Of a DNA stretch of 64,000 nt, positions 1-64,000 are shown piece by piece. The stretch's first letter is position 1, and each line of letters starts with the position of its first letter. Source of the DNA: Candidatus Brocadiia bacterium (lineage in GTDB: Bacteria; Planctomycetota; Brocadiia; CAIUPP01); NCBI GenBank assembly GCA_050015075.1, contig JBEKCB010000004.1:64001-128000 (forward strand), read 5' to 3'. The position numbers were made by a program, and so were the translations under genes. The notes under the pieces are model-generated. The model was not told where the DNA came from. It saw only the letters and a list, made by a program, of their open reading frames with translations, and did no database searches.

Positions 1-2098
1 GCCGACCGTGCTGCCGGGCCGTTTCCCGAACCTGCTCTGCAACGGCAGCACCGGCATCGCCGTCGGCATGGCGACGAACATCCCGCCGCAGAACGTCACC
101 GAGGTCTGCACCGCCATCGTCGAGCTGATTGACCGGCCCGACATCGCGCCGGCCGATCTGCTGAAGATCGTCAAGGGCCCCGACTTCCCGACCGGCGGAC
201 TGATCTGCGGACGCGAGGGAATCCGCAGCGCCTACCTCACCGGCCGCGGCAGCGTGGTCCTCCGCGCGCGCTCGCACATCGAGACGAGCAAGACCGGCCG
301 CAAGAGCATCGTCTTCAGCGAGATGGCGTACGGGGCTAACCCCGACAATATCCTGCGGCGCGCCGCGGAACTCGTCAAGGAAGGAATCATCCAGGGCGTC
401 TCCGACCTGCGCAACGAGAGCGACCGCTCCGGCACGCGCGTGGTCGTGGACCTGCGCAAAGGCGAAGACGAGCGCGTGGTGCTCAACCTGCTCTACAAGC
501 ACACGCAGCTCCAGGACACCTTCGGCGTCAACATCATCGCGCTGGTAGCCGGGCAACCGCGGACGCTCGGCCTGCGCGACCTGCTCGTGGCGTATGTCGC
601 TCATCGGAAAGAGGTTGTGACTCGGCGCACCAAGTTCCTCCTCCAGCGCGACATGGACCGCGCGCACATCGTCGCCGGGCTGCTGATCGCACTGGCGAAC
701 ATTGACGCGGTGATCGAGATTATCAAGAAATCACCCGATCCGGATACAGCCGGCCAGCGGTTGATGGCGCAATTCGGCCTGACCGAGCGCCAGGTCAAGG
801 CGATCCTCGACATGCGCCTTGCGCGCTTGACCGGCCTCGAGCGCGGCAAGCTCGAACAGGAGCAGGCCGAACTCGAGAAACGCATCGCCGGCTACCGCGC
901 GATCCTGGATGACGAGCGGGTGCTGATGGGCGTGATCCGTGAGGAGACGCTGGACATCAAGGGTCGCTTCGGCGACAAGCGGCGCACGGAGATCGTCGGC
1001 GAGGTGGAGGAGTTCGACCGCGAGGACCTCGTCGCCGAGGAGAATGTCGTGGTCACGATCAGCCACGAGGGCTACCTGAAACGGCAGCCGCTCAACGCGT
1101 ACCGCAAGCAGCGCCATGGCGGTAAAGGCGTCACCGGCGCCGAACACAAGGAAGGCGATTTCACCGAACACCTCTTCATCGCCTCGACGCACGACAGCAT
1201 CCTGCTCTTCACCGACCTCGGCCGCGTGTACTGGCTGAAGGTGTACGACGTGCCGGAGATGGGCCGGATGAGCCGCGGCCGCGCGCTGGTCAACCTGCTG
1301 CCGATCCCGTCGGACGAGAAGATCACGTCGTTCATCCCCGTCCGCGATTTCTCCGAGGGCGACCTGCTGATGGCCACCGCGCAGGGCACCGTCAAGCGTA
1401 CGCCGCTCTCCGATTACGGCCACCCGAAGAAGACCGGCATCATCGCCATCGGCCTCGACGAGGGCGACCGGCTCATCGGCGTGCGCCACATCTTCCCCGA
1501 GCAGCAGGTGATGCTGGCGACGCGCGACGGCATGGCGATCCGCTTCCCCGAGAAGACCGTCCGGCGGATGGGCCGCTCCGCCCACGGCGTGCGCGGCATC
1601 CGGCTGGAGAAGGACGACCTGCTCGTCGGCCTGATCCTGGCCGACGAGAAGACGACGGTGCTGACCGTCTGCGAGAACGGTTACGGCAAGCGGACTGCCG
1701 TCGGCGAATATCGGCTGACCAACCGCGGCGGCAAAGGCGTCATCAACATCAAGACCACCGAGCGCAACGGCAAGGTCATCGCGGTGGTCGAAGCGCATGA
1801 CGACGACGAGATGATGATCATGACCGAGCGCGGCATGGTCATCCGCTGCCCGATGGCGAACGTCCGCACCATCGGCCGCAACACGCAGGGCGTGCGCGTG
1901 ATCACCCTCGACGAGGGTGACCGCGCCGTGGTCGTGGCGCGACTGGCGAAGGAAGACGCGGTATCTGCCGACGAGGCCGCGCCGAATGCAGAACCGAGCC
2001 CGGCGAGCGCGGCGGCGGTCGAGCCGCCCGCTGCGGAGGAATCCGCGCCCGAAGCCGAAAGCGCGGAACCGGAAAAGCCCGATGAAGAGGCGGAGTGA
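1..2098 (+). CDS. gyrA: DNA gyrase subunit A (5' truncated by window edge)
   Basis: PNLLCNGSTGIAVGMAT and GPDFPTGG motifs, GyrA box QRHGGKG, C-terminal beta-pinwheel repeats and acidic tail. Confidence 0.97.
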   Translation, partial: PTVLPGRFPNLLCNGSTGIAVGMATNIPPQNVTEVCTAIVELIDRPDIAPADLLKIVKGPDFPTGGLICGREGIRSAYLTGRGSVVLRARSHIETSKTGRKSIVFSEMAYGANPDNILRRAAELVKEGIIQGVSDLRNESDRSGTRVVVDLRKGEDERVVLNLLYKHTQLQDTFGVNIIALVAGQPRTLGLRDLLVAYVAHRKEVVTRRTKFLLQRDMDRAHIVAGLLIALANIDAVIEIIKKSPDPDTAGQRLMAQFGLTERQVKAILDMRLARLTGLERGKLEQEQAELEKRIAGYRAILDDERVLMGVIREETLDIKGRFGDKRRTEIVGEVEEFDREDLVAEENVVVTISHEGYLKRQPLNAYRKQRHGGKGVTGAEHKEGDFTEHLFIASTHDSILLFTDLGRVYWLKVYDVPEMGRMSRGRALVNLLPIPSDEKITSFIPVRDFSEGDLLMATAQGTVKRTPLSDYGHPKKTGIIAIGLDEGDRLIGVRHIFPEQQVMLATRDGMAIRFPEKTVRRMGRSAHGVRGIRLEKDDLLVGLILADEKTTVLTVCENGYGKRTAVGEYRLTNRGGKGVINIKTTERNGKVIAVVEAHDDDEMMIMTERGMVIRCPMANVRTIGRNTQGVRVITLDEGDRAVVVARLAKEDAVSADEAAPNAEPSPASAAAVEPPAAEESAPEAESAEPEKPDEEAE

Positions 2099-2188
2099 AG
2101 CGTTGCTTGTAGTGGCGCCGTCAGGCGCTGATTCGTATGCCCTTACGGGCACACTGCGAGCGGAACAAGTTCCTGGAGGAACTCGAAA

Positions 2189-3511
2189 ATGATGGGCTGC
2201 TCTTATGGCCGGCTTTTCCGGACCACGGTCGCGGGCGGATCGTACCAGGAAGGGCTGAGCGTCCACATCCAGGGCGTGCCGCCGGGCCTGCTCATCACGG
2301 AGGAGGAAATCTACTCCGACCTGCTCCTGCGCAAGCCCGGCCAGGGCGAACTCGCTTCGCCGCGGCGCGAGCCGGATATCCCGATCCTCTACAGCGGCGT
2401 CAACGCGGCCGACACGATGCCGGGATTCGAGAACCGGAACCGGACCAACGGCACGCCGCTGGTGATCCTGATCCCGAACCTCGACCGGCACTTCGAGCAC
2501 ATCGAGCAGTACCGCTCGACGAACCGCACGCCGCGCCCCGGCCACGCCTCGTACGCCTCGTACATGAAGTACGGCCCCTGCGACGACGCGATCGGCGCCG
2601 GTTTCTTCAGCGGGCGCTACACGGCCACGATCGTCGCCGCCGGTGCGGTCGCCAAACACATTCTCCATCAGCACGGCATCGAGGTCTGCGCCTACGTGAA
2701 AGAGGCCGCCGGCGTGCGCGCGCCGGAGATGCCGCTCGACCGGATCCGGACGCAGGTCGCCGCGTTCAAGCGGCTGCGCCGCGACTACGACCTGTTCCTC
2801 AAGCTCATCTACCGCGAGGGCCGCATCACGCCGGAGATGCGCTTCCTCCAGAAGATGGCCGCCCTCGCCGAAGTCGAGAAGATGATCCCGTCGCTCCAGG
2901 AGAAGAAGGCGTTCGACGAGGCCGAGGCGCGCGCGAAGTACGGCGTTCACCCGCTGATGAATTGCCCGGACCTTGACGCCGCCGACGAGATGGTGAGGCG
3001 CATCATCGAGGTCCGCGATTCCGGCGATTCGACCGGCGGCGTGGTCGAAGTCGTTGCGACCGGCGCGCCGGCGGGGATGGGTGAGCCGGTGTTCGACAAG
3101 CTCGATGGCGAGCTCGGCCGCCTGATGAGCATCGGCACCGTGAAGGCCGTCGAGATCGGCGTCGGACTCGCCGCGAAGGACCTGACCGGATCGCAGTGCA
3201 ATGACCAGATGTTCATGAAGGACGGCAAGGTCCGCTTCGGTTCGAACCACGCCGGAGGTATCACCGGTGGGCTGACCACTGGACAGGAGATCGTCGTGCG
3301 GCTGGCGGTCAAGCCGACGCCGACGATCGCGAAGCCGCAGAGGACGGTGGACAAAGTCGCGCTCACCGACGCGAACCTCGCCGCCGTAACGCGGCGCGAC
3401 CCGACCATCGTCGCGCGGGTCTGGCCCGTCGCCGAGGCGTTCACCGCCCTAGTGCTGCTGGACCAGTACGCGATGCATCTCGGCTACCGGGCGCTCCGCC
3501 GGGAAGATTGA
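2189..3511 (+). CDS. aroC: Chorismate synthase-like protein (atypical, with insertion)
   Basis: N-terminal YGRLFRTT, PRPGHA, GDSTGG, VKAVEIG, NHAGGITGG, AVKPTPTI; GGAGG RBS upstream. Confidence 0.85.
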   Translation: MMGCSYGRLFRTTVAGGSYQEGLSVHIQGVPPGLLITEEEIYSDLLLRKPGQGELASPRREPDIPILYSGVNAADTMPGFENRNRTNGTPLVILIPNLDRHFEHIEQYRSTNRTPRPGHASYASYMKYGPCDDAIGAGFFSGRYTATIVAAGAVAKHILHQHGIEVCAYVKEAAGVRAPEMPLDRIRTQVAAFKRLRRDYDLFLKLIYREGRITPEMRFLQKMAALAEVEKMIPSLQEKKAFDEAEARAKYGVHPLMNCPDLDAADEMVRRIIEVRDSGDSTGGVVEVVATGAPAGMGEPVFDKLDGELGRLMSIGTVKAVEIGVGLAAKDLTGSQCNDQMFMKDGKVRFGSNHAGGITGGLTTGQEIVVRLAVKPTPTIAKPQRTVDKVALTDANLAAVTRRDPTIVARVWPVAEAFTALVLLDQYAMHLGYRALRRED

Positions 3512-3555
3512 CCCGCTCGTAAACCCGCCCACACGGTGCGGATCGGACGCGCCCC

Positions 3556-3584
3556 TTGAAATCCGCCCGCCGCGCCTGTATCTT
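3556..3584 (+). promoter_or_regulatory. Putative sigma70 promoter for the L,D-transpeptidase gene
   Basis: TTGAAA-N17-TATCTT. Confidence 0.5.
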
Positions 3585-3635
3585 GATTCCCGGACCGATG
3601 GATCGGAACTGAGACTTTTGCAAGAGGGAGACGCC

Positions 3636-4577
3636 ATGAATCGCCAGAAACGTTTTGCCATTATCGGCCTGGCCATCGGCGCGGCGGCCGTCGCGGGCTG
3701 GTTCGGGCTCCAAACGGCTCGCTCGCAGCCGATCGCGGGCGCGATGAAAGTCGCGGCGTTCGCAGTGTCGGCCGCGGAGGCCCCCGAGTCGGCGGCGACG
3801 ACGGCGGCGACGACGCATGAGTTGCCGCAACACAACCCTGACCTCGACAACGCCAAACAACTGCTTCAGGACGGCAAGAAGGTCGAGGCGCGTGCGGCGC
3901 TGACCAAGCTCATCCTGCCCGCGCCCGAAGGCCCCGTTCGCGAGGAAATGCGCAAGATGCTGGACGCGATCAACAAGGAACTCTTCTTCTCGAGCAAGCC
4001 GTCGCCGGACAGCATCACCTATGAGGTCCAGCCCGGCGACACGCTCGCCGTGATCGCCCACAACCAGACGAAGGATTCCAATCAGAGCAAAGATTACTAT
4101 TTCACCGAGGTCATCATGCTCGTGAACGGCGTCAAGGATGCGCGGAGGATCCGGCCGGGTAAAGTGCTGAAGATCCCGCAGGGCACGTTTTCCGCCATCG
4201 TGCAGAAGGACGCGCACCGGCTCATCATCCTGCTCGACGGCAATTACATCAAGGAGTACCCGGTCGCGCTGGGCGCGCCGGAGTCGCCCACGCCGGAGGG
4301 TAAGTTCGTGCTGGACGTCGGCAAGGCCAGGGACCCGGACTGGACCGATTCGGACGGCCATCTCTATAAGTTCGGCGACCCGAAGAACGTCCTGGGCACG
4401 CGCTGGATGCCGTTCAACGATACCGAGGGCCATCACGGCCTGGGCATCCACGGCACGACGGACCCGGCGAGCGTCGGCAAAGACGTGTCCGACGGCTGCA
4501 TCCGCATGCTGAACGCCGACGTGGAGGAAATCTTCGGGATGCTCGCGCCGGGCGATACGGTGGAGATCACGAAATAG
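3636..4577 (+). CDS. LysM-domain L,D-transpeptidase (YkuD family), membrane anchored
   Basis: N-terminal hydrophobic segment, LysM-like YEVQPGDTLAVIA, catalytic motif GIHGT...SDGCIRM; GGGAG RBS. Confidence 0.9.
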   Translation: MNRQKRFAIIGLAIGAAAVAGWFGLQTARSQPIAGAMKVAAFAVSAAEAPESAATTAATTHELPQHNPDLDNAKQLLQDGKKVEARAALTKLILPAPEGPVREEMRKMLDAINKELFFSSKPSPDSITYEVQPGDTLAVIAHNQTKDSNQSKDYYFTEVIMLVNGVKDARRIRPGKVLKIPQGTFSAIVQKDAHRLIILLDGNYIKEYPVALGAPESPTPEGKFVLDVGKARDPDWTDSDGHLYKFGDPKNVLGTRWMPFNDTEGHHGLGIHGTTDPASVGKDVSDGCIRMLNADVEEIFGMLAPGDTVEITK

Positions 4578-4588
4578 GCAAAACGGCA

Positions 4589-4661
4589 GACGACGGGCGA
4601 AAGACGATGGACGATAGACTACGGACGACCCACCATCGTCCATCGTCTTTCGGCCATCGTC
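4589..4661. repeat. Inverted repeat of GACGATG-like heptamers overlapping the predicted start of the next gene
   Basis: GACGACGGGCGAAAGACGATGGACGAT ... ATCGTCCATCGTCTTTCGGCCATCGTC, near-perfect complementary arms. Confidence 0.75.
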
Positions 4662-6241
4662 AATTCCTCCTCTTAGCGGCGGGATTCGTCCTCATCGCGT
4701 ACGGCCTGATGTGGGGACTTCCGAACCTCTACGACTTCGCGCAGGATTCCGTCGTCCCCCAGGGAAACCTGGCGCAGGTCCGCGCGCAGTTCGAGAAGGT
4801 CACCGCATTTCGCTATCCGCCGTTCCACTTCCTGGTGCTGAGAGCCTGCTTCTGGCCGGTGCGCGGTCTCCTCCGAATCTCCAGCTACGGCGAGAACCTG
4901 AAGGTCGCTTCCACGCTTTTCATCCTGGCCGCGCGGCTGGTCAGCGTGGCCATGGCGCTCGGCGTTCTGGGCCTGATCTACGCTATGGGCCGCCGGCTGT
5001 GGGACGAGCGCACCGGCATGGCGGCGGCGCTGCTGTTCGCGCTCGCGCCGGTGACGCTCTATTACGCCAAAAACGCGAACCTCGACATCCCCTACCTCTT
5101 CTGGCTAGCGCTCGCGCTCTTCTTCTACATCAGGATTTTGCAGGAGAACCGCCGGCGCGATTATCTCTGGCTCGGCGTCTCGGCCGCGCTGGCGGTATGC
5201 ACCAAGGACCAGGCATACGGATTCATTCTCCTGATGCCCGTCGTGCTCCTCTTCCACCTGCGCGCGAAGTTTAAGCTGCCGCTGCGCGAGTTCCTGCCGC
5301 GGGCCTGGCGCTTCGCGTGGCCGGCGGCAGTTGGCTTCGCCGTCCCCTTCGCGCTGATCCACAACATCCTGTTCGACCCGGCCGGGTTCCGGCGACACCT
5401 CAGCGTGATCATCGGACCAGGATCGGAAGGCTGGCGCCAGTTCTCCGGCGGGCCGATCGGGCAACTGCGCCTGCTGGTGGAAACGGCGCTGCGCCTGTGC
5501 GATGCATGGACGCTGGCGGGCCTGGCGTTGGCGATCTTCGGGCTGGTCGTCGCTTTCAGGGAAACCGGCGAGCGGCGCACTCGGCTGGCGACGCTCGTCC
5601 CGGTCCTCTCGTATCACCTGTCGTTCCTCGCGGTCATCGGATACGTGTATCCGCGCTACGTCCTGCCGACGCTGCTCGTGCTGGCGCTCTTCGCGGGGCG
5701 CGCCGCGGCGAGCCTGTGGCGCGGCGGCAGCCTCCGCAGAATCGCCGCCGTCGCGCTCGTCGCGTGGACCGGCCTCGCCGGGCTTTGCGTGGATTACGTG
5801 ATGTCGGAATACCCGCGGTACGATGCGCAGCAGTGGCTCGAGACCCACGCCTCCGCCGAGACACTGATCTTCTACGTCGGCGACATGCGCGACATGCCGC
5901 GCTTCAACCGGCCGCTCGACGCGCATCCCGTCGAACCGACGCCCGATATGATCGAGAGCCTGCGTCCGCCGGCGGACCTGCTCGTGCTCTCATTCGAGGA
6001 AGGGCACGCGGCAGCCGGCACGCGTTCGCTCCGGATCGCCTCGATCCTGCGGCGACATCTCGGCGACTGGGGACTGGTCCGCGAAGGCGGCGGCGGAAAA
6101 GGTTTTCTCGAGCGCCTCGTCGCGGGCGAATTCGGGTACGCTGAAGTGGCCCGTTTCGAATCGCCGATCTCCGCCTGCGTGCCGGAGGTCGCCGAATCGC
6201 TCAACCGGACGATCGTCATACTCGGGAGGAAGACACAATGA
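4607..6241 (+). CDS. GT-C fold membrane glycosyltransferase (ArnT/PMT, GT39/GT83-like)
   Basis: Many TM segments, YPPFH, ARLVS, LAVCTK, YPRYVLP; start uncertain. Confidence 0.8.
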   Translation: MDDRLRTTHHRPSSFGHRQFLLLAAGFVLIAYGLMWGLPNLYDFAQDSVVPQGNLAQVRAQFEKVTAFRYPPFHFLVLRACFWPVRGLLRISSYGENLKVASTLFILAARLVSVAMALGVLGLIYAMGRRLWDERTGMAAALLFALAPVTLYYAKNANLDIPYLFWLALALFFYIRILQENRRRDYLWLGVSAALAVCTKDQAYGFILLMPVVLLFHLRAKFKLPLREFLPRAWRFAWPAAVGFAVPFALIHNILFDPAGFRRHLSVIIGPGSEGWRQFSGGPIGQLRLLVETALRLCDAWTLAGLALAIFGLVVAFRETGERRTRLATLVPVLSYHLSFLAVIGYVYPRYVLPTLLVLALFAGRAAASLWRGGSLRRIAAVALVAWTGLAGLCVDYVMSEYPRYDAQQWLETHASAETLIFYVGDMRDMPRFNRPLDAHPVEPTPDMIESLRPPADLLVLSFEEGHAAAGTRSLRIASILRRHLGDWGLVREGGGGKGFLERLVAGEFGYAEVARFESPISACVPEVAESLNRTIVILGRKTQ

Positions 6242-6573
6242 GAAGCGTGTTCATGGTGCGCAACGAGCATCTCACGCATCAAGGCCACCTCTTCGGCGGC
6301 GACCTTATGGCGGAGATTGACACGGTCGGCTACTGCCTGCTTCGGAAGAAATTCGGCAACAAAACGCTCGTCACGCGCGCCGCCGAGATCAGCTTCGAGC
6401 ATCCCGCGCATCCGGGCGACGTGATCACGTTCGACGCGAAAGTCGCGCGCGTCGGCAACACGTCGGTCGTGGTCGAGGTCACAGGCTCAGTCAACAAGCG
6501 GCGCATTTCCAGCGCAAAGCTGGTCTACGTGAACCTGGGCCCCGACGACCGTAAAGCGCCGATTCGGTCTTGA
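6238..6573 (+). CDS. HotDog-fold acyl-CoA thioesterase
   Basis: GHLFGGDLMAEID and VGNTSV motifs; ATGA overlap with upstream gene. Confidence 0.85.
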   Translation: MRSVFMVRNEHLTHQGHLFGGDLMAEIDTVGYCLLRKKFGNKTLVTRAAEISFEHPAHPGDVITFDAKVARVGNTSVVVEVTGSVNKRRISSAKLVYVNLGPDDRKAPIRS

Positions 6574-6670
6574 GCGCCCCAATTCGAGGTTCAGCGAGAC
6601 AACGACGGCCCTACTTTTCGGCGCTATTTACTGACAATGGTAGGTGATTGTCCCAAGTTCTAATTAATTA

Positions 6671-7300
6671 TCAGGTGGGCCTCTTCGGAATCCCGTGCTT
6701 ATCATAAACTCTGCCTTTGTCCACATCAGCCCAATGGCTATGAGAGAAGGTAGGCGCCTCCCGGTCGAACTCTTTCAGTATCTCCTTTCTTACGTCCTTC
6801 CAAAGCTCAAAAATCTTTTTCCGACAAGTGGCAGCGTTGCTCGGGTTAAAATCGGCTCCATAACCAAGCTCTTCAATAAGTCCAAAAATGTCCTTGATCG
6901 GTTCAAAAGGATAGAGGCCACCATAGCCATCAGTCTCCGACAGATTCTTGAAGACGCCTCGAACTTCATCAATGGCGATGCTGAGATTGGTCAGTACCGA
7001 ACTAAACTGATCCTCAGTCGGTTTGCTCAAGTGCGTGTATTGCAGTGCCTGCTGAACAGCTTCCACTAGCTTCGACCACAAAGTTCGGAGTTGCTGCTTA
7101 TAGGAATGCCTGCGCTGAACGCAATACCCCAACCATGCCGCCGCGATGCCCAAGAACAGCGGCGTCAAATCCTTAAATGTCCCAAAGACGACGCGTTCTT
7201 TTGTGCTATCGAGAGCGCTTATCAGCACGCCCACGACGATCAAACCGCCAAAGGCCAGTATTGCCGTTGCAAACGCTTTTTTTATGGACTTCTTGGTCAC
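6671..7300 (-). CDS. Hypothetical protein with two N-terminal TM helices, low-GC islet
   Basis: 209-aa ORF with AT-richer codon usage than flanks and two hydrophobic segments. Confidence 0.7.
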   Translation of the reverse strand: MTKKSIKKAFATAILAFGGLIVVGVLISALDSTKERVVFGTFKDLTPLFLGIAAAWLGYCVQRRHSYKQQLRTLWSKLVEAVQQALQYTHLSKPTEDQFSSVLTNLSIAIDEVRGVFKNLSETDGYGGLYPFEPIKDIFGLIEELGYGADFNPSNAATCRKKIFELWKDVRKEILKEFDREAPTFSHSHWADVDKGRVYDKHGIPKRPT

Positions 7301-7344
7301 AGGTATTCAGTGGCCTTGTATAGTTGGTGCAAGTTCACCCATTA

Positions 7345-8748
7345 TTAGGCCCGCTTCCATCTCGTCCCGCCGGCGGAGTCCTCGAGGATGATGCCCTTGG
7401 CTTTGAGTTGGTTGCGGATGTCGTCGGAGGTTTTGAAGTCGCGCATGGCGCGGGCTTCTTCGCGGCGGAGGATGAGGGACTCGATCTCGGCGTCGGGGGA
7501 TTCCTCTTTCTCCTCGCCGAGGACGCCAATGACTTTGTCGAAACTCGCGAGCAGCGCGGCGGCCTGGTCGGCGCCGGCGGGGCTGAGTTCGAGCTTGTTC
7601 ACGTCGCGCAGCATGTCGAAGAGCGCGGCGAGCGCGGCGGAGGTGTTGAGGTCGTCGGCCAGCGCGGCGTCGAAGCCGGTTTTCCCCTTTTCCAGCGCCG
7701 CGGCCAGTTCGGGCGGATCGGCTTTCGCGGCGGATTCCTTCAGCCGAATCCGGAAGTCCTTCAGCCTGCGGATGGAGGTCTTCGCGGCCTCGACGCTTTC
7801 CAGCGTGAAGTTGAGCGGTTGGCGGTAGTGCGTGCTGATGAGGACGTAGCGCACGGCCATCGGATCGCAGCCCTTTTCGAGCAGGTCGCGCAGGGTGAAG
7901 AAGTTCCCGAGCGATTTGGACATTTTCTGCCCGTTGACGAGCAGGAACCGCGCGTGCATCCAGTACTTGACCCACGGGACTTTGCCGGTGGCGCCTTCGG
8001 ACTGCGCGATCTCGGATTCGTGGTGCGGGAAGATGTTGTCCTCGGCGCCGGTGTGGATGTCGAACTGCTCTCCGAGGTACTTGCCGGACATGGCGGAGCA
8101 CTCGATGTGCCAACCGGGAAAGCCGCGGCTCCACGGGCTGTCCCACTGCATGATATGCTTCGGGTCCTGCTTCCACAGGGCGAAGTCGGCCGGATGGCGC
8201 TTCTCGGGGTTGATTTCGATGCGCGCCCCGGCTTCGAGCTGCTCGATCGTGTTGCCGCTCAGCCGGCCGTAGCGCGGGAAGGAGGCGATGTCGTAGTAGA
8301 CGTTGCCGTTGACGACGTAGGCGTGCCCGTTCGCGATGAGGCGCTCGATCAGCGCGATCATCTCCGGAATGTGCTCGGTCGCGCGCGGGTATTTGAAGGC
8401 AGGCTCGATGTTGAGCGTCCGAATGTCCTCGAGAAAGGCCTTCATATAGAATTCGGCGATCTGCCACGGGTCTTTCCGCTGCTCGCGCGCGGCCTTGGCC
8501 ATCTTGTCCTCGCCCTCGTCGGCGTCGCTGGTCATGTGGCCGACGTCGGTGATGTTCATGATCTGCGTGACGGCGCAGCCGAAGTGCTCCAGCGTCCGCC
8601 GCAGCACGTCGGCGAAGACGAAGGCGCGGGCGTTGCCGATGTGGGCGAAGTTATAGACCGTCGGGCCGCAGTTATACATGCGGACCTTGCCCGGCTCGAT
8701 CGGCTCGAACTCCTCTTTGCGTCGCGTGTACGTGTTGAAGACCTTCAC
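7345..8748 (-). CDS. cysS: Cysteine--tRNA ligase
   Basis: CGPTVY, HIGN, PGWHIECSAM, FPHHE, KMSKS; GTG start at 8748 inferred from the family N-terminus. Confidence 0.97.
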   Translation of the reverse strand: MKVFNTYTRRKEEFEPIEPGKVRMYNCGPTVYNFAHIGNARAFVFADVLRRTLEHFGCAVTQIMNITDVGHMTSDADEGEDKMAKAAREQRKDPWQIAEFYMKAFLEDIRTLNIEPAFKYPRATEHIPEMIALIERLIANGHAYVVNGNVYYDIASFPRYGRLSGNTIEQLEAGARIEINPEKRHPADFALWKQDPKHIMQWDSPWSRGFPGWHIECSAMSGKYLGEQFDIHTGAEDNIFPHHESEIAQSEGATGKVPWVKYWMHARFLLVNGQKMSKSLGNFFTLRDLLEKGCDPMAVRYVLISTHYRQPLNFTLESVEAAKTSIRRLKDFRIRLKESAAKADPPELAAALEKGKTGFDAALADDLNTSAALAALFDMLRDVNKLELSPAGADQAAALLASFDKVIGVLGEEKEESPDAEIESLILRREEARAMRDFKTSDDIRNQLKAKGIILEDSAGGTRWKRA

Positions 8749-8759
8749 GGGGCGGCTTC

Positions 8760-9929
8760 CTATTTGCCGGTGATCTCGAGTTGGACCGCCGGTTCGCCGA
8801 CGGACCAGAGGTACATGAAGCGCGGCGTTTCGTCGGCGGCCCGGCCGCCCAGCCGCAGCGCCAGGCCCTGCGCCGGCGGAGCGGAGGAGCGCGCCAACAG
8901 CGTCGCGAGCAGGCCCGCCTTGCGCCGATAGGTGACGACGCGCGTCTCGTCGCGCTTGATCTTCGCCTGGTCGCACGCCGCGCGAACGGCGTCCTCGAAA
9001 TAACCGATTTCGTCCACGAACCCGATCTCCTTCGCGCGTTGGCCGGTGAAGACGCTGCCGTCGCAGTATTTCACGAGTTCCTCGCGCGTCATTTTGACGC
9101 CGCGCGCGGTCATCCCGTCGAGCACGATGCCGACGAAGCGGTCGTAATAGTCGTTGACGATGGACTGGAGCATCTGGTGCTCTTCGGGCGTCAGATCGCG
9201 GAAGACGGACCCGACGTCCTTCATCGCGCCGGACTTGATCGGGCGCGCCTTGACGCCGATTTTGAGGAACAGGTCCTCCATGCCGATCAGCGGCATGATG
9301 ACGCCGATGGAGCCGGTGACGGTGGTCGGATGCGCGACGATCCGCTGCGAGGCGGAGGCGACGTAGTACGCGCCGGAGGCCGCCACGTCGCCGAAGATCG
9401 TGACGACGTCTTTGCCGGTCTGCTCGTGGAACTCCTTCAACTCGTGATAGATCACGTCGCTGGCGGTGATGCCGCCGCCGGGGCTGTCAATGTCGAGCAA
9501 CAGCACCTTCACCTGCGGGTCCCTGCGGGCGGCGCGCAGCGCGTCGTGGATCGTCGCCACCATTCCCGGCTCCGACGAGAAGAGGCTCGAGCGCGGCATG
9601 TCCGCGATCATGCCGCTGATGGGCACCAGGAGGACCTTGTTCGGGCCGTGCCCTTCAATCGTCTGCTCGACCAGTTGCGTCTCCTCGCTGCTGCCATCGG
9701 CGAGGACCTCCGTTCCGCTGCGGGACGTCAGGACGCCGGCGAGGCCGATCACGAGGAGTACCGTGCAGCCGAAGAACAACACGGCGAGCCCGGCGACGAT
9801 CCAGAAAAGGCAGCCGGTCCGAGACTTCTTCAGCGGCGGGTTCGGCGGCGGCGACGGTTGAGGCGGCTGAGCCGGCGCGCCGGGCGGCGGCGCGTTCGCG
9901 GGCTGAGCGGACGGGTATTGAGAGTCCAT
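8760..9929 (-). CDS. sppA: Signal peptide peptidase SppA (S49, short type)
   Basis: DSPGGG, AASGAYY, TGSIGVI motifs; Pro-rich N-terminus then TM anchor; GGAGG RBS before ATG at 9929. Confidence 0.92.
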   Translation of the reverse strand: MDSQYPSAQPANAPPPGAPAQPPQPSPPPNPPLKKSRTGCLFWIVAGLAVLFFGCTVLLVIGLAGVLTSRSGTEVLADGSSEETQLVEQTIEGHGPNKVLLVPISGMIADMPRSSLFSSEPGMVATIHDALRAARRDPQVKVLLLDIDSPGGGITASDVIYHELKEFHEQTGKDVVTIFGDVAASGAYYVASASQRIVAHPTTVTGSIGVIMPLIGMEDLFLKIGVKARPIKSGAMKDVGSVFRDLTPEEHQMLQSIVNDYYDRFVGIVLDGMTARGVKMTREELVKYCDGSVFTGQRAKEIGFVDEIGYFEDAVRAACDQAKIKRDETRVVTYRRKAGLLATLLARSSAPPAQGLALRLGGRAADETPRFMYLWSVGEPAVQLEITGK

Positions 9930-9980
9930 CGGCGCACCTCCGGAGACCGTTGAGGCGGGATTGCCCATTCCTGAGCGCTG

Positions 9981-10010
9981 ATTATAGTTTGGTCTCGTGA
10001 AAGGTGTCAA
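9981..10010 (-). promoter_or_regulatory. sigma70 promoter for sppA-cysS
   Basis: Minus strand TTGACA-N18-TATAAT, both hexamers perfect. Confidence 0.75.
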
Positions 10011-10050
10011 ACAGCGGCGCGGTTCCGCTCTCGGCACGCGGTTTGCGAGT

Positions 10051-10079
10051 TTGACACCTTGCGCGGGGTCGGCTAGAAT
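10051..10079 (+). promoter_or_regulatory. sigma70 promoter for SRP RNA/dnaX operon
   Basis: TTGACA-N17-TAGAAT. Confidence 0.75.
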
Positions 10080-10131
10080 CCAGACAGAAGTCGAGCGCCG
10101 CGCGTGAAGACGCGGCGCTGAGAGGTGGAGA

Positions 10132-10401
10132 GGCCGTGCTAGATGGGGAGCTGGCGGTACCCTAACAAACCTGCAACCCGCCCAGCAGGGTCGAAGCCTT
10201 TCAGAGATTCGATCGTTCTGTACCGTTGTCATGCGAGGTGGCGTCGAGAGTCGGGTCCCATGCAATAGCGGCCTGTGAACCGGGTCAGGTCCGGAAGGAA
10301 GCATCCCTAAGCGGGTACCGCTATGTGCCGTGGGGCAACCTGGCTGGAGCTAACCGGCATGGCGGCGCTCAGGGCGTAGAACCGAGGAAAGGCGCACGGC
10401 C
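10132..10401 (+). ncRNA. ffs: Signal recognition particle RNA, large bacterial (Alu-containing) type
   Basis: Terminal helix GGCCGTGC...GCACGGCC; Alu-like 5' part (GGGGAG..GCGGT.CCCT..CCTGCAA..GCAGGG) resembling Bacillus scRNA; helix 8 TCAGGTCCGGAAGGAAGCA; lies upstream of dnaX. Confidence 0.92.
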
Positions 10402-10459
10402 TTTTCACTTGTTCGCCCGGCCGCGGCCGAGGCGCGAAACCGAAACTGTCGGAATGGTT

Positions 10460-12118
10460 ATGGGTTATCTGGTTCTGGCGCGAAAATACCGTCCCGGGAC
10501 GTTCGAGGGTTTCGTCGGGCAGGATATCATCGCCGAGACCCTCAAGAACGCGATCAAGCTGGACCGCGTGGCGCACGCATACCTCTTCTGCGGGCCGCGC
10601 GGCGTCGGGAAGACCTCGATGGCGCGCGTCTTCGCCAAGGCGCTCAACTGCGTCAAGGGCCCCACCGACAAGCCTTGCGACAAGTGCGAGCAGTGCACCG
10701 CCATCTCCTCCGGCCAGGACGTGGACGTCATCGAGATTGACGGCGCCTCGAACAACGGCGTGGAAGAAGTGCGCGACATCACTCAGAATTCCCGCTACGC
10801 GCCCGCGCATTCGCGCTTCAAAATCTACTACGTTGACGAAGTCCACATGCTCAGCATTTCAGCTTTCAACGCGCTGCTCAAGACGCTCGAGGAGCCGCCG
10901 CAGCATGTGAAGTTCATCTTCGCCACCACCGCGGCGTCCAAGCTGCCGGAGACGATCCTCTCGCGCGTGCAGCGCTTCGACTTCCGCCGCATCTCCAACC
11001 TGGACATCGTCAAGAAGCTCACGGAGATCTGCAAGGCCGAGAAACTGGCGGTGCCCGCCGACGTGATGGCGCTGACGGCCCGGCGCGCGCGCGGCAGCAT
11101 GCGCGATGCGCTCAGCCTGCTTGACCAGATCATCTCCTTCTGCGGCGGCAAGCCGGACCGCGACGCGGTCGCCGGACTCCTCGGCGCGCTCGGCGACGAC
11201 GAGATGGCGCGTCTGCTGAAGTTGATCTGCGAGAAGGACGCCGCCGGACTGCTCAAGACGGCCTCGGAACTGCTCGCGCGCGGGATGGACGTCGGCGATC
11301 TGCTCGATCAGATGACCGGCTACGTCCGCGACGTGCTCGTCGGCCAGAGCTGCGGCGCCGACGCGGACCTGCTCGATCGCGCGCCGGAAGGCGCTGCCGC
11401 GATCGTCGCCGTGGGAAAGGGCCTTTCCGCCGACCAACTGCTGTACATCGCGGAGATCCTCAACGGCGCGCGGCGCCGCATCCGCGAAGGACAGGACGAC
11501 CGGATCGTGCTGGAAATGGCGCTGGTGAAGCTCGCGCAGTCGGACGGCCTCGCTTCCGTCGGCGAGCTGATCGAGAGACTGACGGCGCTGGAAGAAGGCG
11601 GCGGGAAACCCGCGGCGGCCTCGCCTCCGCCGCGCGCGACGGCCGCTCCCTATGGGAACGCGCAGGCTCCAGCTTCGCGCCCGGCAGGAAGTCCACAGCG
11701 GCCCAGCCCGCCGGCCTCGCGGCCGACGGAGAGCGACGAGGGACCCGACGCCGCCGCCGCGGTCCGCGAAGATGCGCCCGCAGACGCCGCTGATCTCTGG
11801 CGCCGGTTCCTCGACGAGGTGCACAAGAACTCCTGGCTCTATGCCCAAGTCGCCGCCGGGCGCTTGCAGCGCGCCAAGGACGGAGAGATCGTCATCGCGT
11901 TCCCGTCCGACCGCGCCGCCGCCCGCGAAGAGGCCGACAAGCTCGAGAACCGCCGCAAGCTCCAGCAGATTTTTGCGCGCTTATTGAATCAACCGGTGAA
12001 ACTGACGATTGTAACTGTGCAGGGCGAACCTGCCCGGCAGTCCCCTGCCGCGGCGGGGAAAAGCGACGAGATCGTCCAGGAGATAATGCAGAAATACGAC
12101 GGCCAGATTATATCGTGA
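10460..12118 (+). CDS. dnaX: DNA polymerase III subunit gamma/tau
   Basis: LARKYRP, GPRGVGKT, EIDGASN, DEVHML, NALLKTLEEPP. Confidence 0.97.
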   Translation: MGYLVLARKYRPGTFEGFVGQDIIAETLKNAIKLDRVAHAYLFCGPRGVGKTSMARVFAKALNCVKGPTDKPCDKCEQCTAISSGQDVDVIEIDGASNNGVEEVRDITQNSRYAPAHSRFKIYYVDEVHMLSISAFNALLKTLEEPPQHVKFIFATTAASKLPETILSRVQRFDFRRISNLDIVKKLTEICKAEKLAVPADVMALTARRARGSMRDALSLLDQIISFCGGKPDRDAVAGLLGALGDDEMARLLKLICEKDAAGLLKTASELLARGMDVGDLLDQMTGYVRDVLVGQSCGADADLLDRAPEGAAAIVAVGKGLSADQLLYIAEILNGARRRIREGQDDRIVLEMALVKLAQSDGLASVGELIERLTALEEGGGKPAAASPPPRATAAPYGNAQAPASRPAGSPQRPSPPASRPTESDEGPDAAAAVREDAPADAADLWRRFLDEVHKNSWLYAQVAAGRLQRAKDGEIVIAFPSDRAAAREEADKLENRRKLQQIFARLLNQPVKLTIVTVQGEPARQSPAAAGKSDEIVQEIMQKYDGQIIS

Positions 12119-12180
12119 GCCGCCGGAACGCGCGTTGAACGCGCTTTTGCAGTGACCGACAGGACAAGGGAGGATCGCAG

Positions 12181-12516
12181 ATGGCGAAAGGCTTTGGTGG
12201 GATGGGCGGCGGTTTCCAGGATATGCACCGGCAGGCCGAGATGATGCAGAAACGGCTGATGGACTTGCAGAACGACCTCAAGGAGCGCGTCTATGAAGGC
12301 ACCGCCGGCGGCGGGACCGTCACCGTGCACGTCAACGGGCAGCGCGACATCCTTGCGGTCAAAATCGCCCGCGAGGCGGTGGATCCCGACGAGGTGGAGA
12401 TGCTCGAGGACCTCGTCAAAGTCGCTGTCTCCCAGGCCATGAAGAAAGCCGCCGACGCGCACGCCGAAGCGATGTCGAAAATCACCGGCGGGATCGGCAT
12501 CCCGGGAATGTTCTAA
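12181..12516 (+). CDS. ybaB: YbaB/EbfC nucleoid-associated protein
   Basis: GTAGGGTVTV and DVEMLEDL-like motif; lies between dnaX and recR. Confidence 0.95.
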   Translation: MAKGFGGMGGGFQDMHRQAEMMQKRLMDLQNDLKERVYEGTAGGGTVTVHVNGQRDILAVKIAREAVDPDEVEMLEDLVKVAVSQAMKKAADAHAEAMSKITGGIGIPGMF

Positions 12517-12518
12517 CG

Positions 12519-13118
12519 ATGGATGCATTCACCGATTCGATGAAGCGGCTGGTTGAGGCGTTCGGGCGCATGCCCGGCATCGGCCAGCGCACGGCGGAGC
12601 GGCTGACGTATTACGTCCTGCGCGCGCCCAAGGGCGAGATGGAGCGCCTGGCGCAGGACATCCGCGACGTGAAGGAAAAGGTCGGGCACTGCTCGCAGTG
12701 CCACAACATCACCGAGACCGACCCGTGCCGACTCTGCGCGGACCCGCGGCGGGACGCGAGCGTCGTCTGCGTCGTCGAAGAGCCGAAGGACGTGTTCGCC
12801 ATCGAGGCGGCCGGCAGCTTCCGCGGGCTGTACCATGTGCTCATGGGACGCATTGCGCCGCTCGACGGCGTCGGGCCGGAATCGCTGGAGATCGCTTCGC
12901 TTCTCGAAAGAGTCAAGCGCGGGACGATCAAAGAGGTTATCATGGCGACGAACCCGAACCTGGAAGGCGACGGCACGGCGCTGTTTCTGAGCCGGAAGCT
13001 TTCGGAACTGGGCGTGCGCGTGACGCGCCTGGCGCGCGGGCTGGCCCCGGGCAGCGCGATCGAGCACGCCAACACCGCCATCCTGTCCGAGGCGCTCGCC
13101 GGTCGAAAAGAGATGTAG
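12519..13118 (+). CDS. recR: Recombination mediator RecR
   Basis: PGIGQRTAERL, C4 zinc finger, Toprim VVEEPKD, EGDGTA. Confidence 0.97.
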   Translation: MDAFTDSMKRLVEAFGRMPGIGQRTAERLTYYVLRAPKGEMERLAQDIRDVKEKVGHCSQCHNITETDPCRLCADPRRDASVVCVVEEPKDVFAIEAAGSFRGLYHVLMGRIAPLDGVGPESLEIASLLERVKRGTIKEVIMATNPNLEGDGTALFLSRKLSELGVRVTRLARGLAPGSAIEHANTAILSEALAGRKEM

Positions 13119-13130
13119 GGAGAACCGAAC

Positions 13131-14564
13131 GTGGGCCGAATGGAAATCAGCATGCAGCCGCGCCTCGAGCAGCGGCTGAAGATGGCGCCGCAGATCATTC
13201 AGTCCATCGAGATCCTGCAGCTGCCGCTCATGGCGCTGCAGGAACGCATCGAGCAGGAGCAACTCGAAAATCCGACCCTCGAGCTCGAGGAGGAGTCCGA
13301 TCCCGAAGGGCTCGAACGGCCCGTCGCGCTCACCCGCGCCGAGACTGCCGAGCAGACCGACAAGTACAGCAGGATTGACGACGCCTCGCACGATTTCCAC
13401 GACTACTTCTCGCAGACCGCGTCGCGGCGGCCGTCCGGCGACGGCGAGCGCGATGAGAAGATGGAAGCGATCCAGAACACGCCGGGCCGGCAGCCCTCGC
13501 TGCGCGATCACCTCTCCGAGCAGATCCGGTTCCTCGATCTCTCCGCGCGCCGGCGCGAGATCTGCGAGGGCGTCATCAACAACCTTGACCGCGACGGGCG
13601 GCTCGCCTACTCGGTTGACGAGATCGCGGAATCGCTCGACCAGCCCGCGACGGCGCAGGAAGTCGAGGCGGCGCTGGAGGTCGTGCAGCGGCTCGATCCG
13701 GCCGGCGTCGGCGCCCGCAACCTGGTCGAATGCCTGCTCCTCCAGCTCGACCCCGCCGAGCCGGACTACGCGCTCGAGCGCGAGATTGTCCTCCACCACC
13801 TCAAGGACATCGAAGGGAACCGCTTTCCGAAGATCGCCAAAGAGACCGACCGCGACATCGAGGACGTGAAGCGCGCCATCGCGGCGGTCTGCCTTCTCCA
13901 TCCCGCGCCCGGCCGGATTTACGACAACGAGGTCGTGCCGATCGTCGCGCCGGACGTCTTCGTCGAGTTCGTGGACGATCACTACGAAATCCGCCTCGAC
14001 GACACCACGCTGCCGCGCCTGCGCATCAGCCAGCAGTACCGCGAACTGCTCTCCGGCAAAGGCCTGGAGGTGGAGGCGCGGCAATTCCTGCAGCGGAAAA
14101 TGGAGTCCGCCCGCTGGCTGATTGACTCGATCCAGCAACGCCGCAAGACGCTGCTCAAGGTGAGCCACGACATCGTCCGCGCGCAGCAGGAGTTCCTGGA
14201 AAAGGGCCTCTCGCACCTGCGGCCGCTCAAGATGCAGGAAGTGGCCGACACGGCCGGCATCCACGTCGCCACCGTCAGCCGCGCCATCCGCCACAAGTAC
14301 ATGCAGACGCCGCGCGGCCTGCTGCCGATGAAGTTCTTCTTCACCGGCGGCACGCTCTCCGGCGAGGGCGAGATGCAGACCTGGGACGCGGTCAAGGAGC
14401 GCATCAAGCGACTCGTCGAGGACGAGGACAAGGTGAATCCGCTCAGCGATGACGATATCGTGAAAAAGCTCGGCGACGGGGGCGTCCATATCGCGCGGAG
14501 GACGGTGACGAAGTACCGCAAGTCGCTCAACATTCCCACCTCGCGCCAGCGCAAGAATTACTGA
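13131..14564 (+). CDS. rpoN: RNA polymerase sigma-54 factor
   Basis: Q/L-rich region I, DPAGVGARNLVECL, HTH HVATVSRA, RpoN box ARRTVTKYR. Confidence 0.97.
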   Translation: MGRMEISMQPRLEQRLKMAPQIIQSIEILQLPLMALQERIEQEQLENPTLELEEESDPEGLERPVALTRAETAEQTDKYSRIDDASHDFHDYFSQTASRRPSGDGERDEKMEAIQNTPGRQPSLRDHLSEQIRFLDLSARRREICEGVINNLDRDGRLAYSVDEIAESLDQPATAQEVEAALEVVQRLDPAGVGARNLVECLLLQLDPAEPDYALEREIVLHHLKDIEGNRFPKIAKETDRDIEDVKRAIAAVCLLHPAPGRIYDNEVVPIVAPDVFVEFVDDHYEIRLDDTTLPRLRISQQYRELLSGKGLEVEARQFLQRKMESARWLIDSIQQRRKTLLKVSHDIVRAQQEFLEKGLSHLRPLKMQEVADTAGIHVATVSRAIRHKYMQTPRGLLPMKFFFTGGTLSGEGEMQTWDAVKERIKRLVEDEDKVNPLSDDDIVKKLGDGGVHIARRTVTKYRKSLNIPTSRQRKNY

Positions 14565-14593
14565 GCCGCGCGCGGGAATGTCAGGAGAGAGCC

Positions 14594-14710
14594 ATGGCAG
14601 TCACGATACGTCCCGGCAAGATGAAGATTTCGGACAAACTCCGTACTCGCAAATCTTCTCTTTGCGATTGGCCTGACGCGAAGCGCTCGATCAGAGAGCG
14701 CGAGAGATGA
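14594..14710 (+). pseudogene. 38-codon ORF, possible truncated ribosome hibernation factor (HPF/RaiA) remnant
   Basis: AGGAGAG RBS; MAVTIRPGKMKISDKLRT resembles an HPF N-terminus; sits at the usual hpf position after rpoN; stop overlaps the next ATG. Confidence 0.4.
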
Positions 14711-15717
14711 AGGTCCAGCGCCCGGCGTTCTGGATCGCTGTCGCCGCCTGCTGTGTGACTCTGGTCGCTTCCCTCCTTGGAGCCCTCCTGCGCGGCGACC
14801 TGCAATCGGGCGCGCCTTGGACGCGCGACGTGGTTGCCATTGTCTGCCTGGTTGCGGCTGTATGCGCGGCAGTCTATCTCGTGTTCCGGGGTCTCGCAGC
14901 GCAAGAACTGGATCGGGAACGCCGCGCTGCCGAACTCGAGCGGCGCCATGCCGAAATGGCGCGCGAAAAGCATTTCCTCGCCGGCGACCTTGAAACCGCC
15001 CGCGGCATCCAGCGCATGTTCCTGCCCGATCTCATGAAGAGCCCGTTCCCGCAGCAGCTTGCCTTCGCGCACGTCTTCCTGCCCGAGATGGCCGTCGGCG
15101 GAGATTATTACGACCTCAAGCAGCTCGACGATCACCGCGTCGCGCTCCTAATGGCTGACGTCTCCGGGCACGGCATGTCGGCGGCGTTCATCACCGGCTT
15201 GATCAAGACCACCTTCGAGTTCGGCTGGTCGCCCGAGCAGAGCCCGCACGAGTTCATGGCGCGGCTGAACAACGTCCTCGAACGCCTGACGCCGTCCAGC
15301 AGCTTCGCCGCGGTGGCGTTCGCGATCTACGACGTGGCCGCGCACGAGCTGCGTTACAGCAACGCCGGTCATAACCCCGCGCCGATCCTCGTCCGGGGCT
15401 CCACCGGCGAAGTCGAGTGGCTCGACGATTGGGTGGACCTGCTCGCCGGCGTCAACCCCGACATGAAGTACCAGGAAGACCGCCTGCCGCTCTCGCCCGG
15501 CGATAAATTCGTCCTCTGCACCGACGGCATCACCGACATCCCGAACGCGGCCGGCGAGCGGCTCGGGTTCCACCGCCTGTACGATTGCCTCCGCGAAAAC
15601 GCCGAACTCTCCGCCGCCAAGCTCCTCGAAGCCATCGTCGCCGCCGTAACCGCCCACGCCAACGGCCTGCCCCGCACGGACGATCAGACGATATTGATTA
15701 TGGAAGTTCTTAAGTAA
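14707..15717 (+). CDS. Membrane-anchored PP2C-family (SpoIIE/RsbU) Ser/Thr phosphatase
   Basis: Two TM helices, VGGDYYD, ADVSGHG, NAGHNP, TDGI, DDQT. Confidence 0.92.
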   Translation: MKVQRPAFWIAVAACCVTLVASLLGALLRGDLQSGAPWTRDVVAIVCLVAAVCAAVYLVFRGLAAQELDRERRAAELERRHAEMAREKHFLAGDLETARGIQRMFLPDLMKSPFPQQLAFAHVFLPEMAVGGDYYDLKQLDDHRVALLMADVSGHGMSAAFITGLIKTTFEFGWSPEQSPHEFMARLNNVLERLTPSSSFAAVAFAIYDVAAHELRYSNAGHNPAPILVRGSTGEVEWLDDWVDLLAGVNPDMKYQEDRLPLSPGDKFVLCTDGITDIPNAAGERLGFHRLYDCLRENAELSAAKLLEAIVAAVTAHANGLPRTDDQTILIMEVLK

Positions 15718-15817
15718 CCTCAGTCCACTAATTACTCCACTCACCGAGCGCCTTCGTCGCCTGCCGTCAAGTCTCGCGCCAGCGGAGCTTTCCCATGCAG
15801 CCCCGGGTGGGAACGCC

Positions 15818-16120
15818 GGATGCGCCAGCATCCGACTCACGCACTTGGCTAGTTACGTAACGTATCTAGTCAACACATTCAGCCGACGAATATGATGCCG
15901 GACAAGACAGCAAGGGCAGGATGCAACATCATCCGATGCGGGGCCTTGGCTAGGTACGTAACGTATCTAGTCAGCGCATTCGGCCGACGAAAATGAGGCC
16001 GGACAGGACAGAAAGGGCCGGATGCGGATCATCCGATCGAGGCGCTTGGCTAGGTACGTATCGTATCTAGTCGGCACATTCGGCCGGTGGAAACAGTGTC
16101 GGCAAAACATAAAGGGCAGG
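15818..16120. repeat. Three tandem ~101-bp non-coding units, each with a 27-bp palindrome
   Basis: Units start at 15818, 15919 and 16020; core TGGCTAG(T/G)TACGTA(A/T)CGTATCTAGTC. Confidence 0.9.
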
Positions 16121-16183
16121 TCATGCAGCGCCAACCTTACGAAGGTTCATGCGCAGCTTCGCGAGGTTCGTGCGCGAAGCGTC

Positions 16184-16212
16184 TTGACGCCGTACAAGTG
16201 CGGCGCTAGGCT
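16184..16212 (+). promoter_or_regulatory. Putative sigma70 promoter
   Basis: TTGACG-N17-TAGGCT upstream of ATG 16238. Confidence 0.55.
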
Positions 16213-16237
16213 GGAAGAAACGGGGCAAAGGGGAACC

Positions 16238-18514
16238 ATGAACGAGCCATTGCCGTCTCCTGAGCAAATTCGCAAGATTCCGCCGGAGGGCGGCGCGGGG
16301 TTCAACCGGCTGATCCACGAGACGAGCCCCTACCTTCTCCAGCACGCGCGCAATCCGGTGGATTGGCACGCCTGGCGGCCGGAGGCCTTCGAGAAGGCGC
16401 GCAGCGAGGACAAGCCGATTTTCCTCTCCGTGGGCTACTCGACCTGCCATTGGTGCCATGTCATGGAGCGCGAGTCGTTCGAGCGCCAGGACGTGGCGGA
16501 AATCCTCAACGCGGGTTTCGTCCCGATCAAGGTGGACCGCGAGGAGCGGCCGGACCTCGACGAAATCTACATGACCGCCACGCAGTTGTTCTCCGGCCGG
16601 GGCGGCTGGCCGAATTCGCTGTGGCTGACGCCGGACGGCCGGCCGTGGTACGCGGGAACGTACTTCCCGCCGGACGACCGGATGGGGATTCCGGGTTTCA
16701 AGAGCCTGCTGAGGCAGCTCGCCGAACTCTGGCGCACGCGCCGGGCGGACGTCGAGAAGCAGGCGGACGAGTTCGCCGTGGCGATGCGGCGGGTGTCCGT
16801 CGCCGGCGCCGCGCGAGGCGACGTGGCCGCCGTTGACCTGGTCAAGGCCGCGCTCGACGAACTGAACAGCGCGTTCGACGAGCGGTTCGGCGGCTTCGGC
16901 GGCGCGCCGAAGTTCCCGCCGCACACGGCGCTCGCGCTGATCGCCCATCAATACCGCCGTTCGCCGGACGCGGCGCTGCTGCGCATGTTGACGGCGACGC
17001 TCGACGCGATGGCCCGCGGCGGGATTCACGATCACGTCGGCGGAGGATTCCACCGCTACTCGACCGACGAGCGCTGGTTCCTGCCGCACTTCGAGAAGAT
17101 GCTCTACGACAACGCGCAGTTGGCCCGCGCATACGCGGAGGGTTTCGCGCTGACCGGCAACGCCGACTACCGCGCCGCAGCGATGGACACGTGCGACTGG
17201 GTCCTCCGCGAGATGAGCGATCCGGCCGGCGGCTTCTTCTCCGCGCTCGACGCCGACAGCGAGGGCCAGGAAGGAAAGTTCTACGTCTGGACCCGCGCGG
17301 AGATTGCCGAGACGCTCGGGGCGGACGAAGGCGACGCATTCTGCCGGGTTTACGGCGTGGAGGAGAACGGAAATTTCCGCGACGAGGCGGGCGGCGGTGC
17401 GACGGGCACGAACATCCTGTATCTGCGAACGCCGCCCGACGCCGCGCTGCGGGAGCGGCTGAAGAGCAGCCTCGCGAAACTCCTCAAGCGGCGCGCGGCG
17501 CGCGTGCGGCCGTATTGCGACGACAAGGCGCTCGCCGGCTGGAACGGGCTGATGATCGGCTCTCTGGCATACGCCGGGCAGCGGTTGAACGAGCCGCGGC
17601 TCATCGCCGCCGCCGAGCGCGCCGCCGGGTTCGTCCTGACCGCGATGCGGAAGGACGGCCGCCTGCTTCGGAGCTATCGCCAAGGCGAAGCAGGGCTGAA
17701 CGCCTGCCTCGACGACTACGCCTTCCTCGCGGACGCGCTGCTTGACCTGCGCGACGCCACCGGCGAGGCGCGATGGCTGGACGAGGCGAAGTCGCTCGCG
17801 GCGGTGATGAAGGAGCATTTCTGGGACCGGGCGCACGGCGGCTTCTTCCTTACTTCAGACGATCATGAGGACCTGCTCCTGCGCTTGAAGCCGGCGCACG
17901 ACCAGGCGACTCCTTCGGGCAACGGCATGGCGGCACGCGTGCTGATCCGGCTGGCCGGGTTGACCGGCGAGGAAGAATACCTGAAGACGGCGCACGCGAC
18001 GCTGAACGCCTTCCTCGGCGTAATGCAGAGCCTGCCGCAGGCGGCGAGCGGCCTGATCCTGGCCGCGGCGATGCTGCTGGAGACCAAGCCGGCGGCGGCT
18101 GCGCCCGCGCAGCCGGTCACCGTCACCATCTCACCCTCGACCGTAACCGCCGCGCCCGGCGGTGTGGCCGACATCGCCGTCCGGATCGAGATCGCGAAGG
18201 GTTACCATATCAACTCTCATAAGCCGGCGGCGGGCAACCTGGTCCCCACTGAACTGACGCTCGAGGGAAACAAAGCGGCGTCTCTCGGCAAAGTTGGGTA
18301 CCCGGCGGGCAAAAAGGTTCGCCTGAGTTTCAGCGCGCAGCCGTTATCGGTGTACGAAGGCGCCGTGACAATCCGCACGCAGATCGCGGTCGGCCGGAAC
18401 GCCGCGCCGGGAAAGGCGGAAATCGTTCTGCAGGTCCGCGTTCAACCGTGCAGCGAAGATGCCTGCCTCGCGCCGCGGACGCTCTCCGCGCCGCTCGCGC
18501 TGCATGTGACCTGA
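16238..18514 (+). CDS. YyaL/SSP411-family thioredoxin-domain protein (DUF255 + alpha/alpha barrel) with C-terminal DsbD-N-like domain
   Basis: [38 protein letters not shown]; C-terminal QPCSEDAC. Confidence 0.92.
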
Positions 18515-18559
18515 GCGGCGGCAGTTGGTTCGGCGGCGCCATTTCCGTACAATACACCC

Positions 18560-19327
18560 ATGGACAATAACGAGCGTTACAGCCGACAGACGCGGTTCGT
18601 GAAGATCGGCGCGGAAGGACAGGAAAAGCTCCGCAACGGCTTCGTCACCATCGTCGGCTGCGGCGCGCTCGGGAGCGGCATCGCGCACAACCTCGCGCGC
18701 GCGGGAGTCGGACGGCTGCGCATTGTGGACCGCGATTGCCTCGAAATGAGCAACCTGGCGCGGCAGATGCTCTTCGAGGAGGAAGACGTCCGCCGGCGGC
18801 TGCCGAAAGCCGTCGCCGCCGCGAACCGGCTTCGCCGGATCAACTCCGAAGTCCAGGTCGAGCCGGTCCACACCGAGGTGACGGGGAGCAACGTGCTCGG
18901 GCTGATCGAGGGCTCGCACGTCGTCGCCGACGGCTCGGACAACATGAAGCTGCGTTTCGTGTTGAACGACGCCTGCGTCAAGACGGGCGTGCCGTGGGTT
19001 TACGGCGGCGCGCTGGCCTCGCGCGGGATGAGCATGACCATTCTGCCTGGCCGCGGCCCGTGCCTGCGCTGCGTGGTCGAGGAACTTCCGCCGCCGGGCT
19101 CGATCCTGACCGCCAGCGAAGCCGGCGTGCTGAACACGCTCACCGCGACGGTTTCAGCCGTCCAAAGCAACGAGGTGCTGAAACTGCTGCTCGGCGCCGG
19201 TCCGGCGAACACCGGCCTGTTCCGCTTCGACATCTGGACGCTCGACTTCCAGCGCAGCGAGGTCAAACGCCGCGCGGACTGCCCGACGTGCGGGCTTGGG
19301 AAGTTCGAGTTCCTCAAGACCGAGTAA
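18560..19327 (+). CDS. ThiF/MoeB-family adenylyltransferase
   Basis: RYSRQ, GCGALG, SNLARQ, CLRC and CPTC zinc motifs. Confidence 0.92.
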   Translation: MDNNERYSRQTRFVKIGAEGQEKLRNGFVTIVGCGALGSGIAHNLARAGVGRLRIVDRDCLEMSNLARQMLFEEEDVRRRLPKAVAAANRLRRINSEVQVEPVHTEVTGSNVLGLIEGSHVVADGSDNMKLRFVLNDACVKTGVPWVYGGALASRGMSMTILPGRGPCLRCVVEELPPPGSILTASEAGVLNTLTATVSAVQSNEVLKLLLGAGPANTGLFRFDIWTLDFQRSEVKRRADCPTCGLGKFEFLKTE

Positions 19328-19402
19328 AGGCTTGAGTGCGCAGAACCAACGGCAACGGACCCATTGCGCGCGATAGCGCGCTCGTTCGGACGAAGCAATG
19401 CT

Positions 19403-19873
19403 ATGGTCTCATGGTCAAACAAGAAGATGCGGCAACTGAACATTGACCTCAGTCGTTTGAATGCTGATTTGCCGGTTGAGCTCTTGGCCGTTTTGAAAGC
19501 CGGTGTGGTCGAGGAAAAGGGTTACTATTTTCTTCAATCATTCCGTCCGCAGCATACCCCGGCCAGTCCCGAATCGCTCCAAGGACGCAACGACGTGGAA
19601 TGTCTTCACAACCACATACATATGGAGGATTACCTTTCGCGTGGCTCTACGGGGGAACAGGCAACAATAGCAGCGTCGTACGTGATGGCCGGGCTTGAGT
19701 TATTCAAGAAAGCTTTCCCAATGCTGAAGTTCCGCGGAATAATCTCTGCCGCCGAGCGCGAAAATGGCGGTGTTACGGCAAGATTTCACTGCGTTCGGGC
19801 AGGAGAGATGCCCTGGCCCTGTGATGATGTGGAGGAATTCACGTCTGAGGGCGTGCTCATTTTCGAGCTGTAA
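19403..19873 (+). CDS. Hypothetical protein, low-GC islet
   Basis: ~156-aa ORF with AT-richer codons; ECLHNHIH and RFHCVRAGE motifs; start uncertain. Confidence 0.65.
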   Translation: MVSWSNKKMRQLNIDLSRLNADLPVELLAVLKAGVVEEKGYYFLQSFRPQHTPASPESLQGRNDVECLHNHIHMEDYLSRGSTGEQATIAASYVMAGLELFKKAFPMLKFRGIISAAERENGGVTARFHCVRAGEMPWPCDDVEEFTSEGVLIFEL

Positions 19874-19973
19874 GGAATCCGTGAGGCCCGGACAAGTGGA
19901 TAAAACCACACATCTAAGTTCCTCCGCTTGCAACTTTGACTGCTGAATTCTGCACTCCGCAATTGGCGGCTGA

Positions 19974-20003
19974 TTGCGATCTCGATCGGAACTGCGGTAT
20001 AAT
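19974..20003 (+). promoter_or_regulatory. Putative sigma70 promoter
   Basis: TTGCGA-N18-TATAAT upstream of 20064. Confidence 0.55.
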
Positions 20004-20063
20004 TCATAAAGGCGGCCTTGCAGGCCACCCGATTTCGCCCCATTTCCTGCACCTCGGATTCCC

Positions 20064-21110
20064 ATGGCCAAGGCGGTTGCGCTGCTTTCCGGCGGGCTCG
20101 ACAGCATGCTGGCGATTCGGCTGCTGGTCGGACAGGGTGTCGCGGTCGAGGCGCTGCATTTCGTCAGCGTGTTCGACTGCGGCGCGACCGACGCGGAGAA
20201 TTGCGCTTCGTCGCAGCGCGCGGCGGCGCAGCTCGGCGTGCCGCTGCGGTTCGAGGAGATCAGCGCCGAGTTGCTCGAGATCGTCAAGAACCCGAAGCAC
20301 GGCCGCGGCAGCAACATGAACCCGTGCATTGACTGCCACGCGATGATGGTCCGCCGGGCGGCGCGCGTGATGCGCTCGGTCGGCGCCGACTTCCTCTGCA
20401 CCGGGGAAGTGCTCGGCGAGCGGCCGATGTCGCAGCGCCGCGACGCGCTGGGGATCGTCGAACGCGACGCCGGCGTCGAAGGGCTTCTCCTGCGCCCGCT
20501 CTGTGCGCAGTTGCTCGAGCCGACGATCCCGGAGCAGAAAGGCTGGGTGGACCGCGCGAAGCTCCAGCGGATCTCCGGCCGATGCCGGAAGCCGCAATTC
20601 GAGTTGGCCAAGGCGCTCAACATCGGCCCGTTTCCGACTCCGGCCGGCGGCTGCCTGCTGACGGACCCGGGCTTCTCGGCGCGGATGCGCGACCTGCTGA
20701 AGTACCAGCCGGATTGCACGCCGGACGACGTGCGCCTGCTCAAGGTCGGACGGCATTTCCGGCTGAGTCCGGCGGTGCGCGTCGTCGTCGGCCGGAACGA
20801 GGGGGAAAACCACGTCCTCGAGGCTCTCGCGCGGGCCGACGACTTGTTGATCGAAGCCGCGCAGCATTCCGGCCCGCTGGCGCTGCTGCGCGGATCCGCC
20901 TCCGAGGCGGAGCTGGTCCAGGCCGCCTCCGTGACGCTTCGCTACGGAAAAGCGGCGAAGCTCCCGAGCGCTCCCGTGCGAGCCTGGAAATCCGGCGCGC
21001 CCCGCGAAGAGGCCCGGCTCATCGAAGCGCAGCCCGCTTCCGAGGAAATCCTCGACCGTCTGCGCATCGCCGCGCTCGAGGGAAAACGGAGGCGCGATGC
21101 CGGAGAATGA
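20064..21110 (+). CDS. PP-loop tRNA sulfurtransferase-like protein (ThiI/MnmA-like, no THUMP domain)
   Basis: LSGGLDS PP-loop, NPCIDCH, GEVLGERPMSQ, PAGGC. Confidence 0.85.
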   Translation: MAKAVALLSGGLDSMLAIRLLVGQGVAVEALHFVSVFDCGATDAENCASSQRAAAQLGVPLRFEEISAELLEIVKNPKHGRGSNMNPCIDCHAMMVRRAARVMRSVGADFLCTGEVLGERPMSQRRDALGIVERDAGVEGLLLRPLCAQLLEPTIPEQKGWVDRAKLQRISGRCRKPQFELAKALNIGPFPTPAGGCLLTDPGFSARMRDLLKYQPDCTPDDVRLLKVGRHFRLSPAVRVVVGRNEGENHVLEALARADDLLIEAAQHSGPLALLRGSASEAELVQAASVTLRYGKAAKLPSAPVRAWKSGAPREEARLIEAQPASEEILDRLRIAALEGKRRRDAGE

Positions 21111-22089
21111 TCGGACGCCGGAGCGGCCGGCACTGGGATATTACCCGTTCAGCGAGTATCTCAAGCGCCGCTTCGGCTGCAAGGTGCACAAGGTGAGCCT
21201 GCACGCGGGCTTCACCTGCCCGAACCGCGACGGCAAGGCCGGCGTCGGCGGCTGCACCTACTGCATCAACGAAAGCTTCAGCCCGCAGGTCCGCGAGACG
21301 ACCGGCGGGCAAGCCGGCAAGCCGCCTCGCTCGGTCCGCGAACAGATGGCGGACGGCATTGCGTACATGCGCGCGCGGTACCGCGCGAAGAAATTCTTCG
21401 CCTATTTCCAGGCCTTCAGCAACACCTACGCGCCGGTCGAGAAGTTGCGCGCGCTCTACGACGAGGCGATCGCGTTTCCCGACGTGGTCGGGCTGGATAT
21501 CGGAACCCGGCCCGACTGCGTTCCCGCCGAGGTGCTCGACCTGGTCGAGAGCTACACAAGCAGAGTCGAAGTCTGGCTCGAGTATGGCCTTCAGAGCGCA
21601 CACGATGCGACGCTGCGGCGCGTGAACCGCGGGCACGATTTCGCGACGTTCCGCGACGCCGTCGAGCGCACGAGGGGCCGCAACATCCGCATCTGCGCAC
21701 ACGTGATCCTCGGCCTGCCCGGCGAGACGCGCGAGCAGATGATGCAGACCGCGCTGGCCTTGCAGCCGCTCGGGCTGGACGCGATCAAACTGCATCACCT
21801 GTACGTCGCCCGCGGCACGCCGCTCGAGGCGGAATACCGGGCCGGGCGCCTGCGCCTGTTCTCGGCGAGCGAGTATGTCGCTGTCGCGTGCGATTTCCTC
21901 GAGCGCATCCCGGACACCGTCGCCGTGCAGAGGCTCGTTGGCGACACGACCAGCGAGGGCGTGCTCGTTGCGCCGGTCTGGCCGGAGCCGAAGACGGAAA
22001 TCCTCCGGCTGATCGCGCAGGAATTCCAGCGCCGCGGCACGCGCCAGGGCGCTCTCGTGCACGGGCTGATTTCATTTTCCGCCGTTTGA
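21097..22089 (+). CDS. TIGR01212/YhcC-family radical SAM protein
   Basis: GFTCPNRDG...GGCTYC, YFQAFSNTY, GTRPDC, HVILGLPGE. Confidence 0.92.
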   Translation: MPENDRTPERPALGYYPFSEYLKRRFGCKVHKVSLHAGFTCPNRDGKAGVGGCTYCINESFSPQVRETTGGQAGKPPRSVREQMADGIAYMRARYRAKKFFAYFQAFSNTYAPVEKLRALYDEAIAFPDVVGLDIGTRPDCVPAEVLDLVESYTSRVEVWLEYGLQSAHDATLRRVNRGHDFATFRDAVERTRGRNIRICAHVILGLPGETREQMMQTALALQPLGLDAIKLHHLYVARGTPLEAEYRAGRLRLFSASEYVAVACDFLERIPDTVAVQRLVGDTTSEGVLVAPVWPEPKTEILRLIAQEFQRRGTRQGALVHGLISFSAV

Positions 22090-22117
22090 TCCGGGTTTCG
22101 CCGGCAGGAGGCCGTTC

Positions 22118-23752
22118 GTGGAACATTTGCGCGAAAGACGCTACCTCGTTTCCTTCGACGCGCCGCAGGTGCCACAGGTTTTCACCGACGTGCTCGTCAT
22201 CGGAAGCGGCGTGGCCGGGCTGCGCGCGGCGCTGGCGGCGGCCGAGGATGCCGACGTACTCGTCATCGCCAAGGGGCGGCTAGACGAGAGCAACACCGCG
22301 CAGGCGCAGGGCGGCATCGCCGGCGCGATGGACCCCGGCGACAGCGCGGCCTCGCACATGGCCGACACGCTGACGGTCGGCCAGGGACTCTGCGACCGCG
22401 GAGTCGTCGAGGCGATCACCGCCGAGGCGCCGGAGCGCATCGGCGAGTTGATCGGCTGGGGGGCCCAGTTCGACCGGGAAGGCGGCGCGCTGGCGCTGAC
22501 GCGCGAGGGCGGACATTCGACCTCGCGCATCGTCCACGCGCTCGGCGACGCCACCGGCAAGGAGGTCGCCGCGACGCTGATCCGGCGCGCGACGACGACT
22601 CCGGCGATCCAGGTGCTCGAGGGCGCCTTCGTACTCGACCTGATCACGTCGGTCAGCGGCACGTGCCTCGGCGCGCTGCTTCAGGACCCGCGCCGAGGGC
22701 TGATGATCGCGTGGGCGAAGGCGACGATCCTCGCCTCCGGCGGCGCGGGACGGATCTACCGCGAGACGACCAACCCGCCGGTCGCGACCGGCGACGGTAT
22801 CGCGATGGCCTATCGCGCCGGGGCCGAGCTGTGCGACCTGGAGTTCTACCAGTTCCATCCGACCGCGCTCTACATCGCCGGCGCGTCGCGCGCGCTGATT
22901 AGCGAGGCCGTCCGCGGCGAGGGTGGAATTCTGCTGAACGCGCGCGGCGAGCGGTTCATGCCCCGCTACGATCCGCGCGCCGAGCTGGCGCCGCGCGACG
23001 CGGTCAGCCGCGCGATCGTCGCGGAGATCCGCGCCACGGGTACCACCTGCGCTTACCTCGACATGCGCCACATCGCGCCCGAGCGGCTGGCGAAGCGCTT
23101 TCCCGGCATCCGCGACCTGTGCGCGCAGTTCGACATTGACATCGCCAAGGACCTGGTGCCGATCCGGCCGGCGGCGCATTACATGATCGGCGGCGTGCGC
23201 GTCGGCCTCGACGGCGTGACTACGGTGCCGCGGCTGCTGGCGTGCGGTGAGGTGGCCTGCACCGGCTTGCACGGCGCGAACCGTCTGGGAAGCAATTCGC
23301 TGCTCGAAGGGCTCGTCGTCGGCTATCATGCCGGCACCGAGGCGCGCGCCCTGGCAGCCCGGGAGTCGCCTGAGCCGCCGTATCAGCGGCTCAGGGTGCG
23401 GCTGGCCGCGGCGCAGCGCGACGCGATTGACGTCGGCGACGTGACCAACGCGCTCCGTGGGCAGACCTGGCGCGACCTCGGCATCGAGCGCAACCGCTTC
23501 GGGCTCGAGGAGGCGATCCACATGATCGGCTTCTGGGCGCGGTACGTGATGGACAAGGAATTCCACGACCGCGCCGGCTGGGAGCTTCAGAACATGCTGC
23601 TCGTCTCGCGCCTGATCGCCGAGGCGGCGCTGCAGCGCGACGAGAGCCGCGGCGTGCATTGCAGGACGGATTTCCCCGAGACCGATGACGCACGCTGGAA
23701 ATGCCGCATCGTGATGCGCCGAGAATCGAACCCCGAACTCCGCCCGGTGTAA
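22118..23752 (+). CDS. nadB: L-aspartate oxidase
   Basis: IGSGVAGL, AQGGIA, REGGHS, QFHPT, SEAVRGEG, HGANRLGSNSLLE. Confidence 0.95.
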   Translation: MEHLRERRYLVSFDAPQVPQVFTDVLVIGSGVAGLRAALAAAEDADVLVIAKGRLDESNTAQAQGGIAGAMDPGDSAASHMADTLTVGQGLCDRGVVEAITAEAPERIGELIGWGAQFDREGGALALTREGGHSTSRIVHALGDATGKEVAATLIRRATTTPAIQVLEGAFVLDLITSVSGTCLGALLQDPRRGLMIAWAKATILASGGAGRIYRETTNPPVATGDGIAMAYRAGAELCDLEFYQFHPTALYIAGASRALISEAVRGEGGILLNARGERFMPRYDPRAELAPRDAVSRAIVAEIRATGTTCAYLDMRHIAPERLAKRFPGIRDLCAQFDIDIAKDLVPIRPAAHYMIGGVRVGLDGVTTVPRLLACGEVACTGLHGANRLGSNSLLEGLVVGYHAGTEARALAARESPEPPYQRLRVRLAAAQRDAIDVGDVTNALRGQTWRDLGIERNRFGLEEAIHMIGFWARYVMDKEFHDRAGWELQNMLLVSRLIAEAALQRDESRGVHCRTDFPETDDARWKCRIVMRRESNPELRPV

Positions 23753-23756
23753 CTCC

Positions 23757-24779
23757 ATGCCCGAGGGACCGGCGCCCGTCAGCAATTCGCGTCTCCGCCT
23801 GTCGAGCGGCGCCGAGGCGGCGATCCGCTGCGCGCAGCCGCCACTGCCGCCCGATGAAGCGCGGCGCTTCGCGCGGCTCGTGGAATGTTTCCTCGTGGAG
23901 GAATATCTCAACGACATCCTCCTCGGAAAATTTTACGAGGAGGCCTGCTTTACCGGCGGGATGGGACTCCTCGGCGACCAGGTGCTGGCGACATGCTGGA
24001 GCGGATCGGGCAGAGAGCGCCCGGACATCGCCGTCATGGGCGGCGTCGCCACGGCTGAGGCGTATCGCGGGCAGGGCCTCGCATCGGCGGTGGTGGGCGC
24101 GGTCTGCGAGCGCTTCGACTTCGCAGGTGGCCGCATCCTCTGCCTCGGCACCAGTAACCCGGCCGCGCGACGCATCTACGAGCGGCTGGGCTTCCGGGCG
24201 GTCGCCGGACAAATCTTCTGCAGGACCGCGCGCGGGGCTCGGCTGGATGAAGGCTTCGCGGCCGGCCAGACCGTGGCCGCGCGCCCGGCTTCGTGGCGCG
24301 AGATGGCCTCCATCGTCCCGCTTTACCTGCTCCGGCACCCCTGCGTGCTCGCGGACGCGGGCACCGGGCTGCTTTCGGCGCGCGTGGCAGAGCCGCGGCG
24401 CTGCGTGCGCATTTTCTGGGACTTGTGGAAGAGCATCGCGCCGGCGGGAAGATGGGCGGTCCTCCGAAACGATCTGGGCTGGCCGGTCGCCAGCGCGCTA
24501 GCGCGCCCTGCCGCGACGGCGGCAGCCGGGTTTTCCGTGGACTTTCTCTGGCATCCCGATTATTCTGTGCAGGCGGCAGCTTTCGCAGGCGGTTGGCTGG
24601 AGGAGATCGAAGCGGCATCGGGCCGCGCGTGCCGTATGCTGATCTGCGAGGGCGACGACTGGAAACTCCGCGAGGCGCGCGCGCTGGGCTTCGAGCGCGG
24701 CGAGGGCGACGGCGGAACCGTGGACATCAATGGGCGCAAGGTCGCGCTGCTGAAGTTTGTTCGGAAGAGACAGTTGTGA
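23757..24779 (+). CDS. GNAT-family acetyltransferase-domain protein
   Basis: VATAEAYRGQGLA acetyl-CoA motif and ARRIYERLGF. Confidence 0.8.
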   Translation: MPEGPAPVSNSRLRLSSGAEAAIRCAQPPLPPDEARRFARLVECFLVEEYLNDILLGKFYEEACFTGGMGLLGDQVLATCWSGSGRERPDIAVMGGVATAEAYRGQGLASAVVGAVCERFDFAGGRILCLGTSNPAARRIYERLGFRAVAGQIFCRTARGARLDEGFAAGQTVAARPASWREMASIVPLYLLRHPCVLADAGTGLLSARVAEPRRCVRIFWDLWKSIAPAGRWAVLRNDLGWPVASALARPAATAAAGFSVDFLWHPDYSVQAAAFAGGWLEEIEAASGRACRMLICEGDDWKLREARALGFERGEGDGGTVDINGRKVALLKFVRKRQL

Positions 24780-24833
24780 TTGCGGACGCTAAAAACTGAT
24801 TCGATAGCGAACGCCACAAGGAGGAAAAGCGGT

Positions 24834-25856
24834 ATGCCTAAAATCATCATGGCGCGGGCGCCGGTGCGGAATGCGGACCTGGGCGGGTGGCGCGACACGC
24901 GGCTCTTCTCGTCCGGGAAGGTGCTGAACATGGCCATCCGGCTGTACACCTACGTCTCGCTGGTGCCGATGGAGGAAAGCGGCTACCGGATCGAGAGCCA
25001 CGACATGGGTGGCTCGGAACACGTCCGGAGCGTGCGCGAAATGGAATATGCCGGCGCGCTGGGCTTGCTCAAGGCGGCGATCGGAAGCGTGGGCGCCGCC
25101 GGCGGGTTGAAGCTGATCGTCCGGTCCGAGGCGCCGCCGGCGTCCGGGCTCGGCTCGTCCGCCGCGCTCGCGGTCGCGACGCTGGGCGCGCTCTATCGGC
25201 ACGAGGACCGCCTGTTGCTGCCGAGCCAGATCGCCTCCAACGCGCAGCGGCTCGAGACGGAACTGCTCAAGCTCGAATGCGGCGTGCAGGACCAGTTGGC
25301 GGCGGCGTTCGGCGGGATCAACTTCATCGAGGTCAACTATCCGGATGCGCGCGTGACCCCCCTACCGATCTCCGACGCGATGCTGTGCGACCTCGAGGCG
25401 AACATGCTGGTCGTCTACACCGGCAAGTCGCATTTTTCCAGCGCCACGCACAAGCGCGTCATCGCCAACTTCGAGAAGCATGAACCGCGCGTGCTGCGCG
25501 CATTCGACAGCCTCGACACAACTGCGGAACTGGGCGCGGAGGCGCTGATGCGCGGGAACCTCGCCGCATACGCCGATGCGCTCAACCGCAACTGGGAATA
25601 TCAGAAGCAGCTCGACAGCAGCATCACCACGCCGCAGGTGGACGACCTCGAGCGCCGCGCCGCGAAACTCGGCGGCATCGGCTTTAAGCTCAACGGCGCC
25701 GGCGCCGGGGGCACCGCCGTCGTCATCTGCGCGCGCAACACCCAGAAAGCCGTCCTGACGATGATCGAGAAAGAGTTCCCAGAAGCCATCTCCTACCGCG
25801 CCAAGATTGACATCGGCCGCTGCCAAGGCCTGCAGGTTTGGGCGGCGGAGGCGTAG
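24834..25856 (+). CDS. GHMP-family sugar kinase (HddA/fucokinase-like)
   Basis: APVRNADLGG, PPASGLGSS, GVQDQ, KLNGAGAGG; AGGAGG RBS. Confidence 0.88.
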   Translation: MPKIIMARAPVRNADLGGWRDTRLFSSGKVLNMAIRLYTYVSLVPMEESGYRIESHDMGGSEHVRSVREMEYAGALGLLKAAIGSVGAAGGLKLIVRSEAPPASGLGSSAALAVATLGALYRHEDRLLLPSQIASNAQRLETELLKLECGVQDQLAAAFGGINFIEVNYPDARVTPLPISDAMLCDLEANMLVVYTGKSHFSSATHKRVIANFEKHEPRVLRAFDSLDTTAELGAEALMRGNLAAYADALNRNWEYQKQLDSSITTPQVDDLERRAAKLGGIGFKLNGAGAGGTAVVICARNTQKAVLTMIEKEFPEAISYRAKIDIGRCQGLQVWAAEA

Positions 25857-25875
25857 AAGTGCGGAAGTAGAAGTG

Positions 25876-27414
25876 CTACTCCGCTGACGAGAGTCGTGTC
25901 AGGTCGGCGAAATCGCCTTTCAACGAACGATAGAGCTTCTGGAACATGGGGTAGTTCCGGTTGTAGAGTCGCACGGCCTGCGGTCTTGGGCGCGTGACGC
26001 TGGTGATGCGGATGCAGGAGTCGCACGCTTCGCGGATGTCCTTGAAGGCGCCGGTGCCTACGCCGGCCAGTAACGCTGCGCCGAACGCGGGGCCTTCCGA
26101 GGTGTTGATCGTCTTGACGGTCCGCCCGAAAACATCCGCCTGCATCTGACGCCAGAACCGGCTCCGCGCGCCGCCGCCGCTGACGCGGATTTCGCGGATC
26201 GGCACGCCCATCCCCTGAATGATCTCCAGCGAGTCGCGCATCCCGAACGTGACGCCTTCGAGCAGCGACCGGATCATGTGCGCTTTGCCGTGCCGCGCGG
26301 TGAGACCGATCCACGCGGCCTTCGCGTGCGGGTCCGCGTGCGGCGTCCGCTCGCCGGTGAGGTACGGCAGGAAGAAAAGTCCCTCCGATCCCGCCGGCGC
26401 GCGGGCCGCCTCGGCGCAGAGGAGGTCGTACGGGTCTTTTTTGCGGCGCGCGGCTTCGGCGCGCTCCGTGTCGGCAAGGTTGTTGCGGTACCACTGGAAC
26501 GATCCGCCGGCGGAGAGCATGACGCCCATGACGTGCCACTTGCCGCGGACGGCGTGGCAGAACGTGTGGACGCGGCCGAGCGGGTCAATCTGGACTTCGT
26601 CGGCGAAGGCGAAGACGACGCCTGAGGTGCCAAGTGTTGCCGAGATCACACCGGCGCGGACGATGCCGTTTCCGACGGCGCCGGCGGCCTGGTCTCCGCC
26701 GCCGCCGACGATCGGCAAGCCGGGGCGGACACCGAGGAGGCGCGCGGATTCGGCGGAGACGACGGACGAGACCTCCTCGGACTCGAAGCAGTCCGGCAGC
26801 AGGTCGCGCGGGATGCCGAGCGCGGAGAGCAGCGCGCCGGACCAGCGCCGGCGGCGCACGTCGAGCAGTAGCGTGCCGGACGCGTCGGAGACCTCGGTGG
26901 CGAATTCGCCGCCGAGCCGGAAGCGGATGTAGTCCTTTGGAAGGAGGACCTTTTTCGCGCGTTCGTACACTTTCGGCTCACGCTTGCGGACCCAGAGGAT
27001 TTTCGGCGCGGTGAACCCGGTGAGCGCCGGGTTGGCGACGAGCGAGATCAGCCGCCGCCGGCCGCCGGCCTTCTGCGTAATCTCCTCGCACTCCTCGGCG
27101 GTGCGCTGGTCATTCCAGAGAATGGCCGGGCGCAGCACCCGCTTGGATTTGTCCAGGAGCACTGCGCCGTGCATCTGGCCGCTCAAGCCGATCCCTTGAA
27201 CTTCGCCGCCTTTGACGCCGGCCGATTGGAGAACGCTGCGGATACCGGCGACCGTGGCGCGCCACCAGTCCTCGGGGTTCTGCTCGGACCAAAGCGGTTT
27301 CGGGTGAGAAGCGGGATATTCTTTCGTGGCGCTCGCGAGAATTCGGCCGCGGTCGTCGCAGAGGAGCGTTTTTGCGCCGGAGGTCCCTATGTCAATCCCG
27401 AGAAGATAGCCCAT
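25876..27414 (-). CDS. xylB: Xylulokinase
   Basis: [38 protein letters not shown]. Confidence 0.93.
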
Positions 27415-27484
27415 CGCCGACTCCTGTCGAAAGTTGGACAGCGCGTTTCACACAAAGGCGAAAAGACGCCGAGAACGAATGCGG

Positions 27485-27530
27485 ATTCTATGGCGGCGCA
27501 GGCGAGGTGTCAACGCACATTGTCAACGCA
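27485..27530 (-). promoter_or_regulatory. sigma70 promoter for xylB with overlapping 10-bp direct repeat
   Basis: Minus strand TTGACA-N17-TAGAAT; TGTCAACGCA at 27508 and 27521. Confidence 0.6.
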
Positions 27531-27536
27531 GCGCGT

Positions 27537-28406
27537 TCAATCGCTGAGGCGCAAGCCGAGTTCCTCCGCGTGGCGGCGGACGCGGAGGTGTTCTTTGCTC
27601 GTCACGCGCCGGGCGAGTTCGGGGAAGTCGCGCGAGCGGCCGCCGGGATGATATTGATCCATGACGTTGACGTACGTGTTCGGCGAAATCTCGCTCGCGA
27701 TGAAGTCCAGGATCGCCATGGATTCTTCCGCGCCACCGGGCATGACGAGGTGGCGGACGAGCAGGCCGCGGACGGCGAGCCCGTCGCGGATTTCAAGATT
27801 GCCCACCTGCCGGTGCATCTCGCGCAGGGCGGACATCATCGCTTGCGGATAATCGGGAGCGGTGGTGTAGCGGCCGGCGGTTTCCGGCGAGAGGAATTTT
27901 GCGTCGGGCATGTAAATCTGCACCTGGCCCTCGAGCAGCCGCAGGATTTCCGGCCGCTCGTATCCGCCGCAGTTGAAGACGGTGGGAAGCCGCAGGCCGC
28001 GGGCGCGGGCGGTTTTGAGCGCCGCGAAAATCGCCGGGACCTGGTGCGTCGGCGTGACCCAGTTGATGTTGTGGCAGCCGGCGCGCTGCAGGTCCAGCAT
28101 GATTTCGGCGAGGTCGCCCTCGCTGATCCGGCGGCCCTCGCGAAGTTGGCTGGTCTGGTAGTTCTGGCAGAAGACGCAGCCGAGGTTGCAGCCGGTGAAG
28201 AAGATCGTCCCGGAGCCTCGCGTGCCGGCGAGCGGCGGCTCCTCGCCGAAGTGCGGTCCGGCGGAGCCGATCACCGGTTCGGCGCCGGTCTTGCAGACGC
28301 CGAGTTCGCCGGCCAGGCGGTCCACGCGGCACAGGTGCGGGCAGAGCACGCAGGAACGGAGAAGCGTTTGGAGTTTGTCCGGCACGCGCTCTGCAGCCTG
28401 TTCCAT
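27537..28406 (-). CDS. PflX-like radical SAM protein
   Basis: CVLCPHLC, HFGEE, CNLGCVFCQN, RHLVMPG. Confidence 0.9.
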   Translation of the reverse strand: MEQAAERVPDKLQTLLRSCVLCPHLCRVDRLAGELGVCKTGAEPVIGSAGPHFGEEPPLAGTRGSGTIFFTGCNLGCVFCQNYQTSQLREGRRISEGDLAEIMLDLQRAGCHNINWVTPTHQVPAIFAALKTARARGLRLPTVFNCGGYERPEILRLLEGQVQIYMPDAKFLSPETAGRYTTAPDYPQAMMSALREMHRQVGNLEIRDGLAVRGLLVRHLVMPGGAEESMAILDFIASEISPNTYVNVMDQYHPGGRSRDFPELARRVTSKEHLRVRRHAEELGLRLSD

Positions 28407-28452
28407 GGACGAGTACGATCAGGATTGCGATTACGAGTTCTTGAAACCCCGG

Positions 28453-30780
28453 CTACTGCGCGGCGACGGGGATCTCGAGTTCGACGATGCGCGTCACGCC
28501 CAGGTCCGCGACCAGGAACTCGATCTTTCCGGTCGCCTGGGCGGAACGGACGAGCCGCTCGAACTCTATGAGCGTCGTGGCCGGCTGGCCGTTGACGCTG
28601 GAGATGATCTCGTACGGCGAAATCTGCGCCACGGCCGCCCTGCTGCCGCCCTGGACCTGGCTGACGACGACGCCGGGCGCGTCGGACGGCAGCCGCAGCA
28701 CTTTGCGGACTTCGTAGGTCAGTTCGCGCACGGTCAGGCCGATCGAGGTCTCCTGGTACTGGTCGGCGTTATCGAAATCGTCCGGCGCCTTCTCCACGGT
28801 GAAGTCGAGGGTCTTCTCCTTGTTCTCCTGGAGCAGCCGAAGGTGCGCCTCGCGCCCGGGGCCGATTTGCGTGAGCAGCAGCGTCAGGTAATTGACCGTC
28901 GGCCGCCAGAGGCGCCCTTGAGTGTCGGACCTGCGGCCTTCGCCGCTGCCGGAGGGAACCGCCAAGTCAAGCTCCTCGGCGCGGCCCCGCAGGCTGATGG
29001 AGAGCAGAATATCGCCGGGCTTGATGCCGTTGCGCGTGGCGGGCGATGCGTCGTAGACGTCCGTGACCAGCAGGCCGCGGGCGCCACCGCGCGTGGCGTT
29101 CTCGGCATCCAGCGCGCGGGCGAGCGCGGGGGTCATCGGCTGGAACTCGACGCCGATCCAGGCCGGACGGAGCTCTTCCTTGCGCGACATCGGCCGGGCG
29201 AGCATGTCGAAATGCCCCTGCGGCGTGCGCAGCACCGCGGCGACCTCGGAAAAGAGATACGGTCTCGTCTGCCGCGCCGTGTCCTGTGTGTTGCGCTGGC
29301 GGGCGAGGATTTCGTCCTTGTCCTCCCTGCGGAAGGGCGCGCAGAAGCCGAGCAGGCGGCCGTCCTCGTCGGCGAGGAAATCGCCCACCCGCAGCGGTTT
29401 GCGCGGCACCGGGTAGCGCGACGCTTTGTACGACTTCGCGACGTCGAGATAGCGATTGTACTCGACCTCGTCGGACCGCTGTCCATAGCGCCGGCGCACG
29501 CTGAGCGAATAGAAGATCTTGCCGCGCGGGAGCGGCCCCTGGTCCACGAGCGCCGCCGGTTCGCCGGTGACCTTCTTGGCCTTGATGAGGAACCCGCCGA
29601 AGTCGCGGAACAGGCCGAGGAATTGAGTTTCAGTTCGCTGGTCTCCCTCGATCAGCGTGATCTTGTCAATCTTCCGCACGGTGAACCGGTCCAGGTCGGT
29701 CGGCACGAAGATCGTGCCGTCCTTGTCGAGCAACAGGCCGTACACCATCAGGCGGCCCTCTTCGAGCCGGAGTTCGTCCGAAACGCGGCTGTCGCTGCGG
29801 AACCGGATCTCGATCTCCTTCACGCTCGCCCGGGCGGCGGCGATGATCTTCTGCGAGGCGGCCGCCAGCGCGTCGGGCGTCCGCCGGTCGTCGGCCATGA
29901 TCCGCGTGCCGATCCAGGAGTCGGCGCCGTCGCTGCTCGTCCAGAGGCTGTTGTCCAGCCCGATGCCGATGGCGCGGCCGCGTCCGTCGAAGACGATTGG
30001 CGCGGTCGCCGGGGTGACATTCGAATAGACCTCATTTTCAGTCGGTTCCTGCCACCAGACCAACTGCATATGTTTCTCTTCGGCCTCGACGGCGACGGAC
30101 GACGCGAAGGTCTCGTCCACATCGAAGACCAGCGCGTCTTCGATGAAGGCCGGCGTGGCGAGGAGAAGCCTGTCGCCGGTCTGAAGGTCAGCCTTTTCAA
30201 AGGTGAGGCACGGCAGTTTCTGCGCCGGCGGCGTGACCGGCTCGAGGAGGACGGCGGCGTAGTGTTCGAGCACGCCGGCGACACGCATCGGCGTAGCGAT
30301 GCCGGCGGCGTCGGTCGCGGTGATTTCCTCGTAGCGCTTGAGCGGCAGGTTCGGGTCGCGGATGAGGACAAGGCCTTCGGCGCTCACGCGGACGCCGGAG
30401 ACGAGCACCGGAAGGCGCTCGCGCACGACGGCGTCGAACATCGCTTCGATCGGCGAGCGCTCTTCGTAGCTTGCCTCGCGCTCCTCGAGCACCTTGATCT
30501 TCACGCGTACCACGCACGGCGGCAGGGTCTCATAGGCCAGCTTGATCGCGGCGTCGGGCTTGTTGTCGGGCGGAACGGGCGGCACGGCGGGCGCAGCGAC
30601 CGGCTCAGCGGGCGCGGCGGCCGGCGCGGCGGGTGTAGCGGCCGGCTCAGCAGGCGCAGCGATCTCCGGCGCTGTCGCGGGAGCCGTCGGCGCCGCCGCA
30701 GGAGCGACCGGCGCGGCCTGCTGTGCGGCGGCCGATGCGGCGATCAGCGCGGCGGCGAGGAAACAGGTGAGCGCCTTCAT
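28453..30780 (-). CDS. Secreted PDZ-domain protein with degenerate protease-like N-terminal domains
   Basis: Signal peptide, Ala/Pro linker, two C-terminal PDZ-like segments (WIGVEFQ...SPA...GIKPGD; GVVVSQV...). Confidence 0.75.
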   Translation of the reverse strand: MKALTCFLAAALIAASAAAQQAAPVAPAAAPTAPATAPEIAAPAEPAATPAAPAAAPAEPVAAPAVPPVPPDNKPDAAIKLAYETLPPCVVRVKIKVLEEREASYEERSPIEAMFDAVVRERLPVLVSGVRVSAEGLVLIRDPNLPLKRYEEITATDAAGIATPMRVAGVLEHYAAVLLEPVTPPAQKLPCLTFEKADLQTGDRLLLATPAFIEDALVFDVDETFASSVAVEAEEKHMQLVWWQEPTENEVYSNVTPATAPIVFDGRGRAIGIGLDNSLWTSSDGADSWIGTRIMADDRRTPDALAAASQKIIAAARASVKEIEIRFRSDSRVSDELRLEEGRLMVYGLLLDKDGTIFVPTDLDRFTVRKIDKITLIEGDQRTETQFLGLFRDFGGFLIKAKKVTGEPAALVDQGPLPRGKIFYSLSVRRRYGQRSDEVEYNRYLDVAKSYKASRYPVPRKPLRVGDFLADEDGRLLGFCAPFRREDKDEILARQRNTQDTARQTRPYLFSEVAAVLRTPQGHFDMLARPMSRKEELRPAWIGVEFQPMTPALARALDAENATRGGARGLLVTDVYDASPATRNGIKPGDILLSISLRGRAEELDLAVPSGSGEGRRSDTQGRLWRPTVNYLTLLLTQIGPGREAHLRLLQENKEKTLDFTVEKAPDDFDNADQYQETSIGLTVRELTYEVRKVLRLPSDAPGVVVSQVQGGSRAAVAQISPYEIISSVNGQPATTLIEFERLVRSAQATGKIEFLVADLGVTRIVELEIPVAAQ

Positions 30781-30793
30781 TTTGGACTCCCGG

Positions 30794-32167
30794 TTACTCG
30801 GCTGTGTGTTTGTAATCCCGGTTGAAGTCGAGCACGACGAACTGCCGATAGCCGGACCGGAGCACTTCGACGAGCGCCGTGCGCCGACCCTGGTCGAGCC
30901 GGCTCAGGCGGCGGTAGACTCGCTGGATGTCGGCCGGCGTTGCGATCGGAGCGTGATCAATCGAGAGGACGATGTCGCCCGGGCGCAGCCCGCTGACGCG
31001 AGCGTTGCCCAGCGCGCCGAGAATGTAAACGCCGCGGGGGACGAAGTAGGCCAGGTTCGGCGTGCGGAACTTGCTGATCTCCTGCACGCTGCAGTTCCAC
31101 ATCGGCAATTCGAGACCTTCGGAGGCGAGCGGCTGCTTGAGGATGGGCGAGAAGCTCAACTCGGTCGTCTCCGTCCCGCGCCGCACCTCGAGCCTCGCCG
31201 GGGTGTCCGGCGGCAGCGAGGCGAGGCTGTTGCGCACGTCGGGGATGTCCTCGAGGAACGTGCCGTGCACCGGCAGGCCGTTGAGGCTGAGAATCAGGTC
31301 GCCCGCCTGCAGGCCGCCGTTGGCGGCCGGAGAGCCTTCCTCCACGCCGCCGACCAGCACGCCTTCGTCGCCCGGCGTGATCACGTCGCGCAGGAAGTCC
31401 CTCAGCGGCTCCAACTGGATGCCGCTGTACACGCGTTCGACCTTGCCTTTCTCCTGCAACTGGGCGATGACGCGCTGGACCGTGTTCGAGGGGATCGCGA
31501 AACCGATGCCCTGCCCCTGCGAGATGCGCAGCGTAGTGATGCCGACGATTTTCCCCCGCGCGTCCACGAGCGGCCCGCCGGAGTTGCCTGGGTTGATCGG
31601 CGCGTCCGTCTGGATCCACAGGTTGTACGGCGCGACGTCGAGATACCGGCGCGGGGAGCTGATGATGCCCAGAGAAATGGACCGGCTGAACCCGAACGGA
31701 CTGCCCAGCGCCAGCACGAATTGTCCGGGCTGGATCATGTCCGAATCAGTGAAATCGCATGCCGGCAGCGGGCTGTGTCCTGCGGGCAACTGGATCTGGA
31801 GCAGCGCCAGGTCCGTATCCGGATCGAGGCCGACCAGCCGCGCGGGGAGCATCTCGCTGTCGAAGAGGACGCACTTGATCTCGGTGGCGTCGTTGGCCAC
31901 ATGGCTGTTCGTGACCACGTATCCGTCCGGGCTGATGATCACGCCGCTGCCGAACACCTGCTGGAGCACGCGTTCGCCGGAGGCGACGTACTGGCGGATC
32001 GGCTTGACGAAGACCAGCGACGGGAACACGTGCTCCTGCGCGTGATGGATCATCGTCGGCAGGTCTTCGGCGCTCGGCTGCGCCGAGCGGCACCCGCACA
32101 GAGCGATCGCCAGAAACGCCAAAAGGATGCCCGCGGTCCGCGCGCCCGAGCGGAGTCTAGCCGTCAT
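30794..32167 (-). CDS. HtrA/DegP-like trypsin protease with PDZ domains, possible lipoprotein
   Basis: GSGVII, TNSHV, DLALL, INPGNSGGPL; LCGC lipobox-like. Confidence 0.93.
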   Translation of the reverse strand: MTARLRSGARTAGILLAFLAIALCGCRSAQPSAEDLPTMIHHAQEHVFPSLVFVKPIRQYVASGERVLQQVFGSGVIISPDGYVVTNSHVANDATEIKCVLFDSEMLPARLVGLDPDTDLALLQIQLPAGHSPLPACDFTDSDMIQPGQFVLALGSPFGFSRSISLGIISSPRRYLDVAPYNLWIQTDAPINPGNSGGPLVDARGKIVGITTLRISQGQGIGFAIPSNTVQRVIAQLQEKGKVERVYSGIQLEPLRDFLRDVITPGDEGVLVGGVEEGSPAANGGLQAGDLILSLNGLPVHGTFLEDIPDVRNSLASLPPDTPARLEVRRGTETTELSFSPILKQPLASEGLELPMWNCSVQEISKFRTPNLAYFVPRGVYILGALGNARVSGLRPGDIVLSIDHAPIATPADIQRVYRRLSRLDQGRRTALVEVLRSGYRQFVVLDFNRDYKHTAE

Positions 32168-32362
32168 TTTCCATCTCCCAAGCCAGAGATCATTTGCGCA
32201 GGCTTCTTATGCTAGCAGCATGAACCGGGGCTTTCAACCGAGAGGGTGTTCGGCCGGTTTCCGCTCAGTCACGGCCGGAAGGCTTCCTGAGCGCCTCGAT
32301 GAGAGCGAGGGTAGGCAGTCCGTCGAGTTGCTGGAGCGCAGCCGGGAGTGTCGTTCAGCGCG

Positions 32363-34456
32363 TCATGGCCTGAGAGGGCGGCTTTGATCCGCGGCGCGGA
32401 CCAGGCTCTGGACGAATCCCGGATCCGGCCGCCCGCCGAGTTTCTCGTACGTCTTCACGTCGGCCAGCGCCTGGCCGTATTCCCGCCTCTGGAAATGGAG
32501 CCTGGCCCGGTTGTAATAAGCGCCGGCGTAATCGGGCCTCAGCGCGACAGCCTCGTCGAAATCGCGGAGGGCTTCGATGGAGCGGGCGCTCCGGGCGTAA
32601 GCCCCGCCACGGTTGTTGTAGGCTTCGGCAAAATCCGGCTTCAACGCGATGGCCCGGTCGTAATCCGCGATGGCCTCGGAGTCGCGGTGAGCGTCAGCGC
32701 GCGCATTGCCGCGGCTATTGTACGCCGTGGCGTAGTCCGGGTCCAAGTCGAGGGCCTTGTCGTAATCCCGCACGGCCTCGGTCAGGCGGCCCATCGTCGC
32801 GTAGACGAGGCCGCGGTTATTGAAGGCCTCCGCAAAATCCGGCTTCAACGCGATGGCCTTGTCGTAATCGGCGATGGCATCGCTCAGCCGGCCGATCCCC
32901 ACATCGGCGACGCCGCGGCTGTTGTAAGCGGCGGCGAAGTCCGGCTTCAACGCGATGGCCTTGTCGTAATCCCGGATGCTCTCACTCAGACGGCCAGCCC
33001 CCGCGCGGGCCAGGCCGCGGATATCGTAAGCCGGCGGGAAGTTCGGGTCCACGGCAAGAGCCCTGTCGCAGGAGCGGATCGCATCGTCGTACCGGGATGC
33101 GCTGACGTAAGCCTCGCCGAGGCTGCTCCAAGCGCGGCAATTCCCCGGCTGCTTGCGGGTCGCGTCCTCCCAGATCGAGACCTCCGTCCGGTAATCCGCG
33201 TTGCGCCGGAAGGTGGCCCAGCCCAGCGCGGCCGCGACCGCCATCGCAAGGACGACGGCCGTCATCGCCGCCGAATCATCCGACAGCGCCGATTGACGCG
33301 CCAGCCGCCGGATGAGCGCGTAGCCGGCGATCACCGCGCCTGCGACGACCGCTGCCAATGAAAGATACATCCGGTGCTCGAAGCACGCGTCTTTGATCGG
33401 CATGACCGACGAGGTCGGCGCGAGGATCAGGAAGAACCATGCGCCCAGGAATCCCAGCGCCGGCCGCCGAACGACGGCCCAGGCGGTGGCGGCCAGCAAC
33501 GCCGCCAGCGCAATCACTTCAGGCGCTACCTCCTCGAACGTCGCCGCGAACGGCCAGGGATAATCCAGGCAGAGCGACTGCGGCCAGAAACTCAGCCCCA
33601 GGTAATGGAGAATCACGCCCGGCTGCGTGAGCGCGTACCGCCACGGCGTGACGGTGCTTATCCCAAAGCCGGCGGCGCCCGATCCTTTGTACAGAAGCAT
33701 CATCGCGCCGAACACGGCCCAGGTCGCCGCCAGCCCAAGATAGAGCCCGCCGCGACGGCGGAACGTTTCGCGGAACGACCCGGCGAGGAACGCGCGATCG
33801 TACAGCAGCAGGACGATCGGCGCGGTGGCTATGACTTCCTTCGCCCCCATTCCCAGCGCGCAGACGATGACCGCGCCCGCGTACCACGGCCACGGCCGTT
33901 CGCTCGACGCGCCGCGGATCACCGCGTACAGCGTGAGCAGGTAGCAGAGTCCCATGAGCGATTCGGCGCGCTGGACGATATACGTCACCGATTCAGTCTG
34001 CAGCGGATGCAGCGCCCAGATCAGCGCCACGGCTGCCGCCAGCCCGGTCGCTGCGCCGCCGAACCGGTCGCGGAGTGCCGGCAGCAGCAGCGTGCGGCGG
34101 ACGATGCCGAAGAGCGTCAGCGCCGCGAGCAGATGGATGAGCAGGTTCCCGGCGTGGTACGAGCGCACCGCGAGTCTGCCGATGGCGTAATTCACCGCGA
34201 AAGACAGGTTCGCCAGCGGCCGGCGCGACAGGGTGACCTTGCCCGGCGGCATCAGAACCGCGGCGGAGCGCAGGCTGCGGATGGTCGCGTTCTTCTGGAT
34301 GGCGCTGACATCGTCGAAGATGAACGGGCCGCTGAAGCTGTTCGAGTACGCCGCCGCTACCGCCGCGATGATCACGAGGGCCGCCGGCACGGTCCAGACG
34401 AAACTCCGGGGTCCGAGGGATGAACGATGACGCGCTGTCTCATTCCTCATTCGCAC
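32363..34456 (-). CDS. TMTC-like membrane protein with C-terminal TPR repeats (putative protein O-glycosyltransferase)
   Basis: FIFDD, HPLQTESVTYIVQR, KE, EHRMYL motifs; repeated AYNNRG TPRs; start uncertain. Confidence 0.85.
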   Translation of the reverse strand: MRMRNETARHRSSLGPRSFVWTVPAALVIIAAVAAAYSNSFSGPFIFDDVSAIQKNATIRSLRSAAVLMPPGKVTLSRRPLANLSFAVNYAIGRLAVRSYHAGNLLIHLLAALTLFGIVRRTLLLPALRDRFGGAATGLAAAVALIWALHPLQTESVTYIVQRAESLMGLCYLLTLYAVIRGASSERPWPWYAGAVIVCALGMGAKEVIATAPIVLLLYDRAFLAGSFRETFRRRGGLYLGLAATWAVFGAMMLLYKGSGAAGFGISTVTPWRYALTQPGVILHYLGLSFWPQSLCLDYPWPFAATFEEVAPEVIALAALLAATAWAVVRRPALGFLGAWFFLILAPTSSVMPIKDACFEHRMYLSLAAVVAGAVIAGYALIRRLARQSALSDDSAAMTAVVLAMAVAAALGWATFRRNADYRTEVSIWEDATRKQPGNCRAWSSLGEAYVSASRYDDAIRSCDRALAVDPNFPPAYDIRGLARAGAGRLSESIRDYDKAIALKPDFAAAYNSRGVADVGIGRLSDAIADYDKAIALKPDFAEAFNNRGLVYATMGRLTEAVRDYDKALDLDPDYATAYNSRGNARADAHRDSEAIADYDRAIALKPDFAEAYNNRGGAYARSARSIEALRDFDEAVALRPDYAGAYYNRARLHFQRREYGQALADVKTYEKLGGRPDPGFVQSLVRAADQSRPLRP

Positions 34457-34459
34457 TTC

Positions 34460-35158
34460 TCACTTCAGGACGAAGCTGACCCAGACTTCCGTGCCGACTT
34501 TGGGGATCGCCGCGGTGTTGACTTCGAAGCCGAGCGTGTCGCCGCGGTACGGATTTCCGGCGGCGGAGGCGGCGTTCAGCACGCAGGCCTTGCGATACCA
34601 GAGGCCGACGGGCGTCCGCTCCATGTCGCCGACGTAGACCTCCTGTCCATCGGAAGTCTTGCCGGAGAAGGAGCCGGTGAAAACCCACTCGAGTTTCTCC
34701 GGCGGCCGCTTCGTGGCGCGATCCATCAGCCAGGATTCGGCATTCGCGGTGTGCTCGCCTTTATCGTCGCTCCAGCGCAGCGTGATGCCCACGCGGCTGC
34801 CGGGCGCGGCAGGCTCTTTCGGCGGCGGAGCGGCCGCGCCGCCCTTGAACGACTCGGGCATGCCGCCCGGCCTGGCGCCGAGCGCAAGCAGCGCGGCGTG
34901 CAGGTCGTGGCACTGGCCTTCGAGGATCAGCACCGACTCGTATTCCTTGCCGCTGTCCGCGTTGACGGCGAAGAAGTCGAGGATGCCGGAGGTGAGGCAG
35001 ACTGTGGCGCGGACCTCGGCGCGCCTCTCGGAGGCATAGATCGTGTATTTCCCGAGCACGCGCTTGAGCGGCGAGGCTGCGGTTTCCGGCGCGGCGAAGG
35101 CGTACGCGGACACAAAAAGCAGGGTCGCGGCGGCGAGAATCGAAATTTCCCGGCGCAT
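34460..35158 (-). CDS. YdjY-domain-like exported protein
   Basis: Signal peptide, KEYESVL, LHAALLALGARPG, WVFTGS; GGAGG RBS. Confidence 0.7.
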   Translation of the reverse strand: MRREISILAAATLLFVSAYAFAAPETAASPLKRVLGKYTIYASERRAEVRATVCLTSGILDFFAVNADSGKEYESVLILEGQCHDLHAALLALGARPGGMPESFKGGAAAPPPKEPAAPGSRVGITLRWSDDKGEHTANAESWLMDRATKRPPEKLEWVFTGSFSGKTSDGQEVYVGDMERTPVGLWYRKACVLNAASAAGNPYRGDTLGFEVNTAAIPKVGTEVWVSFVLK

Positions 35159-35365
35159 GAGTCGGCCTCCTTCATTCCCCTCGCGTGTCAAAGCCCTCCA
35201 TCAACATGACGCGAGTATAACGGCAAGGCGCGCGCGTTTCCATGCGGATTCGCGGGCGCAGGTCACCGCGCCGGGACAGACAGCGTCCTAGGGTTGTCAT
35301 CGTGCGAACCTTGTGGTAAGCTCCCGGCAATCCAAGGTTCGCAGGTTCAGTTCGAGAGGGCGTGA

Positions 35366-36757
35366 ATGAGCGTCTCTGGCCAATGCGATGAAGCCGCAAC
35401 TCGAATCCACGAGGCTTCAATTGCCCTTTTGGAAAATCCCGGCATCGGGATTGACCACGATGAGATAAGGTCCCTCCTCTTGAAGCGCGGCGCCAGGCCG
35501 GGAACCCGGAACGATAGCGTCAGGCTGCCAGCCGCGCTGATCGCCGAGGCGCTCGCGCAGTGCCCGAAGCAGTTCGATCTCACCGACCGCGGAGGCGTTC
35601 CGACCCGTTTGTCGGCTGTGTCGGAACCGGTCTTCTGGTCCTGTCCGGGAATGTTCCTGCATCGTTCCGACGAACACCGGCTCTTCACCTCGCGCGACAT
35701 GGCCGACATGAGCCGGCTGCTGCATCACCTCCGCCACGTGCAGGCGGTCTTCGGCATGTCGCTGGACGACGTGCCTCCTCCCGCGCGCGATGTGGTGGGC
35801 TTGCAGATCATGGCGAAGAACACCTCCAAGCACCTGCGCGTCCTGTGCTTTTCGCCGGAAGGGGCCGAGGCGCTGACGCGCATGAAGCCGGTGGTCGGAA
35901 AACATCCCTGGTTCAGCGTCGGCTTCACCGCCCATGGCCCGCTGCGCTGGACGGGGCTGGCGCTGGAGATATTCCGGAAGACGGCCGGTCACGGGATTCC
36001 GGTTTCCGTCAACGGAGAACCGATGGCGGGCGCTTCGGGTCCGGCGACGCTCGCCGGCTCGGCCGCCGTGGGGAATGCGGAGATTCTCGCCGGCCTTGTC
36101 GTCAACCAGCTTCTGGAACCGGGCCGGCCCTGCATTTACAACCTTGGCCTGGCGCACATCTTCGACATGAGGGCGGCTGTAGCTGTGACGGGCGGGCCGG
36201 AAAACGCCCTCCTCGCTCAGATTTCCGCCCGCATGGGCCGGTACTACGATCTGCCATCCGCCTCGTGGGTCTCCACGGAGGCGCTGTCGCCCGACGGACA
36301 GGCCGCGCTCGAAAAAATGTTCGGCTTTCATTCCCACATGGAGAGCGGCGTCAACTGCATCTGGGGCGTCGGGCAGCTGGAATCGGAACTGGCGATTTCT
36401 CCGGAGCAGGCGGTCATTGACAACGAAATGATCGGCTTCGCCTTGCGGTATCGTCGAGGGTTCACGACCAGCGCCGATGCGCTGGCGGTGGAGGTCACCC
36501 GCGCCGTGGGCATCGCGGGCTCATTTCTCGACCAGGAGCACACCGCTGCGCATTGTCGCTCGGAATTCTTCATGCCGGATCTGCTGTTCAGAGGGCGGCG
36601 CGCGGCGGACGCCGGCGGGACCGATCACCTGCGGAAGCGCGCGGAGGAGATCGCCGCGGAGGAGATGGCCAAGCCGGCGGAGAACGGGCTTTCCGCCGAC
36701 CAGGCGCGCGCGCTGGACGACATCGCCTCGGACTTCCTTCAGCGGATAGCCGGTTAG
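35366..36757 (+). CDS. MttB-superfamily (trimethylamine methyltransferase-like) protein, non-pyrrolysine
   Basis: IHEASIALLE..GI, GASGPATLAG, NAEILAGL, EQAVIDNE, GSFL..EHT; no in-frame TAG. Confidence 0.85.
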   Translation: MSVSGQCDEAATRIHEASIALLENPGIGIDHDEIRSLLLKRGARPGTRNDSVRLPAALIAEALAQCPKQFDLTDRGGVPTRLSAVSEPVFWSCPGMFLHRSDEHRLFTSRDMADMSRLLHHLRHVQAVFGMSLDDVPPPARDVVGLQIMAKNTSKHLRVLCFSPEGAEALTRMKPVVGKHPWFSVGFTAHGPLRWTGLALEIFRKTAGHGIPVSVNGEPMAGASGPATLAGSAAVGNAEILAGLVVNQLLEPGRPCIYNLGLAHIFDMRAAVAVTGGPENALLAQISARMGRYYDLPSASWVSTEALSPDGQAALEKMFGFHSHMESGVNCIWGVGQLESELAISPEQAVIDNEMIGFALRYRRGFTTSADALAVEVTRAVGIAGSFLDQEHTAAHCRSEFFMPDLLFRGRRAADAGGTDHLRKRAEEIAAEEMAKPAENGLSADQARALDDIASDFLQRIAG

Positions 36758-36792
36758 GTATTCCGGCCGCCCGTCCCGTGCCGCCAGTCGCC

Positions 36793-36842
36793 TTGACAAC
36801 GTCATGGCCAGCGGATAGATTCCGCTTGTCATTCCGCTTGAC
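36793..36842 (+). promoter_or_regulatory. sigma70 promoter of the paralog array with operator-like repeats
   Basis: TTGACA-N17-TAGATT; AGCGGA-N5-TCCGCT palindrome on the -10; ATTCCGCTTG twice. Confidence 0.7.
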
Positions 36843-36881
36843 GACCCGGGCCCGGATTCCCCGTGAAAAGGAGGGACGAAG

Positions 36882-38069
36882 ATGATGATGTGGCAGCGCG
36901 TTCTGACGACAGGCGTCGTGCTGCTGGTCGCGACCGTTGCCGTCGCCGCGGACGAGGCCAAACCTGAGGCCTCCAATCCCTATGCGCAATGGAAGAACGG
37001 GCCGCCGAAGGATGCTTCCTTCTTCCCCATCGCCGTCTGGTGTCAGGACCCCGCGAATGCGGCCAAGTTTAAGAATGCGGGCATCAACGTATATATGGCC
37101 CTATGGAAAGGTCCGACCGAAGCCGACCTCGCTACGCTCAAGAAGGCCGGAGTATTGCTCATCTGCGACCAGAATGCCGTCGGCCTGGCTCACAAGAACG
37201 ATCCGACGATTATCGGCTGGATGCACGGCGACGAACCGGACAACGCCCAGGAGGTCCCGGGCGGCAAAGGCTACGGGCCGCCCATACTGCCGGCCAAGAT
37301 CATTGCCGGATACGAAGCGGCCGTCAAGGCGGACCCCACCCGGCCGGTGTTGCTCAATCTCGGCCGATCCGTGGCCTGGAACGGCTTTCCGGATCGCGGC
37401 GTGCGCTCCGAGCATGACGAAGATTACGCCGAATATGCCAAGGGAAGCGACATCGTCTCGTTCGACGTCTACCCCGTGTCGAACGTAGAGAAGCCAGCGG
37501 TCAAAGGCCAGTTGAATTTGGTTGCCCACGGCGTGGAGAACCTGATCAAGTGGACCGAAGGACACAAGATCGTCTGGAACGTCATCGAATGCACCGCGAT
37601 TAACGGAGCCGGGAAGGCGACGCCCAAGCAGGTCAAAGCCGAAGTCTGGATGAGCCTGGTGAGCGGGAGCCAGGGAATCACCTATTTCGTCCATCAATTC
37701 AAGCCCACCTTCGATGAGCACGCGCTGCTGGACGATCCGCCGATGCTCACCGCGGTGACGGCGCTCAACAAGCAGATCCATGAACTCGCCCCCGCTCTGA
37801 ACAGCCCCACCGTGAAGGACGCGGTCAAGGTGGAATGCTCGAACAAGGAGGTGCCGGTGGCGGCCATGGTGAAGAAAGAAGGCGGCGCAACGTACGTCTT
37901 TGCAGTTGCCATGAAGGCCGGCGAAACGGAAGCGACGTTCGGCCTGGAGGGTCTTCCTGCCGGCGCGCAGGTCGAAGTCCTCGGCGAAAACCGGAAGATT
38001 GAGCCGGCGGAGGGGAAGTTCAAGGACCGCTTCAGCAACTGGGACGTGCATCTCTATCGGATCAAATAG
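36882..38069 (+). CDS. Secreted GH-like protein, array copy 1
   Basis: Signal peptide, DEPDN, FDVYP, WNVIECT, ends WDVHLYRIK. Confidence 0.9.
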   Translation: MMMWQRVLTTGVVLLVATVAVAADEAKPEASNPYAQWKNGPPKDASFFPIAVWCQDPANAAKFKNAGINVYMALWKGPTEADLATLKKAGVLLICDQNAVGLAHKNDPTIIGWMHGDEPDNAQEVPGGKGYGPPILPAKIIAGYEAAVKADPTRPVLLNLGRSVAWNGFPDRGVRSEHDEDYAEYAKGSDIVSFDVYPVSNVEKPAVKGQLNLVAHGVENLIKWTEGHKIVWNVIECTAINGAGKATPKQVKAEVWMSLVSGSQGITYFVHQFKPTFDEHALLDDPPMLTAVTALNKQIHELAPALNSPTVKDAVKVECSNKEVPVAAMVKKEGGATYVFAVAMKAGETEATFGLEGLPAGAQVEVLGENRKIEPAEGKFKDRFSNWDVHLYRIK

Positions 38070-38083
38070 TCAAAGGAGAAACG

Positions 38084-39274
38084 ATGATGATCGGGCGGCG
38101 AGTCCTGGCGACGTGCGCTGTTCTTTTGGCCGCGACCATTGCCGCCGGCGCGGATGAAGCTAAACCGGCGGCCTCCAATCCCTATGCGCAATGGAAGAAC
38201 GGGCCGCCGAAGGATGCCGGCTACTTCCCCATCGCCGTCTGGCTGCAGGCCCCGGCGAACGCCGCCCGGTACAAGAACGCGGGCATCAATGTCTATGTCG
38301 GCTTGTGGCAGGGGCCGACGACAGCCCAACTCGCCGAGCTCAAGAAAAACGGAATGCAGGTCATCTGCGACCAGAATGCCGTCGGCCTGGCCCACAAAGA
38401 CGACCCGACCATCATCGGCTGGATGCACGGAGACGAACCGGACAATGCCCAGGAGCTCCCGGGCGGCAAAGGCTACGGGCAGCCCATATTGCCCTCCAAG
38501 ATCTTTGCGGAATACGAAGCGGTCCGCAAGACGGACCCCACTCGGCCGGTGCTCCTCAACCTCGGCGTGGGAGTGGCCTGGGACGGCTGGTACGGCCGCA
38601 ATGTGCCGGAGAATCTGCGGGAGACCTACGCCGAATCCCAGTACGTCAAGGGATGCGACGTCGTCTCGTTCGACATCTACCCCGTGGCGTCGGACGACGC
38701 GGCGGTCAAAAACAAGCTGGACTTCGTCGCCCTGGGCGTCGAGCGGCTGGTCAAGTGGACCGACGGGCGCAAGGTCGTTTGGAACTGCATCGAATGCGGA
38801 CGGATCGGCGGGACCGGCAAGGCGACGCCCAAGCAGGTCAAAGCGGAAGTCTGGATGAGCCTGGTGCATGGGAGCCAGGGAATCATCTATTTCGTCCATC
38901 AATTCAAGCCGACCTTTAACGAGCACTCGCTCCTGGACGATCCCGAGATGCTCGTCGCAGTGACGGCGCTGGACAAGCAGATCCATGAGCTCGCCCCCGC
39001 GCTGAACAGCCCCACCGTGAAGGACACGCTCAAGGTGGAATCCTCGAATAAGGAGGTGCCGGTGGCGGCCATGGTGAAGAAGGAAGGCGGAGCGACGTAC
39101 GTCTTCGCCGTCGCCATGAAGCCCGGCGAGACGGAAACCACGTTCGCTCTCGAGGGTCTCCCTGCCGGCGCGCAGATCGAAGTCCTCGGCGAAAACCGGA
39201 AGATTGAGCCGGCGGACGGCAAGTTCACGGACCGTTTCAGCAACTGGGACGTGCATCTCTACCGAGTCAAATAG
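38084..39274 (+). CDS. Secreted GH-like protein, array copy 2
   Basis: Paralog of copy 1; AAGGAG RBS. Confidence 0.9.
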   Translation: MMIGRRVLATCAVLLAATIAAGADEAKPAASNPYAQWKNGPPKDAGYFPIAVWLQAPANAARYKNAGINVYVGLWQGPTTAQLAELKKNGMQVICDQNAVGLAHKDDPTIIGWMHGDEPDNAQELPGGKGYGQPILPSKIFAEYEAVRKTDPTRPVLLNLGVGVAWDGWYGRNVPENLRETYAESQYVKGCDVVSFDIYPVASDDAAVKNKLDFVALGVERLVKWTDGRKVVWNCIECGRIGGTGKATPKQVKAEVWMSLVHGSQGIIYFVHQFKPTFNEHSLLDDPEMLVAVTALDKQIHELAPALNSPTVKDTLKVESSNKEVPVAAMVKKEGGATYVFAVAMKPGETETTFALEGLPAGAQIEVLGENRKIEPADGKFTDRFSNWDVHLYRVK

Positions 39275-39290
39275 TCAAAGGAGGGCAACG

Positions 39291-40454
39291 ATGATCGTGC
39301 GGCGAGTTCTGGCGACGTGCGTTATCCTGCTGGCTGCGACCGTCGCCGCCGGTGCGGACGAAGCGAAACCTGAGTTCTCCAGCCCCTACGCGCAATGGAA
39401 GAACGGTCCGTCGAAGGACGACGCCTACTTCCCCATCGCCGTCTGGTGCCAGGAGCCTGTTATGGCGCCCGAGTACCAGAAAGCGGGCATCAATCTGTAC
39501 TTCGCGCTCTGGGAAGGGCCGACCGAGGCCCAGCTCGCCGAGCTGAAGAAAGACGGAATGCAGGTCGTCTGCGCGCAGAACGCCGTCGGCCTGGCGCATA
39601 TTGACGACCCGACCATCGTCGGCTGGATGCACGGCGACGAACCTGACAATGCCCAAAGCGGCGGCGCGCCCGTGCCGCCGGCGAAGATCGTCGAGGAATA
39701 CGAAGCGATCCGCAAGGCGGATCCTTCGCGGCCGGTGTTCGTCAATTTCGGCCGGGGCGTGGCCTGGGACGGCTGGAAGGGCCGTGGCACACGGAACAAT
39801 CACCCCGAGGACTTCGCCGAGTACATCAAGGGATGCGATATCGCCTCGTTCGACATCTATCCCGTGGCGAACATGCCGGCGAACCTCCGGGGCCAGTTGG
39901 ATTTCGTCGGCCACGGCGTCGAGCGGCTGGTCAAGTGGTGCGATGGGGGCAAGTACGCCTGGAACGCCCTCGAATGCACGCGGATCCACGGCGATGACAA
40001 GCCGACGCCCAAGCAGGTCAGGACGGAAGTCTGGATGAGCCTGGTGAAGGGAAGCCGCGGAATCATCTACTTCGTCCATCAATTCCTGCCCAAGTTTGAC
40101 GAGCATGCGCTGCTGGACGATCCCGAGATGCTCGCCGCGGTGACGGCGATCAATCGGCAGATCACGAGGCTCGCGCCCGTGCTGAACAGCCCCACCATTC
40201 CGGACGGAGTCAAGGTGGAATCCTCGAATAAGGACGTGCCGCTGGCGACCATGGTGAAGAAGCAAGGCGGCGCGACGTACATCTTCGCCGTCGCCATGAA
40301 GGCCGGCGCAACGGATGCCACCTTCACGCTCGACGGTCTCGCCGCCGGCGCGCAGGTCAGGGTCGTCGGCGAACGCCGGAGCATTGAGCCGGCGGACGGC
40401 AAGATTCGCGACCACTTCGACGACTGGGACGCGCATATCTATCGGATCCGGTAG
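39291..40454 (+). CDS. Secreted GH-like protein, array copy 3
   Basis: Paralog; AAGGAGG RBS; shorter loop after DEPDN. Confidence 0.9.
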   Translation: MIVRRVLATCVILLAATVAAGADEAKPEFSSPYAQWKNGPSKDDAYFPIAVWCQEPVMAPEYQKAGINLYFALWEGPTEAQLAELKKDGMQVVCAQNAVGLAHIDDPTIVGWMHGDEPDNAQSGGAPVPPAKIVEEYEAIRKADPSRPVFVNFGRGVAWDGWKGRGTRNNHPEDFAEYIKGCDIASFDIYPVANMPANLRGQLDFVGHGVERLVKWCDGGKYAWNALECTRIHGDDKPTPKQVRTEVWMSLVKGSRGIIYFVHQFLPKFDEHALLDDPEMLAAVTAINRQITRLAPVLNSPTIPDGVKVESSNKDVPLATMVKKQGGATYIFAVAMKAGATDATFTLDGLAAGAQVRVVGERRSIEPADGKIRDHFDDWDAHIYRIR

Positions 40455-40523
40455 ATGGCGGCTTTCAAGCCGTATGGGTTGTGCGCGCCCGCGTCACCGG
40501 ATTACCAGCGAAAAGGAGCAACG

Positions 40524-41711
40524 ATGATAATCTGGCGTCGAGTTCTGACGGCGGCCGTGGTCCTGCTGGCGGCGACCATCGCCGCAGGCGCGGACGAGGC
40601 TAAACCTGAGTACTCCAGCCCGTATGCGCAGTGGAAGAACGGGCCGCCGAAGGATGAGTCCTATTTCCCCATTGCCGTCTGGAACCAGAACCCGATGAAC
40701 GCGGCCAGGTACCAGAAGGCGGGCATCAATCTTTACATCGGCCTGTGGGAAGGTCCGACTGAGGTCCAGCTCGCCGAGCTGAAGAAACACGGAATGCCGG
40801 TCATCTGCGACCAGAACGCCGTGGGCCTGGCTCACGTTAACGATCCGACCATTATCGGCTGGATGCAGCAGGACGAACCGGACAATTCCCAGGAGATCCC
40901 GGGCAAGGAAGGTTACACGCCGCCGATCACGCCGGCCAGGGTCCTTGAGATCTATCAGGCGCTCCGCAAGGCGGATTCCACGCGGCCGGTGTTCCTCGGC
41001 CTCGGCCAGGGCGTGGCCTGGGACAACTGGTTCGGCCGCGGTGTACGCACCAATCACCCGGAGGACTACGCTGAGTACGTCAAGGGGTGCGACATCGCCG
41101 ACTTCGATATCTATCCCATGTCGCACGATAACCCGCAGGTCTATGGCAAGCTGGATTTCGTCGCCAAGGGCGTCGAGCGGCTGGTCAAGTGGACCGAAGG
41201 CCGCAAAATCGTCTGGAACACGATGGAATGCACGCTGATCGGCGGCTCGAATACCAGGCCGACGCCCAAGCAGGTCAAAGCGGAAGTCTGGATGAGCCTG
41301 GTGCACGGAAGCCGCGGAATCCAGTATTTCGTTTGTTCATTCAAGCCAACGTTCAAGGAGTACGCGCTGCTGGACGATCCCGAGATGCTCTCTGCGGTGA
41401 CGGCGATCAACAAGGAAATCCGGGAACTCGCGCCGGTGCTGAACAGCCCCACCATCAAGGACGCGCTCAAGGTGGAATCCTCGAACAAGGACGTGCCGGT
41501 GGCGACGATGGTGAAGAAGCACGGCGGCGCGACGTACGTCTTTGCCGTCGCCATGAAGGCCGGCGAGACGGAAGCCGCCTTCGCCCTCGAAGGTCTCCCT
41601 GCCGCCGCGCAGGTCGAAGTCATCGGCGAGAAGCGGAAGATCGAGCCGGCGGACGGCAAGTTCAAGGACCGCTTCGGCGGCTGGGACGTGCATCTCTATC
41701 GGATCAAGTAG
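40524..41711 (+). CDS. Secreted GH-like protein, array copy 4
   Basis: Paralog; AAGGAG RBS. Confidence 0.9.
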   Translation: MIIWRRVLTAAVVLLAATIAAGADEAKPEYSSPYAQWKNGPPKDESYFPIAVWNQNPMNAARYQKAGINLYIGLWEGPTEVQLAELKKHGMPVICDQNAVGLAHVNDPTIIGWMQQDEPDNSQEIPGKEGYTPPITPARVLEIYQALRKADSTRPVFLGLGQGVAWDNWFGRGVRTNHPEDYAEYVKGCDIADFDIYPMSHDNPQVYGKLDFVAKGVERLVKWTEGRKIVWNTMECTLIGGSNTRPTPKQVKAEVWMSLVHGSRGIQYFVCSFKPTFKEYALLDDPEMLSAVTAINKEIRELAPVLNSPTIKDALKVESSNKDVPVATMVKKHGGATYVFAVAMKAGETEAAFALEGLPAAAQVEVIGEKRKIEPADGKFKDRFGGWDVHLYRIK

Positions 41712-41725
41712 GTAAAGGAGAAACG

Positions 41726-42916
41726 ATGATGATCGGGCGGCGAGTCCTGACGACATGCGCTATCCTGCTGGCCGCGACTATTGCCGCCGGCGCTGACGAA
41801 GCGAAGCCGGCGCCCGCCAATCCTTACGTGCAATGGAAGAACGGGCCGCCGAAGGATGCCGGCTACTTCCCCATCGCCGTCTGGTGCCAGGTGCCGGGCG
41901 ATGCGGCCAGGTACAGGCAGGCGGGCATCAATCTTTACGTCGCCCTGTGGGATGGGCCGACCGAGGCCCAGCTTGCCGAGCTCAAGAAATGCGGAATGCA
42001 GGTCATCTGCGAGCAGAACGCCGTGGGCCTGGCCCATAAGGACGACCCGACTATTGTCGGCTGGCTGCAGCCCGACGAGCCCGACAATGCGCAGGAGCTT
42101 CCGGGAGGCAAGGGTTGGGGACTGCCCATCTCGCCGGCCGAGATTCATAAGGGCTACGACGCGATGCGCAAGGCGGATTCCACGCGGCCGGTGTACTGTG
42201 GCCTCGGCGTAGGTGTGGCCTGGGACGGCTGGTACGGCCGCAACGTGCCTGCGGATAAACGCGACGAATACGCCGAGCCGCAGTATCTTAAGGGATGTGA
42301 TATCGTCGGCTTCGACATCTATCCCGCGGCGTCGGGCGACGCGGCGGTCAAAGGCAAGCTGGATTTCGTCGCCCTGGGCGTCAGCCGGCTGTACAAATGG
42401 GCCGACGGAAAGAAGATCGTCTGGAATACCATCGAGTGCACGAACATCTCGGGCGCGGGCAAAGCGACGCCCAAGCAGGTCAAGGCGGAATTCTGGATGA
42501 GCCTGGTGCGCGGCAGCCAGGGAGTCCTCTATTTCTGCCATCAAATGGGCCCCAAGTTTGACGAGCACGCGCTGCTGGACGATCCGGAGATGCTCGCCGG
42601 GGTGACGGCGATCAACAAGCAGGTCCATGAGCTTGCGCCCGCGCTGAACAGCCCCACCGTCAAGGACGCGCTCAAAGTGGAATGCTCGAACCAGGCCGTG
42701 CCGGTGGCGACGATGGTGAAGAAGGAAGGCGGCGCGACGTACATCTTCGCCGTCGCCATGCAGCCGGGCGAGACGGAAGCCGCGTTCACCCTCGACGGAC
42801 TCCCCGCCGGCGCGAAGGTTGAAGTCATCGGCGAAAACCGGAAGATTGAGCCGGCGGACGGCAAGTTCAAGGACCGCTTCAGCGACTGGGACGTGCATCT
42901 CTACCGGATCAAGTAG
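41726..42916 (+). CDS. Secreted GH-like protein, array copy 5
   Basis: Paralog; AAGGAG RBS (ORF-track start at 41189 is an artefactual extension). Confidence 0.9.
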   Translation: MMIGRRVLTTCAILLAATIAAGADEAKPAPANPYVQWKNGPPKDAGYFPIAVWCQVPGDAARYRQAGINLYVALWDGPTEAQLAELKKCGMQVICEQNAVGLAHKDDPTIVGWLQPDEPDNAQELPGGKGWGLPISPAEIHKGYDAMRKADSTRPVYCGLGVGVAWDGWYGRNVPADKRDEYAEPQYLKGCDIVGFDIYPAASGDAAVKGKLDFVALGVSRLYKWADGKKIVWNTIECTNISGAGKATPKQVKAEFWMSLVRGSQGVLYFCHQMGPKFDEHALLDDPEMLAGVTAINKQVHELAPALNSPTVKDALKVECSNQAVPVATMVKKEGGATYIFAVAMQPGETEAAFTLDGLPAGAKVEVIGENRKIEPADGKFKDRFSDWDVHLYRIK

Positions 42917-42927
42917 GAAAAGGAGAA

Positions 42928-44115
42928 ATGATGATCATCGGGCGGCAAGTCCTGACGACGTGCGCTCTCTTGCTGGCCGCCACCATTGCCGCCGGCGCGG
43001 ACGAGGCCAAGCCTCAGGGCTCCAGTCCGTACGTGCAATGGAAGAACGGGCCGCCGAAGGATGAGTCCTATTTCCCCATCGTCGTCTGGGACCAGGAGCC
43101 GAGCGATGCGCCCCGGTACCAGAAGGCGGGCTTCAATCTTTACAACGGCCTGTGGATGGGGCCGACCGAAGCCCAGCTCGCCGAGCTCAAGAAACACGGA
43201 ATGCACGTCATCTGCGACCAGAACGCCGTGGGCCTGGCTCATAAGGACGACCCGATCATTGTCGGCTGGCTGCAGGAGGACGAGCCTGACAATTCCCAGT
43301 CGCTGCCCGGAGGCAAAGGCTACGGACCGCCTATTCTGCCAGCTAAGATCATTAAGATATACGAAGCGATGCGCAAGGCGGATCCCACGCGGCCGGTGTT
43401 CCTGGGTTTCGGCCAGTCGGTGGCCTGGGACGGCTATAATGGCCGTGGCGAGCGCAGCGGGCATCCCGAGGACTACGCCGAGTACGCCAAGGGAGGCGAC
43501 ATCGTCGCGTTCGACGTCTACCCCGTGTCGCACGGAGAACGGGAGATCAAAGGCAAGCCGGAGTACGTCGGCCTGGGCGTCGAGCGGCTGGTCAAGTGGA
43601 CCGGAGGACGCAAGATCGTCTGGAACACCGTCGAATGCACCGCGATTGACGGGGCCGGCAAGGCGACGCCCAAGCAGGTCAAAGCGGAAGTCTGGATGAG
43701 CCTGGTGCACGGGAGCCAGGGAATTCAGTATTTCGTCCATGAATTCAAGCCGAGAGAGAACGACCACGCGCTCCTGGATGACCCGAAGATGCTCGCCGCG
43801 GTGACGGCGATCAACAAGCAGATCCATGAACTCGCGCCGGCGCTGAACAGCCCCACCGTCAAGGACGCGCTGAAGGTGGAGTCCTCGAACAAGGACGTGC
43901 CGGTGGCGGCCATGGTGAAGAAGCACGGCGGCGCGACCTATGTCTTCGCCGTCCCCATGAAGGCCGGCGCCACGGAAGCCGTCATCACCCTCGACGGTCT
44001 TCCTGCCGGCGCGAAGGTCGAAGTCCTCGGCGAGGACCGGAAGATCGAGCCGGCGGATGGCAAGTTTCAGGACCACTTCGGCGACTGGGACGTGCACCTC
44101 TATCGGATCAAGTAG
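42928..44115 (+). CDS. Secreted GH-like protein, array copy 6
   Basis: Paralog; AAGGAG RBS. Confidence 0.9.
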   Translation: MMIIGRQVLTTCALLLAATIAAGADEAKPQGSSPYVQWKNGPPKDESYFPIVVWDQEPSDAPRYQKAGFNLYNGLWMGPTEAQLAELKKHGMHVICDQNAVGLAHKDDPIIVGWLQEDEPDNSQSLPGGKGYGPPILPAKIIKIYEAMRKADPTRPVFLGFGQSVAWDGYNGRGERSGHPEDYAEYAKGGDIVAFDVYPVSHGEREIKGKPEYVGLGVERLVKWTGGRKIVWNTVECTAIDGAGKATPKQVKAEVWMSLVHGSQGIQYFVHEFKPRENDHALLDDPKMLAAVTAINKQIHELAPALNSPTVKDALKVESSNKDVPVAAMVKKHGGATYVFAVPMKAGATEAVITLDGLPAGAKVEVLGEDRKIEPADGKFQDHFGDWDVHLYRIK

Positions 44116-44221
44116 GCGCCGGTCTTCGCGCTGACCGCGACCGGCGTCATGGCCTTAATGAGTTACAGCCGCAAAGCGGCGCAGGAAGGCCCTGCCTGTC
44201 CAAGCCACAAAGGAGCTGGAG

Positions 44222-45502
44222 ATGGCGGCGATGCAGATGATGGCTTTATGCCCGGCGTTCCTGACGCTCTTCGCCGCATCCCGCGCGATGGCTGAGAACC
44301 CGGCGTGGCCCGTCAAGGTCAGCCCGAACGGACGCTATTTCGTCGGCCAGGACGGCAAGCCGATCTTCTGGCTCGGCACAACCCAATGGGAACTCTTCCA
44401 CGGATATACTCTCGAGGACGCCCGGACGATCCTGCATCAGACCCGCAGCCATGGATTCACCTTCGTCCAGGTGATGCTCCTGGGCGTAAGCGACGGCACG
44501 AAGCCCAACGTGTACGGCGAGAAGCCCTGGATCAATGACAATCCGCTCACGCCGAACGAGGCGTACTTCAGGAACGTGGATGCCGTCGTGAAGGCCGCAC
44601 GCGCCGAGAACCTGACCATCCTGTTGACTACATACCATCAGAGCTGGCGCAAGTACATCACGGTGGAGAACGCGCGGGCCTGGACGAAATGGGTCTCGGC
44701 GCGTTACAAGGACGCGCCGAACATGGCCTGGACGATGAACCCGCAGGCGAAAGAGGAGTTCATCCCCGTCATCCGCGAGCTGGTTGCGGGCCTGCGAGAG
44801 GGAGACGACGGGCGCCACCTGATCAGCGCGAAGCCGGATCCCTCGCCTTTTTCGTCCAGCTTCGTCCACCCGGAGCCGTTGTTCGATTTCAACGCGATGC
44901 AGACCTGGAATGCCGTCCAGCTCATCTACCCCATGGTGACGCACGACTACCAGCTCAAGCCGGTGAAGCCCGTGCTCATGGCGGAAGGCGCGTACGAGGC
45001 GGGCTCCGAATACGGGTTCGAGGTCACGCCGCTCTGGGTTCGGCGGCAGGCCTACTACTCCTACCTGGCCGGCGCGCACCATACCTATGGGCATAACGCC
45101 AGTTGGCGCGTTCTGCCGAGTTGGAAGTCGGCGCTGGATGCGCCCGGCGCGCAACAGATGGGCATCCTCCGCAAGGTGTTCGAAGCGCGCGCGGAGTGGT
45201 GGCTGCTGGCGCCCGATCAATCCCTTTTCGCCGACGGCGGCCAGACGGAGGGTCAGATCCTTCACCTGGCGGCGCGGCACCAGGGCGGCAAATGGGCGAT
45301 GCTCTATCTCGCGGACAAGGCCGAGTTCAGCGTGGACCTCAGCAAGCTGAAAGGGCCCGGAGTCAGCGCCTTCTGGTGCAATCCGCAGTCGGGCGATAAG
45401 ACGCCGATCGAGCCGCTGACGAACAAGGAAGTGAAGCGCTTCTCAACGCCCGAAGGCTGGGAGGACGCTCTCCTGATCCTGGAGACAAAGGAGGAACGAT
45501 GA
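44222..45502 (+). CDS. DUF4038 / apiosidase-like (GH140-related) secreted protein with C-terminal beta-sandwich
   Basis: VSPNGRYF..DGKPIFWLG, GFTFVQV, KPVLMAEGAYE, HTYGHN, W..ALDAPGA. Confidence 0.8.
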   Translation: MAAMQMMALCPAFLTLFAASRAMAENPAWPVKVSPNGRYFVGQDGKPIFWLGTTQWELFHGYTLEDARTILHQTRSHGFTFVQVMLLGVSDGTKPNVYGEKPWINDNPLTPNEAYFRNVDAVVKAARAENLTILLTTYHQSWRKYITVENARAWTKWVSARYKDAPNMAWTMNPQAKEEFIPVIRELVAGLREGDDGRHLISAKPDPSPFSSSFVHPEPLFDFNAMQTWNAVQLIYPMVTHDYQLKPVKPVLMAEGAYEAGSEYGFEVTPLWVRRQAYYSYLAGAHHTYGHNASWRVLPSWKSALDAPGAQQMGILRKVFEARAEWWLLAPDQSLFADGGQTEGQILHLAARHQGGKWAMLYLADKAEFSVDLSKLKGPGVSAFWCNPQSGDKTPIEPLTNKEVKRFSTPEGWEDALLILETKEER

Positions 45503-46680
45503 TGATGTGGCAACGTGTGCTGGCGACCTCCGTTATCCTGCTGGCGGCGGCCCTTGCCGCCGGCGCCGACGAAGCGCAACCCGAAGCGCCCGGTCCCTAT
45601 GCGCAATGGAAGAATGGGCCGGGAAAGGATGCTTCCTACTTCCCGCTCGCCGTCTGGGCGCAGGAGCCGCGCGATGCGGCCGGGTACAAGAAGGCGGGTA
45701 TCAATCTTTACATCGGCCTGGAGGGGCAACCCGACGCCGCGCTCGCAGAGTTGAAGAAAGCGGGGATGCCGGTCATCTGCGACCAGAATGCAAGGACTCT
45801 GGCCCACAAGGACGATCCGATCATCGTCGGCTGGATGCACGGCGACGAACCCGACAACGCCCAGGAGGTGCCCGGAAGCAAAGGCTACGGGCCGCCCGTG
45901 CTGCCGGCCAAGATCATCGCGGAGTACGAAGCGTTCCGCAAGGCGGATCCTTCCCGGCCGGTGCTGCTCAATCTCGGCCGATGCGTGGCCTGCGACGACC
46001 TGCCTGACCGCGACGGCCGTAGCCATCACCCGGAGGATTATCCCGAATACCTCAAAGGCTGCGACATCGGCTCGTTCGACATTTACCCCGTGGCGCATTC
46101 GTCCCCGCCGTACGCCGGCAAGCTGGATTTCGTCGGCACGGGCGTCGAGCGGCTGATCAAGTGGACCGACGGGCGCAAGCCTGTCTGGAACTGCATGGAA
46201 TGCACGCGGATCCACGGAGAAGACAAGCCGACGCCCAAGCAGGTCAAAGCGGAAATCTGGATCGGCCTGGTGCACGGGAGCCAGGGAATCATCTACTTCT
46301 GCCATCAGTTCCTGCCCAAGGAGGACGACCACGCGCTCCTGGACGATCCGCCGATGCTCGCCGCGGTCGGGGCGATCAACAAGGAGATCCTGGAACTGGC
46401 GCCGGCGCTGAACAGCCCCACTGTCAAGGACGCACTCAAGGTGGAATCCTCGAACGCCGAGGTGCCGCTGGCGACGATGGTCAAGAAGCAAGGCGGCGCG
46501 ACCTACATCTTTGCCGTCACCATGAAACCCGGCGAGACGCAAGCCGTCTACACCCTCGAGGGCCTCCCTGCCGGCGCGCAGGTCGAAGTCCTGGGCGAAA
46601 ACCGGAAGATCGAGCCGGTGAAGGGCAAGTTCAAGGACCACTTCGGCCACTGGGACGTGCATCTCTATCGGATCAAGTAG
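45499..46680 (+). CDS. Secreted GH-like protein, array copy 7
   Basis: Paralog; ATGA overlap with the DUF4038 gene. Confidence 0.9.
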   Translation: MMMWQRVLATSVILLAAALAAGADEAQPEAPGPYAQWKNGPGKDASYFPLAVWAQEPRDAAGYKKAGINLYIGLEGQPDAALAELKKAGMPVICDQNARTLAHKDDPIIVGWMHGDEPDNAQEVPGSKGYGPPVLPAKIIAEYEAFRKADPSRPVLLNLGRCVACDDLPDRDGRSHHPEDYPEYLKGCDIGSFDIYPVAHSSPPYAGKLDFVGTGVERLIKWTDGRKPVWNCMECTRIHGEDKPTPKQVKAEIWIGLVHGSQGIIYFCHQFLPKEDDHALLDDPPMLAAVGAINKEILELAPALNSPTVKDALKVESSNAEVPLATMVKKQGGATYIFAVTMKPGETQAVYTLEGLPAGAQVEVLGENRKIEPVKGKFKDHFGHWDVHLYRIK

Positions 46681-46702
46681 ACAACCAAGGAGGAAGAAGA
46701 CG

Positions 46703-47884
46703 ATGTGGCAGCGAGTTCTGACGACCGCCGCCGTGATTCTGTCCGCGACGATGGCCGCAGGCGCCGACGAAACGAAACCTGAGTTCGTCAGTCCCTATGC
46801 GCAATGGAAGAACGGGCCGTCGAAGGATGACTCCTTCTTCCCCATCGGCGTCTGTACGCAGGAGCCGAGCGATGCGCCCAGGTACCAGAAGGCGGGCATC
46901 AATTTTTACGAGGGCCTGTGGAAGGGGCCGACCGAAGCCCAGCTCGCCGAGCTCAAGAAATGGGGAATGTCGGTCTCGTGCAGCCAGAATGCCGTGGGCC
47001 TCGCCCACAAGGACGATCCGATCATCATCGCCTGGGAGATCGAAGAGGACGAACCCGACAACGCCCAGGCGCTCCCGGCAGGCAATGACTACGGGCCGCC
47101 GATATTGCCGGTCAAGGTCGTCCAGGAGTACGAAGCGATCCGCAAGGCGGATCCCACGCGGCCGGTGTTCCTCTGTCTCGGCCAGGGCGTGGCCTGGGAC
47201 GGCTGGGTCGGCCGCGGCGTGCGCACCAATCACCCCGAGGACTACCCCGAGTACGCCAAGGCGTGCGACATCGCCGCGTATGACATCTACCCCGCGGCGC
47301 ACACGAACCCGCAGGTCAAAGGCAAGCTGGATTTCGTCGCCCGGGGCGTCGAGCGGCTGGTCAAGTGGACCGGCGGACGCAAGCCGGTCTGGAACGCCAT
47401 CGAATGCACGCGCATCAATTCGGACACCAAGGCGACGCCCAAGCAGGTCAAGGCGGAAGTCTGGATGAGCCTGGTCCACGGCGCCGCCGGAATCCTGTAT
47501 TTCGTCCATGAATGGAAGCCCAAGTTCGACGAGCACGCGCTGCTGGACGATCCCGAGATGCTCGCGGCGGTGACGGCGATCAACGGGCAGATCAGGGAAC
47601 TCGCCCCGGCGTTGAACAGCCCCACTTTCAAGGACGCGCTCAAGGTGGAATCCTCGAACACGGGCGTGCCGGTGGCGGCCATGGTGAAGAGGCGCGGCGG
47701 CGCGACGTACGTCTTTGCCGTCGCCATGAAGCCCGGCGCGACGGAAGCCGCCTTCACACTCGAAGGTCTCCCTGCCGGCGCGCAGGTTGAAGTCATCGGC
47801 GAAAACCGGAAGATCGAGCCGGCGGGCGGCGAGTTCAAGGACCGTTTCGGCGACTGGGACGTGCATCTCTACCGGATCAAGTAG
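46703..47884 (+). CDS. Secreted GH-like protein, array copy 8
   Basis: Paralog; AAGGAGG RBS. Confidence 0.9.
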   Translation: MWQRVLTTAAVILSATMAAGADETKPEFVSPYAQWKNGPSKDDSFFPIGVCTQEPSDAPRYQKAGINFYEGLWKGPTEAQLAELKKWGMSVSCSQNAVGLAHKDDPIIIAWEIEEDEPDNAQALPAGNDYGPPILPVKVVQEYEAIRKADPTRPVFLCLGQGVAWDGWVGRGVRTNHPEDYPEYAKACDIAAYDIYPAAHTNPQVKGKLDFVARGVERLVKWTGGRKPVWNAIECTRINSDTKATPKQVKAEVWMSLVHGAAGILYFVHEWKPKFDEHALLDDPEMLAAVTAINGQIRELAPALNSPTFKDALKVESSNTGVPVAAMVKRRGGATYVFAVAMKPGATEAAFTLEGLPAGAQVEVIGENRKIEPAGGEFKDRFGDWDVHLYRIK

Positions 47885-47904
47885 ACAACCAAGGAGGAAC
47901 GAAG

Positions 47905-49083
47905 ATGATGTGGCACCGAGTCCTGACGACAGGCGTTTTAGTGCTGGCCGCGACCATTGCCGCCGGCGCCGACGAGGCTAAACCCGAGGCCGCCGGTCCC
48001 TACGCGCAATGGCAGAACGGGCCGCCGAAGGATGACTCCTATTTTCCGCTCGCGGTCTGGGCGCAGGAGCCGAGCGACGCGCCGAGGTATCAGAAGGCGG
48101 GCATCAATCTGTTCATCGGCCTGGAGGGGCGCGCCGATTCCGCACTCGCCGAGCTGAAGAAATATGGAATGCACGTCATCTGCGGCCAGGATGCTCGGAC
48201 TATGGCCCACAAGGACGATCCGACCATTGTCGGCTGGATGCAGGGCGACGAACCCGACAATGCCCAGGACCTGCCGGGACACAATGGCTACGGGCCGCCC
48301 ATATTGCCGGCCAAGATCATTGCGAAATACGAAGCGATGCGCAAGGCGGATCCAACCCGGCCGGTGTTCCTCAATCTCGGCCGGGCCACGGCCTGGGATG
48401 AGCTTCCCGACCGCGGCGAGCGCAGCAGGCATCCCGAGGACTACGTCGAGTACGTCAAGGGATGCGACATCGCCTCGTTCGACATCTACCCGGTGGCGCA
48501 GAACGACCCGAAGGTCAAGAACAAGCTGGAGTTCGTCGGCAAGGGCGTCGAGCGGCTGGTCAAGTTCACCGACGGGCGCAAGCCGGTCTGGAACTGCATC
48601 GAATGCACGCGGATTGACGGCGGCGACAAGGCGTCGCCCAAACAGGTCAAGGCGGAAGTCTGGATCGCCCTGGTGCATGGGAGCCACGGAATCGTCTATT
48701 TCTGCCATGCCTTCAAGCCCACAGAGGATGACCACGCGATCCTGGACGATCCCGAGAACCTCGCCGCGGTGACGGCGATCAACGGGCAGATCCGGGAACT
48801 CGCCCCTGCGCTGAACAGCCCCACCATCAAGGGCGCGCTCAAGGTGGAATCCTCGAACGAGGACTTGCCGGTGGCGGCCATGGTGAAGAAGCACGGCGGC
48901 GCGACCTACGTCTTCGCCGTCGCCATGAAGCCCGGCGAGACGGAAGCCAGCTTCACCCTCGAGGGTCTCCCGGCCGGCGCGAAGGTCGAAGTCCTCGGCG
49001 AGGGCCGGAAGATCGAGCCGGCCGACGGCAAGTTCAAGGACGCCTTCAAGGACTGGGACGTCCACCTCTATCGGATCAAGTGA
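47905..49083 (+). CDS. Secreted GH-like protein, array copy 9
   Basis: Paralog; AAGGAGG RBS. Confidence 0.9.
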   Translation: MMWHRVLTTGVLVLAATIAAGADEAKPEAAGPYAQWQNGPPKDDSYFPLAVWAQEPSDAPRYQKAGINLFIGLEGRADSALAELKKYGMHVICGQDARTMAHKDDPTIVGWMQGDEPDNAQDLPGHNGYGPPILPAKIIAKYEAMRKADPTRPVFLNLGRATAWDELPDRGERSRHPEDYVEYVKGCDIASFDIYPVAQNDPKVKNKLEFVGKGVERLVKFTDGRKPVWNCIECTRIDGGDKASPKQVKAEVWIALVHGSHGIVYFCHAFKPTEDDHAILDDPENLAAVTAINGQIRELAPALNSPTIKGALKVESSNEDLPVAAMVKKHGGATYVFAVAMKPGETEASFTLEGLPAGAKVEVLGEGRKIEPADGKFKDAFKDWDVHLYRIK

Positions 49084-49146
49084 AGCAGGTTCGTGACAGC
49101 CGCGGACCGCCGGTCACCTGAAAACCATGGTTGAAAAAGAAAAGCG

Positions 49147-50013
49147 GTGAAAACGAAGCACTGGGCTGCCGTTGCTCTATGCACGGGACTGATCGCCGCG
49201 TTCACCGCCGTCATTGCGCTCAATTACGGCCTCTTTTCACCGGGCCATGTCCAGGCGCTGTCCCGCGCCTGGTTCATGGTGCTGGTCGCGGCCTTCCTGA
49301 CCGGCTACATTGACACCTGCGTCGGCGGCGGCCACGGCACGCTGCTGACTCCGGTCCTCATTCTCCTGGGATTCACGGCCGCGATGGTGGTCCCGGCCGT
49401 TCTCCTGTCTGAGATCGCCATCGGCATCCTGGCCACCATCCTGAATCACCGCGCGGGCAACATTCGCCTGGCGCAGGGCGAGCAGCACCGCCGCGTGCTT
49501 CTCGTGCTGGCCGCGTGCTCGCTGGTCGGCTCGTTCATCGCGGTGACGGTGGCCATGCAGGCGCCGCCGAAATGGGTCAACGCCTACATCGGCATGATGA
49601 TCATGGCAGTGGGAGTTCTGCTCCTGGCGGGACGAGGGATTCCCCGCAAGTTCTCGATGCGGCGGATCGCGGTCCTGGGCACGATCGCCGCGTTCAACAA
49701 GGGCCTGTCCGGCGGCGGCTACGGGCCCCTGCTCACCAGCGGCCAGATTCTCTCGGGAGTGGGCGAGAAAGGCGCGGTGAGCATCACGCCGCCCGCCCGC
49801 GGGTTGACCAGCCTGTTCGCGGTGACGCTGTACTTCGCGGCCAGGGGCCGCCTGGAATTGAACTTGGCCGCCCCGCTCATTATCGGCTCCCTGCTGGCGA
49901 TGCCGGCGGCCGTCGGCACGATTACCTGGATCGAGGCCCCGATGCTGCGGAAAGGCATCACCGTGGCCACCCTGATCCTCGGCGCACTGCTCGTGATCAA
50001 GGCGTTTCATTGA
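49147..50013 (+). CDS. TauE/SafE-family (sulfite exporter-like) membrane protein
   Basis: Multi-TM protein with duplicated Gly motifs VGGGHGTLLTP and SGGGYGPLLT. Confidence 0.8.
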   Translation: MKTKHWAAVALCTGLIAAFTAVIALNYGLFSPGHVQALSRAWFMVLVAAFLTGYIDTCVGGGHGTLLTPVLILLGFTAAMVVPAVLLSEIAIGILATILNHRAGNIRLAQGEQHRRVLLVLAACSLVGSFIAVTVAMQAPPKWVNAYIGMMIMAVGVLLLAGRGIPRKFSMRRIAVLGTIAAFNKGLSGGGYGPLLTSGQILSGVGEKGAVSITPPARGLTSLFAVTLYFAARGRLELNLAAPLIIGSLLAMPAAVGTITWIEAPMLRKGITVATLILGALLVIKAFH

Positions 50014-50057
50014 ACGGTATTCCGGGAAACACGACCCGCATGGAAATGGAGAGACTC

Positions 50058-52175
50058 GTGAAGTACCTCCCTTTCGTCAGCGCGGCGCTGCTCCTCGCGA
50101 GCGCCTGTCCTGCATGGGCGCTGGAACCCGCCAATCTCAAGGCCGACGCGCAGGCCCGCGCGATCCTCAATTACCTGGAGAGGCTTCCGCGGCAGGCCGA
50201 CAAGAGGCTGCTCTCGGGGCAGTTCATTAATTTCGGCCCTTCCGCCAAGCTGGAGATCTGCTCGGAGATCCACGATAAGACGGGCCACTGGCCGGCGATC
50301 ATCGGCTTGGACTACGCCGACTTCGCCAGGGGCGGCCTGGTGTACAAGACCGTCAACCGCCTGGCCGTCGAGTACGCCCGGCAAGGCGGCCTGATCACCA
50401 TCTCCGCGCACCTCTACAACCCGGCGAATCCCAACGGCGGCGGCCTCCGCGACGAGGGTGTGGACCTGCAGAAACTCCTCTCGCCCGGCAACGACGCCCA
50501 TGACCGCTGGATGAAGGAACTGGACACCCTCGCCGCCGGGCTGAAGGAGTTGCAGGACGCCGGCGTGGTCGTCCTTTGGCGGCCGTTCCACGAGATGAAC
50601 GGCGGCTGGTTCTGGTGGGGCGCGAAGGACCCCGAGACCTTCATCCGCCTCTGGCGGCACATGTTCGATTACTTCACCGGGACCAAGGGCTTGAACAACC
50701 TGCTATGGGTCTACTCGCCCAACCACGGCGACAAGACCGCCGACTACTATGCCGGGGACCAGTACGTGGACATCGTCGGCCTCGACGCCTACACGGATTT
50801 TGTGGACCCGCAGCACATTCGCGGCTACGACGCCGTGGCCGAGCTGCCCAAACCGTTCGCCTTCACCGAGTTCGGCCCGCATGGCCCGCAAGACCCGCCG
50901 GGCGACTACGATTACCTCCGCTTCATCGGCGGCGTCGAGAAGTATTTTCCCAAGACGACTTTCTTTCTCGCCTGGAACGACAAATGGAGTCTCGCCCGGA
51001 ACCGGAACGTGAAGCAACTCCTGGAGCATCCCTGGCTGGTCAACCGCGAGGACCTGCCTGAAGCGCTGGCACCGCAGCACGCCAGTCCCTACGCGCAATG
51101 GAAGAACGGGCCGCCGAAGGATGACTCGTACTTCCCCATCGCCGTGTGGGACCAGGAGCCCAGTCATGCGGCCGAGTACCGGAAGGCGGGCATCAATCTC
51201 TACATCGGACTGTGGGACGGGCCGACCGAGGCCCAGCTCGCCGAGCTCAAGAAATGCGGGATGCCGGTCATCTGCGACCAGAATGCCGTGGGCCTGGCTC
51301 ACAAGGATGATCCGATCATTGTCGGCTGGATACGCGGCGATGAGCCCGACAACGCCCAGCCGCTCCCGGCCGGCGGCGGCTACGGACCGCCCATACTGCC
51401 GGCGAAAATCGTGGAGCAATACGAGGCGATGCGCACGGCGGATCCCTCGCGCCCGGTGCTCCTCTGGCTCGGCTTGGGCGTGGCCTGGGATGGCTGGTTC
51501 GGCCGCGGCGTGCGCACCAATCACCCCGAGGACTACGCGGAGTACGTCAAGGGGTGCGACATCGCCGCGTTCGACATCTACCCCGTGGCGGACCCGCGCC
51601 CGGAGTTCGCAGGCAAGCTGGATTTCGTCGGCCGGGGCGTGGAGCGGCTGGTCCAGTGGACTGACGGACGCCAGCCCGTCTGGGATTCCATCGAGTGCAC
51701 GCGCATCAATTCGGGCGCCAGGCCGACGCCGAAGCAGGTCAAGGCGGAAGTCTGGATCAGCCTGGTGCATGGCAGCCGCGGAATCAAGTATTTCTGCCAT
51801 GAATGGAAGCCCAAGTTCAACGATCACGCGCTTCTCGACGACCCCGATATGCTCGCTGCGGTGACGGCGATCAACCGGCAGATTCGGGAACTCGCGCCTG
51901 CGCTGAACAGCCCCACCGTCAAGGACGCGCTCAAGGTGAAATCCTCGAACAAGGACGTGCCGGTGGCCACCATGGTCAAGAAGGAAGGCGGCGCGATGTA
52001 CGTCTTTGCCGTCGCCATGGGGCCCGGCGAAACGGAAGCCGCCTTCACCCTCGACGGCCTCCCCGCCGGCGCGCAGGTCGAAGTCCTCGGCGAATACCGG
52101 AAGGTCGAGCCGGCGGATGGCAAGTTTCAGGACCGCTTTTGCGACTGGGATGTGCATCTCTACCAGATCAGGTAG
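50058..52175 (+). CDS. GH26 (mannanase-like) domain fused to array copy 10
   Basis: Signal peptide, WRPFHEMNGGWFWWG, PFAFTEFGP; from ~51081 the array domain lacking its own signal peptide; GGAGAG RBS before GTG. Confidence 0.9.
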   Translation: MKYLPFVSAALLLASACPAWALEPANLKADAQARAILNYLERLPRQADKRLLSGQFINFGPSAKLEICSEIHDKTGHWPAIIGLDYADFARGGLVYKTVNRLAVEYARQGGLITISAHLYNPANPNGGGLRDEGVDLQKLLSPGNDAHDRWMKELDTLAAGLKELQDAGVVVLWRPFHEMNGGWFWWGAKDPETFIRLWRHMFDYFTGTKGLNNLLWVYSPNHGDKTADYYAGDQYVDIVGLDAYTDFVDPQHIRGYDAVAELPKPFAFTEFGPHGPQDPPGDYDYLRFIGGVEKYFPKTTFFLAWNDKWSLARNRNVKQLLEHPWLVNREDLPEALAPQHASPYAQWKNGPPKDDSYFPIAVWDQEPSHAAEYRKAGINLYIGLWDGPTEAQLAELKKCGMPVICDQNAVGLAHKDDPIIVGWIRGDEPDNAQPLPAGGGYGPPILPAKIVEQYEAMRTADPSRPVLLWLGLGVAWDGWFGRGVRTNHPEDYAEYVKGCDIAAFDIYPVADPRPEFAGKLDFVGRGVERLVQWTDGRQPVWDSIECTRINSGARPTPKQVKAEVWISLVHGSRGIKYFCHEWKPKFNDHALLDDPDMLAAVTAINRQIRELAPALNSPTVKDALKVKSSNKDVPVATMVKKEGGAMYVFAVAMGPGETEAAFTLDGLPAGAQVEVLGEYRKVEPADGKFQDRFCDWDVHLYQIR

Positions 52176-52281
52176 AGCGCCTCCGCGCTGAGTTGCGCGC
52201 TCGGCGGACCCGTGGTACGATTCAGATGCAAGTTCCGTGCAGGTCCGGCCGCTTTACTCCGAGTTGATGAAAGGCAAAACG

Positions 52282-53517
52282 ATGCTGCGAAAGAATCTGC
52301 CGGTCGGTTTGCTGCTGGCTGCCGCAATGCTGGCGGCTCCCGCCTTCGGCGCCGATGCTGAGAAAGCCGGCCTTGATCCGGCCACGAGAAAAGAGGCGCT
52401 GAAAGCCATCGAGGGTGGCGTGCAGTGGCTCAAGAGCTGCCAAAAGGAGGACGGCTCCTGGTCGTTGAAGCAGTACCCGGCCATCACCGCCCTGGCGGCG
52501 CGGGCGATCCTCGAAGACCCGTCGCGTCCGGTGAACCAGATGGACCCGGCCGCCGAAAAGGGGCTCGCGTATGTCGCCTCGTGCGCACGCCCGGACGGCG
52601 GCATCTACTGCCAGGTCCCCGTCGAAAAAGGCGGCAGCCAGGCGAACTACAACACCGCCGCCTCGCTGATCGGGATCGCCGCGGCGCACGAGACCGAGTA
52701 CGAGCCGCTCATCCGCGCCGCGCGCAGCTACCTCATACACACTCAGCATCTCGAGAAGGACGACTACTACGGCGGCTGGGGCTATGACGCCAGCCGCAAG
52801 GACCCGCACGCGGACATGAGCAACACCGGATTCACGATGCAGGCGCTGTACGTCACCGCGCGCCCGCCGAAGCCGGCCGAGACCGCCAAGCCGGCGCAGA
52901 CCGAGACACCGCCGCCTGAAGCGGTTCCCGACGATCCGAACTGGGCAGCGGCGACGGCGTTCCTCTCCCATTGCCAGAACCTGGCGTCCGATGCCGAGAA
53001 GGAGCGGGCGGTGAGCAAGCTGCCGCGGGACGTCGGCGGATTCCATTATCATCCCAATGCCAGCATGGCCGGCGGCGAGCTGGATGAGGACGGGCGGCAG
53101 ATCTGGCATTCCTATGGCAACGCCACGGCGCTTGGGCTGGAGTGTCTCCTCGAGGCCCACGTGGACCGCAAGGACCCGCGCGTCGCCGCGACGGTCAACT
53201 GGCTCCGCTCGAACTATAACCTCGCTGAGCATCCCGGCGGCATGGGCAAGTCGGGATTGTATTTCTTCTACCACACCCTCGCGCGGGCGCTCTCGATGTA
53301 CGGCGAAGAGCCGCTGAAGCGCGCGGACCAGCCGGCGGCGGACTGGCGGCGCGGGCTGATCGAGAAGCTCGTCGCCCTGCAGCGCACCGACCCGCAGACC
53401 GGCCGGAAGTACTGGGTCAACGACGACGCGCGCTGGATGGAGAACGACCCCGTGCTCGTCACCGCCTACAGCGTGCTGGCGCTCGAGACGCTCGTGAAGG
53501 CGCCGCAGAAACAGTGA
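52282..53517 (+). CDS. Secreted prenyltransferase/squalene-cyclase-repeat (alpha/alpha barrel) protein
   Basis: QW-like repeats WLKSCQKEDGSW, GGWGY, DMSNT, GGFHY; signal peptide. Confidence 0.85.
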   Translation: MLRKNLPVGLLLAAAMLAAPAFGADAEKAGLDPATRKEALKAIEGGVQWLKSCQKEDGSWSLKQYPAITALAARAILEDPSRPVNQMDPAAEKGLAYVASCARPDGGIYCQVPVEKGGSQANYNTAASLIGIAAAHETEYEPLIRAARSYLIHTQHLEKDDYYGGWGYDASRKDPHADMSNTGFTMQALYVTARPPKPAETAKPAQTETPPPEAVPDDPNWAAATAFLSHCQNLASDAEKERAVSKLPRDVGGFHYHPNASMAGGELDEDGRQIWHSYGNATALGLECLLEAHVDRKDPRVAATVNWLRSNYNLAEHPGGMGKSGLYFFYHTLARALSMYGEEPLKRADQPAADWRRGLIEKLVALQRTDPQTGRKYWVNDDARWMENDPVLVTAYSVLALETLVKAPQKQ

Positions 53518-53551
53518 ACCGGGTCAGCAACTCGTTGAAGAAGCCGTTTCC

Positions 53552-53642
53552 TTTGTCACTCTGAGCGCAGCGAAGAGTCTCACACCCCTGGTCCCGCTTG
53601 CGCCAGAGGTGTGAGATTCCTCACTTCGTTCGGAATGACAAA
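53552..53642. repeat. REP/MITE-like hairpin between convergent genes
   Basis: TTTGTCACTCTGAGCGCAGCGAAGAGTCTC ... GAGATTCCTCACTTCGTTCGGAATGACAAA; second copy at 58850. Confidence 0.8.
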
Positions 53643-53660
53643 TTCTGAACAGCCCGGCGG

Positions 53661-54611
53661 TTACTCCAGCGGCGTCACCTCAGTCATCTGGTCGTAGAAC
53701 CGGACGAAGTCGCTGTGGTCCGCGTCGGCCATGAACTTCATGGCGCTGCGCGGGTGCTCGTTGAGCGCTCCGGTGATCAGATACGGGATGTGATATCCCC
53801 ACTCGATAGACTTCTGCAGTGGCAGCAGATGCGACTGGATGACCGCCAGGACGGGGCGCAGGTCGAACTTCGGGTTCTTCAGGAAAGCCATGAGCAGCTC
53901 GATCGGGCAATTCCCGGCGCCGCGGCCGATGCCGTAGAGCGACCCATCCAGCCGGTTGCAATTTCGGATGATCGCCTCGATCGTGTTCGCGAACGCCAGT
54001 TGCTGGTTGTTGTGCCCGTGGAAACCCAGCGTCTTGCCCGGCAGCGCGGCGGTGCACTTCTTGACGAGTACGTCCACCTGCTCGCTGTACATGGCGCCGA
54101 AGCTGTCCACGATGTAGAAGACCGGCACGCGGCTCTTCGAGAGGTCGTTGAGCGCCTCGTCCAGGTCGCGCTCCATCACCTTGCTCATGGCCATCAGGTT
54201 GATCGTCGTCTCATACCCTTTGTCCATGCAATGCTCGGCCAGCGCGATCGCCTTGTCCATCTGGTTCACGTAACAGGCCACGCGGATCATGGATAACTGG
54301 CTCTCGCTCTTCGGCGGGATGTCGTCGAACTCGATGCGCCCGATGTCGGCCATGGCGGAGAGCTTCATCGCGGTCTTGTGGTCGCCGACGATCCGCCGCA
54401 GCGGCGCCTCGTCGCAGAACTTCCACGGGCCGTTCTCCTTGCGCGAGAAGGCGGCATCGGAGCTCTTGTAGCCGATCTCCATGTAATCCACCCCGGCGGC
54501 GGAAAGCGCCAGGTAGACCGCGCGCACGAATTCGTCCGTGAATTGCCAGTTGTTCATCAGCCCGCCGTCGCGGACCGTGCAATCCATCACCTTGATTTCG
54601 GGCCGATACAC
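53661..54611 (-). CDS. DRE-TIM aldolase (4-hydroxy-2-oxovalerate aldolase/HMGL-like catalytic domain)
   Basis: DCTVRDGG, VDSFG, GFHGHNN, GRGAGN. Confidence 0.88.
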   Translation of the reverse strand: MYRPEIKVMDCTVRDGGLMNNWQFTDEFVRAVYLALSAAGVDYMEIGYKSSDAAFSRKENGPWKFCDEAPLRRIVGDHKTAMKLSAMADIGRIEFDDIPPKSESQLSMIRVACYVNQMDKAIALAEHCMDKGYETTINLMAMSKVMERDLDEALNDLSKSRVPVFYIVDSFGAMYSEQVDVLVKKCTAALPGKTLGFHGHNNQQLAFANTIEAIIRNCNRLDGSLYGIGRGAGNCPIELLMAFLKNPKFDLRPVLAVIQSHLLPLQKSIEWGYHIPYLITGALNEHPRSAMKFMADADHSDFVRFYDQMTEVTPLE

Positions 54612-54732
54612 AGAATCCTCCCTTTCTCTAGACAGCTAGTCCTTACCACCAAGACACCAAGGCGCGAAGAACGGATGAGTGAGGAGTACGTATTACTGTA
54701 TACCGAATGGCAAATGCCGCGCAACACTTCGC

Positions 54733-55833
54733 TCACCCTTCCAGGTCCGCGAGCGCCTTCGCCAGGACGCCCGGATCCACGGCGCGGACGTATTCGCCCT
54801 TCTCCTCGCGCGCGTGTCCGACCCGGTCGAGCAGCACAAACCGCGGCCGCGCCTCGAGCGCCTTCTTATCGCGCGACATGATTTCCAGCAGCGCGCCGGC
54901 GTTGATCTCCGGCGGAAGCTTCGCCGGCATGCCGAGCTTTCCAAGCAGCGCGGCCGAGCGGCGGCGGACGCTTTCATCCGCCAGGCGAAATTCCTCCGCG
55001 ATGCGCGCTGCGGCCAGGATGCCCAGCGCCAGCGCTTCGCCGTGCAGCAGCCGGTAGCCGCTGGCCGATTCCACAGCGTGGCCGACCGTGTGCCCGTAAT
55101 TGAGAACGCGCCGCGCGCCCTGCTCCTCGACATCCTGCTCCACGACGCGGGCCTTGATCGTGACATTGCGCTCGGCGACCGATTCAAGCGCCGCCGGATC
55201 GCGGGCCAGCAGCTCGTCCAGGTGCATCTCCAGGTACTCGAAATAAGCGGGGTCCGCGATCATCGCGTGCTTCACCGATTCCACCAGCCCCGCGCGGTAA
55301 GCCCGTTCGTCAAGCGTGGCCAGCGTCGCAACATCCACGTACACGCGCGCCGGCTGCTTGAAGACGCCGTACGCGTTCTTCGACAGCCGCGAATCCACGC
55401 CGACCTTCCCGCCGACGGACGAATCCGCCTGCGCGACCGTGGTCGTCGGAACCTGGACGTACGGAACGCCGCGCTTGAAGATCGCCGCCGCGAAGCCGCC
55501 GATGTCGCCCACCGTCCCGCCGCCCAGCGCCACGAGCAGCGAATCGCGGCCGAACTTCAGCGACTCCATCGTTTCGAGGATATCCGTCACGGTCCCGATG
55601 TGCTTGGAGACTTCGCCCGGCGGGTCAATGACGTACTGTGCCATCGGCCGGTCGCCCGTCAGGGCCGCCGCGTGGCCCGCCGCGCGGACATTCGCGTCCG
55701 TCAGCAGAAAAACGCGCCGGCGCGGGTGCAGCCGCTGCGCGTCGGCGAGCACGTCGCCGAGCACGCCGCGCCCGATCAGCACCGAGTAACTCAGGTCGTC
55801 GCTGCGCACCAGCGACACGCGAACCTCGCGCAC
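54733..55833 (-). CDS. aroB: 3-dehydroquinate synthase
   Basis: GGGTVGDIGGF, PTT..AQADSSVGGK, KN..GVF.QP, LNYGHTVGHA, HGEA; GTG start with AGAGGAG RBS. Confidence 0.95.
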   Translation of the reverse strand: MREVRVSLVRSDDLSYSVLIGRGVLGDVLADAQRLHPRRRVFLLTDANVRAAGHAAALTGDRPMAQYVIDPPGEVSKHIGTVTDILETMESLKFGRDSLLVALGGGTVGDIGGFAAAIFKRGVPYVQVPTTTVAQADSSVGGKVGVDSRLSKNAYGVFKQPARVYVDVATLATLDERAYRAGLVESVKHAMIADPAYFEYLEMHLDELLARDPAALESVAERNVTIKARVVEQDVEEQGARRVLNYGHTVGHAVESASGYRLLHGEALALGILAAARIAEEFRLADESVRRRSAALLGKLGMPAKLPPEINAGALLEIMSRDKKALEARPRFVLLDRVGHAREEKGEYVRAVDPGVLAKALADLEG

Positions 55834-55966
55834 GGGCGAATCTCCTCTTCTCAATCTCGCAGTAGTAATCGGGCTCGTAACCGTAATCGGCGCCATCCAT
55901 CCACGCCGAGCGAAGGCCGAGTAAGATTGCGATGATGATTACGACGAACGATATGAAACAGGCTCT

Positions 55967-55995
55967 ATGGTAAGAGCGTTCCGTCCCGCTGTCAA
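55967..55995 (-). promoter_or_regulatory. sigma70 promoter for aroB
   Basis: Minus strand TTGACA-N17-TACCAT. Confidence 0.55.
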
Positions 55996-56271
55996 CAATC
56001 GCGGGCGACCTTCCGCCGCAGATTGAGATCCCGGCACTGCTGCATCCGACGGACCGCGTCGTCGCCGTCGCAACCCCAACGCGGCCGGGCTGTCAGAGAG
56101 TGTTCGTTTTCTACGCGCGGACTGGTCAAGTTTGCGACGTATGCGACGGCGTTTCCGAGCCTGCGGCACACTTATTCCGTTCACGCAGATGGTCAGAAGT
56201 CCTTATTGCCGTTCAATCTATAGCAATTATGTCTTCGTCGAAGACCAGTACAGACTCAACTTTTTCCGTTT

Positions 56272-56287
56272 CGGTACGATGATTGCT
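56272..56287 (+). promoter_or_regulatory. sigma54 (-24/-12) promoter of the pilin gene
   Basis: CGGTAC-GATGA-TTGCT, correct GG-N10-GC spacing, ~80 bp upstream of the pilin start. Confidence 0.65.
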
Positions 56288-56365
56288 TAGAGTGCAAGAG
56301 TCGGCGCGGGCGCTGTGGGCGTCCGGGCATTCTGGTTTTTGGCAATGTGCAGGAAAGGAGAGGCC

Positions 56366-56782
56366 GTGAAGAAGATTGTGCAGCAGATGCGGCGCGGGGG
56401 AGCGTTCACGTTGGTTGAGCTGATGATCGTGGTGACGATCGTGGCCATTCTGGCCTTGATCGCCATTCCGCTCTATTCGGCGAACACGACCGCCGCGATC
56501 ATGTCCGAGGGAGTCGCCGGCGCAGGCACGATCCGCACCGCGCTGCGGACCTATTACTCCCAGAACGGCAGCTACACTGGTGCGACGATGGGTACCCTTA
56601 CAATCGGCGCGGCCGACCTGCAAGGCAAGTATTTCGCGCAGACGGACTACTCGCTGCTCAACGTCACCGCCTCGACTTACACGATCCAGGCAGGGCCGCC
56701 TTCACAGACAACCAAGACGACCCAGTACTACCAGATCAACCAGCTCGGTTCGGAACTGGGCACGTATTACACGAACCAGTAG
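56366..56782 (+). CDS. Type IV pilin-like protein
   Basis: Basic leader, A/FTLVELMIVVTIVAILALIAIPLY N-methylation helix; AAGGAG RBS before GTG. Confidence 0.92.
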   Translation: MKKIVQQMRRGGAFTLVELMIVVTIVAILALIAIPLYSANTTAAIMSEGVAGAGTIRTALRTYYSQNGSYTGATMGTLTIGAADLQGKYFAQTDYSLLNVTASTYTIQAGPPSQTTKTTQYYQINQLGSELGTYYTNQ

Positions 56783-56800
56783 GGATGCCGGATTCGGGTA

Positions 56801-56858
56801 GAAGCCGGAAGACGGGATCGCTTCGCGGATGTCTGCGAGGATCTCCTCTTCCGGCTTC
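56801..56858. terminator. Hairpin between convergent genes, possible terminator
   Basis: GAAGCCGGAAGA ... TCTTCCGGCTTC perfect 12-bp arms; no U-tract. Confidence 0.5.
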
Positions 56859-56891
56859 GCTGCGTTGTGAGATGCAGCGCGGCCGGGAAAG

Positions 56892-57830
56892 CTAAGTCTT
56901 CCGCAGGATGTCCGCCCCGCCCTCGGCGATCTCGAGGACCGCCGCCACCAGCAGTTGCGCGCTGCGGAACACGTTCTCGAGGCTCACGCGTTCGGGGATG
57001 TCGCCGGGCAGATGGTACTCCTTATCGCCGCCGCCCCCCGTGTTCATCACCGTCGTAGTAAAGCCCGCCTTGATGTACATGCCATCGTCGTCATTCACAT
57101 GCGGCTTGAAGAACGTCCGCACGTCCAGGCCGATGTTGTAGCGGACCGCGCAAGTCGCGATCAAGTCGGCCAGGGGCCGGCCTTCGTCGGTGCTGTAGCC
57201 GATGGCGTGGATCAGCTTGCCGGCGGCCATCAGCTCGTCCGACTTGGAGTCCAGCCCGTCCACGTTCAGCACGGCGATGATGCGGTCGCCGCGCGCGGCG
57301 GCGGCTTCCGCCGCGGGGCGGCTGGTCCAGGGCCAATGTTCCTCGTTGCAGAAGAGCACGCGCACCGACCGCTTCAGATCGCACCCGGCCAGAACTCGCG
57401 CCACCTCCATATTGGCCACGGTGCCGGTGCAGTTGTCATGGGCGCCGGGCGAATCAATCCAGCTCATGGAGTCCTTGTGCGAGATCAACTGGATGAGCTC
57501 CTCGGGGTGCTCGCGGCCGGGATGGGTCGCCTGGAGGTTTGCCGCTTCGAACCATGGGTCGTTCGGTTCGGGCGGGGAGAACCACTGGTTGGGCGGCTGC
57601 TTGGTCCTGTCGCAGCGAAAGGCTTGCACCTTGTGCTGCGTCGTCGTCACCTCGTAACCGGCCGCCTCGAGCTGGCCGCGGATGTAGGCGTCGGCCTCGG
57701 CCAGCGAGTTGACGCTGCGGCCCGGCCGCGTGTAGTTCACTTTGCGGAACGGCAAGGGATCGCGGCAGAGATAGAAGAGGTCGCGGCGGATTCGGTCAGC
57801 GGACACTTTCTGAAGCGTGTCTCGGATCAT
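56892..57830 (-). CDS. M28-family metallopeptidase-like protein (full ligand set)
   Basis: SHKD, PGAHDN, NEEH, LNVDG, YH. Confidence 0.85.
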   Translation of the reverse strand: MIRDTLQKVSADRIRRDLFYLCRDPLPFRKVNYTRPGRSVNSLAEADAYIRGQLEAAGYEVTTTQHKVQAFRCDRTKQPPNQWFSPPEPNDPWFEAANLQATHPGREHPEELIQLISHKDSMSWIDSPGAHDNCTGTVANMEVARVLAGCDLKRSVRVLFCNEEHWPWTSRPAAEAAAARGDRIIAVLNVDGLDSKSDELMAAGKLIHAIGYSTDEGRPLADLIATCAVRYNIGLDVRTFFKPHVNDDDGMYIKAGFTTTVMNTGGGGDKEYHLPGDIPERVSLENVFRSAQLLVAAVLEIAEGGADILRKT

Positions 57831-58771
57831 GATTGAACCCTCTTTGGCAGGATGTTTGTGCCGCCCTCGACGATCTCGAGCACCGTCGCCAGCAGCAGTT
57901 GCGTGCTGCGCACGAGGTTCTCGAGGTTCACGCGTTCGGGGATGTCGCCGGACATGTGGTACTCCGAATCGCCGCCGCCGCCGGTGTTCATCACCGCGGT
58001 GCGGTAACCCGCCTTGATGTACATGCCGTCATCGCCATTCGGCTGCGGCTTGGCGAAGATCCGCACGTCCAGGCGGATGCCGTAGCGGGCCGCGCAAGCG
58101 GCGATGAAGTCGGCCAGCGGGTGGCCTTCATCGGTGCTGTAGGCGATGGAGTGGATCAGGTTCCCCACGAGCATGTCCTTGTCCGGCTTGTCATCCAGGC
58201 CGACCTGGTTCAGAACGGCGATGATGCGGTCGCCGCGGGCGGCGGCGGCTTCCGCTGCGAAGCGGCTGGTCCACGGCCAATGCTCCTCGTTGCAGAAAAG
58301 CACGCGCACCGACCGTTTCAGGTCGCAGCCGGCCAGAATCCGCGCCATCTCCAGGTTCGCCACGACGCCGGTGGCGTTGTCATGAGCGCCGGGCGAGTCA
58401 ATCCAGCTCTGGGAGTCCTTGGGCGAAATCAACTGGATGATCTCCTCGGGCTGTGCGCGGCCAAGCCGGGTCACCTCGAGGTTCGCCGCGTCATACCAGG
58501 GGTCGCTCGGGTCGGGCGGAGAGTACCAGTGATGCAGCGGCTTGGTCTTATCGCAGCGCCAGGCCTGCACCTTGTGGTGGGTCGTCGTCACGTCGTAGCC
58601 GGCCGATTTGAGCTGGCCGCTGATGTAGGCGTCGGCCTCGGCCAGCGAGTTGACACTCTGCCCAGGCCGGGTGTAGTTCACCTTGCGGAACGGCAAGGGA
58701 TCGCGGCTGAGGTAGAAAAGATCGCGGCGGATGCGGTCGGCGGACACTTTCTGAAGCGCATCTCCGATCAT
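57827..58771 (-). CDS. M28-family paralog with altered metal ligands
   Basis: Colinear duplicate of the neighbour; SPKD, PGAHDN, NEEH, LNQVG, YH. Confidence 0.85.
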   Translation of the reverse strand: MIGDALQKVSADRIRRDLFYLSRDPLPFRKVNYTRPGQSVNSLAEADAYISGQLKSAGYDVTTTHHKVQAWRCDKTKPLHHWYSPPDPSDPWYDAANLEVTRLGRAQPEEIIQLISPKDSQSWIDSPGAHDNATGVVANLEMARILAGCDLKRSVRVLFCNEEHWPWTSRFAAEAAAARGDRIIAVLNQVGLDDKPDKDMLVGNLIHSIAYSTDEGHPLADFIAACAARYGIRLDVRIFAKPQPNGDDGMYIKAGYRTAVMNTGGGGDSEYHMSGDIPERVNLENLVRSTQLLLATVLEIVEGGTNILPKRVQS

Positions 58772-58849
58772 GATTGAACTCTCCACAAGATTATGCGGTC
58801 GAATTGCGAGTATCTCGTTCAGGGATTAACACGCATAAGTCCAGACCGC

Positions 58850-58935
58850 GTCACCCTGAGCGCAGCGAAGGGTCTCATACCACAATCCGTTGCCTGCACG
58901 CAACGTATGAGATTCCTCGCTTCGCTCGGAATGAC
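58850..58935. repeat. REP/MITE-like hairpin (second copy)
   Basis: GTCACCCTGAGCGCAGCGAAGGGTCTC ... GAGATTCCTCGCTTCGCTCGGAATGAC. Confidence 0.8.
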
Positions 58936-59032
58936 CGCGCATTACACAACCTATCTTGAAACGCCACACTAGAGAGATCGGCGACTTCGAGGACGCGGCG
59001 CCACACATGACCGCCCTGCCCGGCGCGCGGCG

Positions 59033-59479
59033 CTATTCCGCGGCGGCGAGCCGTCCGAGCAGCGTGCCCAACTCGCGGAGCTTCTGCGTCGCCTCCTCGT
59101 CCGGGCGGTTCAGCACCAGCACCGGCGCGCAGGCGAGCCGGAACTTGAAGCTCCGGCAGATGGACTTGACGCTCTCGACGGCTTTGCCGCCGCCGCCATG
59201 CGTCAGGAAAACGCCGACCGGCTTGTCGGTCACCTTGCCCTGCGTCGGATAGTAGGCGCGGTCGAAGAAATCCTTCACGCCGCCGGCCATGTAGCTGAAA
59301 TAGTCCGGCGTGCCCACCGCCAGCGCCGCGCAGTCGAGCAGGTCCTCCGGCCCGGCCTTCAACGCCTCCATCACCTTCGCCTCGACGCCCTCGGCTTTCC
59401 GCACGCCCTCCGCGACGGCCTCGGCGGCCGCGCGCGTGTTCCCGCTCAGCGAATGGTAAACGATCAGAACTTTCGCCAT
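59033..59479 (-). CDS. Flavodoxin / WrbA-like flavoprotein
   Basis: YHSLSGNT FMN loop, GTPDYF, FFDR; GGAGG RBS. Confidence 0.9.
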   Translation of the reverse strand: MAKVLIVYHSLSGNTRAAAEAVAEGVRKAEGVEAKVMEALKAGPEDLLDCAALAVGTPDYFSYMAGGVKDFFDRAYYPTQGKVTDKPVGVFLTHGGGGKAVESVKSICRSFKFRLACAPVLVLNRPDEEATQKLRELGTLLGRLAAAE

Positions 59480-59653
59480 CGTTCTTCCTCCCGTGTTCAT
59501 CGCCCGCGATCCGCCCAAACGCGCCGGCGGTCATCATATCATCCCCGGCGAGACCGGACAATGCCGCAGTTCCGAAAGCGAGACTCGCCCGGCCGATCGC
59601 GGTATAATACGCGCTGCGATAATGACCGGCGCACCTTGGAGGATGGAGCAACG

Positions 59654-60979
59654 ATGACACGCAATGCGACGAGTGAGCAGCTTTTCGGGAAGACGTTCGC
59701 CTGCGAGTGCGGCAAGACGCACCGAATCGAGCCGCGCGAGGTGCTGTTCGAGCGCGGGGCCGCGGAGAAAGTGCCGGCGCTCTGCGCCCGCTGCGTGAAG
59801 GGACGGCGCGTGGCGGTCGTAATGGACGTCCGCACGCGCGAGATCGCCGGCGCGGAGGTGTCGCGCAGGATGGCCTCGGGCGGGTGGACGGTTTCCGAAT
59901 TGCTCGTGCCGGACCGGAGCAACGGACACGTGCCGGAGTGCGATGACGTGACGAAGGAGAAACTCGCCGCGGTCCTCGGGCCGGTGGACTTCCTCCTGCC
60001 GGTCGGAAGCGGCGTGGTGACGGACCTCAGCCGGTGGCTGGCGGAGGACCGCAAGCTGCCGTTCGTGAGCTTCGCAACCGCGGCCAGCATGAACGGCTAC
60101 GCCAGCTCCAACGCGGCACCGACGATCGCGGGGGTGAAGCGGGTGAAGTGGGCGCATCCGCCGGTGGCGCTCGCGGCCGATCCGGCGATCATCGCCGCGG
60201 CGCCGTGGAAGATGACCGCCTCCGGCCTGGGCGACGTGCTGGCCAAGTCGGTCAGCACGACGGACTGGCGGCTCAATCATCTGCTCTTCGGCGATTACTA
60301 TTGCGCGCGGTCGGTGAACCTGATCGCCGACATCGAGCCGCTCTACCTGGAGCACCCGGACGAATTGAAAGCGCGGTCGCCGCAGGCGATTGACGCGCTG
60401 TTCCGCGCCCTGCTGCTGACCGGCGCGGCCATGACGATGGCGGAGACTTCTTCACCGGCCTCCGGCGGCGAGCACATGATGAGCCACACGCTCGACATGT
60501 TGTCGCTGCGCGACGAGACGGAGCACGACATGCACGGGCGGCAGGTGGGCGTCGGCACGGTGCTGGCGTCGGAGCTTTACCGCCGCGTGCTGGCGGTGGA
60601 GTCTCCATCGGTCGCGGAGCCGCAACTGTCGCCGGATGAGCGCTTCTGGGGGAAGCTCGCGGGCGAAATGCGGCAGGAGTACTCGGCCAAGGCGGAGCGC
60701 ATGCGGCTGGCGGCTCGGAAGCTGGCGCAGCCGGGCGAGTGGGACCGCATCCGCGCGGACCTCGCGCCGCTGACGCGGACGCCGGAGACCATCCAGCGCT
60801 GCCTCTCGCGCGCCGGTGCGGCCTCGCGGGCGGCGGACATCGGCATCAGCAAGGAGCAGTTGCTCGGCGTGCTGCTGCACTCGCACGAAATCCGCTCGCG
60901 TTTCACCATCCTCGACCTGGCCCGGCTGGTCGGAATAATGCCGAAGGCGGCAGTGGAGATCGTGGAGCAGTGGGCTTAG
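59654..60979 (+). CDS. sn-glycerol-1-phosphate dehydrogenase family (AraM/EgsA-like)
   Basis: CECGKTH, VGSGVVTDL, TAASMNGY, SGLGD, PASGGEH..SH, HGRQVG; TATAAT at 59603. Confidence 0.88.
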   Translation: MTRNATSEQLFGKTFACECGKTHRIEPREVLFERGAAEKVPALCARCVKGRRVAVVMDVRTREIAGAEVSRRMASGGWTVSELLVPDRSNGHVPECDDVTKEKLAAVLGPVDFLLPVGSGVVTDLSRWLAEDRKLPFVSFATAASMNGYASSNAAPTIAGVKRVKWAHPPVALAADPAIIAAAPWKMTASGLGDVLAKSVSTTDWRLNHLLFGDYYCARSVNLIADIEPLYLEHPDELKARSPQAIDALFRALLLTGAAMTMAETSSPASGGEHMMSHTLDMLSLRDETEHDMHGRQVGVGTVLASELYRRVLAVESPSVAEPQLSPDERFWGKLAGEMRQEYSAKAERMRLAARKLAQPGEWDRIRADLAPLTRTPETIQRCLSRAGAASRAADIGISKEQLLGVLLHSHEIRSRFTILDLARLVGIMPKAAVEIVEQWA

Positions 60980-60980
60980 G

Positions 60981-61080
60981 TTGGGAGATTAGGAGATTAG
61001 GAAACTGGGAGATTGAGATAAAAGGCGACTGCAAAGTCTAATGCGCAATCTCCCAATTTCCTAATCTCCCAATCTCCGAA
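60981..61080. repeat. Inverted arrays of GGAGATT(A/G) octamers between convergent genes
   Basis: TTGGGAGATTAGGAGATTAGGAAACTGGGAGATTG ... CAATCTCCCAATTTCCTAATCTCCCAATCTCCGAA. Confidence 0.85.
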
Positions 61081-61084
61081 TATG

Positions 61085-63259
61085 TCACGCCGCAGGCCCG
61101 TGCGGCTTGAACGGCTTCGGCGGGGGCGGCTTCTTCTGCGGCGGGCGCGCGTGGACTTCGAAGCTGTCCAGAATCCGCATGAGCAGATCCTGAAACGCGT
61201 TCTCGTCCCGGGTCTCGCATTCGAAAACCAGGATATAGCTGCCGTCGGGCTGGATCAAGTGGAAGCGGAACCGGGTGATGCGCGTATCGTCCTCGGTCGC
61301 GGTGACCTTGAGTTCGTGGTAGATTTTCTTCCCGACGATCAGATTCTTCTCGCCGTTCGGGAGACTTTCCTCGCCGTTCGCCGGGCCGAGTTTCAGCGGC
61401 ACGTCCGGCGCCGGGATGATGAGCAGGCCCTCGCCCAGCGGACCCAGGTACTGCACCCGTTCCGGCTGGACGAGCGATATCCAGAAACCCGGCACCTCCA
61501 CGCTCCAGCCGCGGTCCGGAGCCTCGCGGGTCACCAGCGGCTGGGGCTTTATCGGATAGCCGCCGCCCTCGACGTTGCGGACGACGTTGAACAGGCTGAC
61601 GGCCACAACGAGCGCCATGGCCAACCCCGCGACGTGGAAGGCGGTTTTCCGCCGGCCTTCGGTCCCCGCCGGACGCAGCAATAAGCCGATCGCCGCGCCG
61701 CCGACCAGTCCGCCGAGATGCGCGAAGTTGTCAATGTGCGGCTCGAAGAATCCGAAGAGCACCTGGAGCACGGCGATGAAGATGAAATTGAAGAAATAGA
61801 CCTTCCGCACGTGCTTCGGGATCGACTTGAAGGTGATCGAGATCACCGCCGCCGCGCCGAGCAGCCCCATGATCGCGCCGGAGGCGCCCGCCGACAACGG
61901 CGGGTTGCCCAGCCACGTGCTCGCCACCGAGCCGCAAATCCCGGCGACCATGAAGACCACGAACATCTCCCAGCGGCCCGTCAGTCGCTCGACGAAAGCG
62001 CCGAAGAGATACAGCGCGTACATGTTGAAAAGCAGGTGCACCGCCCCGATGTGAAGGAAGACGCTGGCAACGAGCCGCCACCACTCGCCGGCTTTGACCA
62101 GGCCTGACACATTCGCGCCGAACTGCGCCAGCGTGTAGGAGGACTCGCTCGAACCGGAGAGTTCCGTGACGAGCCACACGCCCATGCACGCGGCGATGAG
62201 GCCCCAGGTGAGCGCCGGTTTCCACGCGACGGCGGGGACGAGCGGCCGAGCGACGGCGATCGGCGCGCGCTCCTCGAGCAACTCGATCGCGTCGAGGTCC
62301 GCGTCCGTGCCGGCGGTGGGCGCCGCTTGAGCGGCGCCGCCGGTCGCGAGATACGGCTCCGCGATGCGGCGCAGCCACGCCTCGCCTTCGCGCTGGCGGG
62401 CCAGCGCGGAAGCGATCACGGCATGGGCGGCTTCCGGCTCGCCGTGCCGCAGCAACGCCACACCGCGCCAGAGGCGCACGTAGGCCGTCGGCAGGCTCGA
62501 GGCGACCGCGCCGTTCCTGTCGAGCAGGCGTTCGAGGGCGTAGACCCGGCCGGCCTGCGCATAAGCGTGGATGAAGGCGACGAAGCGGCGCAGGTCCTGC
62601 GAGTTCGGCTGGGCGACCAACTCTTCCGCGCGGCGGAGGCACCGGGCCGCTTTGGGCAGGTCGCCCGCCTCGCCATAGGGAATGACCATCGTGTAGAGTA
62701 TGTCGGCGTCGGGGCGCAATCCGCCCGGCCCGAAGTGCTTCTCGAACAGCTCGACCGCGGTGCGGTACTCGCCCAGTGCGGTCCAGGAGTTGATCCGGCT
62801 CTCGATGAAGCCCTTGCGCGAGGTGGCGGCGGTGAGGCGAACGAGCCAGTGGCCGCGGGGAACGCTCTCGAGGAAGCCCGCGCTTCCGCGCGCCGCGGCG
62901 GCGTAGATCGGTTCGATCGCGGGAAACGTGGCCGACCGCGGCCGCCACAGCAGCAGCGACAGCGCCAGTCCCCAGCGCCGGGCCGCGGGCGCGTTGCCCC
63001 GGGTGAACAGTGCGTGGATGCGCCGCTGGAGGAAGATCGGCACGAACAGCGTCACCACCAGGAGCAGCACGACGGCCGGGACGTAAACGGACTGCAGGTC
63101 GGTCCGATGGGTGAGGAGGAGCCACGCCGCGAACGCGCCGCAGAGCACGCACTGAATGACGCGGCCGAGGTTCCAGCGCCAGTCGCTGTACAGCAGGAGC
63201 GCGGCGACGTAAAGCCAAATGCCCGCGCAGAGAAAGACAATCGCCAGGCCATAATCCAT
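61085..63259 (-). CDS. Multidomain rhomboid intramembrane serine protease
   Basis: EWWRL, FLHIG..HLLFNM, GASGA, HLGG; extra N-terminal TM plus helical repeats and a C-terminal soluble domain. Confidence 0.88.
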
Positions 63260-63321
63260 CGAGGGTCCTTGACGGAGGGCGAAGTGCGGAGTGCGGAATG
63301 CCGCCCGCGATCCGGCCTCAC

Positions 63322-64000
63322 TTACGCGTTGAGGTTCATGGAGCGGAGGAACTCCTCGTTGCTCTTGCTGCGCGAGATGCGGTCGCGCAGGAGCTCCATC
63401 GCCTCGACCATCTGCATTTCGCTCAGGACCCGCCGCAGAATCCAGATGCGCTTCTGCTCGTCATCGGAGAAGAGCAGTTCCTCTTTCCGCGTGCCGGAGC
63501 GCTCGATGTCAATCGCCGGGAACACGCGCCGGTCCACCAGGCGCCGGTCGAGATGCAGGTCCATGTTGCCGGTGGCCTTGAACTCCTCGAAGATCACTTC
63601 GTCCATGCGGCTGCCGGTGTCAATCAGGCAGGTGCCGAGGATCGTGAGCGAGCCGCCTTCCTCGACGTTTCGCGCCGAGCCGAAGAAGCGCTTCGGCTTC
63701 TGCAGCGCGTTGGAGTCCACGCCTCCGGAGAGGATCTTGCCGCTGTGCGGCACCTCGGCGTTGTAGGCGCGTCCGAGGCGCGTGATCGAGTCCATCAGGA
63801 TCACGACGTCGTGCCCGTACTCGACGAGCCGGCGCGCCTTCTCGATGACCATCTCGCTGACCTGGCAGTGGCGGCTGGTGGGCTCGTCGAAGGTGGAGCT
63901 GATGACCTCGCCCTTGATGGAGCGCTCCATGTCGGTGACTTCCTCGGGCCGCTCGGCGACGAGCAGGACGATCAGCTTGACTTCGGGGTGGTTCTGCCCG
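63322..64000 (-). CDS. rho: Transcription termination factor Rho (5' part outside window)
   Basis: [40 protein letters not shown]. Confidence 0.97.

Follow-up and report, generated by a model that had tools for sequence, protein, structure and literature searches.

Ten tandem paralogues of a putative glycosidase family in a peat planctomycete are probably stable, vertically inherited lineages

The window analysed here, a 64,000-nt stretch of a planctomycete genome, contains between positions 36882 and 52175 a single array of ten paralogous genes on the plus strand, each encoding approximately 395 amino acids (aa). The paralogues share 76-85% identity at the DNA level and 66-77% at the protein level. 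All ten ORFs are intact: copies 1-9 are complete, with a start codon and a signal peptide, and copy 10 is fused in frame to another domain. The genes of the array may be co-transcribed. Together with dispersed members, the 4.6-Mb genome harbours 14 close copies of the family. The genome under study (G000, copies designated A) and a second genome of the same genus (G001, copies designated B) are both metagenome bins, 93.6% and about 91% complete, respectively. The features of the locus are the following:

36882..38069, plus strand: copy 1, 395 aa, with signal peptide, barrel and β-sandwich, from ORF and alignment; its orthologue in G001 is B1
38084..39274, plus strand: copy 2, 396 aa, from ORF and alignment; its loop allele GVGVAWDGWYGRNVP contains a 2-residue insertion
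39291..40454, plus strand: copy 3, 387 aa, start chosen by signal-peptide homology; its G001 counterpart is interrupted
40524..41711, plus strand: copy 4, 395 aa, start chosen by homology
41726..42916, plus strand: copy 5, 396 aa, start chosen by homology
42928..44115, plus strand: copy 6, 395 aa, used for the structure model (pLDDT 91.3)
43282..43284, plus strand: codon of the putative acid/base Glu119 of copy 6, in DEPDN directly behind predicted strand β4
43411..43560, plus strand: block L1, copy 6 residues 162-211, β5→α5 and β6→α6 loops and the intervening helix α5, where the paralogues diverge most
43633..43635, plus strand: codon of the putative nucleophile Glu236 of copy 6, in ECT at the end of predicted strand β7
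43636..43782, plus strand: block L2, copy 6 residues 237-285, β7→α7 and β8→α8 loops with the motifs CTRIxG.. and HxFxPK
44222..45502, plus strand: GH140-like apiosidase gene (PF13204, E 2.4e-62), which breaks the array and shares its last 4 nt with the start of copy 7
45499..46680, plus strand: copy 7, 393 aa, from ORF and alignment
46703..47884, plus strand: copy 8, 393 aa, from ORF and alignment
47905..49083, plus strand: copy 9, 392 aa, from ORF and alignment
49147..50013, plus strand: TauE/SafE-family membrane protein gene (PF01925, E 1.7e-23), the second gene that breaks the array
50040..51071, plus strand: GH26 domain (PF02156, E 6.2e-64) with its own signal peptide and start ATG, N-terminal half of the fusion gene 50040-52175
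51072..52175, plus strand: copy 10, family domain without signal peptide, in-frame C-terminal part behind GH26; cleanly deleted in G001

In the model of copy 6, eight alternating β/α units form a (β/α)8 barrel followed by a C-terminal β-sandwich, and the predicted domain borders place the barrel behind the signal peptide at about residues 34-306 and the single β-sandwich at 307-395. The best structural match was the GH164 β-mannosidase 6t5o (Z 25.7, 336 residues aligned, rmsd 4.0, 10% identity), which has 658 residues and extra domains; copy 10 is fused to a GH26 domain, a family to which β-mannanases belong. Five chains of GH42 β-galactosidases/α-L-arabinopyranosidases (PF02449; 5xb7, 3tts, 4ucf, 4oif and 1kwk) matched at Z 22.2-24.5 with 13-17% identity in the structural alignment, and GH5 and GH140 structures matched at Z 20.5-20.7, GH140 8t9w among them at Z 20.7. 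The array proteins share the barrel and a β-sandwich with GH42 and, putatively, also a Glu that follows β4 and another, within ECT, where β7 ends. GH42 enzymes have a three-domain architecture with a trimerisation domain, whereas the array proteins lack this middle domain, have one β-sandwich only and are much shorter than the matched solved chains (approximately 395 aa versus 644-686 residues).

Enzymes of clan GH-A use two catalytic Glu residues, one after β4 (acid/base, in an N-E-P motif) and one after β7 (nucleophile). By analogy with this rule, Glu119 of copy 6 is the putative acid/base and Glu236 the putative nucleophile. Among 85 family sequences the former is at least 90% conserved, with D-E-P-D-N as the surrounding motif instead of N-E-P, and the latter is invariant; Glu236 also pairs with the MECT of the GH42 chain 4oif in a non-significant HMMER match (E 0.86). 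At the sequence level the family stands apart. The GH42 model PF02449 scored copy 6 at E 0.069 and 12.9 bits, below its gathering cut-off of 21, and gave sub-threshold matches only, in 46 of the 85 family members (best E 2e-4). No solved chain was matched by sequence at E below 0.03, and no Pfam or NCBIfam model covers the family, which has more than 3300 relatives at E ≤ 1e-10 with automatic source names such as ‘GH42 N-terminal domain-containing’ and ‘beta-galactosidase’. It was found in 25 of 301 sampled genomes of the phylum, mostly with one or two matches each when up to six candidates per genome were scored. Judged by the predicted fold, the array proteins belong to an uncharacterised family with a clan GH-A (β/α)8 barrel that is structurally nearest to GH164 and GH42. 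They are putative glycosidases, their setting beside GH140-like and GH26 genes being circumstantial.

The original prediction held that loop alleles are shared among the copies in conflicting patterns, and all six of these patterns were indeed found in the protein alignment: GVGVAWDGWYGRNVP is present in copies 2 and 5, GRGVRTNHPEDY in copies 4, 8 and 10, LGR...PDR in copies 1, 7 and 9, the shortened IGLEG in copies 7 and 9, CTRIHG.DKPT and HQFLPK in copies 3 and 7, and CTRINS and HEWKPKF in copies 8 and 10. Elsewhere, TPKQVKAEVW is exact in six copies and has one or two changes in the remaining four, and PALNSPT is exact in eight of the ten. The proposed concentration of the variation in loops was also borne out, to a moderate degree, when the sites were placed on the predicted structure. 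For 13 close paralogues the mean pairwise mismatch was 0.386 in the β→α barrel loops, which form the catalytic face, as compared to 0.359 in barrel strands, 0.281 in helices, 0.241 in α→β loops and 0.216 in the C-terminal domain. The β→α loops were more variable than all other positions (Mann-Whitney p 5e-5) and than the rest of the barrel (p 0.003), and they account for 22 of the 60 most variable positions and for 86 of the 362 positions scored. According to the model, this enrichment is real yet moderate, the barrel strands being nearly as variable.

The conflict between the loop alleles mostly dissolved when outgroups and deeper orthologues were included, and most of the alleles turned out to be retained ancestral states or clade markers. 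Since GRGVRTNHPEDY, CTRI(N/S)S and HEW.P occur also in outgroup and dispersed copies, they are retained ancestral states. Copies 2 and 5 form a clade marked by the 2-residue insertion, and 7 with 9 and 8 with 10 are clades too. Lineage 3 is sister to 7/9, so that copies 3 and 7 may have inherited their common motifs from the ancestor of that clade, with a loss in copy 9; in the DNA comparison none of the four segments (N-terminal part, L1, L2 and C-terminal domain) preferred a 3+7 clade, and 7+9 was accepted in all of them. The L1 loops of copies 2 and 5 are alike in protein (pN 0.14), and their pS of 0.36 is no lower than that of other pairs. The deep nodes of the paralogue tree are poorly resolved (bootstraps 11-70). 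Only the likeness of the lineage 1 loop to those of 7/9 is left as a case, and a weak one, in which an old exchange or convergence may have been at work.

Comparison with G001 revealed stable lineages. In the whole-gene tree all ten lineages that are intact in both genomes (array copies 1, 2 and 4-9 plus two dispersed copies) unite their A and B sequences with 100% bootstrap. In the trees of single segments this pairing mostly had 96-100% bootstrap, the exceptions being A9/B9 (84) and A1/B1 (no clade) in the N-terminal part, A8/B8 (no clade) in L2, and A1/B1 (no clade), A6/B6 (55) and A_C12/B_C89 (93) in the C-terminal domain. Copy 3 of G001 carries an odd, unique insert of 713 nt, and both pieces of the interrupted gene group with A3. 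The order of the first nine copies is identical in the two bins; the two differences between the arrays are one deletion, which removed copy 10, and one insertion, and neither lies between homologous points of neighbouring copies. The loop sequences are letter-identical or nearly so between A and B orthologues, which are separated by a dS of about 0.26, and each lineage retains its loop alleles in more distant orthologues on other metagenome contigs as well. In these alignments each paralogue forms a separate line of orthologues, recognisable by conserved residues of its own.

The loops have the lowest dN/dS of the gene since the species split: for orthologues we obtained 0.15 in the N-terminal part, 0.09 in L1, 0.11 in L2 and 0.21 in the C-terminal domain. 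For the divergence of the paralogues before the split the corresponding values, all with wide intervals, were 0.87, 1.33, 1.00 and 0.62, and the value of about 1.3 for L1 indicates that adaptive change did occur there. Synonymous divergence between paralogues is only about 1.4-1.9 times that between orthologues and is unsaturated (pS versus the outgroup 0.44-0.61). This would fit a late duplication burst, and equally homogenisation by gene conversion until shortly before the species split.

A single topology fits the segments too poorly, in line with the shuffling that had been proposed, although the loop conflicts named in its support need no recombination. In AU tests on 25 sequences both L1 (p 0.012) and the C-terminal domain (p 0.0017) rejected the whole-gene tree, the latter also at third codon positions alone (p 2e-4). 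Segment trees improved the likelihood over the common tree by 14.5, 28.1, 19.6 and 54.2, more than in any of the 40 GTR+G4 simulations per segment (maxima 4.0, 11.7, 4.3 and 12.9). Purely vertical divergence therefore does not explain everything, with the reservation that the simulations follow a simple nucleotide model, that parallel changes under selection and shifts in rate can look like incongruence, and that the breakpoints were initially picked from the data. The PHI test was significant on all sites (p 0.0003-0.005), but the effect is small (0.536-0.546 versus 0.561), and the signal is weaker at third positions alone (0.02-0.18) and at first and second positions (0.08-0.17). Reciprocal rejections were marginal: L1 rejected a 1+2 clade (p 0.039), and the 1+7+9 clade, not rejected in the N-terminal part and L1, was rejected by L2 (p 0.036) and the C-terminal domain (p 0.040).

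Some short tracts are candidates for exchange, the major parent in each case being the orthologue: they lie in B9 from copy 7 (columns 45-65; corrected p 0.034, 6146 triplets) and in B_C31, A_C3 and B_C89 (columns 309-355; raw p 1e-5 to 5e-5). In a 3SEQ-type scan, 11 of 13 significant triplets join A2, A5 or B5 with the divergent A_C6 and mirror a locally accelerated 2/5 lineage rather than mosaics. Long identical tracts between array copies were absent; a column-permutation test gave p 0.06 for the longest run, of 55 nt. Copies within one genome showed no excess of similarity: counts of site patterns that join them, set against the control pattern, were 69/65, 27/24, 29/11 and 68/61 by pairs and 37/33, 14/15, 17/9 and 47/33 by columns. 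In windows starting at alignment columns 141-201 the nearest sequence was never a non-orthologue. Identity within genomes and across genomes was practically the same, both in the C-terminal domain (0.795-0.798 versus 0.795) and in the barrel (0.668-0.675 versus 0.671). The statement that no dedicated recombinase or reverse transcriptase is visible holds for the window: among 38 ORFs scanned there was no reverse transcriptase, integrase, invertase or site-specific recombinase, RecR was the only recombination protein, and the others are housekeeping or carbohydrate genes. The only RVT_1 match of the genome is on another contig.

Peat metagenomes from 23 studies contain the planctomycete. Four peat runs, each belonging to a different study, covered all 30 bins of the stretch, mostly at 99+% identity, and 719 of their 946 contig pieces were 99+% identical (128/148, 194/247, 195/254 and 202/297). 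Public contigs fragment inside the array into listed pieces of 344-1828 nt, and five contig joints lead from one copy to another, four of them seen in one run each and the joint from 39198 to 52146 in two. All are single low-depth contigs with a shorter side of 20-51 letters. The joint from 38907 to 43761, the only one inspected closely, falls at a 50-nt identical run common to copies 2 and 6, so that a 31-mer assembly can cross over there. Given the broken public contigs, the 713-nt insert in B3 and the fact that both genomes are bins, mis-joined strains or collapsed repeats could be thought to have produced the array or its mosaic pattern. We regard such an artefact as very improbable, as the order of nine copies is repeated in two independent bins, ten of ten ORFs are intact and the whole stretch is covered in four runs.

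The data are probably explained by an ordinary, ancient, subfunctionalised tandem array of glycosidases with vertically inherited, stable lineages. A duplication burst would have created the tandem array of secreted paralogues, which may then have diverged quickly, chiefly in the loops and strand ends lining the catalytic face. Afterwards each copy would have been inherited vertically under strong purifying selection, most likely acting on a sugar linkage of its own in some complex polysaccharide of plants or mosses, beside the GH140-like and GH26 enzymes. Nothing points to present-day loop shuffling. Closely spaced homologues on the same strand are a substrate for homologous recombination, and the five contig joints might be taken for its products, but that loop alleles are still being moved by gene conversion or unequal crossing-over and that new specificities arise in this way, as the original prediction had it, is already contradicted by the one-to-one orthology with identical or nearly identical loops and is hardly credible: the loops have the lowest dN/dS, identical tracts are short, the first nine copies have kept their order, the one deletion and the one insertion do not join homologous neighbour points, and the joints are low-depth contigs with short sides.

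Shuffling in the past is another matter, and some old exchange between paralogues, the part of the shuffling idea that stands, is plausible from the incongruent segments. Recombination before the species split would mainly have set the C-terminal domain against the barrel, and early exchange was probably of whole-domain scale. The further-reaching view that, while the family radiated, gene conversion or unequal crossing-over between neighbouring copies made several copies true mosaics, contributed to their specificities and stopped when the copies became too divergent has a real but minor chance of being right. It is favoured by the AU tests and parametric bootstrap, by the C-domain signal at third positions, by the marginal clade rejections (L1 versus L2 and C) and short tracts, and by the low dS of paralogues relative to orthologues; against it, none of the named loop conflicts requires recombination, synonymous divergence in L1 of copies 2 and 5 is not reduced, most triplets reflect the accelerated 2/5 lineage, and the simulations were simple with data-chosen breakpoints. 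Somewhat more doubtful still is that the array was partly built by recombination in a specific manner, namely by exchanges between neighbours while the copies were similar, in which the C-terminal β-sandwich and the N-terminal half were swapped against the loop-bearing centre, selection shielded the diverging loops, and the array is now frozen; in that case segment shuffling would have helped to shape today's specificities. Convergence, in which similar substrates independently selected some motifs (LGR...PDR in 1 versus 7/9, HQFLP in 3, 7 and A_C6), is unlikely. Lineage 1 groups with 2/5 on the whole gene, yet its L1 loop resembles 7/9 including basal members, the support for 1+(7,9) in L1 is only 42%, and the pre-split dN/dS of L1 would agree with such selection; on the other side, the weak deep nodes and the failure of the N-terminal part and L1 to reject 1+7+9 leave room for shared ancestry.

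A recombinase-free generator of enzyme specificities is the claim that would have mattered, and it fails. The stable array is of interest for other reasons. It represents a large uncharacterised glycosidase family, only distantly like GH42 and GH164, that is expanded in a peat planctomycete, and a natural experiment in which rapid change of the catalytic face after duplication was followed by strict conservation. The ten neighbours are a ready panel for finding the loop residues that set specificity in this fold, and could reveal which plant or moss polysaccharide linkages the organism attacks in peat.

Programmed variation systems comprise diversity-generating retroelements, cassette gene conversion of the pilE/pilS type and shufflons. 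With them the array shares several homologous copies and differences clustered in binding regions, but it has no reverse transcriptase or recombinase nearby and does not vary between related genomes. A diversity-generating retroelement has a reverse transcriptase beside a template/variable repeat pair differing at adenines; here the 38 ORFs of the window include no such enzyme, there is no near-identical repeat pair, and the copies differ throughout. Cassette variation (pilE/pilS, vls-like) relies on one expressed locus with silent partial cassettes, and close isolates vary, whereas all array copies are complete genes under selection (dN/dS 0.09-0.21) with loops constant between congeners. In concerted evolution, paralogues within a genome are more alike than orthologues between genomes. 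The tandem arrangement and a C-terminal domain far more alike than the barrel resemble this, but equal identities within and across genomes, symmetric quartet patterns and the complete A/B pairing speak against its continuing. A close parallel is offered by tandem expansions of carbohydrate-active enzymes whose substrate-binding loops have diverged, which follow the general course of duplication and subfunctionalisation. Our array differs from these in the unusual richness of its genome in close copies and in belonging to a family without a Pfam or NCBIfam model, and resembles them in its same-strand paralogues beside other glycosidases, its divergence at the catalytic face and its stable orthologue for each paralogue.

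The predicted glycosidase array comprises the following features:

36882-52175, plus strand: ten paralogues of a ~395-aa protein (copies 1-10)
44222-45502: GH140-like apiosidase gene within the array
49147-50013: TauE-family gene within the array
51072-52175: copy 10, in-frame C-terminal part of a GH26 fusion gene (50040-52175)

Nine of the ten copies stand as separate genes, each encoding a conserved signal peptide, with 11-69 nt between them. The gene at window positions 50040-52175 is predicted to encode a 711-aa protein with two catalytic domains, in which copy 10 lacks its own signal peptide and is located behind the secreted GH26 domain. Directly upstream of the array (35366-36757) lies an MttB-family (trimethylamine methyltransferase-like) gene (PF06253, E 1.5e-59); its reading frame contains no internal stop, which places it among the members lacking an in-frame stop codon. 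The next gene after the array (52237-53517) shows a weak match to the squalene-hopene-cyclase / prenyltransferase α-α-toroid (PF13243, E 7.6e-10), and is kept at the same place in the congeneric genome G001. The flanking parts of the window are ordinary chromosome containing gyrA, chorismate synthase, cysS, dnaX, recR, rpoN and other genes. Among the 38 window ORFs scanned, no reverse transcriptase, integrase or invertase was found. The sole RVT_1 match in the genome of the window (G000, a 4.64-Mb bin, 93.6% complete) lies on another contig (C17:83141-83566, E 1.4e-14) in an open frame of 628 aa. In total, G000 harbours 14 close copies of the predicted glycosidase, of which four are dispersed; longer reading frames contain additional, distant matches to the domain. 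Three such matches to family residues 132-395 (31-33% identity; C8:22205-22966, C7:29721-30467 and C10:64780-65502) are found in frames of 1011-1077 aa each.

According to the original prediction, gene conversion or unequal crossing-over shuffles the loops of the array copies, making the array a combinatorial generator of specificity. This mechanism was not supported: copies with an intact counterpart in G001 are in one-to-one orthology with unchanged loops, the loop-bearing segments have the lowest dN/dS, and signs of current exchange were not detected. The order of the array in G001 is the same as in G000. In the whole-gene tree, G000 copies (A) and G001 copies (B) pair with 100% bootstrap in all ten lineages that are intact in G000 and G001 alike (array copies 1, 2 and 4-9 plus two dispersed ones), and both pieces of the interrupted G001 copy 3 cluster with A3. 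The pairing is mostly at 96-100% also in each of four segments, namely the N part, L1 (β5→α5 and β6→α6 loops and helix α5), L2 (β7→α7 and β8→α8 loops) and the C domain (C-terminal β-sandwich). Support is lower, or the pair does not resolve, in the N segment for A9/B9 (84) and A1/B1, in L2 for A8/B8, and in the C domain for A1/B1, A6/B6 (55) and the dispersed pair A_C12/B_C89 (93). Orthologues carry the same loop alleles, and when 109 additional proteins from other sources are included in the tree, every paralogue lineage has more distant orthologues retaining its loop alleles. At an orthologue dS of ~0.26, dN/dS is lowest in L1 (0.09) and L2 (0.11), followed by the N part (0.15) and the C domain (0.21).

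Where the arrays of the two genomes differ, the change is a loss. In G001, the copy-10 domain is cleanly deleted and the GH26 gene stops nine codons into the family domain. Comparison of L013:17800-17980 in G001 with window positions 51010-51110 and 52130-52265 revealed that the truncated GH26 gene joins the sequence following copy 10, corresponding to a deletion of ~1.08 kb. This clean deletion indicates that the GH26 fusion is ancestral and that the domain was lost in G001. Copy 3 of G001 is split precisely within the L1 loop, right behind GRGTRNN, by an insert of 713 nt (contig C57, L013:5941-6653). This sequence is found a single time in G001 and is absent from G000; it is either a real insertion or a bin chimera.

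No two array copies share an identical stretch longer than 55 nt, a length that column permutations also produce (p 0.06). Site patterns uniting copies of one genome are not in excess, their frequency being equal to that of the control pattern. In nearest-neighbour windows at alignment columns 141-201, the nearest sequence is always the orthologue. Conversion in the C domain after the split of the genomes was first suggested by 104 of 730 windows with a non-orthologue as nearest sequence (concentrated at columns >=291 and <=60). Against five more distant contig sets, however, orthologue identity of the C domain (0.73-0.82) equals paralogue identity, so that there is no lineage signal at that depth. 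Together with the lack of a within-genome quartet excess, this shows that the pattern of these windows is noise, produced by a domain whose variable sites are few and toggle fast. An L2 quartet excess of 29 vs 11 counted by pairs (p 0.006) amounted to 17 vs 9 by columns, which is not significant, and was driven by a few columns with parallel change in three G001 copies. At alignment column 271 (window ~43729-43731 in copy 6), B5, B6 and B7 have Asn where their G000 partners have His or Arg (HGS/RGS to NGS), which reflects either parallel substitution or very short conversion tracts inside G001. In a 3SEQ-type scan, 13 of 6146 triplets passed Bonferroni correction; 11 of these 13 arise because lineage 2/5 has evolved locally faster than the divergent copy A_C6, so that no clear loop mosaic emerges.

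Sequence nearly identical to window 39291-49083 is present in 24 public runs from 23 studies (2017-2025; 23 peat metagenomes and one wetland metagenome), with at least half of the sampled words being present in 12 of the runs. Most array contig pieces are 99+% identical in four peat runs from four studies (2018-2025). Five joints between copies, with low depth and short flanks, were found in public runs; as this evidence consists of short assembled contig pieces, which are blind to rare recombinants and cannot prove joints, we consider them neutral.

All six motif-sharing patterns that had suggested shuffling are present in the alignment. The motif GRG(V/T)RT.H.EDY is also found in the outgroup G015, in A_C6 and in the dispersed copies, and CTRI(S/E).. 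and HEW.P in G015 and the dispersed copy A_C12. Thus, the apparent conflict posed by copies 4, 8 and 10 is explained by retention of the ancestral state. Copies 2 and 5 fall into a single clade, diagnosed by an insertion of two residues (YAE[SP]Q). Further clades are 7+9 and 8+10. Lineage 3 is sister to 7/9, and therefore CTRIHG.DKPT and HQFLPK can be ancestral there and lost in 9; HQFLP also occurs in A_C6. In DNA constraint tests, 7+9 was accepted in all four segments and 2+5 everywhere, while 3+7 was never preferred, cost 15.7 lnL in L2 and was rejected in N (p 0.0009). The sole reciprocal rejections, which are marginal, concern lineage 1, the L1 loop of which resembles that of 7/9: L1 rejects 1+2 (p 0.039), and the clade 1+7+9 is rejected by L2 (p 0.036) and C (p 0.040).

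The copies are 76-85% identical at the DNA level and 66-77% at the protein level. The predicted structure of copy 6, based on an 85-sequence alignment (pLDDT 91.3), combines an eight-fold β/α barrel with a C-terminal β-sandwich. Mapped on this model, mean paralogue differences are highest in the β→α loops (0.386; Mann-Whitney p 5e-5 against all other positions), followed by barrel strands (0.359), helices (0.281), α→β loops (0.241) and the C domain (0.216). The strands are nearly as variable as the β→α loops. Thus, the catalytic face is where diversification is concentrated, though to a moderate degree. The C-terminal β-sandwich (alignment columns 291-405; e.g. window 43846-44112 in copy 6) is the part that differs least among paralogues but has evolved fastest between orthologues (protein mismatch 0.113, dN/dS 0.21).

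No single topology suits all four segments. With the ten copies, every segment rejects the trees of the other segments (AU p <= 0.013), and with 25 sequences the whole-gene tree is rejected by L1 (p 0.012) and by the C domain (p 0.0017; third positions alone, p 2e-4). The likelihood gains (14.5, 28.1, 19.6 and 54.2) exceed those in all 40 single-tree simulations per segment. The segments come from a data-driven breakpoint search, with breakpoints picked from the same data as analysed; it was used for that purpose only and rejected as evidence for recombination, because AICc improves with ever more segments and rate differences are mixed with topology. Likewise, the PHI test was discarded as strong support: it is significant on all sites with a tiny effect but weak per codon position, and its significance may be inflated by adjacent positions within the codon.

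Episodic selection, rate shifts and other departures from the model could account for part of the incongruence. Early exchange between copies, limited in extent and mostly at the scale of domains, is possible. Synonymous divergence of paralogues is only 1.4-1.9x the orthologue value and not saturated, and pre-split dN/dS is ~0.6-1.3 by distance arithmetic on pairwise NG86 estimates, a value probably inflated by underestimation of paralogue dS with the JC correction at GC3 ~0.8-0.85. Together with the incongruence, these values fit a late, rapid duplication burst, which would have been accompanied by adaptive change at the catalytic face.

For the ~395-aa protein there is no Pfam or NCBIfam family, sequence searches against the PDB gave no significant match, and the literature listings and abstract openings contained no paper on this glycosidase family or array. 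Pfam GH42 is matched by 46 of 85 members, always below threshold. Two conserved residues of the family, Glu119 (DEPDN, behind β4) and Glu236 (ECT, end of β7), occupy the positions of the catalytic pair in clan GH-A enzymes and are putative catalytic residues. Foldseek against the PDB returned merely generic barrel matches (GH13, GH30 and GH39; TM 0.42-0.51). An exhaustive structural comparison of the copy 6 model was more informative, the nearest structures being a GH164 β-mannosidase (Z 25.7) and GH42 enzymes (Z 22.2-24.5), followed by GH140 and GH5. Based on sequence comparison and modelling, we regard the array as an ancient, stable and subfunctionalised set of predicted enzymes in a peat planctomycete, belonging to an unnamed glycosidase family similar to GH42 and GH164.
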